From Spirochaetia bacterium (GTDB taxonomy: Bacteria; Spirochaetota; Spirochaetia; CADAEX01): 64,000 nucleotides of DNA. Shown here piece after piece: positions 1 to 64,000 of the stretch; positions within the stretch are counted from its first letter, which is position 1, and every line of letters begins with the position of its first letter. The position numbers were made by a program, and so were the translations under genes. The stretch lies in contig JAGCPA010000089.1 in the NCBI GenBank assembly GCA_017642445.1, positions 368 to 64,367 of the forward strand. Direction: 5' to 3'. The notes beneath the pieces are model-generated. The model was not told the origin of the DNA, searched no databases, and saw nothing but the letters and a program-made list of their open reading frames with translations.

Positions 1-314
1 CCACCGTCGCAGTGTTTCTGCGGGGCAATCCGGAGCTCAAGGTATACAACGCCCAGGCTTCTCATATGCTCCTCCACCAGATAGAAGGTCTCGATAATCC
101 CCTCTTTTGTCTGCATCAGGGAGCCAGGAAGCGCAAAGCACTCAAGGAACTCATTTAGGCTCTCGCAGGTCTCGGGAACCGAAAGCTTGGCCGCCAGCTC
201 CTCATCATCAGCAGGAAGCTCGATATTCTGCAACGCCGCCAGCTTCCGGGCAATCTCCGGTGTGATAGCGCCATCCACATGGCAGTGCAAATCGATATAT
301 GGAATGTTTTTCAT
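1..314 (-). CDS. add: Adenosine deaminase, N-terminal part only (it runs off the window edge).
   Basis: Minus-strand translation from the ATG at 314 gives MKNIPYIDLHCHVDGAITPEIARKLAAL, the adenosine-deaminase N-terminal metal-binding HxH motif. An AGGAGA RBS precedes it. It starts 10 nt after the stop of the MBL-rubredoxin gene. The ORF track missed it because it has no stop inside the window. Confidence 0.6.
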   Translation of the reverse strand, partial: MKNIPYIDLHCHVDGAITPEIARKLAALQNIELPADDEELAAKLSVPETCESLNEFLECFALPGSLMQTKEGIIETFYLVEEHMRSLGVVYLELRIAPQKHCDG

Positions 315-323
315 CTTTTTCTC

Positions 324-1262
324 CTATGCCTTATTGAATTTATCCTTGCCCTGTCTGCACCGAGGACATCTCCAGTCATCTGGCAGCGCCTCGAAAGCAA
401 CGCCGTCATGCTCTGCAGGGTCATAGACATAGCCGCATACAGAACATACATATTTGCCAGTCGCCTGGGCTGCCTCTATCTTGCCCACAGGCTTGCTCTC
501 AGGCGGGTTATCCAGGTCCACAACCTTCTTAGCCTCAAGGTTCTCATAGCCAAGCGGTGTGTGGGTGGAAAGGTATACAGTAGGATTATTCTTTATGAAC
601 TCCCGGACCGCATCCAATGTGACACGGGCTGCAGCGATGTCCTCGAACACAACAGAGAGCTTGTCGGCATACAGAGCCTCGTCGGTATAAGTCACATCTC
701 CGTGGAACATGTAGAAAAGACCGCCATCCTCGGCAATGACAATGCTGTTGCCGTTTGTATGTCCCTTGGCAGCGATATAGTAGACACCGTCAGCAATCTT
801 CTGGGATGCTGGGAAGTTCTTGTATGGGCCGTCTGTAAAGTCCACAGGCACCAAGTTAGGGAAGCTCTTAAGCTCGTCTGCGGCGCACTCCTCCCGGGCT
901 GCATAAATTTTGGCATTGGGGAAATTCCTAAGCTCGCCGGTGTGGTCAGCATGCTTGTGAGTTATAAGGATCTTGGAGACCTGCTCAGGTTTATAGCCAG
1001 CCTCTTCCAGGGCGCTCACATAATCCTTGATCTTCTTGCCCATGTAGATCATGGTCTTGTCGTCGGGCACCTGTCCTGGGAACTCCTTGGGCAGTCCTGT
1101 ATCTACCAGTATGACCTCCTTTCCAGTGTCGATGACAAAGTTCTGGAGCGAAGAACGGTAGCGCACAGCAGGGTCGAACTTATCCATTCCATCCTCGCCG
1201 CCCATGGCAAAAGGCTGGACCATAAACCCATTCTCATACAGTTTGACTGCCTTTATAATCAT
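324..1262 (-). CDS. MBL-fold metallo-hydrolase fused to a C-terminal rubredoxin domain.
   Basis: It has the [12 protein letters not shown] (HxHxDH) metallo-beta-lactamase signature. The C-terminus [12 protein letters not shown]...[13 protein letters not shown] has two CxxC pairs typical of rubredoxin. Confidence 0.75.
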
Positions 1263-1320
1263 TTTTTCCTCCTCGGATCTGAATACGCTATGTATTATAG
1301 CATAGGATTATTGAAAAACG

Positions 1321-2448
1321 CTACTCAATATCCCAGTGCCCATTTTTTTTAGCACCAACACGTTTGATAAGCCCCATATCTTTAAGCTTTTTCATATTTC
1401 GGTTAATCGTTTCGCGGGCAAGTGAAAGCTTTTGAGCAAGTTCAGTTTGTGAAATACTATTGTCTTCGGCTATAGCTTCAAGGATATTCTGTTGCACTCT
1501 TGTTAAATTTACTGTGATTTTACTGTGACTTTTATGTGACTTTTCAGTGATCTTTTCGGTATAACGAATATGGGTAAACCTGTTCTTTAATTCATTACGC
1601 TCCCCAAGCAGGAGATTACGGAAAAAGCGTCTCAGAAAATCTAAATTTGAATAAATCCCTTTCTTGACATTGGAATAATTTGCTCTCACCAGTGAGTTAC
1701 GGAAATACCAGCTGTTTGTTTTAAATGGTTCATTACCAACTATAAAGCCAAGAGAACGAAGATACTTTATGACAAAAACAGCTGTTGTCCGAGTATTTCC
1801 TTCTCCAAATGGATGAACTTGCCAAATATTGGCAACAAACTGTGTAATATGATCGACTATCTCTTCCTTTGATAATTTGGAATAATTAAATTTACGTTCT
1901 TCATCAAAATCATATCTCAGTGTTTCTTCAATTAATTCATATGGAGCATATAAAACAGTGTCCCCATCTAAAGCCCATTCTTTTTTTGTGATGTTATAGC
2001 TCCGAAATTTACCAGCTTTTACCCTGAAAAGAACTCCTTTAAATAAACGCTCATGGATTGAAAGAAGTTGACTTATATTGAAACTGAAGGAATATTCCTC
2101 AACTAATTCGGTTATTCTGGAAGAAACCTCATCAGCTTCTCTTTCTTTTTCTTCTTCTGCAGTCCTATTTTTTCTTGATTCATAGTAGCTTTCAATTAAC
2201 TGCTTTACTTCCTTGATAGAGATTTCGCCTTCAATATTGCGTTTTGCAAGAGAATACAGGTAAGGAGATGGGGTAAGACCATCAACTTGCTGGAGACCTG
2301 TGGCTATAGACCAGGCAATACTTTTCTCTTTCTGATCCGGCTCACCTTCACGGATGTATTGTTCAAAATCAAGCTCTTTCACATTTGTATTGTAACATAT
2401 ATTTACAATTTTGTCACATTTATTGTGACTTTTATGTGACTTTATCAA
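1321..2448 (-). CDS. Fic/DOC family protein with a C-terminal winged-helix DNA-binding domain. The annotated start is a TTG; a GTG start at VKELDF is also possible.
   Basis: The Fic core motif is degenerate: HPFGEGNTRTT against canonical HxFx(D/E)GNGRxxR. The C-terminus LTRVQQNILEAIAEDNSISQTELAQKLSLARETINRNMKKLKDMGLIKR is HTH-like. The codon at 2446..2448 is TTG, and the hsdR stop TGA overlaps it. Confidence 0.75.
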   Translation of the reverse strand: MIKSHKSHNKCDKIVNICYNTNVKELDFEQYIREGEPDQKEKSIAWSIATGLQQVDGLTPSPYLYSLAKRNIEGEISIKEVKQLIESYYESRKNRTAEEEKEREADEVSSRITELVEEYSFSFNISQLLSIHERLFKGVLFRVKAGKFRSYNITKKEWALDGDTVLYAPYELIEETLRYDFDEERKFNYSKLSKEEIVDHITQFVANIWQVHPFGEGNTRTTAVFVIKYLRSLGFIVGNEPFKTNSWYFRNSLVRANYSNVKKGIYSNLDFLRRFFRNLLLGERNELKNRFTHIRYTEKITEKSHKSHSKITVNLTRVQQNILEAIAEDNSISQTELAQKLSLARETINRNMKKLKDMGLIKRVGAKKNGHWDIE

Positions 2449-5400
2449 TCACGATGCATTATATTTCTTAAAGTTTTCGGCCTGCTCGAATACTTCGGCA
2501 TAAACCTCATTTCGTGGAACTGGCGGATAACCGTTCTCATCCAGCAGAATAATCAAATCAGACTCCAGCTCAGCCTTCACGTCAATACGCTGATCCCAGT
2601 CAGTATAACGGGTCTTGTCATCCACAAGCAGCTTAACTTTCTTAGCCAGGTCTTTCATCTTGTTGTCCGAATACTGGTTCTCGAAGTGGAATTTCTTAGC
2701 ACATGATACAAGAATATCGTAGAAAGCCTTTTCCTCAAACGAGATTCCCAGTTCTTTGAACTTTTCCTTATCCTTCAGAATATCATTGAACAGATCATTC
2801 AGTTGCTTTGTGACTTCATCAATTACTTTAACTGTGTATTCATCGTAATGGCGGTTATTGTAAGCATCCACCAGCTTCTTAAGCCGTTCCCCGAACTCCA
2901 TGGCTTTTATCTTGTTTGTCTTCTGGTAATCGCTTAACAGCATCTGAAGCAGATGATTCAGAAGCTTAACTTTTGTATTTGGCAGTTTCAGGCTGTTAAT
3001 TTTTTCCAAATATTTAGGGCTGAACAGGTCGACATTAATATTCTTGCCAACAGTAAACAGTTCCTCAACTCCATCGGACTTAATAGCTTCATCAATCAGC
3101 TGAGCCACATGATGGTTCATAGTGGTGATGTCCGGGGCATCGCCCTTTGTAAGTTTACAAAGGATGGAACGGACTGCAAGATAGAAACCGATGATATTCC
3201 TTTCTTCCTTAGAAATGTATTCGCTGGAAACACATAGATTATACGCTTTCTTAAGGATTTTGACAGCACGCATAAAACGCTTCTCCAAATCCTCTGTAGC
3301 CTGGACAAATTCAACAGCCCTGTTCAGGCATTCAAGCTGGGCAAGCGGCGAACCAGTATAATAAGCACTGGAATCAAATTTGCTTAACATGCCTTCCAGC
3401 ACACTTATCTGATCTTTCACTATGGAAACAGCTTTATCTGTATCCTCAAATTCATCATTATCGTCAGCAGTATAGCGCTTCAAGGCAGTATTCATGGCCT
3501 TTTTGATACCGATATAATCGACGATCAAGCCTTTGTCCTTGCCCTTGTAAGTGCGGTTTACACGGGAAATTGTCTGGATAAGGGTATGTTTCTGGAGAGG
3601 CTTATAGATGTAGATAGTATCAAGGCTTGGTACGTCAAAGCCAGTGATCCACATATCTACGACAATCGCAATCTTGAAATTTGATTTCTCATCCTTGAAC
3701 TGACGGTCCAGCTCCTTGCGGTATTCGTGGTTTCCTAAAAGTTCAAAGAGTCCCTTGGTATCCTTTGCCTTGTTCTCGGTCATAACCATCTTGACCATCT
3801 CGACAGGCTCTTTTCCTGCAGGTTTATTCCATTCAGGCCGCAGTTCCACTATCTTCTGCCACAGGCGATAGGCAATCTCTCTGTTAGAGCAGACAAACAT
3901 AGCCTTGCCCATAACAGTCGCCCCTTCCCTTACTCTGCTCTCATAATGCTGAATAAAATCTTTGGCAACGGCAGCAACCACATCTGGGTCGCCAAGTATG
4001 GCATCAAGGTTGGCCACAGCTTTCTTGCTCTGCTGAATCTGGAACTCGTTTGCTCCTTCCTCTTCGCACTGGGCATAATACCGTTCTATATCCTTAACTT
4101 TCTCCTGATCCAGGATAACTTTTGCGGCACGTCCCTCATATACCAGATTTACGGTAATACCGTCGGCAACCGATTCCTTCATAGTGTAGGTGTCGACTAT
4201 ATCGCCGAAGACAGGTCTCATATCATCAATAGGAGTTCCAGTAAAGCCGACATAAGTGGCATTGGGCAGAGAATCATGGAGATACCTGGCAAAGCCATAT
4301 TTATGCTCTACAATCCCTTTCTCCTCATTTATAACTATCCGTTCTTCCAGGTTGTTCTGGCTGCGGTGCGCCTCATCACTTATACAGATGATGTTAGAAC
4401 GGTCACTCAGAAGCTTGATATCCTCGCAGAACTTCTGGATAGTTGTAAGGAAAACACCACCGCTGTTCCGGCCCCGGAGTTTTTTCCCAAGGTCAACCCT
4501 GCTTTCTATGTTCTCTATGTTATCATCGCCGATATAGCTCCGGCTTTCCAGGAATATTTTCCCCAGCTGGTCATCCAGGTCTGTACGGTCAGTAATGACA
4601 ACAATTGTAGGGCTGTTCAATTCAGCTGACCGCATCAGAAGCCTGCTCAAGAAAACCATAGTGTAGCTTTTTCCACTTCCGGTGGCACCAAAATAGACAC
4701 CACCCTTTCCATCGCCAGCAGGTTTTAACGCCCTGTGAATGCTGGAGCAAAGAGCTTTTGTAGCAAAGAACTGGGGATACCGGCAGACTATCTTAATCTC
4801 TTTGCTTGTGGCATCCGGAAAGTATACAAAATCGTGTATCACGCTTACCAGCCGGTCTTTCCTGAACAATCCTCTGACCATTGTAATCAAAGAACTGATT
4901 CCATCAGCCTCTTTATCTGAGCTTTCCACCTTGCGCCATGCATAGAAATACTCATAAGGGCTGAACAAAGAACCAAGCTTGTTATTAACACCATCACTTA
5001 TCACAACAAAAGCGTTGTACTTAAAAAGTTCTGGAATATCACGGCGATATCGGATTGTAAGCTGCTTATAAGCATCCTCTATAGTAGTGTTCTCTTTAAT
5101 GGCAGACTTGAACTCAAGTACTACCATAGGAATACCATTCACATATACAATTCCATCAGGAATACGGAGCTGATCCCGCCCCTGAATCTCTATCTGGTTG
5201 ACTATCTCAAAGAAGTTGTTGTCAGGATTGTCAAAATCAATAAGCTGTATAAATAGGTCTTTTTTAGAAGCATCTTCCCTGCGCAATGTAAAGCCGTTGC
5301 ATATCAGGTCAAGGGTTGCACGGTTCGCATCATAATCGTTACCGGAGATATTCTTAAGGAGGGAAATAATGCTTTTGATCTCAGAATCAATCAGAGCTTC

Positions 5401-5556
5401 CTTAGCATACCGATGAAGAAGGTATTTTTCCAAAAGATAAGGAATAAGCACCTCTTTCTTCTCCCGGTGGATATCCCCGCCGGTCTGGTGCATGTATCCT
5501 TCGTTCTCAAACAGCTCTATTATTGAAAGTTCAAGCTGATGCTCGTCAAATTGCAT
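2449..5556 (-). CDS. hsdR: Type I restriction enzyme R subunit (HsdR).
   Basis: 1035 aa. Walker A GATGSGKSYT and DEAH box ISDEAHRSQ are present, with the N-terminal architecture of Type I R subunits. Confidence 0.9.
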   Translation of the reverse strand: MQFDEHQLELSIIELFENEGYMHQTGGDIHREKKEVLIPYLLEKYLLHRYAKEALIDSEIKSIISLLKNISGNDYDANRATLDLICNGFTLRREDASKKDLFIQLIDFDNPDNNFFEIVNQIEIQGRDQLRIPDGIVYVNGIPMVVLEFKSAIKENTTIEDAYKQLTIRYRRDIPELFKYNAFVVISDGVNNKLGSLFSPYEYFYAWRKVESSDKEADGISSLITMVRGLFRKDRLVSVIHDFVYFPDATSKEIKIVCRYPQFFATKALCSSIHRALKPAGDGKGGVYFGATGSGKSYTMVFLSRLLMRSAELNSPTIVVITDRTDLDDQLGKIFLESRSYIGDDNIENIESRVDLGKKLRGRNSGGVFLTTIQKFCEDIKLLSDRSNIICISDEAHRSQNNLEERIVINEEKGIVEHKYGFARYLHDSLPNATYVGFTGTPIDDMRPVFGDIVDTYTMKESVADGITVNLVYEGRAAKVILDQEKVKDIERYYAQCEEEGANEFQIQQSKKAVANLDAILGDPDVVAAVAKDFIQHYESRVREGATVMGKAMFVCSNREIAYRLWQKIVELRPEWNKPAGKEPVEMVKMVMTENKAKDTKGLFELLGNHEYRKELDRQFKDEKSNFKIAIVVDMWITGFDVPSLDTIYIYKPLQKHTLIQTISRVNRTYKGKDKGLIVDYIGIKKAMNTALKRYTADDNDEFEDTDKAVSIVKDQISVLEGMLSKFDSSAYYTGSPLAQLECLNRAVEFVQATEDLEKRFMRAVKILKKAYNLCVSSEYISKEERNIIGFYLAVRSILCKLTKGDAPDITTMNHHVAQLIDEAIKSDGVEELFTVGKNINVDLFSPKYLEKINSLKLPNTKVKLLNHLLQMLLSDYQKTNKIKAMEFGERLKKLVDAYNNRHYDEYTVKVIDEVTKQLNDLFNDILKDKEKFKELGISFEEKAFYDILVSCAKKFHFENQYSDNKMKDLAKKVKLLVDDKTRYTDWDQRIDVKAELESDLIILLDENGYPPVPRNEVYAEVFEQAENFKKYNAS

Positions 5557-5694
5557 TATGTCTCTCCTAAATTAATTAATACAGCATATTTTATATATTT
5601 AAAAAGGGGAAATCTCCATCTGCATCCGCATTTCGTTACATGTTGCTCTTTCTTCAAGAGACACTCCTAAAATATCCTTGAATAATCCTTTAGT

Positions 5695-8600
5695 TTATTC
5701 ATTTGTTGTTTCTATTTCCCTATTTCTATATTCTATGCCAAGTCTTTTTGCAAAATCTATGAACCTAGTATCTTCAGATTTATATTCTACCATTGTAGAA
5801 ATTTTCTCCTTGAAATCTTGTCCCTCATCTTCACTATTTTTTATCATTTTTATAACTATATCAGAATACGAAATTATTACTGAAATAACACAAGGTTTTT
5901 CCATGATTTTTATTGGTAAGATTCTTCTTAAAGCTTCTTTTTTAGCTGTAATATCGGAATACATAAATAGCCATTCACCAAAGAAATCAAATAACTCTTC
6001 AGTCATTTCATGTTTTCCATTGCAAAACAAATCTCGTATATCATTAAATAATGTTCTAAGATTTCTTTCGTTTTTTAACGCCAATGTTACTAATTCTACA
6101 GCTATATTCTTATTAAATTTAACATTCTCACTTTTAGCCTTACTAATCATCAATTCTTGGAATGCCTCATAACAATATTCATTCTTTAAAGCTAAGATAC
6201 AAATTAATTTATAATCATAGGATTCTGCTTCTATACTTTTCATCCAATCATTTTTATTTTTTTTCAATAAATATTCATTTGCTGTTTTATTACAATGCTC
6301 AAACAATTCATCTGGATTTTTCTTGGCATCCACAAAATAAGAAATAGGAATTTCTGATATATTCTCTACCGTTATTGTTTCATAAGAATCCCACCAATTG
6401 TAACATGAAATAATATATTGCGAATCCAATTTTGTTATGTCTTTTATAATTTGATAATCACAAAGTAATTTATGAAGAATTGCTACCTGATTATATTCAT
6501 TATTAGTAATTAATTCCTTGCAAAGTTCTATATATAAAGGATAGCCTTTCATTACGGAAATATTATGAAGCAAATTATCAAAATCTATATAATAATGTAT
6601 TTTACTAGCAATTCGCCTTATGAAATCTGTCTCAGTCTTAGTCATAATTTGGTTTACTAAAATACTGTTACCACCTTGGAAACTTGTCAACCTAGAAATA
6701 CGCATACATATTAAATCATAATAAAAATCCTCTTTAGGATTCAATTTTGCGAATAAATTCACTATGGCCGGATCTGGAATAATATGAGAAACAGGAAAAG
6801 CTAATTCTTTTAATCTTTCATACATTGCAGGAACTGTTTTTTCATCATTAGGGTTAGAATCAATTATTGCTTCTATTCTTGCTTTATAACCCCAAAAACT
6901 ATTTTCATTATCAATTTTAATATATTTAAATGCATTTAAAACTTTTAACGAATCTGAGCTTTGCTTTGATAAATATTTATCTAATTCATTAAAATTGCAG
7001 GTAATACTATATTGTTGATAATCTTCCTTTGCTAACTCAACAAATGTAATAAAATCTGCGGGTACAACTTCTTTTTTCACAAAAAAGTCTTGAATTGTAA
7101 GTCCAATTTTCAAATCCAAAAGACGCTTTAAGCTTAAAAAGTAATCTTCTATTTTGAAGTTAGATGAATTTGCAAATTCATCCAGTATTCGTTTTAAATA
7201 TTTATCTTTATTTGTTATTTTTGATATTAATATCTCTTGATATTCCTGTAGCATATTTTCAGAAGTATTAATTTGATCATATACACAATCCCATGTATTA
7301 ATTAAATTCATGTTAGGCCCATCCTCAAGAATTTCATTTAATACAATAACGGTATTGGGTATATTTGTAATTTTAGTAATAGCATTTTGTAGAATTGGAT
7401 AAAAATTATTTAAAGCTTTAATTTTTTGTAATAAATCGCTATTCTTATTATCAAGAGCTTTAACTATTTGGTCAGTATAAATCAAGTCTAAAGCTAGCTC
7501 TGGACTCAATTGGTAATAAAGAGCAGATAAATATTTCTGTAAATCTGCATCTTTCTCATACTTAAAATTTAAGGCACCTAAAAATGATGGAGTTAATATT
7601 TCTTTAGTTGGATTAGCTTGAATTTTATTCTTCCCAAAGATAAAGAGTGCAATATATTTATCTGGAATTTCAAATTTGTCAAATATTTTTCTAATGGAAA
7701 CAAATTCATTAATGAAAGCAATCATCTTTCTTGGAGTTTGATTATCAATTGTCAACAAATCATATATTTGTAAAACAGAATAATCGACATCTTCATTGAA
7801 TGCATATTTCCATAAATCATTAAAAAAAGCCTTCCAATTGGACATAGTAGGTAAAGAAACTCTAAAAACAACATTAAATGTTTTATTAATAAAATCGTCT
7901 CCATAAGAAACTAATTTTGTATCATAAGGTTTTGTATTACCAGTATTATCAGCATTTATTTCAATATTTTCTTCTTTAAATGCAGAAATTATATGATTTC
8001 TATCAAAAGGTACTATAACGTTAATATTGGGGGTATCATCATTAGCAAAAAGAATATTAATCATTGCCCATACTTCTTTTACTTTTTCAATTGGTAAACG
8101 ATCAATATTATCAAATACAATTATTAAACGATTGTTCTCCAATTTTTCATTAATACTTTTTATATAATCCTTAAACTCTCTTGTTGAGGCTTCTGATTCA
8201 TAAACTGTATTTGTTGAAATTGAATCTCCTGTTGACTTTGCATCATTCTTAAAATCATAATAACTGTGAAAAATCCATTGAAAAAAAGAAACTTCTGATT
8301 CTCCATATTTTTCCTTATATTTTTTCCAATAGTAAATAAGTAATAGTATATATATAGAAAAAAATCCAACAGAAATAATCAGTTGAAGCAAATGGTTCGT
8401 ATCATAATTTTTTTTAAACAAAAGATCTTTCAAAAAAGAGAATGCTATATAAGCAAAAGTCATTATTATACTTAATTTTGTAAATACATTTATTTCTTTT
8501 ACAATTCTTGAACCTATAGTTTCTTTGCGAGAAAGCAATCTTTTCAAACTATCATTCCAATCCCTTGAAAAACGAGGTCCTTCTTCATCTTTGATTAAAA

Positions 8601-8922
8601 AAGTAAGAAGGTTTTCAAGAACAGATCTTTTTAAATAATCATTTTGATATCCCCAAACATCATATGTATAAATAAAAAAATCATTAGTTTTTTGGCCATT
8701 TTTTTGTTTTAACTTGTCTTTTATCAGTTTTACTAAATTTGATTTACCTGAACCCCATGAACCTTCAATTCCAATTATGTTACAGTTTTCATTTGCTTTA
8801 AGTTGATTAACTATACAATTTGCAATTTTTTCGTGTGATTTCCCTTCAAAAGAATCTTCCCCACGTGGATTATTATTAATAAATATCGGATATTTTTTTT
8901 CTTTAACTTTTTCTTCTTTCAT
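5695..8922 (-). CDS. KAP-family P-loop NTPase, 1075 aa, with an intramembrane helix pair inserted in the NTPase domain and a long uncharacterised C-terminal extension.
   Basis: Walker A GIEGSWGSGKS lies at residues 51-61. Two hydrophobic helices (SIIMTFAYIAFSFL and LLQLIISVGFFSIYILLLIYYW) come before the Walker B-like IIVFDNIDRL. The start is 5 nt after the hsdS stop, with an AAGGGG RBS. The gene is extremely AT-rich. Confidence 0.8.
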   Translation of the reverse strand: MKEEKVKEKKYPIFINNNPRGEDSFEGKSHEKIANCIVNQLKANENCNIIGIEGSWGSGKSNLVKLIKDKLKQKNGQKTNDFFIYTYDVWGYQNDYLKRSVLENLLTFLIKDEEGPRFSRDWNDSLKRLLSRKETIGSRIVKEINVFTKLSIIMTFAYIAFSFLKDLLFKKNYDTNHLLQLIISVGFFSIYILLLIYYWKKYKEKYGESEVSFFQWIFHSYYDFKNDAKSTGDSISTNTVYESEASTREFKDYIKSINEKLENNRLIIVFDNIDRLPIEKVKEVWAMINILFANDDTPNINVIVPFDRNHIISAFKEENIEINADNTGNTKPYDTKLVSYGDDFINKTFNVVFRVSLPTMSNWKAFFNDLWKYAFNEDVDYSVLQIYDLLTIDNQTPRKMIAFINEFVSIRKIFDKFEIPDKYIALFIFGKNKIQANPTKEILTPSFLGALNFKYEKDADLQKYLSALYYQLSPELALDLIYTDQIVKALDNKNSDLLQKIKALNNFYPILQNAITKITNIPNTVIVLNEILEDGPNMNLINTWDCVYDQINTSENMLQEYQEILISKITNKDKYLKRILDEFANSSNFKIEDYFLSLKRLLDLKIGLTIQDFFVKKEVVPADFITFVELAKEDYQQYSITCNFNELDKYLSKQSSDSLKVLNAFKYIKIDNENSFWGYKARIEAIIDSNPNDEKTVPAMYERLKELAFPVSHIIPDPAIVNLFAKLNPKEDFYYDLICMRISRLTSFQGGNSILVNQIMTKTETDFIRRIASKIHYYIDFDNLLHNISVMKGYPLYIELCKELITNNEYNQVAILHKLLCDYQIIKDITKLDSQYIISCYNWWDSYETITVENISEIPISYFVDAKKNPDELFEHCNKTANEYLLKKNKNDWMKSIEAESYDYKLICILALKNEYCYEAFQELMISKAKSENVKFNKNIAVELVTLALKNERNLRTLFNDIRDLFCNGKHEMTEELFDFFGEWLFMYSDITAKKEALRRILPIKIMEKPCVISVIISYSDIVIKMIKNSEDEGQDFKEKISTMVEYKSEDTRFIDFAKRLGIEYRNREIETTNE

Positions 8923-8927
8923 TGTTT

Positions 8928-10055
8928 TTACCCCTTTAAAATCTGTGATATTACCAGCTGCTTTAATTCTTGCAGTTTAAAAATTTCTTTTTCATTACTA
9001 CTTATATTTTCGAAAATTGATGAAGCCTTTGTTTCATATTCTGTCATTTTTTCAAGATTGGGTTTAAATACTTTCTCCATCTCAAAATCTCTCGTTACAA
9101 GGGCACTAAAAACAGCTCCTGATGCTTTATTTTTTAATTTTGAAACAGCAAATTTTGAAAAGGAATATGTAAAGAAAGGATATTGCCCCTTTTTATCCTT
9201 TAATGCATAGCAAGATTGATTCATTGCCATTGGTTTCCCTGCCAATGCCAGTTTTCCTACAGTTCCACGACATGTAACAAAGGTTGTATTTTCAGGATAT
9301 AATTTGCTTGAACAATTATTTAAGCCTTCTTCTGTAAGAGTTTTATCAGTCCTAAAACAGTAAATAGATTTATCAATATCGGCTGGTGCAAAAAAAGATA
9401 TATTTCCATTCCAATATGCATTTTCAGTTGTACAAGGAGTTCCACCACCTAATAAATCAATTACATCAGTAAAGGATATCTCTTCTTTTTGTAATTCATG
9501 TTTAAATATGTTCTCAAACAAACACTGTGCTGTCTTTTCCAGCTTTTCATTAATCTTCTGTAAAATATCAATCCGGCGAGTAATGGTGTTGTAGTTATTT
9601 ATAATTTTCTGCTGTTCGGTTATAGACGGAACTGCAAGTTTCATATCACAAAAAACTTCCCATGGCATACTTCCTCGAACTCCACCAACAGCAACATATG
9701 AGGCTTCCCTGTCAAATTCAGTTCTCATAAACCACATGGCAAGATAATCTGGTAAAACCTCAAATGTGTTTTTTATTCTGAAAATATAATAGGCCGGGGA
9801 CATAATTGCTTCATCATACTCTTTTAGACAAGCAATAGGTATTTTCCCATCTCGACTAACTTGCATTAATGAACAGGCAAAATCATTTTTATGAATTACG
9901 CTATATTTTGACAAGTCAGTTCCAATTGTATTTGCCACAGATTTTATAAAGCATTTATCAATACTAACTCCAATCAAATTTTGAACTTTTCCATCTGTAT
10001 TTCGTTCATCTATGAGTTCAACAATTTCACTTAACTTTCTATAATTTGCCTTCAT
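8928..10055 (-). CDS. hsdS: Type I restriction-modification specificity subunit (HsdS) with two target-recognition domains.
   Basis: 375 aa. It shows the Methylase_S two-TRD pattern and sits 8 nt downstream of the hsdM stop. Confidence 0.8.
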   Translation of the reverse strand: MKANYRKLSEIVELIDERNTDGKVQNLIGVSIDKCFIKSVANTIGTDLSKYSVIHKNDFACSLMQVSRDGKIPIACLKEYDEAIMSPAYYIFRIKNTFEVLPDYLAMWFMRTEFDREASYVAVGGVRGSMPWEVFCDMKLAVPSITEQQKIINNYNTITRRIDILQKINEKLEKTAQCLFENIFKHELQKEEISFTDVIDLLGGGTPCTTENAYWNGNISFFAPADIDKSIYCFRTDKTLTEEGLNNCSSKLYPENTTFVTCRGTVGKLALAGKPMAMNQSCYALKDKKGQYPFFTYSFSKFAVSKLKNKASGAVFSALVTRDFEMEKVFKPNLEKMTEYETKASSIFENISSNEKEIFKLQELKQLVISQILKG

Positions 10056-10063
10056 TTTCTACC

Positions 10064-11668
10064 TTATAGTTTTATCTCATACCCAAGTTCCTTAAATACA
10101 GCAAGAAGCTCTTTTTTATTCTCCTCTTCTGCCTTAAACAATTCTGTCAATTCTGATTGCAGTTGTTTCATACTTGTTTCAAAATTTTCAGTCTCATCCC
10201 TGTTTACAAATTCTATATATCTGCTTGGAACAAGGTTATATCCTTTCTCTGCAATCTCCTTCTTTGTCGCGCTGTAACAGAATTCAGGAATATCGTTATA
10301 ATCCTTGTAGGTATCGGTCTGTTGCCAAGAGTGGAATGTACCAGTCACTTTATCCCGGTCGGTCTGTGTAAGCTCGATATATTTTTTTTCAAATGGTGAA
10401 CCCATCTGGCGTAAATCCATGAACAGGACTTCTTCTTCCCTGTTTCTATAGTTCTTGACAATACCGTTATGATCAACAATGCGGGCTTTTTTGTTCTTGT
10501 TTATTATCCAGAGAGTTACACTAATATTTGTAGTATAAAAAAGGTTCCTTGGCAGAATGACTATTGCTTCCACAAGATTGTTCTCTATAAGCTGCTTACG
10601 TATTTCAAGTTCCTGCCCTTCACCGCTCAATGCTCCGTTTGCCAGCAGAAATCCGGCAACTCCATTTGTACTGAGCTTGCTTACCATGTGCAGAATCCAC
10701 CCATAATTTGCATTGCTTGTAGGTGGCACCACATAACCTCTCCAGCGGGCATCATCTACAAGCTCATTCTCTGCACGCCAGTCCTTCTGGTTGAATGGGG
10801 GATTTGCCATGATATAGTCGGCCCTAAGGTCGGGATGCAAGTCATTTGTGAAAGAATTTGCAGCTTTTTCTCCCAGATCGCAGGGAATACCGCGGATAGC
10901 CAAGTTCATCTTGGCCATCTTATAAGTAGTAGTTATTCCTTCCTGCCCATAGACAGAAATATCTTTGGCACTTCCGGCATGGCTTTCCACAAACTTTAAG
11001 GACTGAACAAACATACCGCCGGAACCGCAGCATGGGTCATAAATCTTACCTTTATATGGCTCGATCATTTCGGCAATAAGGTTTACCACCGATTTAGGCG
11101 TGTAGAATTCTCCTTTGCCTTTTCCCTCCTGGATAGCAAACTTTGTAAGGAAGTATTCGTATACCCGGCCCATGATATCGTTTTCTTTGTCCGCATCGGT
11201 CTGGATATTGTTTATTTCATCCAGAAGCGAAGCCAGCTTGGAGACATCAAGGCTCAACCTGGAATAGTAGTTGTCTGGCAAAGCTCCCCGAAGGCTGGGG
11301 TTCTGTTTTTCTATTGTGCTTAGGGCAGTATCAATCTTGATAGCAATATCGTTCTGCTTTGCATTCTGCATTATATACGACCAGCGGCTTACCTCTGGCA
11401 GGAAGAATACATTCTTCATGGTGTAGAATGACTGGACATCCACATATTTTTCCTTGCCGTCTGCAATAAGCTCCTTGCGCCTGGTCTCGAACTTGTCGTT
11501 TACAAACTTAAGGAATATAAGGCTTAAAACTACATGCTTATACTCTGCAGGCTCAACTGTACCCCGCAACTTGTCACAGGCACCCCAAAGGGCATCTTCA
11601 AAGCTGATTTGTTTTTTTACTTTTGCCATAAGATATTCTACCATATTTTTCTTTATTCTCAGTAACAA
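10064..11668 (-). CDS. hsdM: Type I restriction-modification N6-adenine DNA methyltransferase (HsdM).
   Basis: NPPF motif (IMANPPFNQKDW), a SAM-binding region, and a HsdM N-terminal domain. The true start may be the internal MAKVKK at 11629. Confidence 0.9.
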   Translation of the reverse strand: MLLRIKKNMVEYLMAKVKKQISFEDALWGACDKLRGTVEPAEYKHVVLSLIFLKFVNDKFETRRKELIADGKEKYVDVQSFYTMKNVFFLPEVSRWSYIMQNAKQNDIAIKIDTALSTIEKQNPSLRGALPDNYYSRLSLDVSKLASLLDEINNIQTDADKENDIMGRVYEYFLTKFAIQEGKGKGEFYTPKSVVNLIAEMIEPYKGKIYDPCCGSGGMFVQSLKFVESHAGSAKDISVYGQEGITTTYKMAKMNLAIRGIPCDLGEKAANSFTNDLHPDLRADYIMANPPFNQKDWRAENELVDDARWRGYVVPPTSNANYGWILHMVSKLSTNGVAGFLLANGALSGEGQELEIRKQLIENNLVEAIVILPRNLFYTTNISVTLWIINKNKKARIVDHNGIVKNYRNREEEVLFMDLRQMGSPFEKKYIELTQTDRDKVTGTFHSWQQTDTYKDYNDIPEFCYSATKKEIAEKGYNLVPSRYIEFVNRDETENFETSMKQLQSELTELFKAEEENKKELLAVFKELGYEIKL

Positions 11669-13025
11669 AACTGTTCAAATCTGAAAAATCAATATTGTAA
11701 ATTAAATTTTTGTCCAGTTCTTTTTTCTTGAGGAACATGACCATATAAATCGGCAGATAGGTCACACTCCCCTTTTTCTCGATATTTCCGTTGCAGAACA
11801 CATATCCGGCTTTCAGTCCATATTCCTTATTGCCAATCAGGTTGTTCATAGCTTTATGCCGATAATAATCCTTCCCAGATTTGACCTCGATAGGGATAAC
11901 CTTATCATCACACTCAACAAGAAAATCCAGCTCGCCGAACTTCTTGCTGTTGTAGTAGTACAGTGCAAAACCATGGGCAGACAGCTCCTGGGCCACCATA
12001 TTCTCATAGATGGCACCGAAGTTTATATCAATCTTCTGCTCAAGTATTTTTACCTGTATACCATCTGCATACTGGGAAGCTAAAAGTCCCACATCGCCCA
12101 TAAAAAGCTTGAACAGATTAGTTGCCTTGGAGATAACCAGCGGAATCTGCGGTTCTTCTGCCACATAAACAGGCAGAGCCACACCGGCATTCTTGAGCCA
12201 TAGGAAACTGTTATTGAACTTCTTTATCTTTGCGTTCTCGTTCAGTTTCTTAAGGATAAACCGCTTGTTCTTAGAATTCAGCTCACTTGGGATAAGGTCA
12301 AAAATCTCGTTAAGGTACAGTTTTTCCTCTTTATCGTATTTAGAGATATCTTTTTTATACAGCTCTATGATATTTTTCTGGACATCCAGCACTGAATAGA
12401 GATTATTGCTGTTTACAAATGTCTCTACAGAGGCAGGCATTCCCCCTATTATCAGATACAGCCGGACAAGCTCAAGCATTCTGTTATGGATAAAACTGTC
12501 TACCGGGGTCTTGGTGTCAAAAGAGTACTTCAAGGCATCTATAACCTTGTCGTCCACCCCATTGGCCCAGGCAAACTCCTCAAAATCCAGAGGGAACATC
12601 TGCAGAATCCCCATGTACCCGACCGGTACAGAAAGGAGATCGTTGAAAATAACACCAAGCAGAGAACCGCTTAAGATATAGGTATACCGGCCATCCTGTA
12701 CCAGATACTTGATCTGGGTGACAATCTCCTTGCATTCCTGGACTTCATCAAAGAAAATCAGAGTTTTTCCGGGAACCATATCTTTTCCGAATACAGAGGA
12801 TATTCTTAACAATAATTCATCTGCGCCCAGAGCTCCATCGAACAACTTCTTATACTCAGGATTTTTTATGAAGTCAATTTTTATGAAGGATTTGAACCGC
12901 TTTTTGGCATACTGTTCTATGATGTAAGATTTGCCCACCTGCCTGGCGCCTGTTATAAGGAGGGCTCTGTTGGGGTTATCCCTGTAGAAATCATAGATTT
13001 TATCAAGTATCTTACGTCTTAACAT
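11598..13025 (-). CDS. AAA-family ATPase with a DUF4143 C-terminal domain.
   Basis: Walker A LITGARQVGKSY and Walker B LIFFDEVQ. The overall architecture matches the DUF4143 ATPase family. Its 3' end overlaps the hsdM start by about 30-70 nt. Confidence 0.75.
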   Translation of the reverse strand: MLRRKILDKIYDFYRDNPNRALLITGARQVGKSYIIEQYAKKRFKSFIKIDFIKNPEYKKLFDGALGADELLLRISSVFGKDMVPGKTLIFFDEVQECKEIVTQIKYLVQDGRYTYILSGSLLGVIFNDLLSVPVGYMGILQMFPLDFEEFAWANGVDDKVIDALKYSFDTKTPVDSFIHNRMLELVRLYLIIGGMPASVETFVNSNNLYSVLDVQKNIIELYKKDISKYDKEEKLYLNEIFDLIPSELNSKNKRFILKKLNENAKIKKFNNSFLWLKNAGVALPVYVAEEPQIPLVISKATNLFKLFMGDVGLLASQYADGIQVKILEQKIDINFGAIYENMVAQELSAHGFALYYYNSKKFGELDFLVECDDKVIPIEVKSGKDYYRHKAMNNLIGNKEYGLKAGYVFCNGNIEKKGSVTYLPIYMVMFLKKKELDKNLIYNIDFSDLNSFVTENKEKYGRISYGKSKKTNQL

Positions 13026-13037
13026 ATGGTAATTTTA

Positions 13038-13146
13038 CCACTTTTCCATGGATTTTGCAAACAAAATTTCCTTTTTTCCATGGATTTTTTGTCAATTTTT
13101 TCCACTTTTCCATGACTTTTAAGGTAAAAATGTCCACTTTTCCATA
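13038..13146. repeat. Four direct copies of CCACTTTTCCATG (one copy is cCttTTTTCCATG) at an exact 32 bp period.
   Basis: Copies start at 13038, 13070, 13102 and 13134. They sit between the ATPase start and the tRNA-Pro terminator. Confidence 0.7.
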
Positions 13147-13149
13147 AAA

Positions 13150-13186
13150 AAAAGCACCGCAGTTTCCTGTGGTGCTATATACTCAG
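13150..13186 (-). terminator. Rho-independent terminator after tRNA-Pro.
   Basis: On the minus strand the hairpin GCACCACAG-gaaa-CTGCGGTGC is followed by TTTTTTTT. Confidence 0.6.
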
Positions 13187-13259
13187 TCGGGCAAGGCGGA
13201 TTCGAACCGCCGACCTCAACGTCCCGAACGTTGCGCGCTACCAACTGCGCTATTGCCCG
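13187..13259 (-). tRNA. tRNA-Pro (anticodon CGG).
   Basis: Minus-strand sequence CGGGCAATAGCGCAGTTGGTAGCGCGCAACGTTCGGGACGTTGAGGTCGGCGGTTCGAATCCGCCTTGCCCGA folds as a cloverleaf. The acceptor stem is 7 bp, a TTCGAAT T-loop is present, and the anticodon loop TTCGGGA gives CGG. CCA is not encoded. Confidence 0.8.
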
Positions 13260-13265
13260 TGTTTA

Positions 13266-16200
13266 TCACTTCACCTGAGCATGGTACTCCTGAAGGCTCT
13301 TCACGCCACCTTCGCCGCCGATTCCATTCTTCACCGACTCAATGCCTTTGACTGCAGCCAGCGCTCCGGCCAGTGTGGTGATGTATGGCACCTTGTATTT
13401 AAGGCAGGCTTTGCGGATAGTCTTCCGATCCTCGGCATAGTTCCGTTTTGCCCTAGGTGTATTGATAGCTAAGCATACTTCATTGTTCAGGATAAGGTCA
13501 ACCACATCTGGACGCCCCTCGCCTATCTTGTTCACTTTCTCGCACTTTACACCGTGATCGTTGTAGAAGTTTGCTGTACCCTCGGTGGCCAGAATTGTGA
13601 AGCCCAGCTTCTTGAATGTCTTTCCGATTGTGAGCACCTGCTCTTCCTGTGTATGGGTGTCGCTGAGTGAGATGAGCACCTTCTTGTTCTCCCATGCTGT
13701 AGGGGCATGTGGGAGTCCGCAGCCGGCCGCCTCCTGTGATTTATAGAAGGCAAGCGGATAGTTGTCGGCTAGGCCCAGAACCTCGCCTGTTGAACGCATC
13801 TCAGGTCCAAGGATCGGGTCTACGCCAGGGAACCGTGAGAATGGGAATACTGCTTCCTTAGCACCAAAATGAGGAATAACCTTTTCCTTAAGGCCCAGGC
13901 TCTGGAGGCTCTCGCCCAGCATAAGCCGTGTGGCAAGCCGTGCCATCTGGGTGTTACATACCTTGGATACCAGCGGCACTGTACGGGAAGCCCGTGGGTT
14001 TGCCTCGATCACATATACCTTGCCATCCTCGATGGCGTACTGCATATTCATAAGTCCGCACACATGGAGCGACTCTGCAATCTTCTTGGTGTACTGCTTG
14101 ATTGTGTCCAGGTGCTCCTGATCGATTGATACAGGGGGGATAACACATGCGCTGTCGCCAGAATGGATTCCGGCCAGCTCCACATGCTCCATAACTGCAG
14201 GGATATAGACATGCTCGCCGTCTGCAAGGGCATCGGCCTCACACTCAAGGGCATTCTTGAGGAACCGGTCTATAAGGAGCGGCCGGTCCGGTGTGACACC
14301 TACTGCCTTCTCCACATACTCCTTGAGTGTGGCCTCGTCGTAGATCACCTCCATACCGCGGCCTCCCAGCACAAAGGAAGGTCTGATCATAATCGGATAG
14401 CCAATCTTCTCGGCAATAGCCTTGGCCTCGTCAAAGTCCACAGCCATGCCGCTCTCTGGCATTGGAATCTGCAGGTTGTCCATCATCTTCCGGAACAGGT
14501 CACGGTCCTCGGCAATATCGATGGAGTCGATGGATGTTCCAAGGATGTTCACACCGCTCTCCTGAAGCTCACGTGCAATATTGAGAGGTGTCTGGCCGCC
14601 GAACTGAACGATGATTCCGTAGGGTTTCTCCTTCTCGTAGATCTGGAGGACATCCTCGGCAGTCACTGGCTCGAAGTAGAGCTTGTCCGATGTGTCGTAG
14701 TCGGTGGATACAGTCTCCGGGTTGCAGTTTACTATGATGGTCTCGTAACCCAGCTCCTTAAGCTGCATTGCGGCGTGGCAGCAGCAGTAGTCGAACTCGA
14801 TTCCCTGTCCGATTCTGTTGGGTCCACCGCCCAGGATCATGATCTTCTTCTTATTGTCTGTCGCCTTGGATGCATCAGGCACATTGTAGGAGGAATAGTA
14901 GTAGCTTGCGTTCTTGACACCGCTTACCGGCACTGCAAACCATCCCTCCCTGATTCCCAGCTCATTCCGCTTCTTGCGGATATCTTTCTCGCTCACCTTG
15001 AGGATCTTTGCAAGATATTTGTCGGAGAAGCCGTCCTTCTTCGCCTTGATAAGCATATCGTCGGAAGGGACACGACCCGGGTTCTTGAGGAGCTCTTCCT
15101 CGAAGTCGACCAGCTCTTTCATCTGCTGGAGGAAGTATTCTTTGACAAATGTGATCTCGTGAAGCTTCTGGACAGAGACACCCTTGCGGATAGCCTCGTA
15201 AAGAAGGAAGTAGCGCTCGCTGGATGCAACCTTGAGCATGTCGCAGAGCTCTTCGGCGCTCTTTTTGTTGAAGTCCTTGGCAAAGCCGAGTCCGGCACGA
15301 CCGTTCTCAAGACCGCGGATAGCCTTCTGGAAGGTCTCCTTGAATGTCTTGCCGATAGCCATAACCTCGCCCACCGCCTTCATCGATGTACCCAGGCTGT
15401 CTTCTACGCCGCGGAATTTCTCGAATGCCCACCGTGCGAATTTAAGCACCACATAGTCGCCATCTGGGGCTCCGCCTGGTGTGTATTTGTCCAGGGTGCC
15501 GTCCCTCCAGTATGGGATCTCGTCCAGTGTAAGACCCGATGCCAGCTTTGCAGAGATGAGTGCGATCGGGAAACCTGTGGCCTTGGAAGCAAGGGCAGAT
15601 GAGCGGGATGTACGCGGGTTGATCTCGATGATGACCACACGGCCTGTCTTGGGGTTGTGGGCGAACTGCACGTTGGTGCCGCCGATAACTCCGATGCGCT
15701 CTACAATCCTGAAAGCCATATCCTGAAGCTTTTTCTCAAGCTCTTTATCTATAGTAAGGAAAGGTGCGGAACAGAAGGAGTCGCCGGTGTGGACACCCAC
15801 TGCATCGATATTCTCGATAAAGCAGATTGCGACCATCTGGTTCTTTGAGTCCCGTACAACCTCAACCTCCAGCTCTTCCCAGCCTAGGATAGACTCCTCG
15901 ATAAGGCATTGGTGTGTAAGGGAAAGCTCAAGGCCGTTCCGTGTTATGGTGCGGAGCTCCTCAACGTTGTAGCAGAAGCCGCCTCCCTGGCCGCCCATGG
16001 TATATGCAGGGCGCACTACTACCGGGAAGCCTATGTCGGCGGCAATAGCCTCGGCCTCAGCCACTGTGTGGCAGATTCCGGAACGTGGGGTCTCGATTCC
16101 AAGCCCTTTCATGGTCTCCTTGAAGATCTCCCGGTCCTCGCCACGCTCAATGGCATCCAGGTTTACACCGATAACTTTGACGCCGTATTTGTCCAGAACG

Positions 16201-16514
16201 CCTGCCTTGTTCAGCTCGCAGGCCAGGTTGAGTCCGGTCTGGCCGCCCAAGTTAGGCAGCAGTGCGTCGGGCCGCTCCTTGTCTATGATCTGGGCAAGCC
16301 GTTCTACATTCAGCGGCTCGATATACGTTGCATCTGCCATCACCGGGTCAGTCATAATGGTTGCTGGGTTTGAGTTCACCAGGACTATCTTGTAGCCCTG
16401 CTCTCTCAAGGCTTTGCAGGCCTGTGTTCCAGAATAGTCGAACTCGCATGCCTGGCCGATCACAATAGGGCCAGATCCGATAATAAGCACTTTCTCGATA
16501 TCGTTCCGCTTCAT
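13266..16514 (-). CDS. carB: Carbamoyl-phosphate synthase large subunit.
   Basis: 1082 aa with the canonical N-terminus MKRNDIEKVLIIGSGPIVIGQACEFDYSGTQACKALREQGY and duplicated ATP-grasp halves. The antisense ORFs inside it are artefacts. Confidence 0.95.
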   Translation of the reverse strand: MKRNDIEKVLIIGSGPIVIGQACEFDYSGTQACKALREQGYKIVLVNSNPATIMTDPVMADATYIEPLNVERLAQIIDKERPDALLPNLGGQTGLNLACELNKAGVLDKYGVKVIGVNLDAIERGEDREIFKETMKGLGIETPRSGICHTVAEAEAIAADIGFPVVVRPAYTMGGQGGGFCYNVEELRTITRNGLELSLTHQCLIEESILGWEELEVEVVRDSKNQMVAICFIENIDAVGVHTGDSFCSAPFLTIDKELEKKLQDMAFRIVERIGVIGGTNVQFAHNPKTGRVVIIEINPRTSRSSALASKATGFPIALISAKLASGLTLDEIPYWRDGTLDKYTPGGAPDGDYVVLKFARWAFEKFRGVEDSLGTSMKAVGEVMAIGKTFKETFQKAIRGLENGRAGLGFAKDFNKKSAEELCDMLKVASSERYFLLYEAIRKGVSVQKLHEITFVKEYFLQQMKELVDFEEELLKNPGRVPSDDMLIKAKKDGFSDKYLAKILKVSEKDIRKKRNELGIREGWFAVPVSGVKNASYYYSSYNVPDASKATDNKKKIMILGGGPNRIGQGIEFDYCCCHAAMQLKELGYETIIVNCNPETVSTDYDTSDKLYFEPVTAEDVLQIYEKEKPYGIIVQFGGQTPLNIARELQESGVNILGTSIDSIDIAEDRDLFRKMMDNLQIPMPESGMAVDFDEAKAIAEKIGYPIMIRPSFVLGGRGMEVIYDEATLKEYVEKAVGVTPDRPLLIDRFLKNALECEADALADGEHVYIPAVMEHVELAGIHSGDSACVIPPVSIDQEHLDTIKQYTKKIAESLHVCGLMNMQYAIEDGKVYVIEANPRASRTVPLVSKVCNTQMARLATRLMLGESLQSLGLKEKVIPHFGAKEAVFPFSRFPGVDPILGPEMRSTGEVLGLADNYPLAFYKSQEAAGCGLPHAPTAWENKKVLISLSDTHTQEEQVLTIGKTFKKLGFTILATEGTANFYNDHGVKCEKVNKIGEGRPDVVDLILNNEVCLAINTPRAKRNYAEDRKTIRKACLKYKVPYITTLAGALAAVKGIESVKNGIGGEGGVKSLQEYHAQVK

Positions 16515-16546
16515 ATATTATTGCTCCTTTTTTCCAAATCAAACAT

Positions 16547-17719
16547 TTATCGCTCCAGCACCAGGCCGCACATCATAAAGATTGCGCTTTCCAAAGCCTC
16601 ATCCTTGAATATATAAGCCGGGTTATGCAGTGACGGGCTATCCTCTCCCATTCCTAAATGGAAGTAGAGGCTCCTTATTTTCCGTGTGATAAATCCGAAG
16701 TCGTCTCCGCACATAGAGCAGACTCCCTCTCCGTTCCATTTATCCTGCCCCAGATACTTGGCTGCCACTTCGGCAGCCCGCTGGTACAGGGCTTTATCGT
16801 TATCCACCGACACATAGTCGGGCTTTGGTGCCACTATATTGTATCTGGCACCTAATGAAAGAATCTGTCTGTCCAGAGATTCCCTCATTGCTTTCTTTAT
16901 CTTGCTGCCTGTCTCGTCGTTCAGGTAGCGGGTTGTCCCCTTGAGTACAACTTTCTCGGGGAACACATTGAATGTACTGCCGCCTATAGCTGAGCACACT
17001 GATATCACAGCCGGATTCTCCTGTGAATTCAGCTCTTTTGCGCACTGTTTCATATCCAGTATAAAGCGGGATGCTGCCTCAACCAGATCCACCGCCTTCT
17101 CGGGCATTGCACCATGGCCGCCTCCGCCGTTTATAGTTATCTCGAAGTCGTTGGTATTGGCCATGATAGGACCGATGCAGCACTCCACAGTGCCAAAGGG
17201 TATACCAGGCCAGCCATGGAAAGAATAAGCCTCATCCGGCCTTGGCTCCTGCTCAAGGTAACCGGACTCCACCAGGGATTTTGCCCCGGCGTCGCTCTCC
17301 TCGGCCGGCTGGAAAAGAAACTTTACTGTCCCTTTTATCTGCTCCTTCATCTGGGAAAGGACAGCAGCTGTACCCAGCACTGTCGCCATATGACCGTCGT
17401 GGCCGCAGGTGTGGGAAAAACCGGGATGCTCTGATGCATAAGGCAGACCTGTCCCTTCCACTATGGGAAGTGCATCAATATCAGAACGCACCAAAATTAC
17501 CGGTCCTGGCTTTTCCCCCACAAGCAGGGCTGTCACATCAGTTCCCAGGGTAGAAGGAAGAATCGGCAGCCCCAGCTGTTCCAGATATTCACGGATTTTG
17601 GCAGAGGTCTTGTACTCCTTGAATGCAATCTCCGGGATCTGATGCAGCTGATGCTTCAGTTCCCTGATATCCGGGAGAACAGCGCGGATCTTCTCTTTAA
17701 GTACACTCACCTCTGCCAT
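16547..17719 (-). CDS. M20D-family amidohydrolase (N-acyl-amino-acid or hippurate hydrolase-like).
   Basis: HTCGHDGHMA metal-binding motif, and the overall family pattern. Confidence 0.75.
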   Translation of the reverse strand: MAEVSVLKEKIRAVLPDIRELKHQLHQIPEIAFKEYKTSAKIREYLEQLGLPILPSTLGTDVTALLVGEKPGPVILVRSDIDALPIVEGTGLPYASEHPGFSHTCGHDGHMATVLGTAAVLSQMKEQIKGTVKFLFQPAEESDAGAKSLVESGYLEQEPRPDEAYSFHGWPGIPFGTVECCIGPIMANTNDFEITINGGGGHGAMPEKAVDLVEAASRFILDMKQCAKELNSQENPAVISVCSAIGGSTFNVFPEKVVLKGTTRYLNDETGSKIKKAMRESLDRQILSLGARYNIVAPKPDYVSVDNDKALYQRAAEVAAKYLGQDKWNGEGVCSMCGDDFGFITRKIRSLYFHLGMGEDSPSLHNPAYIFKDEALESAIFMMCGLVLER

Positions 17720-17726
17720 AAATCTG

Positions 17727-18293
17727 TTATTTTCCTAATCCTAAATCAAAAGCCTTAAGGTTCTTTGCAACTGTCTCTGCACCCTTGGCCGCAAACAGCT
17801 CGCTAATGGCAGCCTTAAGGGATTCTGCCTTTACAGGGAGCACCGATGCTGCGGCACCGATTACAACCATGTTGACAGCCCTTGCGTTTCCAGCCTCCTT
17901 GGCCAGAGCCACAGACTCGACCAGACGGGAGCCCTTGAATGTGTTCACCTTATCGTAAACTCCCTGAATCTCAGGGTAGTTAGGAATGTTGATGAAAGGC
18001 TCTTTGGCTGTGATGATGACACCATCCGGAGCCAGGAACTCGGAGTACCGGAGCACTTCCATAGGTTCCATTCCAAGGATCAGGTTTGCTGTTCCTTTGC
18101 GCACCAGGTCGCTTGAGATGTTGGAGTCGGAAAGCCTTAGGTGGGACATTACTGCACCGCCCCGCTGTGACATTCCGTGCACCTCTGACTGGCGCACCTG
18201 GAGGCCATCCTTCATGGCACCTTTAGCTATGATTGCAGCCAGGGAAAGAACTCCCTGTCCGCCTACACCTGCAAGAATAATATCGTATTTCAT
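17727..18293 (-). CDS. iorB: Indolepyruvate ferredoxin oxidoreductase beta subunit.
   Basis: 188 aa, MKYDIILAGVGGQGV N-terminus. It overlaps the upstream iorA-like gene by 4 nt. Confidence 0.75.
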   Translation of the reverse strand: MKYDIILAGVGGQGVLSLAAIIAKGAMKDGLQVRQSEVHGMSQRGGAVMSHLRLSDSNISSDLVRKGTANLILGMEPMEVLRYSEFLAPDGVIITAKEPFINIPNYPEIQGVYDKVNTFKGSRLVESVALAKEAGNARAVNMVVIGAAASVLPVKAESLKAAISELFAAKGAETVAKNLKAFDLGLGK

Positions 18294-19897
18294 TTCTTCA
18301 GAGCCTCCCTCTTGATGCGACGCTTAGCCTCTTCCAGACACTCCCGTACAGACAGGATCACAGAAAGTCCCTCGTACTCCATCTCCTTCTTGATGATGGC
18401 AGCATTCTCCTCCAGGTTCTTCTTGATTGGAACAATGGTCTTCACATGCTCAGGATCTGCGCCAAGTCCTACAACCAGGTTGTAGAGCTTGCTTGATGGG
18501 AGAATTGTTGTCTGGCCGCCTGTCATGGCAACTGTGGAGTTGTCCAGGATGATCAGGGTGATAGGTGCGTTTGCGGCAACTGCATTGACAAGCCCTGTAA
18601 GGCCTGAGTGATAGAATGTGCTGTCGCCGATGACTGCGACTGCAGGCTTGAGCCCAGCCTCAGCAGCACCCTGTGCTGTTCCGATGGAAGCGCCCATGCA
18701 GATTATTGTCTCTATTGCATTGTATGGAGGAAGAGCACCCAGCGAGTAGCAGCCGATGTCGGATGCCACAATGTGCTGCGGATAATCCTTTACAGCCAGG
18801 TTAAGAGCCTCGTAGGTGTCCACATGCGGGCATCCCTGGCACAGCTGCGGTGGCCGTCCCGGAAGTCCCTCCACCTTCTTGGTGGCAATCTTCTCAAGGC
18901 CCAGCGCAGGGCGTACAACATCTGGATCGAGCTCGCCAGTCATAGGCACCTTGCTGTCCAGCTTGCCTTCGATGGCGATGTTCTGTGGCAGGATGCCCCG
19001 GAGCTTGGTCTCCAGGAACGGATACCCTTCCTCGATGACCAGGATCTTGTCTACGCTTTCTGCCAGCTTGCGGATCTTCTCCACCGGTGCCGGATAGAAG
19101 CCGATATGCAGGTGGGATGGCTTTACACCCATGTCTGCAAGGTTCTCCTCAAAATAGTTCTTGCCCAGACCTGTGGTGATGATTCCCACTTTCTTGTAGT
19201 CCGGGTTAATGGTCAGCTTATTGAAAGGTGTTGACTCTGAATAAGCGTTGAACTCCTTGTTTGTCTCAAGCAGATCGGTCCACAGCTTCTGTGCGATTGC
19301 AGGGAGCAGTCTCCAGCCCCTTGTCTCCTCGGTCTTCTTGACCGGGTTCTGCGGCCGGATCTTATCCCACGGGGTAATCACTGCCCTTGAGTGCGCCAGA
19401 CGGGTCACCATCCTGATAAGGACCGGAACCTTCCATTTCTCTGAAAGGTCAAATGCCTCCCGTGTCATCTCGTAGGCTTCCTGCTGGTTGGTAGGCTCAA
19501 AGCACGGCACCTTGGCAAAGTCTGCGAAGAAGCGGGAATCCTGCTCTCCCTGAGAGGAGTGCATGCCCGGGTCATCTGCAACCACGATTACCAGACCACC
19601 GTTGATTTTCAAAAGTGCAGAGTTCATGAATGGGTCGGCTGCCACATTGAGTCCCACATGCTTCATGGTCACAATGGCACGCTTTCCGGCAAAGGATGTT
19701 CCCAGCGCCTCCTCGTAAGCAGTCTTCTCGTTGCTGCTCCAGGTGGCCCGGATAGATCCGGTCTTCTCTGCCTCGTTTATAAGATATTCAAGGATTTCGG
19801 ACGAAGGTGTGCCAGGGTATCCATAGGCGCCGGAAAGCCCGGCATGGAGCGCTCCAAGGGCTACAGCCTCATCTCCCAACAAAACAAGTTCAGACAT
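18290..19897 (-). CDS. iorA: Indolepyruvate ferredoxin oxidoreductase alpha subunit (TPP-dependent).
   Basis: N-terminus LLGDEAVALGALHAGLSGAYGYPGTPSSEI with 2-oxoacid:ferredoxin oxidoreductase architecture. Confidence 0.8.
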   Translation of the reverse strand: MSELVLLGDEAVALGALHAGLSGAYGYPGTPSSEILEYLINEAEKTGSIRATWSSNEKTAYEEALGTSFAGKRAIVTMKHVGLNVAADPFMNSALLKINGGLVIVVADDPGMHSSQGEQDSRFFADFAKVPCFEPTNQQEAYEMTREAFDLSEKWKVPVLIRMVTRLAHSRAVITPWDKIRPQNPVKKTEETRGWRLLPAIAQKLWTDLLETNKEFNAYSESTPFNKLTINPDYKKVGIITTGLGKNYFEENLADMGVKPSHLHIGFYPAPVEKIRKLAESVDKILVIEEGYPFLETKLRGILPQNIAIEGKLDSKVPMTGELDPDVVRPALGLEKIATKKVEGLPGRPPQLCQGCPHVDTYEALNLAVKDYPQHIVASDIGCYSLGALPPYNAIETIICMGASIGTAQGAAEAGLKPAVAVIGDSTFYHSGLTGLVNAVAANAPITLIILDNSTVAMTGGQTTILPSSKLYNLVVGLGADPEHVKTIVPIKKNLEENAAIIKKEMEYEGLSVILSVRECLEEAKRRIKREALKK

Positions 19898-19898
19898 T

Positions 19899-21089
19899 TC
19901 AAATCTCCTTTCTCAAAACCTTATATGCTCTCTCGAAGCCCTTTGCAGAGCCCTCGATAACTGAGTCCGCCACACAGAACGCTATGCGGAAGTAGCCAGG
20001 AGCGCCGAAACCGCGGCCTGGGACAACCAGCACATTCTCCTTCTGCAGTGTATCAACAGCCTTAAGGTCATCGCCGCCCGGAGCCTTGGGGAACAGGTAG
20101 AAAGCCCCCTCAGGCTTCACGAACTCATAACCTATATTGCCCAGAATCTCGCAGATCCTGTTTCTCTTCTTCTCGTAGAAGCTTATGTCAACGCTCTTTC
20201 CAAGCATCTCGGCCACAACCTTCTGCATCACAGCCGGTGCATTCACATAGCCAAGCACTCTGGTGCACAGCACAATGCCGTCGATCAGCATGCTCACATC
20301 CTCAGCCTTGGGGCTCACAACCACATAGCCGATCCGCTGGCCCGGAATAGAGAGGTCTTTGGAGAATGATGTGCTTATGATTGAGTTCTCGTAGGCTGCG
20401 AATGTTCCTGGAACTGTGTTGCCGTCGAAGATTATCTTCTTGTATGGCTCGTCGCTGATAAGGTAGATGGCTCTGGAGTATTCCACGCTCTTCCTGCGCA
20501 GAAGCTCTGCCAGCTTGTTAATGGTCTCCTGCGGATATACGCGGCCCGACGGGTTGTTTGGGGAGTTGATGATCATAGCAGCTGTGTGCCTGTCGATCAC
20601 CTTCTCAAGCCCTTCCAGGTTAAGGTCCAGGTCATCCTTGCATGGCACAGCGATAAGCTTTCCGCCGTGGTTTGCCGCATATGCGGTATACTCTGCGAAG
20701 AACGGAGCGCTCACCACCACGTTGTCGCCCGGGTTCAGGATAGTCTTGAGGACTGAGTTCATACCGCCGGCTGCCCCGCAGGACATGATTACGTTCTTGG
20801 CCGGAATCTTGACCTTCTCGATGCTGCCAACATAGTCTGCCACCTTCTGGCGTACATCCAGATAGCCGGCGTTGGCCATGTAGCCGTATTTTCCCTTGGC
20901 CGGGGTCTTTATATAGTCGATAAGAATCTGCTCAACCTCTGCAGGGGGTTCGATGTTAGGATTTCCAAGAGTAAAGTCAAAGACATTCTCTGCCCCATAC
21001 TTTGCGGCAAGCTCTGCACCTGCCTCAAACATCTTGCGGATCCAGGAGGAATTTTTCATGGATTCTACAATCTGAGATGAAACTGCCAT
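19899..21089 (-). CDS. Class I/II PLP-dependent aminotransferase. It probably feeds IorAB.
   Basis: Aminotransferase fold. The start is chosen at the ATG at 21089, which has an AGAGGT RBS. The ORF as given runs on to 21131. Confidence 0.75.
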   Translation of the reverse strand: MAVSSQIVESMKNSSWIRKMFEAGAELAAKYGAENVFDFTLGNPNIEPPAEVEQILIDYIKTPAKGKYGYMANAGYLDVRQKVADYVGSIEKVKIPAKNVIMSCGAAGGMNSVLKTILNPGDNVVVSAPFFAEYTAYAANHGGKLIAVPCKDDLDLNLEGLEKVIDRHTAAMIINSPNNPSGRVYPQETINKLAELLRRKSVEYSRAIYLISDEPYKKIIFDGNTVPGTFAAYENSIISTSFSKDLSIPGQRIGYVVVSPKAEDVSMLIDGIVLCTRVLGYVNAPAVMQKVVAEMLGKSVDISFYEKKRNRICEILGNIGYEFVKPEGAFYLFPKAPGGDDLKAVDTLQKENVLVVPGRGFGAPGYFRIAFCVADSVIEGSAKGFERAYKVLRKEI

Positions 21090-21211
21090 AAATACCTCTT
21101 TTAAATGATTTTTACCCCTATATTTTATCAAAATACAAGTTAATATTCAATAAATATAACTTAATGTTATATAGTGCCCGACTGCTGCCGATAAAAAATG
21201 TGGAGGAAAAA

Positions 21212-22213
21212 ATGAAGATAGCTGTACTTTTCGGCGGACAGAGCTCTGAGCGTGATGTTTCCATATCAAGTGCATCACAGGTTTACAAGGCATTGAAGGA
21301 ACTGGGACACGATGTCATAGCCATCGATACAGCTATGGGACTGGTAAGGCCGGAGGATGAGGCTGCATTCCTGAGCAACACCATAAAGCCGCTGCCACCG
21401 GATATAAGCAGTCTCCAGATGATGAAGAACGGTCTTCTGCCCCTGATTCAGGACGGCAGGCTGGAGGACAGGGATGTATGTTTCCTCGCCCTCCACGGCG
21501 GCAACGGCGAGAACGGCATGATGCAGGGCTTCCTGGACATAATGGGAATTCCTTACACCGGCCCTAACCACACATCAAGCGCCTGCTGCATGGACAAGGA
21601 TATAACCAAGACACTGTTTGTAAGGCATGGTGTCCCCACCCCTAAGTGGCTCATGATGCCCCTTACTGCCGAGGAAGCTGTGGCAAAGCTGGGTCTGCCC
21701 CTGGTGGTAAAGCCTAATAAAGAGGGTTCCACAGTGGGTCTTACCGTGGTCAAGGATATCAAGGATTTTGACAATGCTGTCAAAATTGCGTATACTTATG
21801 ATACAGAGGTGATGCTGGAGCAGTTCATCCCTGGGCGGGAGTTCACCGTGGGTGTTCTTGACGGCCAGGCCCTGGCTGCTGGAGAGATCATCCCCAAGCT
21901 GTCGGAGATTTTCGACTACCAGAGTAAATATATGCCCGGAGGATCCGAGGAGATCTTCCCTGCCCCGATAAGCAAGGAGCTGTCGGACAGGATGCGGCAG
22001 ATTGCACTGGATGCGGCAAAGGCTGCCAAGATAGAGAGCTACTGCCGGGTAGACTTCCGTCTGGACAAGGATGACAACCTCTATGTGCTCGAGATAAACA
22101 CATTGCCTGGAATGACCAGTGCCAGCCTCTTGCCGAAGTCGGCAAAAGCTGTTGGAATATCGTTTGGCCAGCTGTGCGAGAAAATCTGCACCATGGCCCT
22201 CAGGAGAAAGTGA
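21212..22213 (+). CDS. ddl: D-alanine--D-alanine ligase.
   Basis: MKIAVLFGGQSSE N-terminus and the ATP-grasp fold, with a GGAGG RBS. The ORF's extension upstream to 21164 is unlikely to be translated. Confidence 0.9.
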   Translation: MKIAVLFGGQSSERDVSISSASQVYKALKELGHDVIAIDTAMGLVRPEDEAAFLSNTIKPLPPDISSLQMMKNGLLPLIQDGRLEDRDVCFLALHGGNGENGMMQGFLDIMGIPYTGPNHTSSACCMDKDITKTLFVRHGVPTPKWLMMPLTAEEAVAKLGLPLVVKPNKEGSTVGLTVVKDIKDFDNAVKIAYTYDTEVMLEQFIPGREFTVGVLDGQALAAGEIIPKLSEIFDYQSKYMPGGSEEIFPAPISKELSDRMRQIALDAAKAAKIESYCRVDFRLDKDDNLYVLEINTLPGMTSASLLPKSAKAVGISFGQLCEKICTMALRRK

Positions 22214-22731
22214 TGGCAAAAGAGAAGACACCGATTGTAGAACGGAAGAAAGTTGTTACAATTGAATACTCCCTTAAGGATGAGCACGGAAATGTCCTTG
22301 AGGAGAAGAATACACTGACATATCTCCACGGATTCAAGAATATAGTCAAAGGCCTTGAGGAGGCCCTTGAGGGAAAGAAGATCGGAGATACCCTTTCGGT
22401 CGCAGTTCCGCCCGAGAAAGGTTATGGCCTCAGGGACGAGAACATGGTTTTCACACTGCCCAAGGAGAACTTCCTTAGCAAGATGGGGGACGACGAGGAG
22501 CTGAACGAGGTCCAGAAAGAGGTCAAGGTAGGGATGGAGTTTGAGACTGCCATCGATGATGTTCCCTACATTCTTACTGTAATCAAGGTTGATGGGGACA
22601 AAGTTACTGTGGATGCGAACCATCCGCTGGCAGGAAAGGCCCTCTTCTTCGATGTCAAGGTGACAGAGATTAAGGAGGCGCTCAGCGACGAGCTGGTTCA
22701 GGGCTTCCCAATGGCACCGGAGGACCGGTAA
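22213..22731 (+). CDS. FKBP-type peptidyl-prolyl cis-trans isomerase (SlyD/FkpB-like).
   Basis: MAKEK start. Family-typical FKBP-domain sequence (TLTYLHGFKNIVKGLEEALEGKKIGD, TLSVAVPPEKGYG) and an insert-in-flap region. Its start overlaps the ddl stop. Confidence 0.8.
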   Translation: MAKEKTPIVERKKVVTIEYSLKDEHGNVLEEKNTLTYLHGFKNIVKGLEEALEGKKIGDTLSVAVPPEKGYGLRDENMVFTLPKENFLSKMGDDEELNEVQKEVKVGMEFETAIDDVPYILTVIKVDGDKVTVDANHPLAGKALFFDVKVTEIKEALSDELVQGFPMAPEDR

Positions 22732-22751
22732 GCCGGAAATAGAGCGAACAT

Positions 22752-22825
22752 CGGGCTGTAGCGCAGTTGGTTAGCGTACAAGTCTGGGGGACTTGGGGTC
22801 ACCGATTCGAGTTCGGTCAGCCCGA
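22752..22825 (+). tRNA. tRNA-Pro (anticodon GGG).
   Basis: CGGGCTGTAGCGCAGTTGGTTAGCGTACAAGTCTGGGGGACTTGGGGTCACCGATTCGAGTTCGGTCAGCCCGA. The anticodon loop CTGGGGG gives GGG. Confidence 0.8.
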
Positions 22826-22833
22826 CTGAATAT

Positions 22834-22866
22834 GGTGCTGCTGTAAAAGGCAGCACCTTTTTTTTA
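22834..22866. terminator. Bidirectional rho-independent terminator.
   Basis: GGTGCTGC-tgtaaaag-GCAGCACC followed by a T8 run. It sits between the tRNA-Pro on the plus strand and the convergent tautomerase gene on the minus strand. Confidence 0.7.
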
Positions 22867-23094
22867 TCAGAACTTCTTCTCGCCGTCCAGGATGAACATC
22901 TTGTCGGATTTCGGCAGAATCTCAGGCTTAACTACAGTCTCGTCCCATTTCTCTGGCGCAACTTCCTCAAAAGAGATAGAGATAGCCTTCTGCGGGCAGC
23001 CCCACTCCTCCAGGAACACCTGGTTGATTCTTTCCGCTACTCTTTTTTTGATCTCTGGATCCTTAGGCCAAGCCTTGATTGCAATGTATGGCAT
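22867..23094 (-). CDS. 4-oxalocrotonate tautomerase-family protein.
   Basis: 75 aa beginning MPYIAIKAW. Pro1 fits the tautomerase superfamily. Confidence 0.45.
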   Translation of the reverse strand: MPYIAIKAWPKDPEIKKRVAERINQVFLEEWGCPQKAISISFEEVAPEKWDETVVKPEILPKSDKMFILDGEKKF

Positions 23095-23112
23095 ATTTTC
23101 CTCCTTGAAAAT

Positions 23113-24357
23113 TTAATGCTTTCTGAATATCTCCACAGGGTTTATGCGGCCGGCGCGACGGGCAGGAAGCCAGGAGGCCACCACTGCGAAGAGCACAGCC
23201 AGAGCCGCCGCCCCGGACAACTTGAAAAGATCCAGCTCCACAGGAATCTTCTCCAGATAGTAGTCGGCGTCGAACAGGTCGAAGTGGAGCACCGCCCCTA
23301 TGAAGTCGATGATCTCGTTTATGTTTATGGCGGCCGCTATGCCGAAGGCAGTGCCCAGGGCGGCGGCACAGATGCCGATGAAAAGGCCGGTGAGGACGAA
23401 TATGCTGGAGACATCGCTGTCGGAGGCGCCGGCGCTCTTGAGCAGCGCTATATCCTGCCGTTTTGAGATCACCATCATTATCATGGAAGAGGAGATGTTT
23501 ACCGATGCAACCCCCATGATGAGTATCATGATGAAGACCAGGAACTTCTTGGTTGTATTGAGAGATGCAACAAGGCTGTCGTTGAGCACCTCCCAGTCCG
23601 CAACCCTGATGCCGTCGGAAAGGTAGCGTATCTCGTCGGCTATGGCATAGAGCTCTCCAGTATGTGGATTAGCTGTCTTGACACCTATCATCCGGCTGGA
23701 ATCCTCCTTGAAAAGCTTCTCCCCATACTCCTGGGTTATGAAGGCAGAGAGCATATCCAGCTCCTGATACCCCGAGCTGTAGATTCCTTTTACTGTGAAT
23801 CTGGTCGGGCGGAGCAGCATAGGTCTTCCAGGCACCACCTTGGCAGTGAGGAGCTTTATCTCATCCCCCACCCCTGCCTTGATCCGCTGGGCTGTCTCTG
23901 AGCTTATTATAAGGCTGTCGGGCTCCGAGAGGTCGAACTCCCCTTCTTTGACTGTAATGTAACGGCTGAAGCCCTCATCATCCTTAAAAAGGGTGTCGGG
24001 GATTCCCCGTACTGTTATTCCTGTACGCCCCTTCTCGCCATAGAGGATTCCTCCCCCCTGGGTATATGGGAAAGTATATGTCACCCCTTCGATATTCCTA
24101 ATCTTCTCAAGAAGCTCATCCTCCTGTTCAACCGCTTCGGAATCGGCCAGTGTCACCTGCAGATGGAAGCTGCTTATCTCCATGTACCGGTCCACTATTC
24201 CCTGCATCATTCCGTCGGAGATCTCCAGCACCACCACCAGAGGGATAATGCTTATGGCTGCACCGATTATGGCTCCCCGTATATGGCGGAACGCGCCGGT
24301 GCCGCTCCGGCTGAATAGAGTCCTGAATGCATAGAACAGGGAGAACCGGCGGATCAT
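23113..24357 (-). CDS. ABC transporter permease of the FtsX-like family (LolE/MacB-like).
   Basis: It has an N-terminal TM segment, a large periplasmic loop and a C-terminal FtsX triple-TM region. Confidence 0.7.
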   Translation of the reverse strand: MIRRFSLFYAFRTLFSRSGTGAFRHIRGAIIGAAISIIPLVVVLEISDGMMQGIVDRYMEISSFHLQVTLADSEAVEQEDELLEKIRNIEGVTYTFPYTQGGGILYGEKGRTGITVRGIPDTLFKDDEGFSRYITVKEGEFDLSEPDSLIISSETAQRIKAGVGDEIKLLTAKVVPGRPMLLRPTRFTVKGIYSSGYQELDMLSAFITQEYGEKLFKEDSSRMIGVKTANPHTGELYAIADEIRYLSDGIRVADWEVLNDSLVASLNTTKKFLVFIMILIMGVASVNISSSMIMMVISKRQDIALLKSAGASDSDVSSIFVLTGLFIGICAAALGTAFGIAAAININEIIDFIGAVLHFDLFDADYYLEKIPVELDLFKLSGAAALAVLFAVVASWLPARRAGRINPVEIFRKH

Positions 24358-25031
24358 ATTGTGATGAATTTCCCCTTCTCAAGTTTTACTTTGATATCAC
24401 CGTGGGATGCGATAGTCGGGTCGTGTGTGACCAGGATGAGGGAGGTCTTCCGATCCTCCACGATCTGGAATAAAAGCTTCTCAACCAGCCTGGAGTTGTC
24501 CTGATCCAGGTTTCCTGTAGGCTCGTCGGCCAGGAGGAGAACCGGGTTGTTGACCAGTGCTCTTGCAACAGCAACACGCTGCCGCTCACCGCCTGAAAGG
24601 CGCGATGGATAGAAATCCTTGCGGTGGGTCATCTTTACACTCTCAAGGAGATCTGATGCCCTCTCAGAGGCCTCCTTTCTTGAAAGGCCTGCCACCATGG
24701 CAGGAATCATCACGTTCTCAAGCGCTGTAAGCTCCTTAAGAAGATAATGGAACTGGAACACAAAGCCTATTGTATGGTTCCTGTACTGGCAGAGCCCTGC
24801 AGGATCAAGTGCTGTTATATCGGTGCCGTCCACTATTATCTGGCCGCTGTCGCACTGGTCCAGGGAGCCCACCATGTTGAGGAATGTGGACTTGCCGCAG
24901 CCGCTCTCCCCTGTTATGACCATCCGCTTTCCCTTCGGAAGGGAGAAGTTCAGATCCTTTATTATCTGAAGCTGCTCATCGCCGTTTTTATAGCTTTTAT
25001 ACAGATTCTTTACTTCCAGAATATCCATCAT
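24354..25031 (-). CDS. ABC transporter ATP-binding protein (LolD-like).
   Basis: Walker A GESGCGKST, ABC signature LSGGERQRV and Walker B LLLADEPT. Confidence 0.85.
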   Translation of the reverse strand: MMDILEVKNLYKSYKNGDEQLQIIKDLNFSLPKGKRMVITGESGCGKSTFLNMVGSLDQCDSGQIIVDGTDITALDPAGLCQYRNHTIGFVFQFHYLLKELTALENVMIPAMVAGLSRKEASERASDLLESVKMTHRKDFYPSRLSGGERQRVAVARALVNNPVLLLADEPTGNLDQDNSRLVEKLLFQIVEDRKTSLILVTHDPTIASHGDIKVKLEKGKFITI

Positions 25032-26323
25032 TCACACCTCAAAACCGATGCCGGATTCTTGACATCCAGCTTTTTGACTGCCATATATGCAGAGACCAAC
25101 GCTGCAAAGAACGCAAAGAAGAATGCAAACATAACCTCGCTGAACACAACCTGGACCGGCACCTCCTGGATGTAGAAATAGGCTGGCGAGAAGAGCTGGA
25201 ACTGAACCCCAGCAAAGTCGAACAGGTCGCCGAACAGCCTCTCGAACACCTGTCCAGGCCAGGAGACCACCTTTCCTGCTATTGCAAAGATTGCATTCAG
25301 ATTTATCGAGATAAGGAGCCCCAGGGCAACCCCCAGAGTCCCTCCTAAAAGTCCTACGAAAGCCCCTTCGGTTATGAAGATACGCCGCATATCATGCTCA
25401 CGTACCCCCAATGAATAGAGCACTGCGATATCCTCTATCTTCTCCGACACAGAGCGGCGCATGAAGTTGTAGATATTGACTCCGATGACCACAAAGATAA
25501 GGCAGATCAGGAACATCATTGCATACTTCTCCATCCGCAGCGCTCCGAAGAAAGCCTTGTTGTATTCCCGCCAAGAGATGGCCTGTGCGCCGGTTATGGC
25601 AGAAAGCCGTTCCACCAGGGCCTTGTCCCTGTACAGGTTGTTCAGCTTTATTCCAAGTTTGAAATCTGCCGGACCGCTCTGGAGCATCGGAACGCTCTCC
25701 AGGGACATGATGGCAAGATTCCTGTCGTATTCGTAATAGCCTGTCTTGAAGATGCCGGTGACCTTGAAGTCTATGTTCTGCGGCTTGAGGGAGTTGAAAG
25801 TCTCGCCCGACAGGGCCATGACCACAAAACTGTCGCCAACTTTAAGACGCAGGTACCGGGCCAGCTCGCTCCCCATAACCACGCTGTTGGCCCCCTTAAG
25901 ATTGAAGGCGCCGCCTGTCAGTTTAAGATGCTGCATAAAGCCTGCATCAAGGGAGGCGGCATCGGGGTCCACACACCGCACATTGATCGGACTCATGCGT
26001 GAGAGCCCGCCCTGGGACAGCACCTGGATATCGGCAAAGCGGACACAGCTCTTGACTCCCCGCTCGCTGCGGACTGCATCCTCGAACTCGGGGGGAACAT
26101 CCTGGGCATCTATGCGGATATGGTAGGAGCCGATCTCCAGGATAGATGAGATATAGCCCATCTGGAGACCGTTCATTACAGAGATTACAGTTATAAGGGT
26201 AAGGACACCGGCAGCCAGCCCCAGGGCCGACAGAATCTGAGTCACGTTCTTGCTGTCCCGCTCCCTTCCCCATAGATACCGGGAAGAGAGGAAGGTTATC
26301 CACCTATGCCTTGCTTTTCCCAT
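25028..26323 (-). CDS. ABC transporter permease of the FtsX-like family (LolC-like).
   Basis: The same architecture as the permease at 23113..24357. The two permeases flank the ATPase gene with 4 nt overlaps. Confidence 0.7.
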   Translation of the reverse strand: MGKARHRWITFLSSRYLWGRERDSKNVTQILSALGLAAGVLTLITVISVMNGLQMGYISSILEIGSYHIRIDAQDVPPEFEDAVRSERGVKSCVRFADIQVLSQGGLSRMSPINVRCVDPDAASLDAGFMQHLKLTGGAFNLKGANSVVMGSELARYLRLKVGDSFVVMALSGETFNSLKPQNIDFKVTGIFKTGYYEYDRNLAIMSLESVPMLQSGPADFKLGIKLNNLYRDKALVERLSAITGAQAISWREYNKAFFGALRMEKYAMMFLICLIFVVIGVNIYNFMRRSVSEKIEDIAVLYSLGVREHDMRRIFITEGAFVGLLGGTLGVALGLLISINLNAIFAIAGKVVSWPGQVFERLFGDLFDFAGVQFQLFSPAYFYIQEVPVQVVFSEVMFAFFFAFFAALVSAYMAVKKLDVKNPASVLRCE

Positions 26324-27504
26324 TCTTCTTTCTTAACTTTCCTGTGCTTGATATAGTAATTCCGCAGCACCGGCACATTGTCTATGTAGGTGTCAATGGT
26401 ATAGTTCTCGGCCGATGCATACTCGATGACACGGACAAGCTTTCCATTCTTGAACTGCTCTTCCTGCACCATCTTGTCGCCGTTATATTTATATTTGCTC
26501 CGCTCCATCAGGTTATCCTGAACCTCGGTCTTATCTATCAGGCGGGAATCCTTGTCGTAGAAGCAGAAGAGCTTGCGCACCACCTCGTTTCCCACCATAT
26601 CCTCCTGATATGTTATATTGCCTGAGCTGTCATACTTTCTTGTGATTTTCTCCTCGGTGCGGATTGTAAGGGCGACAGAGCCGGAAAGATAGTTGTCGGT
26701 GTATTCAAACTTCTCTTCCCCGACTTTGCGTCCCTCTTCCCACCTGGTGGTGTTGAGCAGGCTTCCCTCCTGGTTGTAGCGCACCGATGTTCCAGTCTGG
26801 GAATCGATGCCGTGCCACTCCATGATAAGCCTTCCCTTGGAGAAAATATAATGGTTGGTGAAAGTCTCATTGCCGTAGGTGAAGTCGGCGCTTGAGATAC
26901 GGCTGTTCACATCACGTTTCAAGGTCACTTTGTTCTTTATATTGCCTGAGGCATCACTCTCCTGGATTTCCCGCAGGAAGTTGCCGTCATAGAGATAGAT
27001 GTTGCCACCTGTCACCTTGGAATTGGTCAGAAAGGTCTCTTTCATTATCCTCTGGTTCTCATATTCAGAGATAGTCCTGGAGTTCCCTTCATTGAATACT
27101 TCCCGCACCACTTTTCCGTCCTGCTTGAAGATATCCCACCGTTTGACTTCCTTGCCAGTGCGGTCGTACAGAGTTTTTACCACCTGGTCGCCGTTGTCAT
27201 CCACCCTTGCATACCACTCGTACTCCCCTGTTCTTACCGCATGAATCTTCTCGAAAAGCATACCGCTGCTGTTGGAGATGAACCAGCTTTCGCCGGAAAG
27301 AGAGAATGCAGTGAAAAGAAAAAGGAGGAAACTAATCGGTCGCAAGCAGCCCTTCCAGATATTTCTTTTTATCAAACGGAGCAAAATCGCCGTACTTCTC
27401 ACCAGTTCCCACAAAGGCCACCGGAATTCCCAGCTTACCGGAAATGGAAAGGAGAATGCCTCCCTTGGCGGCAGAGTCGTACTTGGAGAGGATGATTCCA
27501 TCAA
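26296..27504 (-). CDS. Secreted protein built from MORN-variant/YwqK-like repeats.
   Basis: Repeated G..x.Y..nG motifs. A signal-peptide-like segment FLLFLFTAFSLSG is present. The upstream 170 nt of the ORF overlap ftsY, so the true start is probably near 27376 (a TTG). Confidence 0.45.
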   Translation of the reverse strand: MMESSSPSTTLPPREAFSFPFPVSWEFRWPLWELVRSTAILLRLIKRNIWKGCLRPISFLLFLFTAFSLSGESWFISNSSGMLFEKIHAVRTGEYEWYARVDDNGDQVVKTLYDRTGKEVKRWDIFKQDGKVVREVFNEGNSRTISEYENQRIMKETFLTNSKVTGGNIYLYDGNFLREIQESDASGNIKNKVTLKRDVNSRISSADFTYGNETFTNHYIFSKGRLIMEWHGIDSQTGTSVRYNQEGSLLNTTRWEEGRKVGEEKFEYTDNYLSGSVALTIRTEEKITRKYDSSGNITYQEDMVGNEVVRKLFCFYDKDSRLIDKTEVQDNLMERSKYKYNGDKMVQEEQFKNGKLVRVIEYASAENYTIDTYIDNVPVLRNYYIKHRKVKKEEWEKQGIGG

Positions 27505-28198
27505 GGCTCAAGGCCTCGTTGAATATCTCCACCTGAGAAAGGCCGTTCTGACCTGTGGTGGCATCTATTACAATGAATTTCTTATAGTTTTCCTTCGGAA
27601 GCTTGTTGAGGATAATCTTGTCTATCTTCTGAAGCTCCTTGATAAGGTTGGATTTGTTGTGCATTCTTCCTGCTGTGTCGGCAAGGATCACATCCTCTCC
27701 TTTCGCCTTGACGCTGTCTATGGCATCGAAGATAACTGCACCGGGGTCTGAGCCGTTCTGCTGGTTCACAACCCTTATCCCGAGCCGCTGGCCATGGAGT
27801 GCAATCTGCTCGATGGCTGCCGCACGGAATGTGTCACCTGCCGCAAAAACAACCTTCTTGTCGGTGTGGTCCTGAAGATATTTTCCAAGCTTTGCGATAG
27901 ATGTGGTCTTGCCTACTCCGTTCACTCCGAGGAACAGGAACAGGTTGACACCGTCGTTCAGCTTGAAGTCATACTCCTTTATCCTGCTGTCCAGAATCCG
28001 GTACAGAGCCTCTTTAAGAGCCTCGAAGTCGGCTATCTTCTCTTTTTTGGCAACAGAGCGCAGCTCATCCACAATGGCAACTGCGGCAGCTGCACCGACA
28101 TCCCCTTCTATAAGAGCATCTTCTATATCTTCAAAAGCACTTTCATCAATGGTCTTGGTCTTGAAAATCGATTTAAGCAGATTTCCCAATGATTTCAT
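27332..28198 (-). CDS. ftsY: Signal recognition particle receptor FtsY, NG domain only.
   Basis: [25 protein letters not shown] and DTAGR GTPase motifs. Confidence 0.85.
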
Positions 28199-29628
28199 TT
28201 TTTTCTCCTGTCGTTGTTATATGATTGTCCCGCAATGATGTAATCCTTAAGGTAGAACATGGCGTTTGTAAACAGAGTCACAGATAGGAACAGAGCGCCG
28301 TAATAGCCGTACTGGCTGTAGTTTCTGATCCTCTGAGTCCGGTGTATCTCGTGGCTGTCGCCGGTTCCCTTGGCTCTCTTGTGAAGGTCATCGTAGGCAA
28401 GGTAGTTTGCATAGGTGAAGAATGCGACCGGTATGGAGAGGACAAACCAGGTGAGGTTCTTGTAGAAGTCGTTACGCTTGTCCAGAAGGTAATCATCCTT
28501 GTTGAAGACCTCTCTCTGAGGGAAGAAATCCAATGTGTTGCCGTTCATCTCGTCCAGGAAGACACGGCTGTTCTGGTATCCGTCTATGGAGACGACAACC
28601 TCTCCCTTTGCCCCGTTAAGAAGCATAGGAGTCTTTCCCTGCCATACAGAGTTGTAGTAGACATCAGCCCCGGTCGGGAACGATGAGACTGCAAAGAGCT
28701 TGGACTGGACAGGCTCAACCCTGAAGTCGATATCCACCGACTGGTTCTCCTCCAGCATAATCTGCTTGACATCCTCGCTCCTATTGTTGCCGGTTGCCAT
28801 GACAATATGCTCACCCGGTTCCAGTATTATGTTGGAGAGTGATCCGGCCGAGACAAAGTTTCCATCCACATAGACATCCACATCCTCGTCGTTCACTGCG
28901 ACATTTATCTTGGACCAGGGCTTTCCCAGCATATCGGAATAGAAGACATCCAGCCCTTTGTCCAGCTCCTGGTAGATTGTCTCAAGGTCGCCGGTTATAC
29001 GTGTGCTGGCAAGCTCTTTCTTGAACAGCGCGCTGTAAAGGCTTATATCTGCGACAACCACATCCTCCACCAGTTTCATGGAACCCCAGATGATATAGTC
29101 CAGGTTGTCCTTCTTGGCTCTGGTTGCAAGCTCAATAGGACTCTTGAGGACAGTATCCTTGTCCTCGGAATCGTTCAGGAACACTATGTCCCGTTCCCGC
29201 TGCACATATATCTTCTCAAGCTTCTTCCTGTTGGCCTTGCGGAGCATCCGCTTGTCCTTGGCGATAGTGGACTTCAAGGAAATTTTCCTGTTCAGATCCT
29301 TGTCCTGGAAGATGAGGGCATCATAGTCCTGATAGCTTTTCGAGAGCGCCTTCTGGCATTCATCAACATAGTCGGCCTTAATTGTCTCCCGCCGGGCAGC
29401 GATCTCATCGTCGCTCATCCGGTGCTTCTTTATAACCGAAAGGTTGCGGTATACTGCACTGCTCAGGGTCTGGCTTATGTATGGAGCATCCTCCTGGGTG
29501 CTGTTGCAGATAAGGTCGGTCACCAGGATATTCCATTCGCTGGAGGAATCCCTCAGGACCTTGTCCTCAACACCAAAGGTAAAAAGAGGAATTAAAATGA
29601 ATGTAAGGAGGAGCAGCTTTCTGACCAT
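28195..29628 (-). CDS. Secreted protein with a PEGA-like domain.
   Basis: N-terminal signal peptide MVRKLLLLTFILIPLFTF, and a PTGADVYYNSVWQGKTP PEGA-like segment. Confidence 0.5.
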   Translation of the reverse strand: MVRKLLLLTFILIPLFTFGVEDKVLRDSSSEWNILVTDLICNSTQEDAPYISQTLSSAVYRNLSVIKKHRMSDDEIAARRETIKADYVDECQKALSKSYQDYDALIFQDKDLNRKISLKSTIAKDKRMLRKANRKKLEKIYVQRERDIVFLNDSEDKDTVLKSPIELATRAKKDNLDYIIWGSMKLVEDVVVADISLYSALFKKELASTRITGDLETIYQELDKGLDVFYSDMLGKPWSKINVAVNDEDVDVYVDGNFVSAGSLSNIILEPGEHIVMATGNNRSEDVKQIMLEENQSVDIDFRVEPVQSKLFAVSSFPTGADVYYNSVWQGKTPMLLNGAKGEVVVSIDGYQNSRVFLDEMNGNTLDFFPQREVFNKDDYLLDKRNDFYKNLTWFVLSIPVAFFTYANYLAYDDLHKRAKGTGDSHEIHRTQRIRNYSQYGYYGALFLSVTLFTNAMFYLKDYIIAGQSYNNDRRKK

Positions 29629-29635
29629 CTGAAAA

Positions 29636-30746
29636 TCAGCTGTTCTCCTTGTTCTGCCAGAGCAGCTTGAGGTATTCTTCTATGAAGTAGTCGATGTTTC
29701 CATCCATGACACTCTGGATATTTCCAACCTCGGCCTTGGTCCGGTGATCCTTGACCATGGTATAAGGCTGGAATACATAGCTCCGGATCTGGCTTCCCCA
29801 GGCCATCTCTTTCTTCTCCTGGGCATTCTTCTCCTTCTCCTCCTCCTGCTTAGCCTTGTAGTATTCATAAAGTCTGGAGCGGAGCACCTTCATGGCCATA
29901 GCCCGGTTCTTGATCTGGCTCCGTTCGTTCTGGCACTGCACTACAATGCCTGTCTCGAAGTGGGTTATCCGGACGGCGGAATCGGTCTTGTTTACATGCT
30001 GACCGCCGGCACCGGAGGAGCGGTAAGTATCTATTCTTATATCCTCGGGCTTGATATCAATCTCTATGCTGTCGTCGATGACAGGCGATACATATACAGA
30101 TACGAAAGAGGTGTGCCGGCGGGCGTTGGCGTCGAAGGGGGATATGCGCACCAGACGGTGGATTCCCGATTCGCATTTAAGGTAGCCGTAAGCATAGTCC
30201 CCTTCCACCTGGATGGTGACAGACTTGATGCCGCCCTCGGCCTCAAGCAGGTCGGCAATCTCGATCTTGAAGTTGTGCCGTTCGGCCCAGCGGGTATACA
30301 TGCGGTAAAGCATGCTGGCCCAGTCGCAGGCCTCGGTTCCGCCGGCTCCGGCGTGTATGGTTACGAATGCGTTGCAGCCGTCGGTCTCCTCGCTGAACAG
30401 CGCCAGGGTACGGAGCCGGCTGTATTCGTTTTTCATCTTCTCTATAGTGGATGCTATGTCTGCCTCGAAGGACTCATCCTTCTCTGCCACAGCAAGATCG
30501 TACAGGTCTACAGTATCATCCAGAAGCCCTTTCAGCTCTTTCCATGGGTTTATGAGATCCTTCTTCCGCTTGATCTCGCCCATCACGCGCTCTGCTTCCT
30601 CCCGGTTGTTCCAGAAGCCTTCGGCAGCTGTCTTGGCCTCCAGGTCTGCTATCTCCTTCTCGATCCTTTCGGAGTCAAAGATGCCCCCAGGTCTCTAATA
30701 TTTCGTCTTTAAGCTGTGAAAGTTCCAGTTTATAATCTTCAAGCAT
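29636..30746 (-). CDS. prfB: Peptide chain release factor 2, with its programmed +1 ribosomal frameshift.
   Basis: ATG at 30746 with a GGAGG RBS. ORF0, MLEDYKLELSQLKDEILETWGHL, ends at CTT TGA C (30680..30675), preceded by the SD-like TGGGGG. A +1 shift joins it to the 316 aa frame that contains SGAGGQHVNKTDSAVRITH. Confidence 0.85.
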
Positions 30747-30805
30747 ATAAGCCTCCGATTATATATTACTGTAAAATGTGATATAAATCAATGATTAGAA
30801 ATCTA

Positions 30806-31447
30806 TTAATATAATGTGACGGTGCAGCTCTTTCCTGACAGCTCTGCTACTGCGTAATGTCCCTCGCGCCAGGAGCCTGGATTGACAACTGTAGTCTGCC
30901 CTATCCTGAAGATGCCGGACGCCTCGTGGATATGGCCGCTGAGACACAGCACGGGGCTGTTCATCCGCAGGTATTCTGTAAGCTTCTTGCTCCCCACATG
31001 CATCACCTTCATCACTGTATCCCCTGCCCCGTATGGCGGCTGGTGGGAGATGATGATATCTGGAGTTTCTTTGAATGAGCGGAGAACCTCGACCAGGTCG
31101 TTCTCGGACCAGGTGTTGGGGGTCGGCCTAGGGGTGTGTAGAGAGCCTCCTATTCCAGCCAGCACATAGCGCTCTGAGCCTTTGCTGAAAGTTACGCTCC
31201 TCCCCTGGATAGAGAGTCCTTTTTCCGAGAGGATTCCATCAAGGTCAGGAGTGTCGCAGTTGCCGCACACCATATAGGTGGCAGGGTTGAGGGATGCCAG
31301 CTTCTCTGCCACCCTGAGCCCCTCATCGGTCGGGAGGAACATGGTGAAATCGCCGGCGCAGAGCACCAGGTCGGCCTCTGCCAGCTTATCTTTTATAGAA
31401 TCGAAATTGTCGTTGCCATGGATATCGGAGATAAGGAAAAGTTTCAT
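30806..31447 (-). CDS. Calcineurin-like metallophosphoesterase (YfcE-like).
   Basis: MKLFLISDIHGN and GDFT motifs. Confidence 0.75.
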   Translation of the reverse strand: MKLFLISDIHGNDNFDSIKDKLAEADLVLCAGDFTMFLPTDEGLRVAEKLASLNPATYMVCGNCDTPDLDGILSEKGLSIQGRSVTFSKGSERYVLAGIGGSLHTPRPTPNTWSENDLVEVLRSFKETPDIIISHQPPYGAGDTVMKVMHVGSKKLTEYLRMNSPVLCLSGHIHEASGIFRIGQTTVVNPGSWREGHYAVAELSGKSCTVTLY

Positions 31448-31824
31448 GCATCCTCCTGGTAGAGCACAGAGTTCTTCTCGGTCTCAAACACCTCGACCCC
31501 GGTCAGGCGGACACCGGAAGGAAGAAGAGTCTTGAGGGAATCGAATATGTAGCGGCTTATGTTCTCGGCACTGGGCTCAAGATCCTTGAATATTGTGGCA
31601 TTCAGATCCTGATGGTCCAAGGTTTCCAGCACACTCTTAAGGTTCTTCTTTAGGACAGAGAAATCGATGAGCATTCCCCCCTCGTCCAGATGCTTCCCTG
31701 AGACAAAGACCTTGACCCTGTAGTTGTGGCCATGGGGATTCTCGCACTTGCCATGATACTTCCTCAGATAATGGGCCGCCGCAAACCAATCCTCGACGCA
31801 GAGTGTATACATTATTCCCTCCAA
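31444..31824 (-). CDS. queD: 6-carboxy-5,6,7,8-tetrahydropterin synthase.
   Basis: 126 aa with the CENPHGHNYRV zinc-binding motif. Confidence 0.8.
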   Translation of the reverse strand: MEGIMYTLCVEDWFAAAHYLRKYHGKCENPHGHNYRVKVFVSGKHLDEGGMLIDFSVLKKNLKSVLETLDHQDLNATIFKDLEPSAENISRYIFDSLKTLLPSGVRLTGVEVFETEKNSVLYQEDA

Positions 31825-31863
31825 ACCTTGAAGATTTCTACTAATACTGATAACATATTATAC

Positions 31864-33351
31864 ATGAAAAAACTATCGGATTTGCTTAAACATTGCAATA
31901 TTGATGAGATTATCGGTTCAAAGGATATTCCGGTGGCCGGAGTCACCTACGATTCCAGGCGGGCAGACAAGGATTTTGCCTTCTTTGCCTTCGACGGCAT
32001 CCACACCGACGGCAATAAATTCATAGGCTCTGCCATTGAGAAAGGAGCTACTGTCATATTCTCTGCAAAGATGCCTCAGGAGCGTTCAGAAGGGGTCACC
32101 TACATAAGAACCGGCAATATCCGGAGAACTATGTCTGCCTTCGCCTGCGCGCTGTACGACGACCCGTCATCAAAGCTCAAAGTGATAGGAGTGACCGGCA
32201 CCGACGGCAAGAGCTCATCCATCTATTTCCTATATCAGATGCTGAATATGCTTGGAGAGAAGACTGGTTTCCTCTCCACTGTGGCCTATTCTGACGGCGA
32301 TGCAATAGCAAAGAATCCATACCGGCAGTCCACCCCCGAATCTTCCGAGGTGATGATGATCCTGGACGAGATGGTGCAGAAAGGGTGTAAATATGCTGCC
32401 CTTGAGTCCACATCCCACGGCCTTTCGGAACGCACCATGCGCCTTATCGACGTGAAGTACCAGGCCGGAATACTTACAAACATAACGCACGAGCATCTTG
32501 AGTTCCACGGAACTATAGAAAAATATGCAGACGATAAGGCCAACCTGTTCCGGAAGGCCAGCCTGTTCAATGTTGTGAATGCAGCAGACAAGTTTGCACC
32601 CCACTTTACCGAAGCCTCCAAGGTGCCAGTCTACCGTTATGCTCTGGATCCAAAGGTGCCAGATCTGGACATCTGCCCAATCGACATCAAGGCCGACAAC
32701 AGCGGCACCAGCTTCAAGCTTATGTATGAGGGAAAGGCCTATCCATGCCGCATAAATATACCAGGCCTTTTCAATGTGGAGAACTTCATGGCCACTGCCC
32801 TTGCAGTGATCAAGATAACAGGAATAGAGCCCGGGAAAGTCTTTGCGCTCAGCAGCTCCATCAAGTCGGTTAAAGGCAGGATGGAAGTTGTGAATATGGG
32901 GCAGGACTTTGATGTGATAGTAGATTATGCCCACACTCCGGGAGCCTTCACCAAGCTGTTCCCTATGATGCGCGCATCATGCAGAGGACGCCTTATGGCA
33001 GTGTTCGGGTCGGCAGGAGAGAGGGACACCGAGAAGCGCCCTATCCAGGGGGAGATTGCATCAAAGTACTGCGACATCCTGATACTTGCGGACGAGGATC
33101 CTCGGGGCGAGACCAGTATGGGTGTGATTGATGACATCGCCGCAGGTGTTGTGCCTGAATTTGATAAAAATAACCTGTATAAGATTCCGGACAGAGTCCA
33201 GGCTATAGAGAAAGCAGTATCCTTGGCAAAGAAAGGGGACACCATCCTTCTTCTGGGGAAAGGGCATGAGTCTACAATAATCTATAAGGATGGACCTATT
33301 CCCTGGGATGAGCGGACTGCTGCAGAGAATGCCCTGAAAAAGCTCAGATAA
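31864..33351 (+). CDS. murE: UDP-N-acetylmuramoyl-L-alanyl-D-glutamate--2,6-diaminopimelate ligase (Mur ligase).
   Basis: GVTGTDGKSS P-loop and Mur ligase middle and C-terminal domains. The start is set at MKKLSDLL (31864). Confidence 0.85.
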   Translation: MKKLSDLLKHCNIDEIIGSKDIPVAGVTYDSRRADKDFAFFAFDGIHTDGNKFIGSAIEKGATVIFSAKMPQERSEGVTYIRTGNIRRTMSAFACALYDDPSSKLKVIGVTGTDGKSSSIYFLYQMLNMLGEKTGFLSTVAYSDGDAIAKNPYRQSTPESSEVMMILDEMVQKGCKYAALESTSHGLSERTMRLIDVKYQAGILTNITHEHLEFHGTIEKYADDKANLFRKASLFNVVNAADKFAPHFTEASKVPVYRYALDPKVPDLDICPIDIKADNSGTSFKLMYEGKAYPCRINIPGLFNVENFMATALAVIKITGIEPGKVFALSSSIKSVKGRMEVVNMGQDFDVIVDYAHTPGAFTKLFPMMRASCRGRLMAVFGSAGERDTEKRPIQGEIASKYCDILILADEDPRGETSMGVIDDIAAGVVPEFDKNNLYKIPDRVQAIEKAVSLAKKGDTILLLGKGHESTIIYKDGPIPWDERTAAENALKKLR

Positions 33352-34141
33352 TTCCTTTCCGTGAATTGGTGAGACGGGCTCTGAGCCTGGTTATAGCCTT
33401 GGTATGGAGCTGCGAAACACGGGACTCGGTGACCTCAAGGACTTTTCCGATTTCCTTTAAGGTAAGCTCCTCATAATAGTAGAGAACCAGCACTTTCTGC
33501 TCCTTCTCAGGGAGCTCCTTGATAGACTCTGCTATTATCCTCTTCATCTCTTCCTTCTCGACTATCACATCAGGATTAAGGCTGGAAGGAGCCTCAAGGC
33601 TGTCCATAAGTGAGATCTTGTCGTCCCCTTTGTTGTTGTTCCATAAATCGTTAAGGGAGAGAATTGATGTGCAGCTGACTTTATACACATCCTCACGGTA
33701 CTCTTCGGGAGAGATCTTAAGGCATTCTGCAACCTCTTCGTCGGTGGCAGAGCGGCCCAGCTTCTCCTCGGTTATGCGGACAGCCTCCTCAATCACCCTG
33801 GCCTTCTGCCGCACAGAGCGCGGAACCCAGTCCAGGGTGCGGAGCTCGTCATAGATTGCACCGCGGATACGGGTTATAGCATAGGTCTTGAACTTCACAT
33901 TCTTGTCTGGCTCGAACTTCTCTACAGCATCCAGAAGCCCAACAATACCACAGTTCACCAGGTCGCCGAATTCAACGCTCGGAGGCATTCCGATAGAGAG
34001 CCGTCCGGCAACATATTTTGCCAGAGGAGCATATTTGCTGACTATAATATTTCTCAGCTCAATAGACCGTGTCTTTTTATATTCAGCCCAGATTCTCTGT
34101 TCTTCTTCCGGGTTTTCTACAACTGGTTTCTTAAATTTCAT
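33344..34141 (-). CDS. fliA: Flagellar sigma factor sigma-28 (FliA/WhiG).
   Basis: Sigma-70 region 2 and region 4 (LKEIGKVLEVTESRVSQL). It lies 9 nt downstream of flhF. Confidence 0.85.
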   Translation of the reverse strand: MKFKKPVVENPEEEQRIWAEYKKTRSIELRNIIVSKYAPLAKYVAGRLSIGMPPSVEFGDLVNCGIVGLLDAVEKFEPDKNVKFKTYAITRIRGAIYDELRTLDWVPRSVRQKARVIEEAVRITEEKLGRSATDEEVAECLKISPEEYREDVYKVSCTSILSLNDLWNNNKGDDKISLMDSLEAPSSLNPDVIVEKEEMKRIIAESIKELPEKEQKVLVLYYYEELTLKEIGKVLEVTESRVSQLHTKAITRLRARLTNSRKGII

Positions 34142-34150
34142 ATTACCTCT

Positions 34151-35140
34151 CTATACTGCATCAAAACCTTCAAGAAATTCAAGCACTCTATCGCTTTTTG
34201 CACTCTCTATCCCAGAGGTGATCTTCTGCCCCACAGTTATGTAGGCAAGGCTTTTTCCTGTCTGCTGCAGAGCGCTTATCACATTTCCTGCATGATATGT
34301 CTCGTCCATCTTGGTACAGATGACTGCATTGAAATTCAACATATTGTACTGTCCTATAATCTCAAACAAGTCAGATACCTTGGTAGTTGCACTCACTGCA
34401 AGAAGTTTCTCCACTTCCCTTCCGCATCCGCCAAGGATATCGCCTACTCCGATCAATGCCTTTGAATCCCTGGGGTTGCGGCCCACTGTATCCACTATTA
34501 TCCTGTCTGCCTTTGAGCTCCAGAATTCAATCTGCTGCCTCATTCCAGCCGGGGTTCCAATCGACACCACCGGGATATTCATTCCAGATGCCAGGGCTGT
34601 GATCTGAGCCTCGGCCCCGATCTTATACTTGTCGGTGGAGATGATGCCCACCCGTTTTCCCAGCTTGAGCCAGCTGGCCGCAAGCTTTGCCACTGCTGTA
34701 GTCTTTCCTACACCAGACGGGCCTATAACAGCAGTTATAGCTGGAATAAAGAGATTTTTACTCTGATATGTCTTAATATCGCCACATATTATATCCCGGG
34801 TCTGTTTTATCACATAGCCCCAGCTCTTAAGGCTCTCCTCGTGGGAAGACTTTTCCAGCATAGAGGTGATCCGCTGGATATAAGAGGGAGAGAAATCGTT
34901 TTTCTCCAGAAGCTCTGAAAGTTTTTTCAAAGTCTCGGGAACTGTCTCAGGGGTCCGGGGCTGGAATACGGAATCGCTGACATATCCGGTGACACACCAC
35001 CCTTCTCTCTTACCGAAGCCAAGTATGCCGCCAAGCATCACCTTCTTACGGTTCATTATGTGGATATGCTGACCATATTTCTGCCGGATGCTCTCTAGAA
35101 GAGCATTGTAATCCAGCCCCGATTCCTCAAAATATTCCAT
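34151..35140 (-). CDS. flhF: Flagellar biosynthesis GTPase FlhF.
   Basis: SRP-type GTPase motifs GPSGVGKTT, DTVGR and TKMDET. Confidence 0.8.
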   Translation of the reverse strand: MEYFEESGLDYNALLESIRQKYGQHIHIMNRKKVMLGGILGFGKREGWCVTGYVSDSVFQPRTPETVPETLKKLSELLEKNDFSPSYIQRITSMLEKSSHEESLKSWGYVIKQTRDIICGDIKTYQSKNLFIPAITAVIGPSGVGKTTAVAKLAASWLKLGKRVGIISTDKYKIGAEAQITALASGMNIPVVSIGTPAGMRQQIEFWSSKADRIIVDTVGRNPRDSKALIGVGDILGGCGREVEKLLAVSATTKVSDLFEIIGQYNMLNFNAVICTKMDETYHAGNVISALQQTGKSLAYITVGQKITSGIESAKSDRVLEFLEGFDAV

Positions 35141-37179
35141 CAGTCCTTATCCTGTATCTCCACCTGTCCATGGAACTCATTCTGAACTCCATCTGCAAGC
35201 TCCAGCACCGACATCACACAGAGCTGCGGCACAGCCTGCTTGACCGCCGGCCTTGACTGCTCCATGCACAGAAGCACCGGCTTAAAGCCTTTTGCCCTTA
35301 TCTCTCCTGCAAACTTAAGAGCAGAATCGGAGAGCTTCTTCTCAAAATCTATATCAAGAGTCTTTGAAGCAGAGATAACCTGCTCCACATCTGGTGACAG
35401 CGTAATGACATGAAGTTTTCTGTCCTTGGAAAGGGCAGATGCCGAGATCTGACGGGCCAGTGCCTGCCGTGTCTTCTCGGTCAGGAATGTGATATCCTTG
35501 GACTTTGGGGCAGCATCGCACAGCGCCTCCAGTACAGTGACAAGATCCCTGACAGAGACCTGCTCCTTAAGCAGATTCTGGATAACTTTGTGTATCTCTC
35601 CCAGAGATAGAAGCCCTTTGACCTCGTCCACCACTGCAGGGGCACTTTTGGCAACCTCGTCCAGCATGGCAGATAGCTCCTGCCGCCCCAGAAGAGTCGG
35701 AGCATTGAGTTTCACCACCTCGGTAAGATGTGTGATTATAAGGGATGGGACATCGGAGATAAAATAGCCTTTGGCCCGTGCAGATTCCTTCTCATCTTCG
35801 GAGATCCAATAGGAACGGCTGCCGGAAACAGGCTCTTTTACAGGCTCTCCATCGAGCTCAGGGCACACTCCGTCAAAATCTACAGCCAGATATTTTCCCA
35901 TCCGCACCGATGACCTGTCAGCCTCTATATCCCGTATTTTTATGCAGTATTCCGACCTGCCTAGGCCGAGGTTATCTTTAATTCTTACTTTAGGTGCGGC
36001 AAAGCCAAGCTCAAGGGCAACCTGGTTCCGCAGCCCTGTTATCCTGTCGAGGAAGTCGTTCTTGCCACTTACCAGAGGAACTAAGGAAGCGCCCAGCTCC
36101 AGCGATACCGGATCCACCTTCTGCACCGCAGGAATAGTTATGTTGCGGGCATGCTCAGCCTTTCCCTCTGCCTCGCTGTCCGGAGCTTTTTCCTCCCGGG
36201 CAGAGCCTACATCACGCCACATCCGGAGCCCGGCCAGGAATGCAATTATTCCAAGCGGAATAAGCACATACCATACACGGCGGAAACCTGGAAGAATAGC
36301 AAGGAACATGGCAAAGAAGCCGGAGATCATGAAGACACCGGGCTCCTTTGCGAACTGGGATGCAAACTCCTCAGCGAAGCTGTCGTTGGAGACAGCCCTG
36401 GTCACAATCATGGCAGTCGCAGTAGAGATAAGGAGGGCTGGGAACTGAGTCACAAGGCCGTCGCCGATGGTAAGGGTTGTATAGTTCCTGACTGCATCGG
36501 AGAAAAGCTCGTGCTTGAAGCAGACGCCAACTATGAGGCCTCCGAAGATATTGACCAATGTTATGAGTATTCCGACCTTCACGTTTCCAGAGACAAACTT
36601 TGAGGCACCATCCATGGCAGAATAGAAATCAACCTCCTGCCGCAGGGCAGCTCTCCGCCGCATTCCCTCTTCTGCAGATATAGCGCCGCTTGAGACCTGG
36701 GAATCGATTGAGAGGTTCTTCTGGACCATGCTGTCCAAAGTGAACCTTGCCGCAACCTCGGCAGACCTGGTGGCACCGCGGGTTATAACTATAAGCTGGA
36801 CTGCGATCAGAATAATGAAGATTATGACACCGATAACCAGCGACTCGCTGCCGGCTCCACCGACAACAAACCGGGAGAATGCCCTGATTATTCGGCCGTC
36901 GAAAGCAGCACCACGCAGAAGGATAAGCCTGGTGGATGATATATTCAGACCAAGGCCGAAGACTGTGGCGATGAGAAGAAGTGTCGGGAATATGGAGAAT
37001 TCAGACGGCTTCTTTGAATAGAGGACTATGAGGATTATTGCAAGGCTGCCCATTAGATTCAGGGCCATGAAAGCATCCAGAAGCGGAGTCGGGAGCGGTA
37101 TAAGCATCATGGCTATAACCACAATGATACCTATCGCTATGAAATAGTCTTTTCTGCTTTTTCCTGTATTGCTTCTCAT
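35140..37179 (-). CDS. flhA: Flagellar biosynthesis protein FlhA.
   Basis: 679 aa with a conserved N-terminal TM region and the FHIPEP motif region. Confidence 0.9.
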   Translation of the reverse strand: MRSNTGKSRKDYFIAIGIIVVIAMMLIPLPTPLLDAFMALNLMGSLAIILIVLYSKKPSEFSIFPTLLLIATVFGLGLNISSTRLILLRGAAFDGRIIRAFSRFVVGGAGSESLVIGVIIFIILIAVQLIVITRGATRSAEVAARFTLDSMVQKNLSIDSQVSSGAISAEEGMRRRAALRQEVDFYSAMDGASKFVSGNVKVGILITLVNIFGGLIVGVCFKHELFSDAVRNYTTLTIGDGLVTQFPALLISTATAMIVTRAVSNDSFAEEFASQFAKEPGVFMISGFFAMFLAILPGFRRVWYVLIPLGIIAFLAGLRMWRDVGSAREEKAPDSEAEGKAEHARNITIPAVQKVDPVSLELGASLVPLVSGKNDFLDRITGLRNQVALELGFAAPKVRIKDNLGLGRSEYCIKIRDIEADRSSVRMGKYLAVDFDGVCPELDGEPVKEPVSGSRSYWISEDEKESARAKGYFISDVPSLIITHLTEVVKLNAPTLLGRQELSAMLDEVAKSAPAVVDEVKGLLSLGEIHKVIQNLLKEQVSVRDLVTVLEALCDAAPKSKDITFLTEKTRQALARQISASALSKDRKLHVITLSPDVEQVISASKTLDIDFEKKLSDSALKFAGEIRAKGFKPVLLCMEQSRPAVKQAVPQLCVMSVLELADGVQNEFHGQVEIQDKD

Positions 37180-37180
37180 A

Positions 37181-37912
37181 TTATCTCCTCAGCATATCCT
37201 TGACCGCAGGATCTCCACTCTCCTGCTTTATCTCCTCAAGCACTTCACGCCGGGTCATCTTGAGCGACTCGGCATAGAATATGCGCTCAAATATATATTC
37301 AACCACAGCCAGGGCCAGAAGTGCCAAAGTCACCTCTGCCAGCAGCTTGACTGCTATGACAGCAAGAACCTTGGAGCTCCCCTCCAGGCTGTTGTCCAGC
37401 ATGGCACACAGCTTGGGCAGTTCGGCCCTGATGCCGACAAACAAAACCAAGGCTATAGCTACAGTCTTGATAAGGGCATGTCCCAGCTGGAAGCCGGTAC
37501 GCCGGCTGCTATGCTGCCGCCGCAGGCGGTCCCACCGGGGCTGCAGGGGTTTCCAGGAGAACTGGAAACCCACCTGGGCAAGCTCTGCAGCAAGTGCTGC
37601 TGAAAACACCACCAGCAGGAGCGGCAGCACTGCCTTGCAGAAGGTGCCCAGGGCGGCGGCAGCAAGTCTGGCATAACTGCCCTCATCCTCGGCCGCAAGC
37701 TCCACACACTGGCCCAAGAGCATTTTCAGCTCTGTCACCATATGTCTGCCCCAGAAGATCATAAACAGCAGCGCAGCCAGAACAGACACAACTGCAGTAA
37801 GCTCGCTGCTCCTGGCAACACGTCCTTCCTTCCTGGCCTTCTTTATCTTGCCAGGGGTCGCTTTTTCTGTCCTTCCCTCTTCGTCAGGAGCGTAGATGTC
37901 CATATCAGTCAT
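37181..37912 (-). CDS. flhB: Flagellar export protein FlhB, N-terminal transmembrane part only.
   Basis: Conserved N-terminus TEKATPGKIKKARKEGRVARS and four TM segments. It ends at ...EIKQESGDPAVKDMLRR-stop, and the flhA ATG follows at once. Confidence 0.75.
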   Translation of the reverse strand: MTDMDIYAPDEEGRTEKATPGKIKKARKEGRVARSSELTAVVSVLAALLFMIFWGRHMVTELKMLLGQCVELAAEDEGSYARLAAAALGTFCKAVLPLLLVVFSAALAAELAQVGFQFSWKPLQPRWDRLRRQHSSRRTGFQLGHALIKTVAIALVLFVGIRAELPKLCAMLDNSLEGSSKVLAVIAVKLLAEVTLALLALAVVEYIFERIFYAESLKMTRREVLEEIKQESGDPAVKDMLRR

Positions 37913-38640
37913 GAGGCGCCACCTCCCTTGAGAAGATCAGAAACAGCATAAAAGCCGTAATCCATAAACCGACCCAGGCTGTCCATGAGCACCGGCAGAA
38001 CCAGAGCAAGTATAAGCAGCCCAACTCCTATGAAAAGGGGCCAGGAGCCAGGGAAAAAGTTTATCTGCGGTGTCAGCCGGGCCAGAAGTCCAAGGACCAG
38101 TGTCATGATCAGGAGCACCCCGACCACCGGAAGAGCCATGACAACAGCCTGGGCAAACATATCGGCAAGCCCTGTAACTAAAAGCTTTGCCATACCCTGC
38201 TTACACTTAAGGATATCAAGGGCTGTCATAGCCTTGAAGGAGGCTGCAACCCCCATATAGAAAACCTTATAAAAGCCTGCCGCTGTCACAAATACTGCCA
38301 TGGCAGCCACATTCATAAGATTTTCTGTCTCGATCCTCACCGAGAGCATGCCGGAGACAGCGACACAGGCTGCATAGATGATCTGAAGGAAGAACCCGAT
38401 CACCAAGCCGATAAGAGCCTCTCCCAGCAGCATAGTCCAGAACACAAGCCCTTCGATGGAGCTGTCATATCTTTCAACCATGGCAGGTGCCACAACATAG
38501 GCGGTCAGGAGGGCAAGGGCTGCCTTGACAGCAACCGGCAGGCTGCGGCTTCCAAGAAGAGGAGCAGAGAGAATGAGGGCAAAGACCCTGGCAAAAACCA
38601 GAAAATAAAGCTGCGGGTGCTCTCCGATCCAAGCCATCAT
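37909..38640 (-). CDS. fliR: Flagellar biosynthetic protein FliR.
   Basis: 243 aa polytopic membrane protein. ATGA overlap with flhB. Confidence 0.8.
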   Translation of the reverse strand: MMAWIGEHPQLYFLVFARVFALILSAPLLGSRSLPVAVKAALALLTAYVVAPAMVERYDSSIEGLVFWTMLLGEALIGLVIGFFLQIIYAACVAVSGMLSVRIETENLMNVAAMAVFVTAAGFYKVFYMGVAASFKAMTALDILKCKQGMAKLLVTGLADMFAQAVVMALPVVGVLLIMTLVLGLLARLTPQINFFPGSWPLFIGVGLLILALVLPVLMDSLGRFMDYGFYAVSDLLKGGGAS

Positions 38641-38641
38641 G

Positions 38642-38914
38642 CTACCTCACCATCCTTGGAATAAGCCGGAATATCTCCAGCGCAAACTGCTGCATGGAGC
38701 CGAACATCCATGAGCCGAAAATAAGCACCACAACCAGGACTATAAGAATCTTCGGGACAAAGGAGAGGGTCTGCTCCTGCACCGAGAATGCAGCCTGTAT
38801 AATAGAGATGATAAGCCCCACCAGAAGGCTGGCCAGCAGAATGGGGGCAGAGACCAGAAGGACCTGTCCCAGCGCCTGCCTTAACAAATATGCAGCTGTT
38901 CCTGTATCCATCAT
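38642..38914 (-). CDS. fliQ: Flagellar biosynthetic protein FliQ.
   Basis: 90 aa with two TM segments. Confidence 0.85.
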   Translation of the reverse strand: MMDTGTAAYLLRQALGQVLLVSAPILLASLLVGLIISIIQAAFSVQEQTLSFVPKILIVLVVVLIFGSWMFGSMQQFALEIFRLIPRMVR

Positions 38915-38920
38915 CTACCT

Positions 38921-39694
38921 CTACATCACAAAGCTTGACAGAAGCTGTCCCACAATCAGATTCCAGCCGTCAACCAGCACAAACAGGATAAGCTTGAACG
39001 GCAGGGAGACCATTGCAGGGGGAACCATCACCATGCCCAGAGACATAAGGGCAGATGCCACAATCATATCTATGACAATGAAAGGAATGAACAGCAGTAT
39101 TCCTATCTTGAACGCTATGGTAAGCTCGTTGAGCGCAAAGGCTGGAACCAGGACATAGGTCGGCACCTCCGACAGGTTTGCCGGCTTAGGAAGGCCCCGC
39201 ATGCTCATGAAAAGCCTGATGTTGTCGGGATGGGCCTTGAGCTGGTTGTACATGAAGAGCCTCAATGGCTGCTCTGCCCTGGAATACATCTCCTGGGCAT
39301 CAATCTCCTCCTGGGAGAACGGCTTGAAGGAATCGTTGTAAATGTTCTCAAAAACCGGCCACATGACAAAGAGTGTAAGGAATATGGCAAGCCCCAGAAT
39401 AAGCTGATTTGGAGGGGTGTTCTGGAGCGAAAGGGAACGTTTTACGAAATCAAGCACTACTGCAATGCGGACAAAGCAGGTGGCAAGAAGCAGCACCGAT
39501 GGAGCAACCGCAATAACGGCCAGAAGAAGCAGAAGCTTTATGGACGATGCCATCTCCTTGTTTGAGCTGGAATCCTTGATATTTATCTCTAAGGATGGAA
39601 TGGCAGCCCCATCCTTATTCTCTGCCTCCTGGGCAAAGGAGAAAGCAGGGAGCAGAATACTAAGTAAAAGGATCAGAAGAACTGTTTTTCTCAT
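38921..39694 (-). CDS. fliP: Flagellar biosynthetic protein FliP.
   Basis: Signal peptide, and the conserved C-terminus PFKLILFVLVDGWNLIVGQLL. Confidence 0.9.
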   Translation of the reverse strand: MRKTVLLILLLSILLPAFSFAQEAENKDGAAIPSLEINIKDSSSNKEMASSIKLLLLLAVIAVAPSVLLLATCFVRIAVVLDFVKRSLSLQNTPPNQLILGLAIFLTLFVMWPVFENIYNDSFKPFSQEEIDAQEMYSRAEQPLRLFMYNQLKAHPDNIRLFMSMRGLPKPANLSEVPTYVLVPAFALNELTIAFKIGILLFIPFIVIDMIVASALMSLGMVMVPPAMVSLPFKLILFVLVDGWNLIVGQLLSSFVM

Positions 39695-40089
39695 TCTTTC
39701 ATCTCCTTCTTCTCAAGCTCTGCCAGAAGCTGCACAGAATGGTCTGCTGTTCCCACCAGGAAACGGCGACCCTCAACCTCTATAATCTGGACCATCCGGC
39801 CAGGAGCAAGGACCTTGGTGGATTCCACCTTGATCTTCCTGTCATCACCCTGAATAAACTTGGGCTGAACCTTCCTGACCAGGTGGAGCACCCCATAGAC
39901 CGCTCCGATAATCAGAGCAAGCACCAGCAGGGTACGGAAGAAATCCCAGAGGCCGAAACCTGTGCTGGAAGCCGCACCGGATGCCGGGCTGTCGGGAATG
40001 ACAAGATCCTGCTCTGCAGGGCCTGCAAACACCGCAGCTGTACATATCAGAAAGAGAGAAATAATAATCAGTATCGAAATGTTTTTCAC
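39691..40089 (-). CDS. fliO: Flagellar export-gate-associated protein FliO/FliZ.
   Basis: 132 aa single-TM protein sitting immediately upstream of fliP. Confidence 0.55.
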   Translation of the reverse strand: MKNISILIIISLFLICTAAVFAGPAEQDLVIPDSPASGAASSTGFGLWDFFRTLLVLALIIGAVYGVLHLVRKVQPKFIQGDDRKIKVESTKVLAPGRMVQIIEVEGRRFLVGTADHSVQLLAELEKKEMKE

Positions 40090-40122
40090 GTCCCCTCCCA
40101 GAGATTTAAAACATATCTTGAA

Positions 40123-41109
40123 TCAGAGCAGCTTCTTTATACGCACTCCTAATCTTTTATCTATCACTATGACCTGTCCTTCGGCCTTGAGCTGACCAGA
40201 TACCATAAGCGGCACAGGGCTCATCCGGGTACGGTCTAAAACCAGAAGATCCCCTGTATCCAGAGCCAGGACATCCTTCCAATGCCGCCGGGCAGTTCCC
40301 AGCAAGGCTGATACCGCAGGTGTACCTGTATCCTGCCCTTCGTACCGGCACAGGATGCTCGCAGCAACAGAATCGCCTACTGCGCCGCTCTGCGCCAGGC
40401 AGAAAGCCTTTTTACCAGCCCTCACCATAAGCCCGCCCTGAGGCGGTGCAACACAGACAACATCTCCTATTCCAAGCTGCCCGGCCTCTTCTTTATCCAG
40501 GCTGGAGCTGCCCATCTCCACCGACATAAGGACATTTCCGTCAGCATCAAAGGCATTCTTAAGCACGCTCTCCATCACATCCAAATCAGATTCCGGGATG
40601 CAGATGTACATCTTGCGCCAGCTTTTATCCCAGCTTACATTCATCACTGCCAGAAGCAGCATCTCCTTGCCTGCTGGAAAGCCGGACTCAGAGAAATACT
40701 CGGACATCTTATCCTGGGTCAGGTCCTTGTCGCTTCCCCAGCGCCATATGCTGTTGAGGCAGTCTGTCAGCTTCTCCATAAAGGAGGCTGCAACAGCCTG
40801 CTCCACATCGGAAAAAGGCCTGTTCTCCACAGCAGCTTTCCCGTCGCCACCCAAAAGGGTCTCCAGCACAGAAAAGGCAAGCTGTCTCTCCATGACAACA
40901 GCCACAGTACATCCGGGACCATGCAGGAGTGCGGCAGGCGATGTCATCACCCCGTCTGAAAGGTCAGAGGCAGGAGTGGAGGAAATCTCTTCCACCTGAA
41001 CAGACGCCCGCTTTCTAAGCGCTCTGGTAAGCAGATCTGAGCAGGATGAGGCAAATGCATTTATGAAATCAGAAACTGCTGTCCGCATATTTGGTAAATA
41101 TTTTATCAA
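40123..41109 (-). CDS. fliY: Flagellar motor switch protein FliY (CheC-like domain plus FliN/SpoA C-terminus).
   Basis: ETLLGGDGK CheC-like motif and the C-terminus GQVIVIDKRLGVRIKKLL. The likely true start is the second ATG (MRTAVSD, 41088), because a sigma-70-like -10 overlaps the first ATG. Confidence 0.7.
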   Translation of the reverse strand: MIKYLPNMRTAVSDFINAFASSCSDLLTRALRKRASVQVEEISSTPASDLSDGVMTSPAALLHGPGCTVAVVMERQLAFSVLETLLGGDGKAAVENRPFSDVEQAVAASFMEKLTDCLNSIWRWGSDKDLTQDKMSEYFSESGFPAGKEMLLLAVMNVSWDKSWRKMYICIPESDLDVMESVLKNAFDADGNVLMSVEMGSSSLDKEEAGQLGIGDVVCVAPPQGGLMVRAGKKAFCLAQSGAVGDSVAASILCRYEGQDTGTPAVSALLGTARRHWKDVLALDTGDLLVLDRTRMSPVPLMVSGQLKAEGQVIVIDKRLGVRIKKLL

Positions 41110-41128
41110 ATATAGAGTAAATTTGCAA
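41100..41128 (-). promoter_or_regulatory. Candidate sigma-70 promoter for the fliY operon.
   Basis: On the minus strand, TTGCAA (41128..41123), a 17 nt spacer, then TAAAAT (41105..41100). Confidence 0.35.
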
Positions 41129-41158
41129 ACATTTTTATAAATTATTTATATATGGGGA

Positions 41159-41515
41159 TCAGGCGAAGGCATCCAGAAGCCCGGAGCTGGTCTCGGGGTA
41201 CATGACTTTGAGCCACTTCTCCTTAAGATCAGAGGCTACAGAAGGCTGTCCGGAAGAGGGCTCCTCTTCTCCGCCGACATGGATGTTCAGAGATGATATT
41301 GTATAGTTGTTTTTCTTGAAACGGTACAGGAAATCGTAGAATTCATCCTCGAAAAGGTGCCGGATATGCTCGTCTGCCACCGAGACATCCACTGCCAGGC
41401 GGTTTCCGTCGAAGTGGAGATCCATTATCACCATCTCTAGGTTTGTGCATCTGAAAGCCAGCTTCATGGTGCAGATCTTCTCATCCCGCATGGCTATGTC
41501 CAAGATTTCCATCAT
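41159..41515 (-). CDS. Hypothetical protein, 118 aa.
   Basis: The ORF shows coding periodicity but no motif I recognise. Confidence 0.4.
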   Translation of the reverse strand: MMEILDIAMRDEKICTMKLAFRCTNLEMVIMDLHFDGNRLAVDVSVADEHIRHLFEDEFYDFLYRFKKNNYTISSLNIHVGGEEEPSSGQPSVASDLKEKWLKVMYPETSSGLLDAFA

Positions 41516-41598
41516 ATACTATTTTATCGTGCAGAAGCGCATTATTCTTTAGTTGCCAAAGGGGAACTTTTATACTACATTCTGCATAGGAGGATAAG

Positions 41599-41850
41599 AT
41601 GGAGACTAAAGTCGCCCTTATTGCAATAATTGTCTCGGACAAAGAGGCAGCAGCCAGGCTGAACGAAGTGCTTCACGAGTCAAGTGAGTACATTATAGGC
41701 AGGATGGGAATCCCTTATAGGAAGGAGGGAATCTCCCTTATAAGCATTGCTGTTGATGCCCCTATGGACAAGATCAATGCCATAACCGGAAAACTGGGTG
41801 CTATCGCTGGAGTGAGTGCAAAGACTGTCTATCCGCAGAAGAACTGCTGA
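41599..41850 (+). CDS. Small ACT/NikR-C-like protein resembling the TM1266-type 'iron-only hydrogenase system regulator' family.
   Basis: 83 aa. The pattern LIAIIVSD...RLNEVLHE...IIGRMGIPYRKEGISLISIAVDAP fits that family. GGAGGA RBS. Confidence 0.4.
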   Translation: METKVALIAIIVSDKEAAARLNEVLHESSEYIIGRMGIPYRKEGISLISIAVDAPMDKINAITGKLGAIAGVSAKTVYPQKNC

Positions 41851-42688
41851 CTGTGTGATTATTCCTCTTTCTTTTAAGATAAAAGATACTGGAGTCCACT
41901 GTCCCTTTCGAGACTCCCAGCACCTGGGCCAGATCCTGGTGTGTCACAAGGCATGAGGCCTTGGCCGCAATCTTCCTGGAGAGACGCTCTATCCGGCCCC
42001 TGAGCCGCTGGACCCGTTCCTCAAGCCAGAGACGCTTCTCTATATCAGATTCATACATAATCTTTTCCTGAATCACAAGAATCTGAAAAAAGCATCCGCT
42101 CTTCTTCTCTTTAAGCCGCCTCAGCTCATCTCTTTTCTGCTGCACCTTCTCCTTGACCGCCATACAGCATCTGTTTATATAGTCGGCGCTGTACCCGGTG
42201 GAGGCTGATATCTGGGCTATGGACTCGTCATCAAGCCGGTCCGGGTCGGAAAGAGCAAGGAAGAAAAGCCTCCGTTTTGTCCTCCCCTGCCCAGTCTTAT
42301 TTTTATAGGCTGCGGCCGGTTCTTTTATCTCATAATTAAAGGTGTCATAGATTTTATAAAAAGAGCTCTCATCCTCAAGTGTTCCTGATGCGCACATCCT
42401 GCAGAAAAGCTCCTCCTTAAGCTCTTTCTCACGCTTTTTCTTGATGAAAGAGATCATCTGATGCTTCAGGGAAGTATTGAGATATGCTTCAAAGGGCAGT
42501 CCGGAGTAAACAAAGGAATCTGCCATCTTTCTCAGACGGTGATGAACAAACACAAAGAAGTCGCTGCAGCGGTCCTGGTCCCACCGTTTGGTCCGCCGCG
42601 GGAAATCGTAGACATATAGACATATGTGGCCAGAGATAGCTTCATAAGAAACTTTCCCCTGCTGGTAGCTGATGACCATGTCGGTCAA
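41801..42688 (-). CDS. Hypothetical protein, 295 aa.
   Basis: Long ORF with a CxxC motif and a possible C-terminal HTH. Confidence 0.4.
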   Translation of the reverse strand: MTDMVISYQQGKVSYEAISGHICLYVYDFPRRTKRWDQDRCSDFFVFVHHRLRKMADSFVYSGLPFEAYLNTSLKHQMISFIKKKREKELKEELFCRMCASGTLEDESSFYKIYDTFNYEIKEPAAAYKNKTGQGRTKRRLFFLALSDPDRLDDESIAQISASTGYSADYINRCCMAVKEKVQQKRDELRRLKEKKSGCFFQILVIQEKIMYESDIEKRLWLEERVQRLRGRIERLSRKIAAKASCLVTHQDLAQVLGVSKGTVDSSIFYLKRKRNNHTVSSSSADRQSLHSLQR

Positions 42689-42762
42689 AGTCTGTTCGGA
42701 TGGCTTTGGCTTCTCCTTTCAAAGAGATGTAATAAAACAGTAAAGCCGTGGGGAGAAATTTG

Positions 42763-43074
42763 TCAACCTTTTTTTTCAATTTTCCGTCTGAGGGCATTGG
42801 CTATGACAGAGAGGATGCCGGGGTCCACCATTTCGCCCAGGTACATAGCCCTGAGAACCTCCTTCTGGAGGGGCATCTGACACTTCTCAAGCACACAGAG
42901 GCTCTTATCGTATCCAATGCAGTGGAGCACCGGGGCAATGACTGTGGGGGGCTCTCCTTTTATCAGCCTGTAGAGGGAATCACTATCAAGCTCCTTAAGG
43001 AAATCGAGGGGGGTCGCCTCCTGGGCAAAGGGAGCATTCAAAAGGGCTAAACGCCAGATATCATTCTTCTTCAT
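42763..43074 (-). CDS. Small hypothetical protein co-transcribed downstream of ftsK. It resembles a FliG C-terminal domain.
   Basis: 103 aa. The start is 2 nt after the ftsK stop. The resemblance to FliG_C is a weak helical pattern only. Confidence 0.35.
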   Translation of the reverse strand: MKKNDIWRLALLNAPFAQEATPLDFLKELDSDSLYRLIKGEPPTVIAPVLHCIGYDKSLCVLEKCQMPLQKEVLRAMYLGEMVDPGILSVIANALRRKIEKKG

Positions 43075-43075
43075 A

Positions 43076-45373
43076 TCAATCCTTGAACTTGTCAGGCAGA
43101 TGGATTATCTCCCTGGGTTTGCTGCCATTAGGCGGGCCTATTATGCCTCTTGCCTCCATATCCTCGATAAGGCGGGCTGCCCTGTTGTAGCCTATGGAGA
43201 GGCGGCGCTGGAGATATGAGGCAGAAGCTTTTCCTGTCTCGGCAACCACAGCAAGGGCCTTGTCCATAAGGTTGGCATCGTTGTCGGCGCCGCCGCCCAT
43301 AGAACCGCCACCGAAGGAGAGATCCATGCTCTCCTCCTCGTCGTCGTGGAAAATAATGTCGTCGATATATTCAGGTTCGCCCATCTTCTTGACTTCGCTG
43401 ACAAGCCGCTCCACCTCATCGTCGGAGAGGAATGCGCTCTGGATACGGGTCAGGTTGGGGCTCCAGGAAGGCTTGAACAGCATATCTCCCTTGCCCAGGA
43501 GCATCTCGGCACCAGGCTCATCCAGGATAACTCTGGAGTCGGTATAGCTGGATACCATGAAGGCAATTCTGGACGGAATATTGGACTTGATGACACCTGT
43601 AATGACATCTACAGAAGGCCTCTGGGTGGCCAGAACCAGGTGGATTCCCACTGCCCTTGCCTTTGCAGTAAGACGTGACACCGCAGGCTCAAGCTGCTTG
43701 CTTGAGGTCAGCATAAGGTCGGCAAACTCATCTATTACAACCAGGATATACGGCAATGGGTCGGCGAGGAAATCAGAGGTTTTTATCGCCTTGTTGAATC
43801 CCTCTATATTCCGTACTTTAAGCTGGTCCAGGAGAGCATAGCGCCGCTCCATCTCATCTATACAGTACTGCAGGGCCTGGAGTGCCTTCTTAGGGTCGGT
43901 GATAACCGGAGTAAGCAGATGAGGCACGTCATTATAAATCTTGAGCTCAACCACCTTAGGATCCACCAGGATCATCTTCACCTCATCAGGACGCTTCTTG
44001 TACAGGATTGTAGAGATAAGTGAGTTCACACATACCGATTTTCCGCTTCCGGTGGTTCCTGCGATAAGAAGGTGCGGAGTCTTTGCCACATCCACCACCT
44101 GAGGATCTCCCTCGATATCGCGGCCCAGGATAAACGGAACTGCAGCCTTGTCCAGATCAGGGTTCTTGATAGCGATGAGCTCTCTGAAACCTACTATATT
44201 CCGCTTCTGGTTAGGAATCTCAACACCCACTGCCCTCTTTCCGGGGATAGGTGCCACTATGCGGACACTCTGGGCAGCCAGGTTCAGTGCTATATTGCCT
44301 GCCAGGTTTGCTATCTTGGAGACATTGACTCCCGATGCAGGGAGGATCTCGAACATTGTGATTACAGGCCCTTTCTTGATGCTGATTATCTGAGCCTCTA
44401 TCTTGAACTCCTTGAGTGTCTCAAGCAGTATCCTGGCATCCTCTTTGGTCTCTTCAGTCACCACAAAGTTGGAGGAATCCCCATGGTCCTCAAGGACATT
44501 TTCTATAGGAATCTCGTATTTGACAGCTTTTCTGCGTGGGGCTGGAGATGGCTTTCTCACCTGCTTCGGAGCAGGAGTCTCCTCCTCATCATCCTCTATC
44601 TCTATGCTGATCTCGGAATCATCATCAAAGCTCTCTTCCGGCTCATCATCCTGCTCCGGCTCTGATACAACCTCTGGCTCAAGCTCGATCACAGGCTCTT
44701 CCTCATCGTTGAATCTGACCTGCTCATCAGGCTCTGAAAGACGGTTCAGACCCAGGCTCAGGTATTCAGGGGTATAGACATCATCCTCTTCTGTGCTCTT
44801 TGCAGCAGCAGGTTCAGCCTTGATCTCCTTGGCAACAGCATCAATACGCTCTTCCTCTATAAATTCCTCATCCTCATCATCTTCTTCCTCGTCATCATCC
44901 CTCTTGAAAGGGTTCAACTTGGCAAGGTCAAAGCGAGGCATCTTAAAGCTGAAGGAAGGAAGCCTGAACCTGAAGCCCTTGAAACCTGCAATCACGGCGA
45001 TTCCATACAGCTCTATCAGGAGAGCCATGCATATAAGGACTGCAACAAAATATTTTAATCCACGGGTCCACAGAAGGACACGGAGGAAAGCTGCCAGAGT
45101 GAGGAATGGTGCGATAGTAGCCATAAGGACATAGATGACCTTGCGGTTGAAATGGGGAAGAAGGAGATATGTGGCACAGAATATCAGATATGCCGGGATA
45201 TAATAAGAGGCCCACAGGAACCTGAGAAGAAACCATTCTCCTACAGAAACAAAAACAGGAACAGCAATCCCATGGCCTGCAAAGAACATGGCCAGCGCCA
45301 GAAGTATTCCAGCGCAGAATAGAACACTGGCTACAATAACGATAGATCTTGATTTAGTCACACTTCCTCCCAA
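43076..45373 (-). CDS. ftsK: DNA translocase FtsK/SpoIIIE.
   Basis: N-terminal TM segments, an acidic linker, the motor domain with Walker A GTTGSGKS, and a C-terminal gamma domain. Confidence 0.9.
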   Translation of the reverse strand: MGGSVTKSRSIVIVASVLFCAGILLALAMFFAGHGIAVPVFVSVGEWFLLRFLWASYYIPAYLIFCATYLLLPHFNRKVIYVLMATIAPFLTLAAFLRVLLWTRGLKYFVAVLICMALLIELYGIAVIAGFKGFRFRLPSFSFKMPRFDLAKLNPFKRDDDEEEDDEDEEFIEEERIDAVAKEIKAEPAAAKSTEEDDVYTPEYLSLGLNRLSEPDEQVRFNDEEEPVIELEPEVVSEPEQDDEPEESFDDDSEISIEIEDDEEETPAPKQVRKPSPAPRRKAVKYEIPIENVLEDHGDSSNFVVTEETKEDARILLETLKEFKIEAQIISIKKGPVITMFEILPASGVNVSKIANLAGNIALNLAAQSVRIVAPIPGKRAVGVEIPNQKRNIVGFRELIAIKNPDLDKAAVPFILGRDIEGDPQVVDVAKTPHLLIAGTTGSGKSVCVNSLISTILYKKRPDEVKMILVDPKVVELKIYNDVPHLLTPVITDPKKALQALQYCIDEMERRYALLDQLKVRNIEGFNKAIKTSDFLADPLPYILVVIDEFADLMLTSSKQLEPAVSRLTAKARAVGIHLVLATQRPSVDVITGVIKSNIPSRIAFMVSSYTDSRVILDEPGAEMLLGKGDMLFKPSWSPNLTRIQSAFLSDDEVERLVSEVKKMGEPEYIDDIIFHDDEEESMDLSFGGGSMGGGADNDANLMDKALAVVAETGKASASYLQRRLSIGYNRAARLIEDMEARGIIGPPNGSKPREIIHLPDKFKD

Positions 45374-45412
45374 AAGACTACTATTTTATATCGGCAGAAA
45401 TTGAGAGTTATT

Positions 45413-46165
45413 TTAGTGTCTATTAATAGGAATAATTAAAGTAGTGCCGGAGATCAGTTTATCGGGGCTTTCCAGGTTGTTCTCGGCGGCTATGCGCTTG
45501 TACATATAGGGGTCTTTGCAGAAGGTGGTGGCCAGCGACCAGAGGGTGTCGCCGTACTTAACTGTATAGCGGATATATTCCTGAGCTGGAGCTGGAACCG
45601 GGGTCGGTTCTGGAGCAGGTGCTGGCTTGGGCTCTGGTGCTGGAGTTGGTTCCGGCACCTCGGCAAATCCAGGCAGATCCCGCACACATGGAGCAGAGAT
45701 CATACTATAAATCAGCATGCCTGTGACAAATGCCATCATAAGGAGCAGGAGAGCCATCATTATCTGGAGGCTCCTGATTCCCTTAACTGCAACCGGTGCC
45801 GGCTCCGGGGCTTCTTCTTTCTGGATGCTCACCTGCCCTGCTGCCGGAACAATTCCGGGAAGTTCAGTCACAAGCTCATCTTTTCCACCGCCCCGAAGAT
45901 CTGTGGCGACAGCCCGGATCCTCTTTCCATCGGTATCGATAAAAAGCTCGATCTCGGATTCCCCTGCATCATCGTATCCAATAGGATCTAGGAACAGCGA
46001 CCCGATATGATACCCATCCCTGTCGTCCGGAGCATTATATCTGAACAGGTCAATCTTGGCTTTCTTCTGGTCCTTGTTGGCAGGAGAGAGCACCACCCTC
46101 TTCTTCTCGGGGCCATCAGAGCAGATTGAGAAAAATGTGCTGTCAGCCAGTCGTATTCCTATCAT
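45413..46165 (-). CDS. LysM-domain protein with a proline-rich linker.
   Basis: C-terminal LysM (YTVKYGDTLWSLA...LIIPIN) and PEPTPAPEPKPAPAPEPTPVPAP repeats. Confidence 0.65.
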   Translation of the reverse strand: MIGIRLADSTFFSICSDGPEKKRVVLSPANKDQKKAKIDLFRYNAPDDRDGYHIGSLFLDPIGYDDAGESEIELFIDTDGKRIRAVATDLRGGGKDELVTELPGIVPAAGQVSIQKEEAPEPAPVAVKGIRSLQIMMALLLLMMAFVTGMLIYSMISAPCVRDLPGFAEVPEPTPAPEPKPAPAPEPTPVPAPAQEYIRYTVKYGDTLWSLATTFCKDPYMYKRIAAENNLESPDKLISGTTLIIPINRH

Positions 46166-46262
46166 CTTTTTTTATTTTACACCTAATATTTATTTTTAGC
46201 AATCTATTGTCAATCAGAGTACTTTTTTATATCATCAAAGTAATTTAAAGGATGGAAGTTCT

Positions 46263-47486
46263 ATGATAAAAATCAATGAAAACTACAAGAAGCTCCAGGC
46301 TTCATACCTTTTCTCGGACATTGCGAAGCGTGTTGCCGCATTCCAGAAGGAGAACCCGGATAAAGAGGTCATCAAGATGGGAATCGGAGATGTGACACTC
46401 CCTCTTGCAGATGTATGTCTCAAGGCTTTCCACAAGGGTGTTGACGACCTGGCCGACAAAGCCACATTCAAGGGATACGGCCCGGAACAGGGGTACGATT
46501 TCCTCCGCAGTGCCATTGCAGAGCACGATTTCCAGAGCCGCGGGGCAGATATAAGTGCAGATGAGGTTTTTGTCAGCGACGGTGCCAAGTGCGACACCGG
46601 AAACTTCCAGGAGCTTTTCTCCTCTGATGCTGTGATTGCAGTTCCAGATCCTGTCTATCCTGTATATGTTGACACCAATGTCATGGCCGGCCGGAGCGGC
46701 GACTTTGTGAACGGAAGATACAGCCGGTTCATCTACCTCGATTCCACCGAGTCAAACAACTATGTGCCAGACCTGCCTAAAGAGAAGGCAGATGTCATAT
46801 ACCTGTGCTTCCCTAACAACCCTACCGGGGCTACTGCAACCAAAGAGCAGCTTAAGAAATGGGTCGATTATGCAAAGGAGAACAGATCCCTGATTCTTTT
46901 CGATGCAGCCTATGAATGCTTTATCCGCAACCCTGAGCTTCCTAAGTCCATATTCGAGATTCCAGGTGCCGACGAGGTGGCTGTGGAGTTCCGCAGCTTC
47001 TCGAAGACTGCCGGATTCACCGGAGTGCGATGCGGATTCACTGTAGTGCCTAAAAAATGCAAAGTCTATGATGCGGATGGTAACCCTGCATCGCTCCATG
47101 CCATGTGGAACAGACGGCACACCACCAAGTTCAACGGCGCCTCCTACCCTGTACAGTGCGCCGCAGCTGCCTGCTACACCCCCGAGGGACAGGCTCAGAT
47201 CAAGGAGAAGACAGACTACTACCTGGGTAACGCGGCTCTTATCAAGAAAGCCATTGTTGACCTGGGCTACAGCTGCACCGGCGGCGACAACTCGCCATAT
47301 GTATGGGTCAATACAAAGACCGATTCCTGGGCTTTCTTCGACAGGCTGCTCCATGAATGCGGCATAGTGTGCACCCCAGGAAGCGGATTCGGCAGCTGCG
47401 GCCAGGGCTATGTGCGGTTCAGCGCCTTCAACTCCAGGGAGAACACCCAGAAAGCTATGGAGAAGCTGTCAAAGCTGCTTAAATGA
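46263..47486 (+). CDS. dapL: LL-diaminopimelate aminotransferase.
   Basis: MIKINENYKKLQASYLFSDIAKR N-terminus and the characteristic DapL class I aminotransferase fold. Confidence 0.9.
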   Translation: MIKINENYKKLQASYLFSDIAKRVAAFQKENPDKEVIKMGIGDVTLPLADVCLKAFHKGVDDLADKATFKGYGPEQGYDFLRSAIAEHDFQSRGADISADEVFVSDGAKCDTGNFQELFSSDAVIAVPDPVYPVYVDTNVMAGRSGDFVNGRYSRFIYLDSTESNNYVPDLPKEKADVIYLCFPNNPTGATATKEQLKKWVDYAKENRSLILFDAAYECFIRNPELPKSIFEIPGADEVAVEFRSFSKTAGFTGVRCGFTVVPKKCKVYDADGNPASLHAMWNRRHTTKFNGASYPVQCAAAACYTPEGQAQIKEKTDYYLGNAALIKKAIVDLGYSCTGGDNSPYVWVNTKTDSWAFFDRLLHECGIVCTPGSGFGSCGQGYVRFSAFNSRENTQKAMEKLSKLLK

Positions 47487-48208
47487 TAGGCCTTGGTACT
47501 TTAATAAACACTGCAAGCATTGTAGCAGCAGGATTCCTGGGACATTTCTTCGGGAAGCTGTTCAATGACAGAAAGCAGAAAGCTATAATAATTGCCTGCA
47601 GCATCTCTGTAATCTTTATAGGAATCAGCGGTGCCATGCCCGGGATGCTCCGTGTGGCAGGAGGCACCCTTGAGTCTATGCAGGCCATGCTTGTCGTCAT
47701 GTGCATTGTACTTGGGACAGTTGCCGGCGAGCTTATGGATATAGACAGGCAGTTCGAGAAATTCGGCGGATGGCTTAAGAAGAAGACTGGCAATGCCAAA
47801 GATGTCCAGTTTGTCGATGCCTTTGTGAATGCCACCATGGTTGTCAGCATTGGAGCCATGGCTATTGTGGGTGCAATTCAGGACGGAATAAGCGGCGACT
47901 TCTCCATCCTGGCTGTCAAATCGGTGCTTGACTTCATAATAATTGTCATCATGACCTCCTCCATGGGCAAAGGCTGCGCCTTCTCTGCAATTCCTGTCTT
48001 TGTATTCGAAGGGCTTGTCACTCTGTCGGCAAAGGTTATTGAGCCGGTCCTTTCCGAGACAGCGATAAACAATATCTCATTTGTCGGCTCTATCTTGATT
48101 TTCTGTGTGGGCTTGAATCTTCTCCATGACAAAAAAATCCGGGTAGCAAATATGCTCCCGGCTCTTATTCTGGCTGTCGCAGCAGCATATCTGCCTTTCA
48201 GCCATTGA
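47483..48208 (+). CDS. DUF554 (YqgA-like) membrane protein.
   Basis: 241 aa polytopic protein whose N-terminus is family-typical. ATGA overlap with dapL. Confidence 0.7.
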   Translation: MIGLGTLINTASIVAAGFLGHFFGKLFNDRKQKAIIIACSISVIFIGISGAMPGMLRVAGGTLESMQAMLVVMCIVLGTVAGELMDIDRQFEKFGGWLKKKTGNAKDVQFVDAFVNATMVVSIGAMAIVGAIQDGISGDFSILAVKSVLDFIIIVIMTSSMGKGCAFSAIPVFVFEGLVTLSAKVIEPVLSETAINNISFVGSILIFCVGLNLLHDKKIRVANMLPALILAVAAAYLPFSH

Positions 48209-48854
48209 TAATCTGTGCTGGACACAGGCGGTACATCTCGTAGCTGCCTGTCTCGCTTGCCTTCTGGATGAATGCGCTGTTCACTGTGATGCTGTTGAGC
48301 ACTCCGCACTCGTTGAACATCCGGTACATCTCGATTACATTTGTTGTGTCAAATCCTGTCAGGTCCAGGCTTGAGAGGGAGCGGCACTTCTGGAACATGC
48401 AGCTCATATCAATCACAGATGCTGTGTTTAAGTTTGTGCAGTCTATGCTGACTGCCTTGGTGCAGCCGGAGAAGAAGAAGATCATGCTGGTAGGGTTCCA
48501 TTCCTGGCAGGAAGAGTCGAAGCTTGCTGTGATGAAGCCTGTTCGTGCCCATGGTGCACCCTTTACGCCATAGCCCTTGGAGCTCACTTCGTATACTGTA
48601 CCCTCTGTATTGTGATCCTTGTTGTCATAGTAGAATGTGAGATGTGTACCTCTGAGGACTGCCTGTGCTCTTACTTCTGTATTTACAGCCTTGACCTCTG
48701 TCTCCTGAACATGATCTGCAGTTGCTGGAACTGCTGCCTTGGAAGGTGTTGTATCGTAGGAATATGAACCGCCTGCCGCGTTGCATGAGCAGAACGCAAT
48801 TCCCATAACCAGTGCCATAGCCATCATCTTTATTGTCTGTCTGAAGTTTCTCAT
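48198..48854 (-). CDS. Secreted DUF285 (BspA-like) surface-repeat protein.
   Basis: Signal peptide, and 26-residue repeats MFQKCRSLSSLDLTGFDTTNVIEMYRMFNECGVL. Confidence 0.5.
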   Translation of the reverse strand: MRNFRQTIKMMAMALVMGIAFCSCNAAGGSYSYDTTPSKAAVPATADHVQETEVKAVNTEVRAQAVLRGTHLTFYYDNKDHNTEGTVYEVSSKGYGVKGAPWARTGFITASFDSSCQEWNPTSMIFFFSGCTKAVSIDCTNLNTASVIDMSCMFQKCRSLSSLDLTGFDTTNVIEMYRMFNECGVLNSITVNSAFIQKASETGSYEMYRLCPAQIING

Positions 48855-49045
48855 CTCAATCTCCTTTTTTGCAGTAACGTTTCACCAACGTTTCCGTTTA
48901 CATTACCAACATTACTACAACGTTACTTAGTTGTCAATAGTAACACAAAAGAAATTTTATGCTTTTTGAAACTTTTTTCTATTTGCTTGTAGTATAAAGA
49001 GTTATCTTAAATAAAATTTTTCAGAAAAAGTATAAAAACAGGCAA

Positions 49046-49078
49046 AAACCAACAATGGATACCATCATTGGTAGTGTT
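49046..49078 (-). terminator. Rho-independent terminator for the symporter gene.
   Basis: On the minus strand, CCAATGATGG-tatc-CATTGTTGG followed by TTTTTGCCTGTTTT. Confidence 0.5.
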
Positions 49079-49085
49079 TTTCTAT

Positions 49086-50693
49086 TTATTTTTTTAACAT
49101 CTTCTCGCTTTTTGCCACAGTCAGGACTGCTATCAGAACGCCGAATACCCCACCTGGTGTTCCAAGCATATCAATAATCGGATCGATTCCCACTATAAGC
49201 CCCAGGGCCTCAATTGGGCAACCTGCCATTGTCAACAGCGATGACAGCAGGATAATACCCACCCCCGGTATTCCAGGCATAGCTATTACAAGAATAACTG
49301 TAGACAGTACCAGCGAAATAATCTTCAGGAACGGCATAGCAATACCATAAATGTTTGCTATTGAGCAGACAACAATCACTATATAAAGGCACAAAGTGCT
49401 TTTAAAAATAGTCATTCCTATCGGGATAGAGAACTTATACATTTTGGGGGATACACCCAGATTCTCAGCAGCCTGCATGGCATCCGGCATAGAGGCTATA
49501 CTTGAAGCGGTTGTAAAGCTGGTCAACAGCATCTGCATCGATTTTTTAAGCACCATAAAAGGATTAAACCCAAGGAAAACAGTAATAAGACTATAAAGCA
49601 GGAAAAGCAGCAGATTGGCAATAATAGCAGTATAGAAAATTCCCAGGACAGAAAGCAGCACCTTGGATCCTGTCATAATCAGCATAGATGAAACAGAACA
49701 GAAGACAAACAGCGGAAGAAGATGTATGAAGAATCCGATAATCTTCATAAAAAGCCTGTTGACTTCATCAAAGATTGAAGAGACAATTTTTATCCTGCAG
49801 GCTCCACATGCCACTCCGATCAGAATTGCCAGAGCTATCAGCTGAATCATATTCCCTTCTGCAAAGGGTCTGATGATATTGTTCGGCACCACATCAACAA
49901 GAACATTCCTTATTGACAGCAGATTGCCCTGAACTGCATCGGAGCTCAAAGCGGCAGTCAGATGTATTCCGACTCCTGTTTTGAACAGCTTAACCACCAA
50001 GTACCCTAAGAATGAAGCAAAGACCATCAGAACAGAAAAAACAGCAAACAGCTTGAAAACAATCCTCTTTATTCCGGACAAACTGTCTGTCTGAGTAAAG
50101 CAGGTGACAATAGAAAAGAAGACAACCGGTACTGCACACAGCTTAAGACCGTTCATGAATATTGTGCTGAAAGACTGGAAAATGTTCTCATTGACAAAGC
50201 TGCAGAACTGTTCCGGCAGCAGATATTTCATGACAGTCCCGGTAACAATTGCAAGGATCATTGCTGTCAATATTAAATACAGATTGAAATACTGGGAGCG
50301 GAAAGCCTGGATCCGGACAGTATTATAATCACCTGAATGCCGGAAGCTTATCTTGTCGCCAAGGGATCGTAAAATAATGCTCTGTATGGCCTCTGCTGTC
50401 TCATCATCGTTCTCTATATCATCAAAATCAGGCTTGGGCAAAAATTCAAAATCATTTCCAGGAACCCGCATATCTATGCTGACATTGCCTAAAAATTTAA
50501 TAATGTTGAGGGAAATATTTTTTTTCTTGGAAAAATCACCATGCTCGATCAGCCGCATCAGCACTTCTTCGCATGTCAGCTCTGCACGCAGTCTCTCTTT
50601 TGAATCAAGCTTAAAATCTTTAAGAGTCTGACGGTTAAAATCCAGAATCTCCTGAATTGTCTCTTGGCCTTTCATATCAAATCTTTTCTGCAT
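49086..50693 (-). CDS. Dicarboxylate/amino-acid:cation symporter (SDF family) with an extra N-terminal cytoplasmic domain of about 130 aa.
   Basis: The C-terminal 400 aa have SDF topology. The N-terminal domain has no TM segments. The gene is AT-rich. Confidence 0.7.
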   Translation of the reverse strand: MQKRFDMKGQETIQEILDFNRQTLKDFKLDSKERLRAELTCEEVLMRLIEHGDFSKKKNISLNIIKFLGNVSIDMRVPGNDFEFLPKPDFDDIENDDETAEAIQSIILRSLGDKISFRHSGDYNTVRIQAFRSQYFNLYLILTAMILAIVTGTVMKYLLPEQFCSFVNENIFQSFSTIFMNGLKLCAVPVVFFSIVTCFTQTDSLSGIKRIVFKLFAVFSVLMVFASFLGYLVVKLFKTGVGIHLTAALSSDAVQGNLLSIRNVLVDVVPNNIIRPFAEGNMIQLIALAILIGVACGACRIKIVSSIFDEVNRLFMKIIGFFIHLLPLFVFCSVSSMLIMTGSKVLLSVLGIFYTAIIANLLLFLLYSLITVFLGFNPFMVLKKSMQMLLTSFTTASSIASMPDAMQAAENLGVSPKMYKFSIPIGMTIFKSTLCLYIVIVVCSIANIYGIAMPFLKIISLVLSTVILVIAMPGIPGVGIILLSSLLTMAGCPIEALGLIVGIDPIIDMLGTPGGVFGVLIAVLTVAKSEKMLKK

Positions 50694-50750
50694 TCCGTTG
50701 TCCCTTCTCTGCCCTTGATTATTGCAAGTTTCTTCTATAAAATCAACAGT

Positions 50751-51386
50751 ATGAAAGATGTGACAAAGGATGCTTCCGGATTTGTCCTGCTATCTGACTA
50801 TGTGCCAGACATCATACAGGAGATCCGCTATTACTCCACATACAACTTCATCGGTGACAGAATAGACGGCTACGAGGAGCCCTGTGCATTCCTTACCCGG
50901 GAGGCTGCCCGGGCACTCAAGGCTGTGAGCAAGGAGATGATGGTGTCTGGATACCGGCTCAAAGTGTTCGATGCTTACCGCCCTGCCACTGCAGTCAAGC
51001 ATTTTATGCTGTGGGGCCTGGAGGACCAGGATATAAGGATGAAGCAGATCTTTTACCCAGACCTTCAGAAGCAGGAGCTTTTCGAGAAAGGCTATATAGC
51101 AACTCAATCCAGCCACAGCCGTGGAAGCGCTGTGGATCTGACCCTGCTGGACATGAGCACCGGGAAGGAGCTGGACATGGGCAGCCCCTTCGATTTCTTC
51201 GGGCCTATCTCCCACCCCGATTACACCGGGATAACCGAGGAGCAGTTTGCCAACAGGATGTTCCTTCAGAAGTGCATGATAAGAAACGGGTTCAAGCCTC
51301 TGGACTGCGAATGGTGGCACTTCATGCTTGCCGACGAACCCTACCCCGACACCTACTTCACATTCCCCGTGGCTTATGACATATGA
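50751..51386 (+). CDS. Zinc D-Ala-D-Ala dipeptidase (VanX/DdpX family).
   Basis: SHSRGSAVDLTL and CEWWHF motifs. The start is set at MKDVTKD (50751). Confidence 0.8.
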   Translation: MKDVTKDASGFVLLSDYVPDIIQEIRYYSTYNFIGDRIDGYEEPCAFLTREAARALKAVSKEMMVSGYRLKVFDAYRPATAVKHFMLWGLEDQDIRMKQIFYPDLQKQELFEKGYIATQSSHSRGSAVDLTLLDMSTGKELDMGSPFDFFGPISHPDYTGITEEQFANRMFLQKCMIRNGFKPLDCEWWHFMLADEPYPDTYFTFPVAYDI

Positions 51387-52267
51387 AAACTGAAAAAAAT
51401 ATACTCATAGCATTTATATTGAACCTGTCGTTCTCAATCTTTGAATTCTTCGGTGGACTTTTTGTAAATTCAGTAGCTATACTTTCTGACTCCCTCCATG
51501 ACCTGGGGGATGCTCTCTCCATCGGCATCTCCTACTTTCTTGAGAAGAAAAGCAGGAAGAAGGCTGATGAGAAATATACTTACGGCTATATCCGTTATTC
51601 TGTGCTTGGCGGTGTCATCACAACGGCCATACTGCTGGCAGGCTCTGTGCTAGTAATCATAGGATCAGTAAGAAGGATTATCAATCCGGTGGAAATAAAC
51701 TACAGCGGTATGATCATCTTTGCCATCATCGGGGTGGTGCTTAACTTTATTGCAGCTTATGTCACCAGAGAGGGAGAATCCATCAACCAGAAGGCAGTAA
51801 ACCTTCATATGCTGGAGGATGTACTGGGCTGGATTGTTGTTCTTGTCGGGGCAATCATCATGAATTTCACTGACATCAGGATGATAGATCCTCTCATGAG
51901 CATCGGAGTGGCTCTCTTCATTTTAATTCATGCGCTCAAGAATCTAAAGGCGGTGCTGGATCTGTTCATGGAGAAAGCTCCCGGCGACATCAATATCAGG
52001 GAACTCAAAGAGCATTTATTAAAAATAGAAGGAGTTGAGGATATTCATCATATCCATATATGGAGCATCGATGGCTACAACAACTATGCCACCATGCATA
52101 TCGTGACAAAAGTGGCTGACATCCAGGGGATAAAGCACCTGATCAGAGAGGAGCTATGTGAGCACAGCATCTGCCACGCAGTGCTGGAGACCGAACCCGA
52201 GATCTGCCAGGACCAGGAATGTCATATAGAGCCCTTTCATTCAGAGCATCATCACCATCATCACTGA
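51383..52267 (+). CDS. Cation diffusion facilitator transporter with a His-rich C-terminus.
   Basis: Six TM segments and a HD/DD metal site (LSDSLHDLGD). It ends HSEHHHHHH. Confidence 0.85.
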   Translation: MKTEKNILIAFILNLSFSIFEFFGGLFVNSVAILSDSLHDLGDALSIGISYFLEKKSRKKADEKYTYGYIRYSVLGGVITTAILLAGSVLVIIGSVRRIINPVEINYSGMIIFAIIGVVLNFIAAYVTREGESINQKAVNLHMLEDVLGWIVVLVGAIIMNFTDIRMIDPLMSIGVALFILIHALKNLKAVLDLFMEKAPGDINIRELKEHLLKIEGVEDIHHIHIWSIDGYNNYATMHIVTKVADIQGIKHLIREELCEHSICHAVLETEPEICQDQECHIEPFHSEHHHHHH

Positions 52268-52319
52268 AAACATATGATAAAGATTTGCTTAATGCATTTT
52301 GAGATGGTATAATTAAAAT

Positions 52320-52814
52320 ATGAGACGGCTTTTCCTTCTATTATTGTTACCACTGCTCCTCTTTACCGGCTGTAAACAGAAACAGGTGGAGATGCCCAAT
52401 CCGGTTGTGGAATCCTCTTTCGAGGAGATACAGCAGAAGCTGGGAATAACATTCGGAATCCCAAAGGATGCGGAGAACATCTACTATTCAATCATCGCAG
52501 GGAATCTGGCGCAGGTGGATTTTATCTGGCAGGGAGCTGACTGCACCGCCCGGATAAAGCCCAGCACATCAACAGAGCTTGAGGATATTTCAGGCTTCTA
52601 TTTTGAATGGGACAAAGAGGTGGAGCTGCCTGTTGGCTACAACTCTGCAACAGCCCGCTGGTTCGAGTCTGATGGCGAGACTACAGGAATCGTCATCTGG
52701 CAGGATATTGTGCCGGGCCTCACCTACTCTGTGAGCATGAAGCAGAACGCAACACTCGAGAACCTATTCATCCTGGCCAACGCAGTGTTCATTCCGCTCC
52801 AGGGCGACAGCTGA
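52320..52814 (+). CDS. Hypothetical lipoprotein.
   Basis: Lipobox LLFTGC after a signal peptide. Confidence 0.5.
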   Translation: MRRLFLLLLLPLLLFTGCKQKQVEMPNPVVESSFEEIQQKLGITFGIPKDAENIYYSIIAGNLAQVDFIWQGADCTARIKPSTSTELEDISGFYFEWDKEVELPVGYNSATARWFESDGETTGIVIWQDIVPGLTYSVSMKQNATLENLFILANAVFIPLQGDS

Positions 52815-52818
52815 AAAA

Positions 52819-54426
52819 TCACAACGTATTCTCAGACAGATACTGCTTCAATTCCTCGATAAGCTTGTCGCCATCCAGATTGTAGAACAGCTTCTCAAAG
52901 CATCCTGTTATCATAGGATTCAGGTCCAGGCCGAACTCCACCGACCTGGCATCGGTCTTGAAGCCATAGCATCTCTTGCCGTTGGCATAGCCGATGCCCA
53001 GCTCCACGCAGGCTCCCTCATCAGGTACCCTGCCATCAAGCATTATAAATATAATATCTGCCTTCAGCACCTCTTCCAAATCCTTCTGGAAGATCTTGTT
53101 CATGGCCTCTTCCTGAGTCATCCCCTGTATTTCCGGGGCCAGATAACCGTCGCGCTGGGGCAGGAAAACCCCGTAGCCATAGCTTTCCAGAATATTTGTT
53201 ATCTTAAGGTTGTAGTCCTTCTCGCTCTGGTTGAACAGCGGTGCCGCAAAATACACCTTATTGCCGGTCTTGACTGAGGCTGCCGCCTGAGCAGGCTTTT
53301 CTCCATCATCAGCTTCAAGAACCTTTGTTATAGCTGGAATGAAGACTGCCTTTCTGGAGGCATAAGGTTTGATTATGAAGGATTTGCCGTCAAAATGAGC
53401 CTTGTCTCCAAAGGCAGCCTTAAGCACTTTTTCTTCCTCTTCGCCAGCTGGCACCAGATAGGTCACTGAAATATCATCATGCAGGACACTGACCATGGAA
53501 AAACACATATCCATCCCTTTGTCAGGCTTGATCAAAGGCATCACTGCATGCATGCGCAAAGCCAGATCTTTCGCTGTCTCCTCATCAAATGCATTCACAT
53601 TGCCTACAGCAACATTTCTGCCCCCGATGAAATACTCCTTGTAATCTGAAAGGAAGATCTCCTCGTCCACCTTCCCCTCATAAGAAAGGAGTGCGCTGAA
53701 CATCCCTTGGTAGAAAGCCCCGGGATCCGAAATGCCACCCAGCCGGCTGAGCTCCTTCACTGCCTCCCGGTCTGCAAATGTTGTGGTGTCTGACTTAAGG
53801 TTCTTGGTATCGGACAGAATCGATCCCAGCATCATGACCGCACTCTGCCTGTCAGGCTCTATGCCATAGTTTCTATACCGCAGCCAGACTATTGTGGCGG
53901 CAGAACCCAGGGGACGGGCATCGAAGATAAGCGGATTGGCTGTCATGACAGATCCAGCCCCGTGATGATCAATGATGCTTATGATATTTGCATTCTTAAG
54001 GCCATCAGCCGACTGGGTGTGCTCGCTGTGATCCACCAGAACCATATTAAGGCCTGAAGCATCCTTCAGCAGCTTGGGCGGCTCAAGCCCGGCCACCTCC
54101 AGGATATAGGCGCTCTCGTTATTCACAGGCCCCAGGACAACCGGCTCCGCATCGTAGCCCAGCTTATTAAGCAATGCGGCATATGCGATGGAGCTGCCGA
54201 CAGTATCCGAATCGGGGCTCTTATGCCCTGTGACATAGATCTTCCCCTCAATATTACCCAAGCCCTCAAGATCGCTCCGGTTCAGGAGAATACTGAGGTT
54301 TTTCTCATTCTTATAATATGAATCTTCCTTAGATTTTCCAACATAGAATCCTGTAGAACCCACTGCGGCGAGCAGGATGACAATACATCCAAGTGTTATC
54401 CAACGCTTTTTTTCAGGCATTTTCAA
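52819..54426 (-). CDS. Membrane-anchored DHH/DHHA2 phosphoesterase (family II pyrophosphatase-like) fused to a nucleoside 2-deoxyribosyltransferase-like domain.
   Basis: N-terminal TM anchor. DHH motifs HKSPDSDTVGS and IIDHHG. C-terminal VYFAAPLFNQSE...DEGACVELGIGYANGK resembles the NDT/DNPH1 fold. Confidence 0.65.
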   Translation of the reverse strand: MKMPEKKRWITLGCIVILLAAVGSTGFYVGKSKEDSYYKNEKNLSILLNRSDLEGLGNIEGKIYVTGHKSPDSDTVGSSIAYAALLNKLGYDAEPVVLGPVNNESAYILEVAGLEPPKLLKDASGLNMVLVDHSEHTQSADGLKNANIISIIDHHGAGSVMTANPLIFDARPLGSAATIVWLRYRNYGIEPDRQSAVMMLGSILSDTKNLKSDTTTFADREAVKELSRLGGISDPGAFYQGMFSALLSYEGKVDEEIFLSDYKEYFIGGRNVAVGNVNAFDEETAKDLALRMHAVMPLIKPDKGMDMCFSMVSVLHDDISVTYLVPAGEEEEKVLKAAFGDKAHFDGKSFIIKPYASRKAVFIPAITKVLEADDGEKPAQAAASVKTGNKVYFAAPLFNQSEKDYNLKITNILESYGYGVFLPQRDGYLAPEIQGMTQEEAMNKIFQKDLEEVLKADIIFIMLDGRVPDEGACVELGIGYANGKRCYGFKTDARSVEFGLDLNPMITGCFEKLFYNLDGDKLIEELKQYLSENTL

Positions 54427-54709
54427 CCCCGTACCGGCTGATCACGGTATCAACCACATATTTTTTCTTAAGATCACCTAAAGCCTTGAAATGCTCTGTT
54501 TCCCAATGCTGCTTAAGCACCTCTTCGGATGCCCACAGCTCAATGAGCAGAAGTTCATTCTTGTTGTCAGGGCTGTAGAAGTAATCGTATTTCTCGTTTC
54601 CTTTCTCCGCCCTGGATGCTGCGGCAACACCGCTTTCCATAATTGCGCGGTAGAATTCGTCCCGCTTCCCATCCTTAAGATAATAATGAACCTCGATAAA
54701 CTGCTTCAT
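54413..54709 (-). CDS. Antibiotic-biosynthesis-monooxygenase (ABM) domain protein.
   Basis: 98 aa ferredoxin-like ABM pattern. Confidence 0.65.
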   Translation of the reverse strand: MKQFIEVHYYLKDGKRDEFYRAIMESGVAAASRAEKGNEKYDYFYSPDNKNELLLIELWASEEVLKQHWETEHFKALGDLKKKYVVDTVISRYGVENA

Positions 54710-54759
54710 GGTGAGTCTCCTCTTTCAATCATCTTACAACTTAAATTAGTTATTGCTTT

Positions 54760-55008
54760 TTAAAAAGGTCTGGCGAAAGGACAGTTACTCCAGCATGGTC
54801 CCTGTGAGCCGCCGGCAACTTTTTCCAGATCCTTGCTGTCCATTTCCAAATTAGCCATCTCGGCAAGATATGCTTCTGCCTCTTCTTTGGTTATCTCATA
54901 GCCCTCTGCTTTTGCCAGTGCAATCAGTTCATCTGCTGTCTTGCACTCCAGTGCCTTCTCCAGCTGCTGTTTTGTAAGTTTGCTTCTATCGATTTCTGCC
55001 ATAATCAT
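54760..55008 (-). CDS. Nif11-type leader peptide precursor with a double-glycine site (candidate RiPP precursor).
   Basis: Leader LTKQQLEKALECKTADELIALAKAEGYEITKEEAEAYLAEM, then ...LEKVAGG, followed by the core SQGPCWSNCPFARPF. Confidence 0.5.
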   Translation of the reverse strand: MIMAEIDRSKLTKQQLEKALECKTADELIALAKAEGYEITKEEAEAYLAEMANLEMDSKDLEKVAGGSQGPCWSNCPFARPF

Positions 55009-55126
55009 CCTCTAAATTTCAGTATAATATGAGCTTTTTTCTACCGTCAAGTTAAAAAAAATAATTGAAAAAACCAACAATATATAGTAAAATTTTTTTG
55101 TTTTTATTTTTTTTATGGGGGATTTT

Positions 55127-56083
55127 ATGAAAAGAATCATTACTGTGACTCTTATTCTGACACTTGCTCTGCTCTGTCTTGCAGGATGCAAGTCAAACGA
55201 GAAGAAGGATTACATCCTGGCAACAGGCGGTACATCCGGAACCTACTATCCATTCGGTGGCGCTATTGCCAACATCTGGAACACAAAAGTAGCAAACATG
55301 AACGTCACTGCACAGGCAACCGGTGCATCTGCAGAGAACCTGCGGCTTATCAACAAGGGCGACGCTGAGTTCGCAATTGTACAGAACGACGTAATGGACT
55401 ACGCATACAACGGAACAGACCTGTTCGCAGGCGAGAAACTGGCTAACATCCAGACTATCGGAACTCTCTATCCAGAAGTTGTTCAGATCGCTGTATCCAA
55501 GACAAGCGGCATCCAGTCCATAACAGCTATGGGTGGAAAGAGAATATCTGTAGGTGATGCAGGTTCCGGCGTAGAGTTCAATGCAAAACAGATTCTTGAG
55601 GGCTATGGAATCACATTCGCCGACATCAAGAAGAACAACCTTTCATTCAAGGAATCTTCAGACGGTATCCAGAACGGAACCCTCGATGGCTGCTTCATCA
55701 CAGCAGGAGTTCCAAACGCAGCACTTCAGGAGCTTGCATTCACAGCAGGACTCCAGCTTGTTCCTGTTTCCGGAGCTGAGGCCGAGAAGATCATGGCTAA
55801 ATATAACTACTACACACTCACCACAATCCCTGGCGGAACCTATAAAGGAACTGACAAGGACACATCAGCACTTGCAATCAAGGCAACTCTGGCTGTAAAC
55901 GCAAAGCTTGACACCGACACAGTTTACGAGATGACAAAGGCTCTCTTCTCCAACCTTCCTGAGCTGGCTACAGCACATGCAAAGGGCAAGGAAGTTTCTG
56001 CCGAGAAAGCAGTCACCGGTGTTTCTGTTCCATTCCATCCAGGTGCTGTAAAGTACTTCAAGGAATTAGGACTGATGAAATAA
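55127..56083 (+). CDS. TRAP transporter solute receptor, TAXI family.
   Basis: Lipoprotein signal (LAGC) and the ATGGTSGTYYPFGGAIA motif. GGGGGA RBS. Confidence 0.85.
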   Translation: MKRIITVTLILTLALLCLAGCKSNEKKDYILATGGTSGTYYPFGGAIANIWNTKVANMNVTAQATGASAENLRLINKGDAEFAIVQNDVMDYAYNGTDLFAGEKLANIQTIGTLYPEVVQIAVSKTSGIQSITAMGGKRISVGDAGSGVEFNAKQILEGYGITFADIKKNNLSFKESSDGIQNGTLDGCFITAGVPNAALQELAFTAGLQLVPVSGAEAEKIMAKYNYYTLTTIPGGTYKGTDKDTSALAIKATLAVNAKLDTDTVYEMTKALFSNLPELATAHAKGKEVSAEKAVTGVSVPFHPGAVKYFKELGLMK

Positions 56084-56089
56084 CATCTG

Positions 56090-56596
56090 ATGAAGAAAAA
56101 AGCTCTGCTTTTTATTTCATTTCTTATTCTGGCGGGGGTTCTTATGCTGATCCCCGCCAAACCTGTTCTTGTGATCTCTGACAGAGAGGACAGCACCAAC
56201 TGCTACTACTCTGCATCAGGGTACAGGAACGGGTTCATCATCTCTTACACACATTCGGTCAACAAGGGACGGGTACACGACTTTTACAGGAATGCAAAGG
56301 ACAATGAGCTTGAGCTTTATCAGACCCAGTTTGTATCCTATGGAGCCGGCATCCCTGAGCCTGAGGAGACCGCAGGAGCAGTCTTTTCTGCAGAAGATAA
56401 CTGCTACACCATAAGCAACCTTCATAGAGTGCTTCCACGGCTGAACATGGCTGTGGGGCTAGTTGCAAACCATTCAATCAATATTGGAAACACTGAGATT
56501 CCCCTTACCGATTTCTTCCCGGCACAGACCGGTATAACCCTGCAGTTCAAGAGGGTGAATCTCGCAGATTATATATGGAGACATTACCATGGCTGA
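56090..56596 (+). CDS. DUF1850 protein, the usual TAXI-TRAP partner.
   Basis: 168 aa with an N-terminal TM segment. It lies between the receptor and permease genes. Confidence 0.7.
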   Translation: MKKKALLFISFLILAGVLMLIPAKPVLVISDREDSTNCYYSASGYRNGFIISYTHSVNKGRVHDFYRNAKDNELELYQTQFVSYGAGIPEPEETAGAVFSAEDNCYTISNLHRVLPRLNMAVGLVANHSINIGNTEIPLTDFFPAQTGITLQFKRVNLADYIWRHYHG

Positions 56597-58577
56597 CGAT
56601 ATGGATAACAAAGTTGACAGCATTCTGCCTACAACAAACGAAGAAGAGATAAAGCAGCTCATGAGGGAGCTGGACCGGGAACAGGCCTACAGGGAACATA
56701 CCTGCTGGCGGCAGTATATTACTGTTGTCATCTCTGTTGTCTTTGTCATGTTCCAGCTGTATGCAACCCTTTCGGGTCATATAACTGCCCAGATCCTGCG
56801 GGCAACTCACCTGTCCTTTGTTCAGCTTCTCGCATTCCTTCTGTTCCCTGCATCAAAGAAAATGCGCAAAGACACCCTCCCTTGGTATGATGTTGTTCTG
56901 GCCCTTATCGGAGCCGCCTGCTGGATGTACATTGTCATCAACTTCGACACCCTGGTGCGCAGATCGGGAATCAACACTGCACTTGACGTTGCAATCGGAA
57001 TAGTCGGTATTATTATCCTGTTCGAAAGCTGCCGCCGTATTGTAGGTCTCCCTATCATGATCATCGCAGGCTGTTTCGTATTCTACGCTTTTGTGGGAAA
57101 ATATCTGCCTGGCTTCATGCACCACCGTGGCTATTCGCTGCAGCGTGTCGTGTGCCACCTGTTCTACAATACAGAGGGAATCATGGGCACACCTATCGGA
57201 GCCTGCTCCACCTTCATATTCCTGTTCATCCTGTTCGGAGCCCTGCTTGAGAAGACCGGCATAGGCCAGTTCTTCATTGATGTGTGCAACTCCATTGCTG
57301 GCGGTGCCAGCGGTGGACCTGCCAAGGTTGCGGTGCTCTCCTCTGCCCTCCTGGGCACAGTCTCCGGCTCTTCTGTATCAAATACAGTAGGTTCCGGTTC
57401 TTTCACTATTCCTATGATGAAACGGCTGGGTTACAAAGGTGAATTTGCCGGAGCAGTAGAAGCATCGGCCTCCACAGGCGGACAGCTTATGCCTCCTATC
57501 ATGGGAGCCGCAGCATTCCTTATGGCCGAAAGCCTTGGAATGCCATATATCACTATTGTCAAGGCTGCAATTATTCCTGCGATCCTCTACTTCACAGGAA
57601 TATTCATCACTGTACACCTGGAGGCCAAGAAGCTGAACCTGAAAGGTCTGCCGAAGGATCAGCTGCCAAAGTTCATGCCTCTTTTCTTAAGCAAAGGCTT
57701 TATGATGCTGCCTCTTCTTGTGATCATATACTTCCTTTGTGCCGGCAAGACTGCTGTGTTTGCCGCACTCATGGGTATTGTCAGCTGCCTAATCATCGGC
57801 TTTGCCGTGTCGCTGATCGACCTGGCAAATGGAAGACGCCCTACCTTCAACGTAAAAGATATTGTGGATGTAATGTGCGCTGCATCCCGTAATATTATTT
57901 CTGTGGCAATTGCCTGCGGTATGGCTGGAATAATAATCGGAATTGTCACCCTTACCGGACTTGGGCTTAAAATGGGAGCAGGACTTGTCACACTGGCCCA
58001 TGGTCAGCTTTTCCTTACCCTGGTATTCACAATGATCGCATCAATCATTTTAGGAATGGGCGCTCCGACAACTGCAAACTACCTTATTACATCAACCATC
58101 ACAGCTGGTGCAATCATTCAGCTTAACGTTCTGCCTCTGGCAGCCCACATGTTCGCATTCTACTTCGGAATTATCGCCGACGTAACACCTCCGGTAGCCC
58201 TGGCTGCCATTGCCGGTGCCGCCATAGCAAAAGCAAAACCGATGAAGACTGCGGTTAACGCCACCAAGCTGGCCATAGGTGCCTTCATCATCCCATACAT
58301 GTTTGTGTTCAACTCGCAGATGCTTATGATAGATGCAAACGCCTTGCAGCTTATCTATATCCTGATCACAGCCCTTATAGGTATGTTCGGAATAAGCGTT
58401 GCACTTGAGGGCTACGGCTTCGGTCTGACCAGCAATATTTTTGAGCGGCTTCTGTTTGCTGCAGGCGGTCTTCTGTGCGTAATCCCAGAGGGTATGACTG
58501 ATATAATCGGCTTAAGCATGCTGGCTGTGCTGTGCGTCTTCCAGATCATACGCCGCAGGTTGAGAAGAAAAGCATGA
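56589..58577 (+). CDS. TRAP transporter fused 4TM/12TM permease (TAXI type).
   Basis: 662 aa polytopic fused DctQ/DctM-like architecture. Confidence 0.85.
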   Translation: MADDMDNKVDSILPTTNEEEIKQLMRELDREQAYREHTCWRQYITVVISVVFVMFQLYATLSGHITAQILRATHLSFVQLLAFLLFPASKKMRKDTLPWYDVVLALIGAACWMYIVINFDTLVRRSGINTALDVAIGIVGIIILFESCRRIVGLPIMIIAGCFVFYAFVGKYLPGFMHHRGYSLQRVVCHLFYNTEGIMGTPIGACSTFIFLFILFGALLEKTGIGQFFIDVCNSIAGGASGGPAKVAVLSSALLGTVSGSSVSNTVGSGSFTIPMMKRLGYKGEFAGAVEASASTGGQLMPPIMGAAAFLMAESLGMPYITIVKAAIIPAILYFTGIFITVHLEAKKLNLKGLPKDQLPKFMPLFLSKGFMMLPLLVIIYFLCAGKTAVFAALMGIVSCLIIGFAVSLIDLANGRRPTFNVKDIVDVMCAASRNIISVAIACGMAGIIIGIVTLTGLGLKMGAGLVTLAHGQLFLTLVFTMIASIILGMGAPTTANYLITSTITAGAIIQLNVLPLAAHMFAFYFGIIADVTPPVALAAIAGAAIAKAKPMKTAVNATKLAIGAFIIPYMFVFNSQMLMIDANALQLIYILITALIGMFGISVALEGYGFGLTSNIFERLLFAAGGLLCVIPEGMTDIIGLSMLAVLCVFQIIRRRLRRKA

Positions 58578-58909
58578 GAAAACTTATTGCATACTGTGGC
58601 CTGGATTGCGAGAAATGCGATGCCAGAATCGCCACAATAAACAATGATGACAACTTAAGGAAAGAGACTGCCAGAAAATGGTGCGAGATGAACCATACCG
58701 ACCAGATCACACCGGAGACTATAAACTGCATGGGGTGCCGGACCGATGGGATAAAGTTCGCCTACTGCGCCTCCATGTGCCCTATCCGCAAGTGCGCCAT
58801 GGCAAAAGGCTACCAGACCTGCGGCGACTGTGCCGAGCTCAACAGGTGCGAGAAAGTCGGCATGGTCATTAGCAACAATGAGGAAGCAAGAAATAATCTG
58901 AAAGGATGA
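58574..58909 (+). CDS. Cys-rich DUF3795-like protein.
   Basis: Multiple CxxC pairs (CGLDCEKCD, CMGCRTD, CGDCAELNRC). Its ATG overlaps the permease stop (ATGA). Confidence 0.5.
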   Translation: MRKLIAYCGLDCEKCDARIATINNDDNLRKETARKWCEMNHTDQITPETINCMGCRTDGIKFAYCASMCPIRKCAMAKGYQTCGDCAELNRCEKVGMVISNNEEARNNLKG

Positions 58910-58922
58910 ATAAGGATATCTC

Positions 58923-60392
58923 TTAGAAGCAGTTGTCCAGGATATCCTGATCAAGCCCCTTCTTGCCAGTGATCTGACCTACGATAAAGTAGAGAAGCCC
59001 GCCTACCAGAAGGCCCCATGCCACTGCATTTATCCCTGCCACCTTGACATTGTAATGGCAGAAGATGTAGGTGAATGCAGCCCCCAGAGAGCTGGCAACA
59101 GCAGCCTGTTTAGTCCCCTTCTTCCAGAAGAGTCCTCCGACCAGAGGCCAGAAGAAAGTGCATTCAAGACCGCCGAAGGCAAACATATTCAGGAAGAAGA
59201 TGATGTCGGGCGGATCCAGTGTCAGGAAAGTGACCAGGATTCCGAAGAGCAGTGTCACCAGAGGGCTTACAAAAGCTACCCTCTTATTGTACTTTTCTAT
59301 CTTTACAGGGTCATCCTTGACCATGTATGTCCTCCACAGGTCCTTGACTATAGCGGCAGAGGCCAGAATAAGGAGCGAGTCCACAGTGGACATCACCGCA
59401 GCCATAGGGGCGGCCAGGAAAAGACCAGCCAATGGTGTCGGCATGATCTGCTGGACAATATATGGAATGAAATAGTCTGATGTAGGAAGGTTTGCCTTGT
59501 CCACCAGAGCGCCTGCCCAAGCACCTGCCAGATGCATACCCACCACTACGAAAGAACAGGTGATGGCGCCGATCCACATAGCGCTGTGGAGGCTCTTGGT
59601 GTTCTTGAAGCCCATGCCCCGCACCGCTGTCTGGGGCAGACCCAGCACGCCGAAGCCGACCAGAATCCAGAATGAGAGCAGCAGACCAGGCTTATACTTT
59701 GCAAACAGGTTGTCATACACTCCCGGCAGGTTCTGCTGAAGTCCCGCATCTATGCCAGAAAGCCCTCCCCCGGCCTGCAGCACGAAGAAGAGGAACAGGA
59801 AGGTGCCGATGCACATGATGAAACCCTGGATAGCGTCGGTTATAGCCACTGCGGAGAATCCGCCGAAAGCGGTGTAAATGATTACTACTGCAGCAAATAT
59901 GAACAGCGAATACTTATAATTGAGCCCGGTGATGGACTGAATCAGAGTGGCGCCGCCGGTGAACTGTGAGATCATCTGTGCAATGAAGAATGCCACCATA
60001 AGGAGCGAGGTTACAATGACTAGAACATCGCTCTTGTACCGGGCCTTGAGGTAGCCGGCCACAGTAACAGCGCCAGTGCGGCGTGAGACCAGAGCCATCT
60101 TGTTGCCCAGCACTCCAAGGATAAAGAAAGTGACAGGAACCTGCACCGCAGCGATCCACACCTGGGCATAGCCCACTGTCATGCCGGCCACACCAGGGCC
60201 AGAGACAAAGGAGCTGACCGAAGTATATGTGGCCATGGTTGTCATAGCCAGAAGAAGACCGTTCATAGAGCGGCCGCCTATATAGTATTTCTTCTCCACC
60301 GAAAGGGTGCTCTCCCTGCTTTTCTTCCGATTGTACCAGATGCCGATGACAGCGTTCAGAGCCAGGTAGGTGATGAGGATAGCAAGAATCAT
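58923..60392 (-). CDS. Sodium:solute symporter (PanF-like).
   Basis: SSF-family topology, about 13 TM segments. Confidence 0.8.
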   Translation of the reverse strand: MILAILITYLALNAVIGIWYNRKKSRESTLSVEKKYYIGGRSMNGLLLAMTTMATYTSVSSFVSGPGVAGMTVGYAQVWIAAVQVPVTFFILGVLGNKMALVSRRTGAVTVAGYLKARYKSDVLVIVTSLLMVAFFIAQMISQFTGGATLIQSITGLNYKYSLFIFAAVVIIYTAFGGFSAVAITDAIQGFIMCIGTFLFLFFVLQAGGGLSGIDAGLQQNLPGVYDNLFAKYKPGLLLSFWILVGFGVLGLPQTAVRGMGFKNTKSLHSAMWIGAITCSFVVVGMHLAGAWAGALVDKANLPTSDYFIPYIVQQIMPTPLAGLFLAAPMAAVMSTVDSLLILASAAIVKDLWRTYMVKDDPVKIEKYNKRVAFVSPLVTLLFGILVTFLTLDPPDIIFFLNMFAFGGLECTFFWPLVGGLFWKKGTKQAAVASSLGAAFTYIFCHYNVKVAGINAVAWGLLVGGLLYFIVGQITGKKGLDQDILDNCF

Positions 60393-60673
60393 TTCTCTTC
60401 CTCCTCGTCGTCATACTCAAAGTCCACAAACACATGCTTGAGCAGGTAGCGAACACCCACCAGGGCAATAACTATAGTGCCAAAGACCGATACCGAGAAC
60501 CAGGCCGGCATTCCAAGGAAATAGAGACCCTTTCCATTAAGGGCAAACGCGGTGATAATATGCCATGCACAGCAGAGGAGAGTCACTATCAGGGTTCCCT
60601 TGATCTCCCTCATGCACTGTGCGTGTTTCTCCTGTCTTGTCATCTTTTTCATGGTGACATAACTATACCACAT
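60389..60673 (-). CDS. Small membrane protein, YhdT/DUF997-like, the usual PanF partner.
   Basis: 94 aa with two TM segments. 4 nt overlap with the symporter. Confidence 0.55.
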   Translation of the reverse strand: MWYSYVTMKKMTRQEKHAQCMREIKGTLIVTLLCCAWHIITAFALNGKGLYFLGMPAWFSVSVFGTIVIALVGVRYLLKHVFVDFEYDDEEEEK

Positions 60674-60800
60674 TGATTATTAAAAATAAATTACTTTTTC
60701 TACTTATTTTTAATAACTTAATTACTTTTTGTCCCTATCTCTATTTACTGTTTAGGGGTTTCCATATAAAATAGAACAAAACAAAAACTGGGAGGAAATC

Positions 60801-62051
60801 ATGGGATTTTTCGATGACCATTTGAAAGATACAGACCCGGAAGTCTGGGCTGCAATCGAGCAGGAGAAAGCCAGACAGAACCACAATATCGAGCTTATCG
60901 CCTCAGAGAACAACGTATCAAACGCAGTACTTGAGGCTGACGGCTGCATCATGACCAACAAGTATGCCGAAGGCTACCCTGGAAAGCGCTACTATGGCGG
61001 CTGTCAGTGTGTAGATATTGCAGAGGAGCTGGCCCGCGAACGGGCTAAAAAGCTTTTCGGCTGCGAATATGCCAACGTACAGCCCCACTCCGGTGCACAG
61101 GCCAACATGGCAGTACAGTTTGCCCTTCTTAAGCCGGGCGACACAGTAATGGGCATGAACCTGGCTCATGGCGGACACCTTTCCCACGGCTCGCCTGTAA
61201 ACTTCTCAGGAACATACTTCAACATCGTTCCTTACGGCGTTAAAGAGGATGGATTCATCGACTATGACGAGGTTGCACGGATTGCCACCGAATGCAAGCC
61301 TAAGCTGATCATCGCAGGCGCCTCTGCATATCCACGGGTAATCGATTTCAAGAGATTCCGCGAGATCGCAGACTCTGTAGGAGCTATCCTTATGGTGAAC
61401 ATGGCTCACATCGCAGGCCTTGTTGCAGCTGGCCTCCACCCAAGCCCAATCCCATATGCACATGTCACAACAACCACAACCCATAAGACACTGCGTGGCC
61501 CACGCGGCGGTATGATCCTCTCAAGCCAGGAGTTTGCAGACACCTACAAGCTCAACAAGGCTATATTCCCTGGAATCCAGGGCGGACCGCTCATGCACAT
61601 AATCGCTGGAAAGGCTGTTGCATTCGGCGAATGCCTCAAGCCTGAGTTCAAGGCTTATGCAAAGCAGATTGTGGCAAACGCACAGGCACTGGCAAAAGAG
61701 CTTCTGGCACAGGGCTTTGCACTGGTATCAGGCGGCACAGACAACCACCTTATGCTTGTTGATGTATCTGTCCTCGGCCTCACAGGAAAGGCTGTGGAGC
61801 AGGCTTTGGACAAGGCCGGCATAAGCGTCAACAAGAATGCTATCCCATTCGATAAACAGAAGCCTATGGTTACCAGCGGAATCCGTATCGGTACCCCATC
61901 TGTCACCACCCGTGGCATGAAAGAGGCCGAGATGGTTCAGATCGCACGGTTCATAAAGAAAGCCTGCGACCACATCGATGATGATGCGGCACTGGCAGCA
62001 CTGCGCGAAGAGGTTTACGCATTCACTGCCAAGTTCCCTATGTATAAGTGA
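60801..62051 (+). CDS. glyA: Serine hydroxymethyltransferase.
   Basis: PLP-attachment site [14 protein letters not shown]. Full-length, 416 aa. Confidence 0.95.
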
Positions 62052-62067
62052 GTTTTGACAGGCATAC

Positions 62068-63060
62068 ATGCGGATAAAGCTGGAGAATCTTAAGAAATAT
62101 TACGACTCTATCCATGCGGTGGACGGCATCTCCCTTGATATCCCGGAGAACACTATCTTCGGAATCATCGGGCGGAGCGGTGCCGGAAAATCCTCGCTGG
62201 TGCGGCTCATGAGCCTGCTGGAGGCCCCCGATTCCGGTGCAGTCTGGTATGGCGACCGCCGGGTGGACAACCTGCCTAAGGATGAGCTTATAGCCTGCCG
62301 CCGCAAGATAGGTATGATTTTCCAGAACTTCAACCTTTTCTCTTCCCGCAACGCAGGGAAGAATGTGGCATATCCACTCGAGATATGCGGCATGCCGAAG
62401 GCCCAGATAAAGGAGCGGGTGGTAGAGATGCTCAAGCTGGTAGGGCTTGAGGACAGGATCAACGCCCCTATAAGCACCCTCTCCGGCGGCCAGAAGCAGC
62501 GTGTGGCCATAGCGCGGGCACTGGCGACACAGCCCGATATCCTCTACTGCGACGAGGCCACCAGCGCACTGGATCCAAATACAACCCAGTCTATCCTGGC
62601 CCTGATAAGGGAGATCCAGAAGAAGATGAACCTGACTGTGGTTATGATAACCCACCAGATGGAGGTTGTCAGGGATGCCTGCGAATCTGTGGCTGTGATC
62701 GAGGATGGAAAGGTTGTGGAGCAGGGTTTGGTCAAGGACATCTTTGCAAACCCGAAGACAAAGACAACCCGTGACTTCATAAAGAATGTCCTCAATGACA
62801 AAGAGATGGTGAAGTGGTCGGACCAGACCGGAAAATTCCATCTCCACTTCACAGGAAAGGCCCCTGATAAGCCGCTTCTGAGCATGATAGCCAAGAAATT
62901 TGATGTGGAGTTCAATATCTTTGCGGCAGGAATCTCTCATCTCCCTGAAGAGGATGTGGGCTACATGAATGTGGATATAATGGGAAGCGATGAGGAGGTC
63001 TCCAAGGTTGTGACCTGGCTTGAGGAAAACAGCGTCCATGTGCGCAGGGAGCAGGAGTAG
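62068..63060 (+). CDS. metN: Methionine ABC transporter ATP-binding protein.
   Basis: Walker A GRSGAGKSS, LSGGQKQRV signature, and a C-terminal NIL domain. Confidence 0.9.
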   Translation: MRIKLENLKKYYDSIHAVDGISLDIPENTIFGIIGRSGAGKSSLVRLMSLLEAPDSGAVWYGDRRVDNLPKDELIACRRKIGMIFQNFNLFSSRNAGKNVAYPLEICGMPKAQIKERVVEMLKLVGLEDRINAPISTLSGGQKQRVAIARALATQPDILYCDEATSALDPNTTQSILALIREIQKKMNLTVVMITHQMEVVRDACESVAVIEDGKVVEQGLVKDIFANPKTKTTRDFIKNVLNDKEMVKWSDQTGKFHLHFTGKAPDKPLLSMIAKKFDVEFNIFAAGISHLPEEDVGYMNVDIMGSDEEVSKVVTWLEENSVHVRREQE

Positions 63061-63063
63061 AGT

Positions 63064-63717
63064 ATGGAACAGATATTGATTCTTGTGGGAGTCTCCACGC
63101 TCCAGACACTGCTTATGGTATTCTTCTCCACCCTCTTTGCAATCCTTATAGGCTTTCCTCTTGGAATTCTGCTGAACACCACAAACCAGTACGGCATAAC
63201 ACCAAAGCCTGTATTCAACTCGGTTCTAAGCCGTATCATAGATGTGCTCCGCTCATTCCCGTTCGTAATTCTTATGATTGTGCTCCTCCCCTTCACCCGT
63301 ATGGTGCTGGGAACTGCGATAGGCACAACAGCTACCATCATTCCGCTTTCAATAGCAGCTGCACCTTTTGTGGCAAGAATCACCGAGACAGCACTTAACG
63401 AGGTCGACCCAGGCATTGTCCAGGCCGCCCGGGCTATGGGAAGCACCAACTGGCAGATTATCCACAAGGTCCTGGTACCAGAGGCAATGCCTTCTGTTGT
63501 ATCGGGAATCACCTTGACTATCATCAACCTCATAAGCTACTCTGCAATGGCCGGAACATTGGGCGGCGGCGGCCTGGGAGACCTGGCTATCCGCTACGGC
63601 TACCAGCGGTTCCGCACCGGAGTGATGACTGCTGCGGTAATTGTCATCATCATAATGGTGGCTGCAATACAGTTCGCAGGAACCCGGCTTACCAACAAGA
63701 TGTTGAGTAAAAGATAA
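63064..63717 (+). CDS. metI: Methionine ABC transporter permease.
   Basis: 217 aa with five TM segments and an EAA-like loop. Confidence 0.9.
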   Translation: MEQILILVGVSTLQTLLMVFFSTLFAILIGFPLGILLNTTNQYGITPKPVFNSVLSRIIDVLRSFPFVILMIVLLPFTRMVLGTAIGTTATIIPLSIAAAPFVARITETALNEVDPGIVQAARAMGSTNWQIIHKVLVPEAMPSVVSGITLTIINLISYSAMAGTLGGGGLGDLAIRYGYQRFRTGVMTAAVIVIIIMVAAIQFAGTRLTNKMLSKR

Positions 63718-63798
63718 AAAGTTTATCCAGCTGTTGACACATTTTTGTTTTGAAAGTATAATATACCTACCAATCAAGTAGGTAATAGGAGGTTTTAA

Positions 63799-64000
63799 AT
63801 GAAAAAATTTCTTTTAATCGCAGCGCTTGTATTCGCTACCACAGCAGTATATGCACAGCAGACAATCAAGGTAGGTGCTACTCCAGAGCCACATGCCGAG
63901 ATTCTCAATCTTATCAAGGATGACCTTGCAGCAAAGGGTGTAAAGCTTGAAGTTGTAGAGTTCACAGACTATGTGACACCAAACGACGCAGTTGAGGCTG
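63799..64000 (+). CDS. metQ: MetQ/NlpA-family lipoprotein. Partial: the C-terminus is off the window.
   Basis: MKKFLLIAALVFATTAVYAQ signal peptide, then IKVGATPEPHAEIL. GGAGG RBS. Confidence 0.7.
   Translation, partial: MKKFLLIAALVFATTAVYAQQTIKVGATPEPHAEILNLIKDDLAAKGVKLEVVEFTDYVTPNDAVEA

Follow-up and report, generated by a model that had tools for sequence, protein, structure and literature searches.

A KAP-family NTPase gene carried between hsdS and hsdR of a Type I restriction operon: optional cargo and candidate membrane anti-phage protein

Why does a gene for a KAP-family P-loop NTPase lie inside a Type I restriction–modification (R-M) operon, between the genes for the specificity and restriction subunits? 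The question is raised by a 64,000-nucleotide stretch of DNA from a Spirochaetia bacterium (GenBank assembly GCA_017642445.1, contig JAGCPA010000089.1, positions 368 to 64,367), referred to here as the window. The original prediction, made from the sequence alone, took the gene to be coupled to restriction or to be a new Type I accessory. The reading that we favour, by analogy with the phage-exclusion proteins Tmn and PifA, is that it probably encodes an autonomous membrane sensor-effector NTPase, carried as optional cargo in a variable hsdS–hsdR slot.

Everything at the locus lies on the minus strand. The genes, and the gap that separates two of them, are as follows.

11598..13025, minus strand: AAA_14/DUF4143 ATPase, first gene of the low-GC island (Pfam; PADLOC PDC-S01, 632 bits)
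10064..11668, minus strand: hsdM, Type I methyltransferase (Pfam N6_Mtase, 1e-101, and HsdM_N)
8928..10055, minus strand: hsdS, Type I specificity subunit, 375 aa (Pfam Methylase_S)
5695..8922, minus strand: KAP-family NTPase gene, the cargo gene, 1075 aa plus stop (Pfam KAP_NTPase, 88.9 bits)
5557..5694, minus strand: KAP–hsdR spacer, 138 nt, reaching to the hsdR ATG at 5556
2449..5556, minus strand: hsdR, Type I restriction/translocase subunit, 1035 aa (HSDR_N, SWI2_SNF2, T1R_D3-like, T1RH-like_C)
1321..2448, minus strand: Fic-domain protein with a C-terminal winged helix, last island gene (Fic, HTH_24; PADLOC PDC-S72, 402 bits)

Together they occupy a low-GC defence island of about 11.7 kb that adjoins tRNA-Pro. 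A search of the island borders found no integrase and, at the far edge, no att-like repetition of the 3' end of tRNA-Pro. Judged by their domains, the HsdM, HsdS and HsdR neighbours of the KAP protein are a complete Type I system, with hsdR scoring 473 bits against the NCBIfam hsdR model. Gene callers give the hsdM product as 521 or 526 aa, and its true start probably lies 24–39 nt inside the listed ORF.

The position of the KAP gene is as originally described: ORF coordinates and the Pfam match agree in placing it between hsdS and hsdR, and its ATG at 8922 is separated by 5 nt from the hsdS stop codon, which ends at 8928. The sequence AAGGGG, earlier proposed as its ribosome binding site, is indeed present within the final hsdS codons, ahead of the KAP ATG; the translational coupling to hsdS that was proposed with it is suggested by this gene geometry. 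Base composition also sets the gene apart, as predicted, with a GC content of 25.9% (GC3 17%) compared with 32% for hsdS, 42–43% for hsdM and hsdR, and 50–54% for the host flanks. Gene calls from 11 metagenome contigs include an identical KAP protein.

The 138-nt gap downstream was also described correctly and includes both TATAAAAT, earlier taken for a -10-like element, and AGGAGAG, taken for the ribosome binding site of hsdR. A promoter for hsdR itself is, on the other hand, unsupported. A sigma-70-type scan of the spacer called neither a promoter nor a terminator, and over the region as a whole the promoter count was no higher than in shuffled sequence. Folding of the spacer likewise showed no excess over shuffles, and the spacer is missing from a KAP-less sister locus, in which the hsdS–hsdR gap is 9 nt.

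Within the 1075-residue product, the following parts were located.

8740..8772, minus strand: Walker A motif GIEGSWGSGKS, residues 51–61 (motif position)
8305..8487, minus strand: inserted hydrophobic helical hairpin, residues ~146–206 (Kyte–Doolittle peaks; AlphaFold helices)
8095..8124, minus strand: Walker B-like motif IIVFDNIDRL, residues 267–276 (motif position)
7684..8829, minus strand: KAP P-loop NTPase domain, residues 32–413 (Pfam)
5698..7680, minus strand: C-terminal alpha-solenoid, a putative sensor or scaffold arm, residues 415–1075

Assignment to the KAP family, first made from motifs, is borne out by a profile match together with the Walker motifs and the inserted hydrophobic helices. 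KAP_NTPase (PF07693) matches residues 32–413 with 88.9 bits (E = 5e-25; cut-off 20), and residues 1–420 alone score 95 bits over profile positions 3–292 of 293. The Walker A motif stands at residues 51–61, as predicted. Across 117 family members there is no variation at its G51, G54, W56, G57, G59, K60 or S61, nor at D271, N272, D274 or R275 of the Walker B-like motif. Two hydrophobic helices had been placed ahead of Walker B, and only two strongly hydrophobic 19-residue windows were detected by Kyte–Doolittle analysis, starting at ~146 and 176–182, both between the Walker motifs. AlphaFold models this region as a long helical hairpin (helices 146–168 and 177–206), which we predict to be a membrane anchor. 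Of 116 members, 109 have at least two hydrophobic peaks between Walker A and B; beyond Walker B such peaks are almost absent. Among solved NTPase structures, the nearest are RdrA and BrxC, both ring-forming ATPases of defence systems, together with Cdc6/ORC and STAND/NLR proteins.

The remainder of the protein, earlier described as some 650 residues with no recognizable domain, is indeed without a Pfam family over its 661 residues, even at E ≤ 10. AlphaFold nevertheless predicts a confident HEAT/ARM-like alpha-solenoid (pLDDT 89.6), with fold matches to HEAT/ARM structures only. Fold comparison of this model revealed no nuclease or other enzyme fold and no HEPN-like effector fold, and the search for an effector in the C-terminus thus ended in a solenoid instead. 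The solenoid is fairly conserved: its mean majority fraction is 0.58, compared with 0.66–0.69 for the NTPase. It is less variable than an arms-race sensor would predict, which counts against a sensor-effector reading.

How such a protein might act can be set out, by analogy with Tmn and PifA, as a conditional series of steps. The hairpin would hold the KAP protein in the inner membrane, the solenoid arm and the two NTPase halves would face the cytoplasm, and the protein would probably assemble into a ring oligomer. A phage-made protein would be bound by the solenoid; binding would alter NTP turnover and change the state of the assembled hairpins, and this change would disturb ion balance or membrane integrity and so halt phage development. 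Placement in the hsd operon would bring co-transcription and co-transfer with restriction, and the KAP protein would serve as a second layer, separate from the restriction enzyme, against phages that escape restriction.

The window protein is a member of a distinct family, as yet without a name, of ~1050–1100-aa proteins found mostly in Bacteroidota and Treponema, with this branch coming from gut and rumen members of both. More than 1000 full-length homologues were found. A profile of the C-terminal region recovered 566 cluster representatives, which with few exceptions share this architecture and a length of ~1050–1130 aa; the family comprises ~260–570 clusters at 50% identity, and relatives occur in 223 species-representative genomes. 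Gene neighbourhoods were counted in 63 evaluable genomes, within a distance of three genes for R-M genes. An R-M gene of Type I, IIG or III lies within this distance at 28 of the 63 loci (44%) and directly adjoins the KAP gene at 24 (38%), while 35 loci (56%) have none. Each of the 35 adjacent R-M genes shares the strand of the KAP gene, with most gaps at or below 35 nt. The commonest order at R-M loci is hsdS–KAP–hsdR; gaps are -4 to 35 nt where the KAP gene directly follows hsdS (17 loci), 2–84 nt after Type IIG enzymes and 29–33 nt after Type III Res. Of the neighbours that recur, R-M genes and known defence genes are the strongest, and the co-cargo of the family includes RloA/RloB, Fic, DUF1016/YhcG, PDDEXK_4, Schlafen–AlbA_2, AbiEi/AbiEii, SIR2-like, GmrSD and McrBC genes. 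At about half of the stand-alone loci, on the other hand, the neighbours are housekeeping genes with no defence signal, an observation that counts against the reading we favour. The expected association with defence loci is borne out: relatives of the KAP protein are strongly associated with defence genes.

These counts bear directly on the possibility that the KAP protein is a guard in the manner of PrrC, monitoring the R-M system or recognizing anti-restriction proteins (DNA mimics) and firing when restriction is disarmed. Tight same-strand placement behind hsdS, Type IIG enzymes and Type III Res, and direct contact with an R-M gene at 38% of evaluable loci, speak for such a guard; PrrC is itself a precedent for a guard embedded in an hsd operon, and Tmn synergizes with PrrC. 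We nevertheless consider this explanation unlikely. More than half of the evaluable loci are without a nearby R-M gene, and an identical allele travels on a tetQ conjugative element that has none. The R-M partners, where present, are of three structurally unrelated types, which makes a common physical interface unlikely. In the family tree, embedded members are mixed with stand-alone ones, and the nuclease or HEPN-like effector fold was not found.

The same interleaving in the tree, together with KAP identities between hsd loci of 27–42% that are uncoupled from those of HsdM (59–69%, with one outlier at 42%) and of HsdR, led us to reject descent from a single ancient hsd–KAP cassette. The gene appears instead on varied mobile elements. 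One allele is identical at eight loci in eight taxa, on a tetQ–rteA–rteB conjugative element without an R-M gene, where it adjoins a coupling protein and a relaxase; on a plasmid of Fulvitalea, another homologue lies behind an integron-type integrase, and distant relatives are carried on IncHI2 plasmids. At 66 of 66 family loci the KAP gene is more AT-rich than its neighbours. Added to the many stand-alone loci without defence neighbours, these observations are compatible with a role unrelated to phage: conflict between or maintenance of mobile elements (entry exclusion, addiction, element competition), some other membrane process, or an island hitch-hiker. We regard such a role as improbable, however. 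Elements of this kind typically carry defence genes in any case, and the family's strongest recurring associations are with R-M genes and known defence genes. Protection against phage has been shown for related KAP fusions and for Tmn, and a search of 50,697 phage records returned no homologue.

A further proposal, to which we give only a slim chance, is that the family is a general back-up for restriction, in which the conserved solenoid would respond not to a structural phage protein but to phage anti-restriction proteins or some other sign that restriction is being evaded, and the hairpins would shut the cell down. The protein would then form a membrane 'anti-anti-restriction' layer that is independent of R-M type, which would explain its repeated recruitment behind Type I, IIG and III enzymes that have no subunits in common.

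The relation of the KAP gene to its own operon is most directly seen by comparison with a sister lineage, L090, at the same chromosomal site. By blastn, the two loci are homologous through hsdM and over the first ~140 nt of hsdS; the homology stops at 9913 and picks up again precisely at the start codon of hsdR (5556), which defines the following segment.

5557..9912, minus strand: segment variable relative to L090, comprising most of hsdS, the KAP gene and the spacer (blastn)

HsdM and HsdR are 96% and 98% identical between the lineages, while HsdS is only 35% identical, with different target-recognition domains, and KAP is absent from L090. In two relatives (L091 and L092) the same slot holds an AAA ATPase with an S8 peptidase, or a 918-aa protein with RhuM, DUF3791 and DUF3990. 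Because L090 has no KAP gene and other relatives carry different defence genes in the slot, the KAP gene is best described as swappable cargo; it does not accompany its cognate HsdMSR as a Type I subunit should. A true fourth component that anchors HsdMSR to the membrane or controls it there, for instance where DNA enters the cell, is therefore very unlikely, since its operon position and likely co-translation with hsdS are outweighed by the near-identical L090 operon that lacks it, by the uncoupling of KAP from HsdM identity across hsd loci, and by the many family members far from any hsd genes. The original idea of an R-M-coupled gene or new Type I accessory is thus not upheld, given the KAP-less L090 operon, the 56% of loci without R-M genes and the three R-M types that serve as partners.

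An autonomous cargo gene remains the preferred reading, and by analogy its product is most likely a single-gene anti-phage sensor of the kind recently validated. No characterized KAP-in-hsd module was found in the literature searched, in agreement with the original prediction; novelty is, however, lower than was then assumed, because KAP fusions (PMC13552941) and Tmn (PMC13001434) have been shown to act against phage. If the family is anti-phage, it would add a sizeable and taxonomically distinct branch to the few known membrane sensor-effector NTPases (Tmn, PifA and EF_KAP-type proteins). PADLOC, NCBIfam and Pfam hold no model for it beyond the generic KAP domain, so annotation pipelines based on these collections would miss it. 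The window locus and L090, with HsdR 98% identical, offer a natural present/absent pair for testing layered or synergistic protection. The carriage of one allele in eight taxa by a tetQ conjugative transposon shows active dissemination of the gene in gut communities, and its spread there bears on phage therapy and on phage–host dynamics in the microbiome.

Known systems resemble the KAP protein to differing degrees, and no full-length PADLOC model matches it. In PrrC and RloC, a soluble ABC-type ATPase is joined to a C-terminal anticodon nuclease, and the Type I enzyme keeps these proteins silent. The KAP gene shares their position between the hsd genes of a Type I operon, co-directional and probably co-transcribed, but its product belongs to another NTPase class, lacks the nuclease fold, and is associated with hsd genes non-obligately. 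Membership of the PrrC/RloC type was rejected on these grounds, there being no HEPN-like nuclease and only 28 of 63 loci near R-M genes, of three types. RdrA of RADAR (PDB 8fnt, 8fnu) is 10–12% identical in sequence and differs in being soluble, without a transmembrane hairpin, with a partner deaminase (RdrB) and another C-terminal domain. QatA of QatABCD gives a weak match of ~100 residues in the Walker A region (PADLOC, 2e-11; NCBIfam, 36 bits against a cut-off of 600), and qatB, qatC and qatD are missing from the island; membership was likewise rejected.

[quoted passage not shown] The KAP family shows both same-strand nesting and recurrent association with defence genes, and both flanking genes of the island are PDC candidates (PDC-S01 and PDC-S72). 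The family itself is without a full-length PDC model in PADLOC-DB v2.0.0, and KAP is unmentioned in the text of the preprint.

PifA of the F plasmid, a KAP-family protein, is a single-gene phage exclusion protein that works at the membrane, excluding T7 via membrane depolarization and nucleotide leakage (PMC13001434). The two proteins have the KAP P-loop core in common: the PADLOC PifA model covers residues 31–136 (3e-15, 53.7 bits), and hhalign gives 97% probability across residues 264–454 only. F-plasmid PifA itself scores 963 bits on the PADLOC model, and membership was rejected on this difference. PifA is also shorter (741 aa), is stated to have no transmembrane helices, shows no similarity to the C-terminal 600 residues, and is encoded in the plasmid pifCA operon rather than an R-M operon.

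Closer in description are KAP NTPases fused to unfamiliar C-terminal regions that protect Enterococcus faecalis, for which Walker B and the C-terminal region are needed (PMC13552941). EF_KAP and these metagenomic fusions (PMC13552941; PMC12632615) likewise combine a KAP P-loop, membrane helices and a C-terminal region without a known domain. They come from Bacillota and lie beside small serine recombinases, and the C-terminal region of EF_KAP is 322 aa. EF_KAP, the sole tested fusion whose mode of action was examined, is reported not to act by abortive infection, which counts against our main reading.

The nearest architectural counterpart is Tmn, a system described in 2020 whose mechanism is given in a preprint (PMC13001434). 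Tmn has two transmembrane helices inside a P-loop domain followed by an ARM/HEAT solenoid, forms a decamer, senses RIIB of phage T2, and exports Mg2+ (PMC13001434). Membership of the Tmn/YobI group was rejected: the PADLOC Tmn model matched neither the window protein nor four diverse family members at E ≤ 0.01, in a search run without a Tmn control sequence, and the Pfam YobI model did not match the window protein at E ≤ 10. The analogy is therefore one of architecture and not of homology. The window protein is ~1075 aa, compared with ~1270 aa in the E. coli Tmn clades, and members of its family lie inside R-M operons far more often, while a conserved Tmn neighbourhood has not been reported. 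As modelled, both are large single polypeptides with two predicted transmembrane helices within the P-loop domain and then a helical ARM/HEAT-like solenoid, a resemblance only, and both appear self-contained, in varied contexts without a conserved operon partner and often near ATP-dependent defences.

A KAP-family NTPase gene was confirmed between hsdS and hsdR of a Type I restriction-modification (R-M) operon. The ORF list and Pfam/NCBIfam annotation placed all six island features on the minus strand, in the following order of transcription:

11598-13025, minus strand, AAA_14/DUF4143 ATPase
10064-11668, minus strand, hsdM
8928-10055, minus strand, hsdS
5695-8922, minus strand, KAP ORF, 1075 aa
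2449-5556, minus strand, hsdR
1321-2448, minus strand, Fic/winged-helix protein

The KAP protein scored 88.9 bits against Pfam KAP_NTPase (cut-off 20) over residues 32-413, with Walker A at residues 51-61, a Walker B-like motif at 267-276 and its only two strongly hydrophobic windows in between. Its ORF was more AT-rich than its neighbours (25.9% GC, GC3 17%; hsdS has 32%, hsdM and hsdR have 42-43% and the host flanks 50-54%). Because ORF layout, motifs, hydrophobic windows, base composition and Pfam score all agree, the observation at this locus stands, its weak points being confined to a proposed hsdR promoter and to translational coupling. The 138-nt gap between KAP and hsdR contains TATAAAAT and AGGAGAG, but a promoter scan called no promoter there. 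The KAP ATG does lie 5 nt from the hsdS stop codon, with AAGGGG within the final hsdS codons, a geometry that suggests the translational coupling to hsdS that had been claimed.

A tRNA-Pro(CGG) gene (13186-13259, minus strand) forms the upstream edge of the low-GC island (1321-13025). No integrase was present within the island, nor was a repeat of the tRNA-Pro 3' end found at its far edge. Four direct copies of CATGGAAAAGTGG with 32-nt spacing (13033-13145) fill the region from tRNA-Pro to the start of the DUF4143 ATPase gene, an arrangement suggestive of an operator or promoter array serving the island operon. The Fic gene (minus strand) carries AAAGTCACA-type short tandem repeats at 1508-1554 and 2419-2443, located near its 3' end and at its 5' end and encoding KSHKSH peptide repeats. 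A 12-nt element, AACGAAATGCGG, occurs in the KAP-hsdR spacers of the window (5615-5626, minus strand) and of a Treponema MAG (L002:6531-6542) whose KAP is only 43% identical to the window's, and is absent elsewhere among 93 fetched loci. From 48000 to 56000 the GC content is only 43-46%, compared with about 50% in the rest of the window; this stretch, too, may have been acquired.

By every test run, the protein belongs to the KAP family. It had more than 1000 database matches, the best 120 being nearly all full length (about 1035-1090 aa) and 37-74% identical; an identical protein carries a Spirochaetia MAG label. In a 117-sequence alignment, conservation extended to the C-terminus, and G51, G54, W56, G57, G59, K60 and S61 of Walker A and D271, N272, D274 and R275 of Walker B were invariant. 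At least two hydrophobic peaks lay between the Walker motifs in 109 of 116 members, with almost none beyond Walker B. AlphaFold modelling with this alignment (pLDDT 83) predicted that residues 146-206 form a long helical hairpin and that the C-terminal two-thirds are entirely helical, with no nuclease or effector fold; the C-terminal 661 residues modelled alone gave a pLDDT of 89.6. Foldseek fold comparison was consistent with this picture, while a PDB sequence search returned nothing past P-loop noise. A profile of the C-terminal solenoid, searched against 1.84 billion representatives, matched 566 proteins (257 at E <= 1e-30), nearly all of them 1030-1135 aa long and carrying the domain at about residues 370-1070; shorter matches look like fragments. 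Since nearly all matches share this length and domain position, the solenoid occurs essentially only in a KAP-hairpin-solenoid architecture, defining one discrete family. For the window protein and four diverse members there was no full-length PADLOC model, only the first roughly 100 residues matching the PifA and QatA models (F-plasmid PifA, as a control, scored 963 bits on the PifA model). No NCBIfam model was found for the family, and YobI in Pfam gave no match even at E <= 10.

A scan of one genome per species identified 223 relatives, and the loci of 80 were examined with 10-kb flanks, neighbours being annotated by phmmer, clustering and Pfam. These loci came chiefly from Bacteroidota (Bacteroidales, Flavobacteriales, Chitinophagales, Sphingobacteriales) and Treponema, with a few from Cloacimonadota, Planctomycetota, Pseudomonadota and Thermodesulfobacteriota. 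In 66 of 66 loci KAP exceeded the genes around it in AT content (mean GC 31% versus 42%, GC3 26% versus 43%), and its GC tracked that of the host (r = 0.76); the AT-richness is a family-wide bias rather than the mark of one recent transfer. No homologue was found in 50,697 phage records.

Eight loci (L073-L080, e.g. L074:9998-13252) shared one identical 1084-aa allele, carried by a tetQ-rteA-rteB conjugative element and flanked by a DUF4143 ATPase on one side and a TraG-like coupling protein plus relaxase on the other; the records are from Prevotella, Leyella, Phocaeicola, Odoribacter, Porphyromonadaceae, Riemerella and a MAG labelled Ruminococcus. On Fulvitalea axinellae plasmid pFA5, a full-length member of 26% identity (L081:9028-12306) has, immediately upstream, a gene whose annotation is integron-type tyrosine recombinase and, downstream, several small hypothetical genes; this member may be cargo of an integron cassette. 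The 1091-aa 'P-loop NTPase fold protein' encoded by IncHI2 plasmids of Enterobacter, E. coli, Salmonella and Klebsiella (L083:5977-9252) is distantly related over roughly its first 500 residues, which take in the hairpin region (hhalign 99.6%); its C-terminal half differs, and it likewise has no full-length PADLOC model. The conjugative allele, the copy behind the integron-type integrase and the distant IncHI2 relatives would all suit a role in conflict between mobile elements or another non-phage function, a reading we consider unlikely.

R-M genes were frequent neighbours. About 17 loci had the order hsdM-hsdS-KAP-(other cargo)-hsdR with a Type I family the same as the window's. Three had EcoEI-type hsdR followed by KAP, hsdM and RhuM; directly upstream of KAP lay a Type IIG (Eco57I-like) enzyme in three, Type III mod-(RhuM)-res in three and RloA/RloB in four. 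In the remaining examined loci KAP stood alone among unrelated genes. KAP was flanked by two or more genes on either side in 63 loci; of these, 28 (44%) had an R-M gene no more than three genes away and 24 (38%) had one directly adjacent. All 35 adjacent R-M genes were on the KAP strand, and hsdS-KAP gaps were -4 to 35 nt. Other cargo in hsd loci with KAP included Fic, DUF1016/YhcG, PDDEXK_4, Schlafen-AlbA_2, AbiEi/AbiEii, SIR2-like, DUF4062, GmrSD and McrBC. This tight placement behind R-M enzymes would fit a PrrC-like guard or anti-restriction sensor, but R-M-free loci are many, the partners belong to three unrelated types and no nuclease is present, which makes that reading just as improbable as a non-phage role. 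A sensor of restriction evasion serving any R-M type is slightly less probable again.

KAP is evidently not part of the restriction system, because R-M-embedded and stand-alone members interleave in the tree, the partners are of three types sharing no subunits, and a sister operon lacks KAP. In a neighbour-joining tree, R-M-embedded KAP formed no single group but fell into three or more clades, with stand-alone members between them. Between hsd loci, KAP identity was 27-42%, versus 59-69% for HsdM (one outlier at 42%) and 53-58% for HsdR (the same outlier at 33%); by these comparisons KAP divergence is uncoupled from that of either subunit. The sister operon is decisive. The closest database HsdR (98% identity) lies on a sister-lineage contig (L090) syntenic with the window, in the order carB, DUF4143 ATPase, hsdM (96% aa identity), hsdS, hsdR, Fic, MBL-rubredoxin gene and adenosine deaminase, with no KAP gene and a 9-nt hsdS-hsdR gap. 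Nucleotide homology extends across hsdM and roughly the first 140 nt of hsdS, stops at 9913 and restarts precisely at the hsdR ATG (5556); the HsdS proteins are only 35% identical. L090 also has an additional Abi_2 gene between carB and tRNA-Pro. A true accessory of Type I restriction, as had been proposed, is contradicted by this KAP-less operon and by the many R-M-free loci, and is very unlikely.

The same junction holds other genes in the next relatives: an AAA ATPase and S8 peptidase in L091 (HsdR 87% identity; L091:5361-8751), and, in L092 (HsdR 81% identity; L092:4101-8988), RhuM, DUF3791, DUF3990 and a 918-aa protein that matches only AAA_21, weakly and below threshold. All are uncharacterised candidate defence cargos. 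Because close relatives hold no KAP or different cargo there, the hsdS-hsdR junction is a variable slot. Its content changes hand in hand with the hsdS target-recognition domains, presumably through recombination at the conserved hsdM/hsdS 5' end on one side and the hsdR 5' end on the other. Evidently the Type I enzyme also occurs without KAP.

We favour the reading of the gene as autonomous cargo directed against phages or mobile elements, and hold it to be rather probable; we are far less sure of the specific membrane outcome. That Type I operons harbour nested genes as defence cargo is an established idea (Payne et al. 2024, 10.1101/2024.01.29.577857), as with TgvAB in V. cholerae (PMC11411939). 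Three precedents bear on mechanism. Tmn, a decameric membrane complex, combines an ARM/HEAT solenoid with a P-loop domain into which two transmembrane helices are inserted; its arms bind T2 RIIB, whereupon ATP turnover rises, Mg2+ is exported and plasmolysis follows, and it additionally turns on ATP-sensing defences (PMC13001434). PifA, as summarised in the same preprint, belongs to the KAP family and excludes T7, with depolarisation of the membrane and leakage of nucleotides. KAP NTPases with uncharacterised C-terminal fusions protect E. faecalis, requiring both Walker B and the C-terminal region, which in 2025-26 validated the class of KAP NTPases with unknown C-terminal regions as anti-phage (PMC13552941). 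EF_KAP was reported as not behaving like abortive infection. Because of these precedents, and of the intact catalytic motifs, inserted hydrophobic hairpin, large solenoid arm, autonomy and defence-type neighbourhoods of the present protein, we propose that it is a membrane-anchored, probably ring-forming sensor-effector. The solenoid would bind a phage protein, and an NTPase cycle coupled to the hairpins could disturb ion homeostasis or membrane integrity; embedding in the operon would let the gene be expressed and transferred together with the restriction system, behind which it would form a second layer.

The novelty lies in this particular family, with its own solenoid domain, its own Bacteroidota/Treponema range and an R-M nesting of unusual frequency; neither PADLOC nor NCBIfam contains it, and no paper on it was found in the literature searched. 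Though unsurprising to a specialist, it makes a solid candidate that can be tested, the window and L090 providing a natural present/absent control. Identification as Tmn/YobI, PifA, QatA or PrrC/RloC was rejected by their defining models or features: unlike PrrC the protein has no nuclease, and it matches the PifA model only over its first roughly 100 residues. In its inferred working it would most resemble Tmn, while being distinct from Tmn/YobI by the models.

Follow-up and report, generated by a model that had tools for sequence, protein, structure and literature searches.

RiPP precursors with Nif11-type (N11P) leaders are a known kind of gene, as are their scattered paralogues, NHLP exporters and radical SAM (rSAM) maturases (PMC2887384; PMC7268733; PMC11002830). 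In cyanobacteria, N11P leaders serve LanM enzymes, often from distant loci (PMC2887384; PMC7268733), and the N11P motif ELSDEELEAVAGG was tabulated by Haft et al. (2010, Table 3; PMC2887384). In spliceotides, where PlpX-type rSAM enzymes act on NHLP/Nif11 leaders, the core motif is Xaa-Tyr-Gly (PMC11002830). The NCBIfam model TIGR03798 is named 'Nif11-like leader peptide family RiPP precursor', and NCBI already labels close relatives of the gene described here correctly as N11P-type.

In the window, by which we mean the whole 64-kb stretch of DNA that was analyzed, translation of the minus-strand ORF 54760-55008 gives MIMAEIDRSKLTKQQLEKALECKTADELIALAKAEGYEITKEEAEAYLAEMANLEMDSKDLEKVAGGSQGPCWSNCPFARPF. 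This agrees exactly with the initial annotation, which had claimed an 82 aa ORF with a leader ending in DLEKVAGG and the core SQGPCWSNCPFARPF. The gene, its expression signals and the two neighboring genes are arranged as follows:

54760..55008, minus strand: precursor ORF as initially called (82 aa plus stop); translation, with Nif11/TIGR03798 scores above cut-off
54760..55002, minus strand: probable true CDS (80 aa, MAEIDRSK...PF, plus stop); second ATG 6 nt past AGAGG
54808..55002, minus strand: leader (65 aa Nif11 domain plus double-glycine motif); conservation in alignment A1 runs up to GG
54808..54813, minus strand: Gly-Gly codons, predicted cleavage site of a C39 peptidase-ABC exporter; G67 invariant and G66 nearly invariant in A1
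54763..54807, minus strand: core peptide SQGPCWSNCPFARPF (15 aa) with the C-W-x-N-C-P motif; C[WY] and CW.NCP enrichment
55009..55013, minus strand: ribosome-binding site AGAGG; direct reading of the sequence
55021..55050, minus strand: sigma-70-like promoter match TTGACG-18-TATACT (10/12); consensus match only
54413-54709, minus strand: ABM monooxygenase gene; 50-nt gap to the precursor
52819-54426, minus strand: DHH-NDT gene; 14-nt overlap with ABM

While the frame and its translation stand, the first ATG is not the likelier start. Because AGAGG (55009-55013) directly abuts the first ATG and sits 6 nt ahead of the second (55002), an 80-aa product is favored. Gene callers chose the 80 aa version in three other assemblies (L095, L096 and L097), and the homologue P0002 also begins MAEI. 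The precursor product is probably the 80-aa form that starts at the ATG at 55002. The implied transcription start of the sigma-70-like match at 55021-55050 coincides with the ribosome-binding site, and the GC content of the gene (0.466) is in line with that of the window (0.476).

The Nif11-type leader had been proposed together with an HMM search as its check, and in that search the ORF exceeded both curated cut-offs, with 28.5 bits against PF07862 Nif11 (gathering cut-off 23.8) and 35.9 bits against TIGR03798 leader_Nif11 (cut-off 32.3). A family HMM that we built matches it at E = 1e-43. The final 13 residues of the leader, with M(-12) D(-8) L(-7) V(-4) G(-2) G(-1), match both the N11P and the class II double-glycine consensus of PMC2887384. 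In alignment A1, G67 is invariant and G66 nearly so, and past the GG only one Cys column is conserved; nucleotide identity to paralogues is 75-83% in the leader and 55-65% in the core. Every test that we ran supported a double-glycine RiPP precursor. Homologues are peptides of 72-93 aa with variable cores, not the full-length Nif11 proteins with an invariant GG-core that had been named as the contrary outcome. Cleavage after GG would follow from the family definition (PMC2887384). We conclude that the gene is almost certainly a functional N11P precursor.

A word-indexed search returned 943 relatives, nearly all of 72-93 aa, and their alignment shows strong conservation as far as GG and then breaks down. 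When species-representative genomes were scanned, the identical peptide turned up in the MAG 'Spirochaetia bacterium RGIG9769' from yak omasum (L009). Beyond L009 there were 78 more loci, every one from ruminant gut MAGs or isolates. The hosts are Spirochaetia, Selenomonadales, Acidaminococcaceae, Succiniclasticum, Lachnospiraceae and one Saccharibacteria MAG. Carriers in culture are Succiniclasticum ruminis DSM 9236 and Selenomonas sp. AB3002 and KH1T6. The leader HMM recovered 252 precursor ORFs from the window and 87 fetched loci (88 sequences), and as many as 11 of them stand in one tandem array; RGIG9769, which is of the same species as the window, has at least 22 precursors over 5 loci and RGIG3334 has 29. 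Fusions of precursors to Hint self-cleaving domains also occur. A comparison with 2.9 million viral contigs gave only 5 relatives, and phage carriage was rejected on this count. Judged by the hosts recovered, the family is rumen-restricted (Spirochaetia, Negativicutes, Lachnospiraceae and one Saccharibacteria MAG). We found no paper describing this rumen family, and Nif11 goes unmentioned in a 2026 survey of Hungate1000 bacteriocins.

The 252 ORFs encode 176 distinct cores, 158 of which contain Cys. In these cores, a Cys-Tyr/Trp dipeptide (C[WY]) occurs in 111 of the 176, as compared to a mean of 30 and a maximum of 46 after shuffling; it lies mostly at core position 2 or 4, and the next Cys follows 4-6 residues on. 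A CW-x-N-C-P subtype accounts for 10 cores (shuffle mean 0.0). The window core, SQGP-CWSNC-PFARPF, belongs to this pattern, with a Cys-aromatic dipeptide and a second Cys four residues on (C-W-S-N-C-P); it holds two Ser and two Cys. Among the RGIG9769 paralogues, the one with the closest leader (71% identity) lies directly upstream of an rSAM gene, and its core, VCWSNCPTESSC..., repeats the CWSNCP motif. Two other motifs were considered and dropped: the C-x-x-[DN] thioether motif is only modestly enriched (65 observed as compared to 39 on average and at most 55 after shuffling), and the [WY]-x-[DN] cyclophane motif shows no enrichment once the C[WY] context is removed. Ser/Thr enrichment was not found in the cores. 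The remaining 18 cores lack Cys, and several of these adjoin the rSAM gene (NAYSEGYGND, TGPYDAQRPKRIE).

In certain core types, conservation across phyla is 100% although the leaders drift. The core GCYPDCPKDYCFEN is present in both Spirochaetia and Acidaminococcaceae, whose genes for it share only about 71% of their nucleotides, and a recent cross-phylum transfer of its gene was rejected, as nucleotide identity is only 66-72% while the core is invariant. Cores that stay invariant across phyla with diverged leaders indicate that at least some mature peptides are tightly constrained in function.

To define neighbor families, we clustered the flanking ORFs all against all. The sole recurrent peptide-modifying enzyme was a protein of ~505-550 aa with a Radical_SAM domain (69 bits) and a SPASM domain (TIGR04085, 53.6 bits as compared to a cut-off of 27). 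In 18 loci, its gene is no more than 10 kb from precursors. At least 10 of 27 genomes show this, all 5 from Spirochaetia among them; the 10 of 27 is a lower bound, as the MAGs are fragmented and 80 loci were covered. RGIG9769 has three copies (L012, L031 and L035). The protein carries CxxxCxxC (CNFRCPYC) at residue 105, CX13GX4C and CX2CX5CX3C. In its AlphaFold model (pLDDT 90.8) there is an N-terminal module of three strands and three helices of the RRE kind, and a Nif11-like domain at the C-terminus is at most a weak match (hhalign P = 0.002, probability only 14%). The best PDB match in both sequence and fold is the thioether-forming CteB (5why/5wgg; fold E about 1e-17 over about 470-490 columns), followed by anSME, TigE and SuiB. 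Against curated NCBIfam models, the rSAM scored as follows:

TIGR04463: 149 bits, cut-off 525
CefB: 129 bits, cut-off 600
Clo7bot: 124 bits, cut-off 600
PapB (NF047865): 108.6 bits, cut-off 340
DynA (C-C and ether crosslinks): 105 bits, cut-off 450
SCIFF maturase TIGR03974: 68.3 bits, cut-off 425
TIGR04064 'nif11-like peptide radical SAM maturase': 65-73 bits, cut-off 518.7

The nearest models are thus maturases named for Cys-rich targets (TIGR04463 and CefB), then Clo7bot and PapB, and the DynA score almost equals the PapB score; the score against YhhB is likewise far below its cut-off of 445. Since every curated cut-off is missed, the rSAM forms an uncurated subfamily, and since its scores lie so far under all of them, homology cannot assign its chemistry. 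Its 353 relatives at E <=1e-20 are all named merely 'radical SAM protein'.

The initial annotation had called the precursor an orphan, with no modification enzyme or C39 transporter in the window. For the window itself this is borne out. When ORFs of at least 80 aa were compared by BLASTP with the family rSAM, SPASM-only, C39-ABC, ABC2 and OEP proteins, only generic ABC ATPases were found, and adding DUF7005, FAD reductase and TauE queries brought up only generic ABC ATPases and the SDF fusion, so that candidate enzymes inside the window were rejected. A CxxxCxxC scan agrees with the BLASTP result: the motif occurs in two ORFs only, each overlapping a much longer opposite-strand ORF, and these two are probably not genes.

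Beyond the window, the orphan label does not hold. Positions 19418-41025 of the metagenome scaffold_244 (L095, 79,078 bp) are 99.88% identical to window positions 60693-39239 over 21.6 kb. The identical precursor lies there at 25109-25351, and an rSAM gene, P0121, set in a precursor array, lies at 619-2163, which is 22.9 kb away. In the window strain, the rSAM gene would likely sit about 14 kb past the window's right end. Contig L088 overlaps the end of scaffold_244 at 99.98-100% and extends the view of the cluster: it begins with TauE, a 240-aa protein, the SDF fusion, two precursors, the rSAM/SPASM gene and a precursor, and continues with DUF7005, a 279-aa protein, a precursor and RlmN. This last gene, the second radical SAM gene of the cluster, was rejected as a peptide maturase because it is RlmN (326 bits as compared to a cut-off of 290). 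Homologues of the SDF-fusion transporter in Synergistaceae, Sarcina and Lachnospiraceae have no Nif11 neighbors; it was rejected as a general partner on these grounds, and any link is therefore specific to Spirochaetia.

On the opposite strand of L088 are a SPASM-only protein, an OEP, a periplasmic binding protein and a TIGR03797-like ABC protein, and this block has 80% nucleotide identity to a syntenic block in L048 that ends in a C39-ABC gene. In L048, the C39-peptidase ABC protein scores 993.5 bits against TIGR03796 (cut-off 853.3) and the second ABC protein 754 bits against TIGR03797 (cut-off 709); in L018, a TIGR03797 ABC protein reaches 749 bits against the same cut-off of 709. L048 also has a TolC-like OEP, a 534-aa protein with a SPASM-like C-terminus only, and a periplasmic binding protein, for which an initial identification as HlyD was rejected. 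For the window strain, the C39 subunit is predicted by synteny only, from L048 and related genomes. Most likely, as judged from these overlapping assemblies, the gene is a satellite copy in a multi-precursor system that has its enzymes beyond the window. 'Orphan' calls on a fixed window can be edge effects.

Taken together, these data suggest that the rSAM/SPASM enzyme probably matures the precursor in trans and that an NHLP-type system then cleaves it at GG and exports it, and we hold this reading with somewhat better than even confidence. The leader would dock the precursor on an rSAM/SPASM enzyme acting in trans, as with ProcM on scattered prochlorosin precursors, and the enzyme would install one or more intramolecular crosslinks in the core. 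The likeliest crosslink would be a thioether of the ranthipeptide or sactipeptide type, joining the sulfur of a Cys to a carbon in a residue close to it. An NHLP-family C39 peptidase/ABC pair (TIGR03796 plus TIGR03797) and an outer-membrane channel would then cut after GG and secrete the 15-mer into the rumen, where it may serve as a bacteriocin or a signal toward other bacteria. The Cys thioether is a tentative assignment, to which we give appreciably less than an even chance. It is favored by the nearest relatives of the rSAM and by its best structural match (CteB); against it are the weak homology and the Cys-free cores beside the enzyme, and Trp/Tyr-centered C-C crosslinks are possible. 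As Cys-free cores adjoin the rSAM gene, either thioether formation is not its sole reaction or not every precursor is a substrate.

The alternative that survives best is that the Nif11 leader serves as an export and cleavage signal, that the 15-mer stays unmodified or forms a Cys5-Cys9 disulfide, and that the rSAM serves other family members. The fit of the last 13 leader residues to the class II double-glycine consensus (PMC2887384) suits this reading, as do the many family cores that lack Cys or C[WY] and the precursor loci, the majority, that have no enzyme inside 10 kb. Histidine kinases also recur beside Negativicutes arrays, which would suit a signaling role. However, the window core has the family's most enriched motif, its closest-leader CWSNCP paralogue lies directly upstream of an rSAM gene, and a conserved 65-aa leader far exceeds the length needed for export. 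The rumen is strongly reducing, and a lone disulfide would be unstable there, which also counts against this reading. The initial annotation had proposed looking for the mature core mass, but for the window core (linear mass 1695.729 Da) that check by itself would not discriminate a disulfide from a single rSAM crosslink, because both lose 2.016 Da. We consider export without modification unlikely, although it retains a real share of the probability.

If the gene were instead silent or decaying, a satellite that had lost its place in the cluster and was no longer expressed or processed, one would look to the lack of an enzyme in the window and to the chromosomal slot beside the TRAP genes, where the number and identity of precursors differ between strains: there is one precursor in the window, L009 and L010, two in L001, at least three in L004 and none in L011, and the precursors differ in core between strains. 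The gene itself argues otherwise. The frame is intact, and a ribosome-binding site and a promoter-like site are present. As compared to L009, a 94.8%-identical relative, the precursor has 5 synonymous and 0 non-synonymous differences, and as compared to L094 it has 2 synonymous and 0 non-synonymous differences; the same peptide is found unchanged in five independent assemblies. By these substitution counts, the gene is under purifying selection, and a silent copy is improbable.

It had also been suggested that the precursor shares one transcript with the two genes downstream, and a third alternative is that these genes form a local tailoring operon in which ABM and DHH-NDT modify or process the peptide. 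The geometry given for them (same strand, 50-nt gap, 14-nt overlap) is correct, and neither a terminator nor a stable hairpin separates the precursor from ABM (z = -0.24), so read-through into ABM is plausible in the window strain. An exported NDT-like protein with 62-65% identity is also found near precursors in three Negativicutes contexts (L057/L066, L083 and L085). A shared transcript is thus possible in the window strain, but the arrangement is strain-specific and neither conserved nor functionally meaningful. In L009, the precursor and ABM are separated by 1.56 kb with two opposite-strand ORFs (154 aa and 248 aa), and the NDT protein is an unfused 190-aa lipoprotein without the DHH part; in L010, an opposite-strand ORF likewise intervenes. 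In L011, ABM lies next to the TRAP genes and the precursor elsewhere, adjoining an SDF paralogue, and in L001 there are two precursors and no ABM. ABM and DHH-NDT do not recur as neighbors across the family, a few loci with NDT excepted, and DHH and NDT domains are not known to carry out RiPP chemistry. ABM and DHH-NDT were rejected as partners on this synteny (L009, L010, L011 and L001) and are treated here as bystanders; a local tailoring operon is very improbable.

A prochlorosin-like lanthipeptide, in which a LanM encoded elsewhere dehydrates Ser1 or Ser7 and links it to Cys5 or Cys9, is hardly credible: the core does have two Ser and two Cys, and cyanobacterial N11P leaders do serve LanM (PMC2887384; PMC7268733), but no LanM/LanB/LanKC-like protein was found among the recurrent neighbors or ORFs of at least 650 aa in L001-L087 or in the Pfam neighbor tables of L088-L101, rSAM/SPASM is the only recurring peptide maturase, and the cores are not Ser/Thr-enriched.

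Taken alone, the gene is an ordinary, correctly recognizable N11P precursor, and its value is as an entry point to a larger system. That system is apparently undescribed and is found in ruminant fore-stomach bacteria only, with hundreds of precursor variants and a maturase outside the curated families. There is a real chance, though well below even, that it represents a new RiPP class: a prochlorosin-like library, given a new type of crosslink at Cys-Tyr/Trp by an uncurated rSAM/SPASM subfamily and spread across phyla, with Hint-fused precursors and SDF-fusion partners. If so, the Hint-domain precursors could yield C-terminally activated or cyclized peptides, and the anti-sigma-domain/SDF transporter fusions would be dedicated partners in Spirochaetia. 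If the chemistry is new, the system would be a radical-SAM counterpart to the one-enzyme-many-substrates model of the prochlorosins, and its products would be candidate natural modulators of the rumen community.

Among known systems, class II double-glycine bacteriocins and pheromones (TIGR01847 type, with C39 exporters) share with this family the last ~13 leader residues and the logic of GG cleavage; in contrast to their short leaders of ~15-30 aa and lack of a maturase, the rumen precursors have a 65-aa Nif11 leader and the family clusters with a maturase. Spliceotides differ in that the window core has no Tyr and hence no Xaa-Tyr-Gly. In triceptide and dynobactin cyclophanes, an aromatic residue is linked to the beta-carbon of residue +2, and W-S-N in the window core fits the aromatic-X-X pattern; however, [WY].[DN] is unenriched outside C[WY], and the DynA and YhhB scores are far below their cut-offs. 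The TIGR04064 systems likewise pair a Nif11-leader peptide with a radical SAM enzyme, but the rumen rSAM, at 65-73 bits as compared to 518.7, belongs to a different, uncurated subfamily.

The ranthipeptides and sactipeptides (CteA/CteB thermocellin, PapA/PapB freyrasin and SCIFF) resemble the rumen family in having an rSAM/SPASM enzyme with an RRE-like N-terminus, two auxiliary-cluster motifs and Cys-rich cores. In contrast to these, the leader in the rumen family is of the Nif11 type and not of the SCIFF or Pap type, the PapB and SCIFF cut-offs are missed, and the thioether is a candidate only. The prochlorosin/N11P system (ProcA and ProcM; TIGR03798, PMC2887384) resembles the rumen family in its long Nif11-type leader with a Gly-Gly end, its hypervariable short cores, its paralogues, which number dozens per genome and in many cases lie far from the enzyme, and the TIGR03796/03797 NHLP-type exporters of the family. 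Unlike the prochlorosin system, the rumen family has radical SAM/SPASM and not LanM as its recurring enzyme, its hosts are anaerobic rumen Spirochaetia and Negativicutes and not cyanobacteria, and its cores share a Cys-Tyr/Trp motif, with some core types 100% conserved across phyla.

In the related loci from ruminant-gut bacteria, we found 14 distinct precursors that are fused to a Hint (intein/hedgehog-type) domain, in the order Nif11 leader, GG, core and Hint domain. The following are among them:

L035 1914-2708, Hint-fused precursor
L029 243-1022, 1633-2337 and 2698-3375, Hint-fused precursors
L021 2298-3080, Hint-fused precursor
L025 2943-3722, Hint-fused precursor
L044 215-994, Hint-fused precursor
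L064 9257-9976, Hint-fused precursor
L016 630-1334, Hint-fused precursor
L018 8878-9582, Hint-fused precursor
L051 9171-9875, Hint-fused precursor
L061 2134-2817, Hint-fused precursor

The core of these proteins is Cys-rich and 12-22 aa long, and the Hint domain (~140 aa) starts C-F-[AT]-G-D-S and scores 35.8 bits against Pfam Hint_2 (cut-off 28.4); in 5/14, a truncated second Nif11 segment forms the C-terminal end. A literature search for Nif11 together with a Hint domain found no such paper. We speculate that an N-S acyl shift in the Hint domain would leave a thioester at the core C-terminus and so permit self-release or cyclisation.

The putative radical SAM/SPASM maturase (rSAM) ends in a tail of ~45 residues, SRLTEaERetiMTTxSQKEifxIxKxxG, modelled as three short helices, which may bear a weak resemblance to the helices at the leader's N-terminus (hhalign P = 0.002, probability 14%, 36 columns).

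P0121 (rSAM copy on scaffold_244) residues ~465-500, C-terminal tail; rSAM gene at L031 8473-9993

The rSAM/precursor cluster also contains a gene for an RlmN-type rRNA methyltransferase (TIGR00048, 326 bits; cut-off 290), which could simply be a housekeeping copy; that it might act in Cfr-like self-protection is only a thought. Another gene, seen repeatedly (6 genome loci and L088, a contig overlapping scaffold_244), encodes a protein of 530-640 aa that lacks the CxxxCxxC motif and has no Pfam domain beyond a marginal SPASM-like C-terminus (26 bits; cut-off 27). In the three Spirochaetia loci, it adjoins the genes for the TolC-like outer-membrane channel and the ABC exporter.

L088 7733-8758, RlmN-type methyltransferase
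L035 6380-7456, RlmN-type methyltransferase
L035 7406-9010, SPASM-like-only protein
L048 830-2428, SPASM-like-only protein
L088 8708-10312, SPASM-like-only protein
L023, L049, L060 and L077, SPASM-like-only protein

The window also encodes an SDF-family (PF00375) transporter with a 140-aa N-terminal domain that has no Pfam match and is modelled (pLDDT 85) with the fold of the anti-sigma-factor kinases SpoIIAB/RsbW/UsfX (TM 0.69-0.75, E = 3e-5).

Window 49086-50693, (-), SDF-fusion transporter
L031 4508-7830, SDF-fusion transporter
L032 3345-6671, SDF-fusion transporter
L088 1656-3299, SDF-fusion transporter
L011 2798-4384, SDF-fusion transporter

Paralogues directly adjoin precursor arrays in 14 loci, the majority from Spirochaetia. 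The link is lineage-specific, because Nif11 genes are absent around the homologues from Synergistaceae, Sarcina and Lachnospiraceae. By eye, one ORF inside the L036 array looks sigma-70-like, as does another in L068.

Fusion of the DHH-DHHA2 phosphoesterase part to an NDT-like domain is confined to the strain of the window (52819-54426, (-)); in relatives, the NDT is a separate, lipoprotein-like protein of 179-190 aa (L009 2979-3551, L010 11356-11895), and Negativicutes L057, L083 and L085 have an NDT-like protein (62-65% identity) near precursors. Sensor histidine kinases, some of them hybrid PAS kinases, repeatedly adjoin Negativicutes arrays (L005-L007, L017, L051, L054, L085), as would suit a role of some peptides in signalling. 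Some have an N-terminal segment that, by eye, resembles an amino-acid permease.

Elsewhere, the window holds a type I restriction-modification operon (2449-11668, (-)), with a KAP-family P-loop NTPase inserted between hsdS and hsdR.

10064-11668, (-), hsdM
8928-10055, (-), hsdS
5695-8922, KAP-family NTPase, 1075 aa
2449-5556, (-), hsdR
1321-2448, Fic/HTH protein
11598-13025, DUF4143 AAA ATPase

The precursor family is not typically carried by phage; just five relatives (L107-L111) turned up in 2.9 million viral contigs. Across bacterial phyla, the core GCYPDC[PK][KN]DYCFEN recurs with little or no change in Spirochaetia, Acidaminococcaceae and Selenomonadales, although the genes encoding it share just 66-79% nucleotide identity.

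L024 9995-10231, precursor with this core type
L028 2984-3220, precursor with this core type
L005 10001-10237, precursor with this core type
L017 11494-11730, precursor with this core type

In these precursors the leader is less conserved than the core, the opposite of the usual RiPP pattern.
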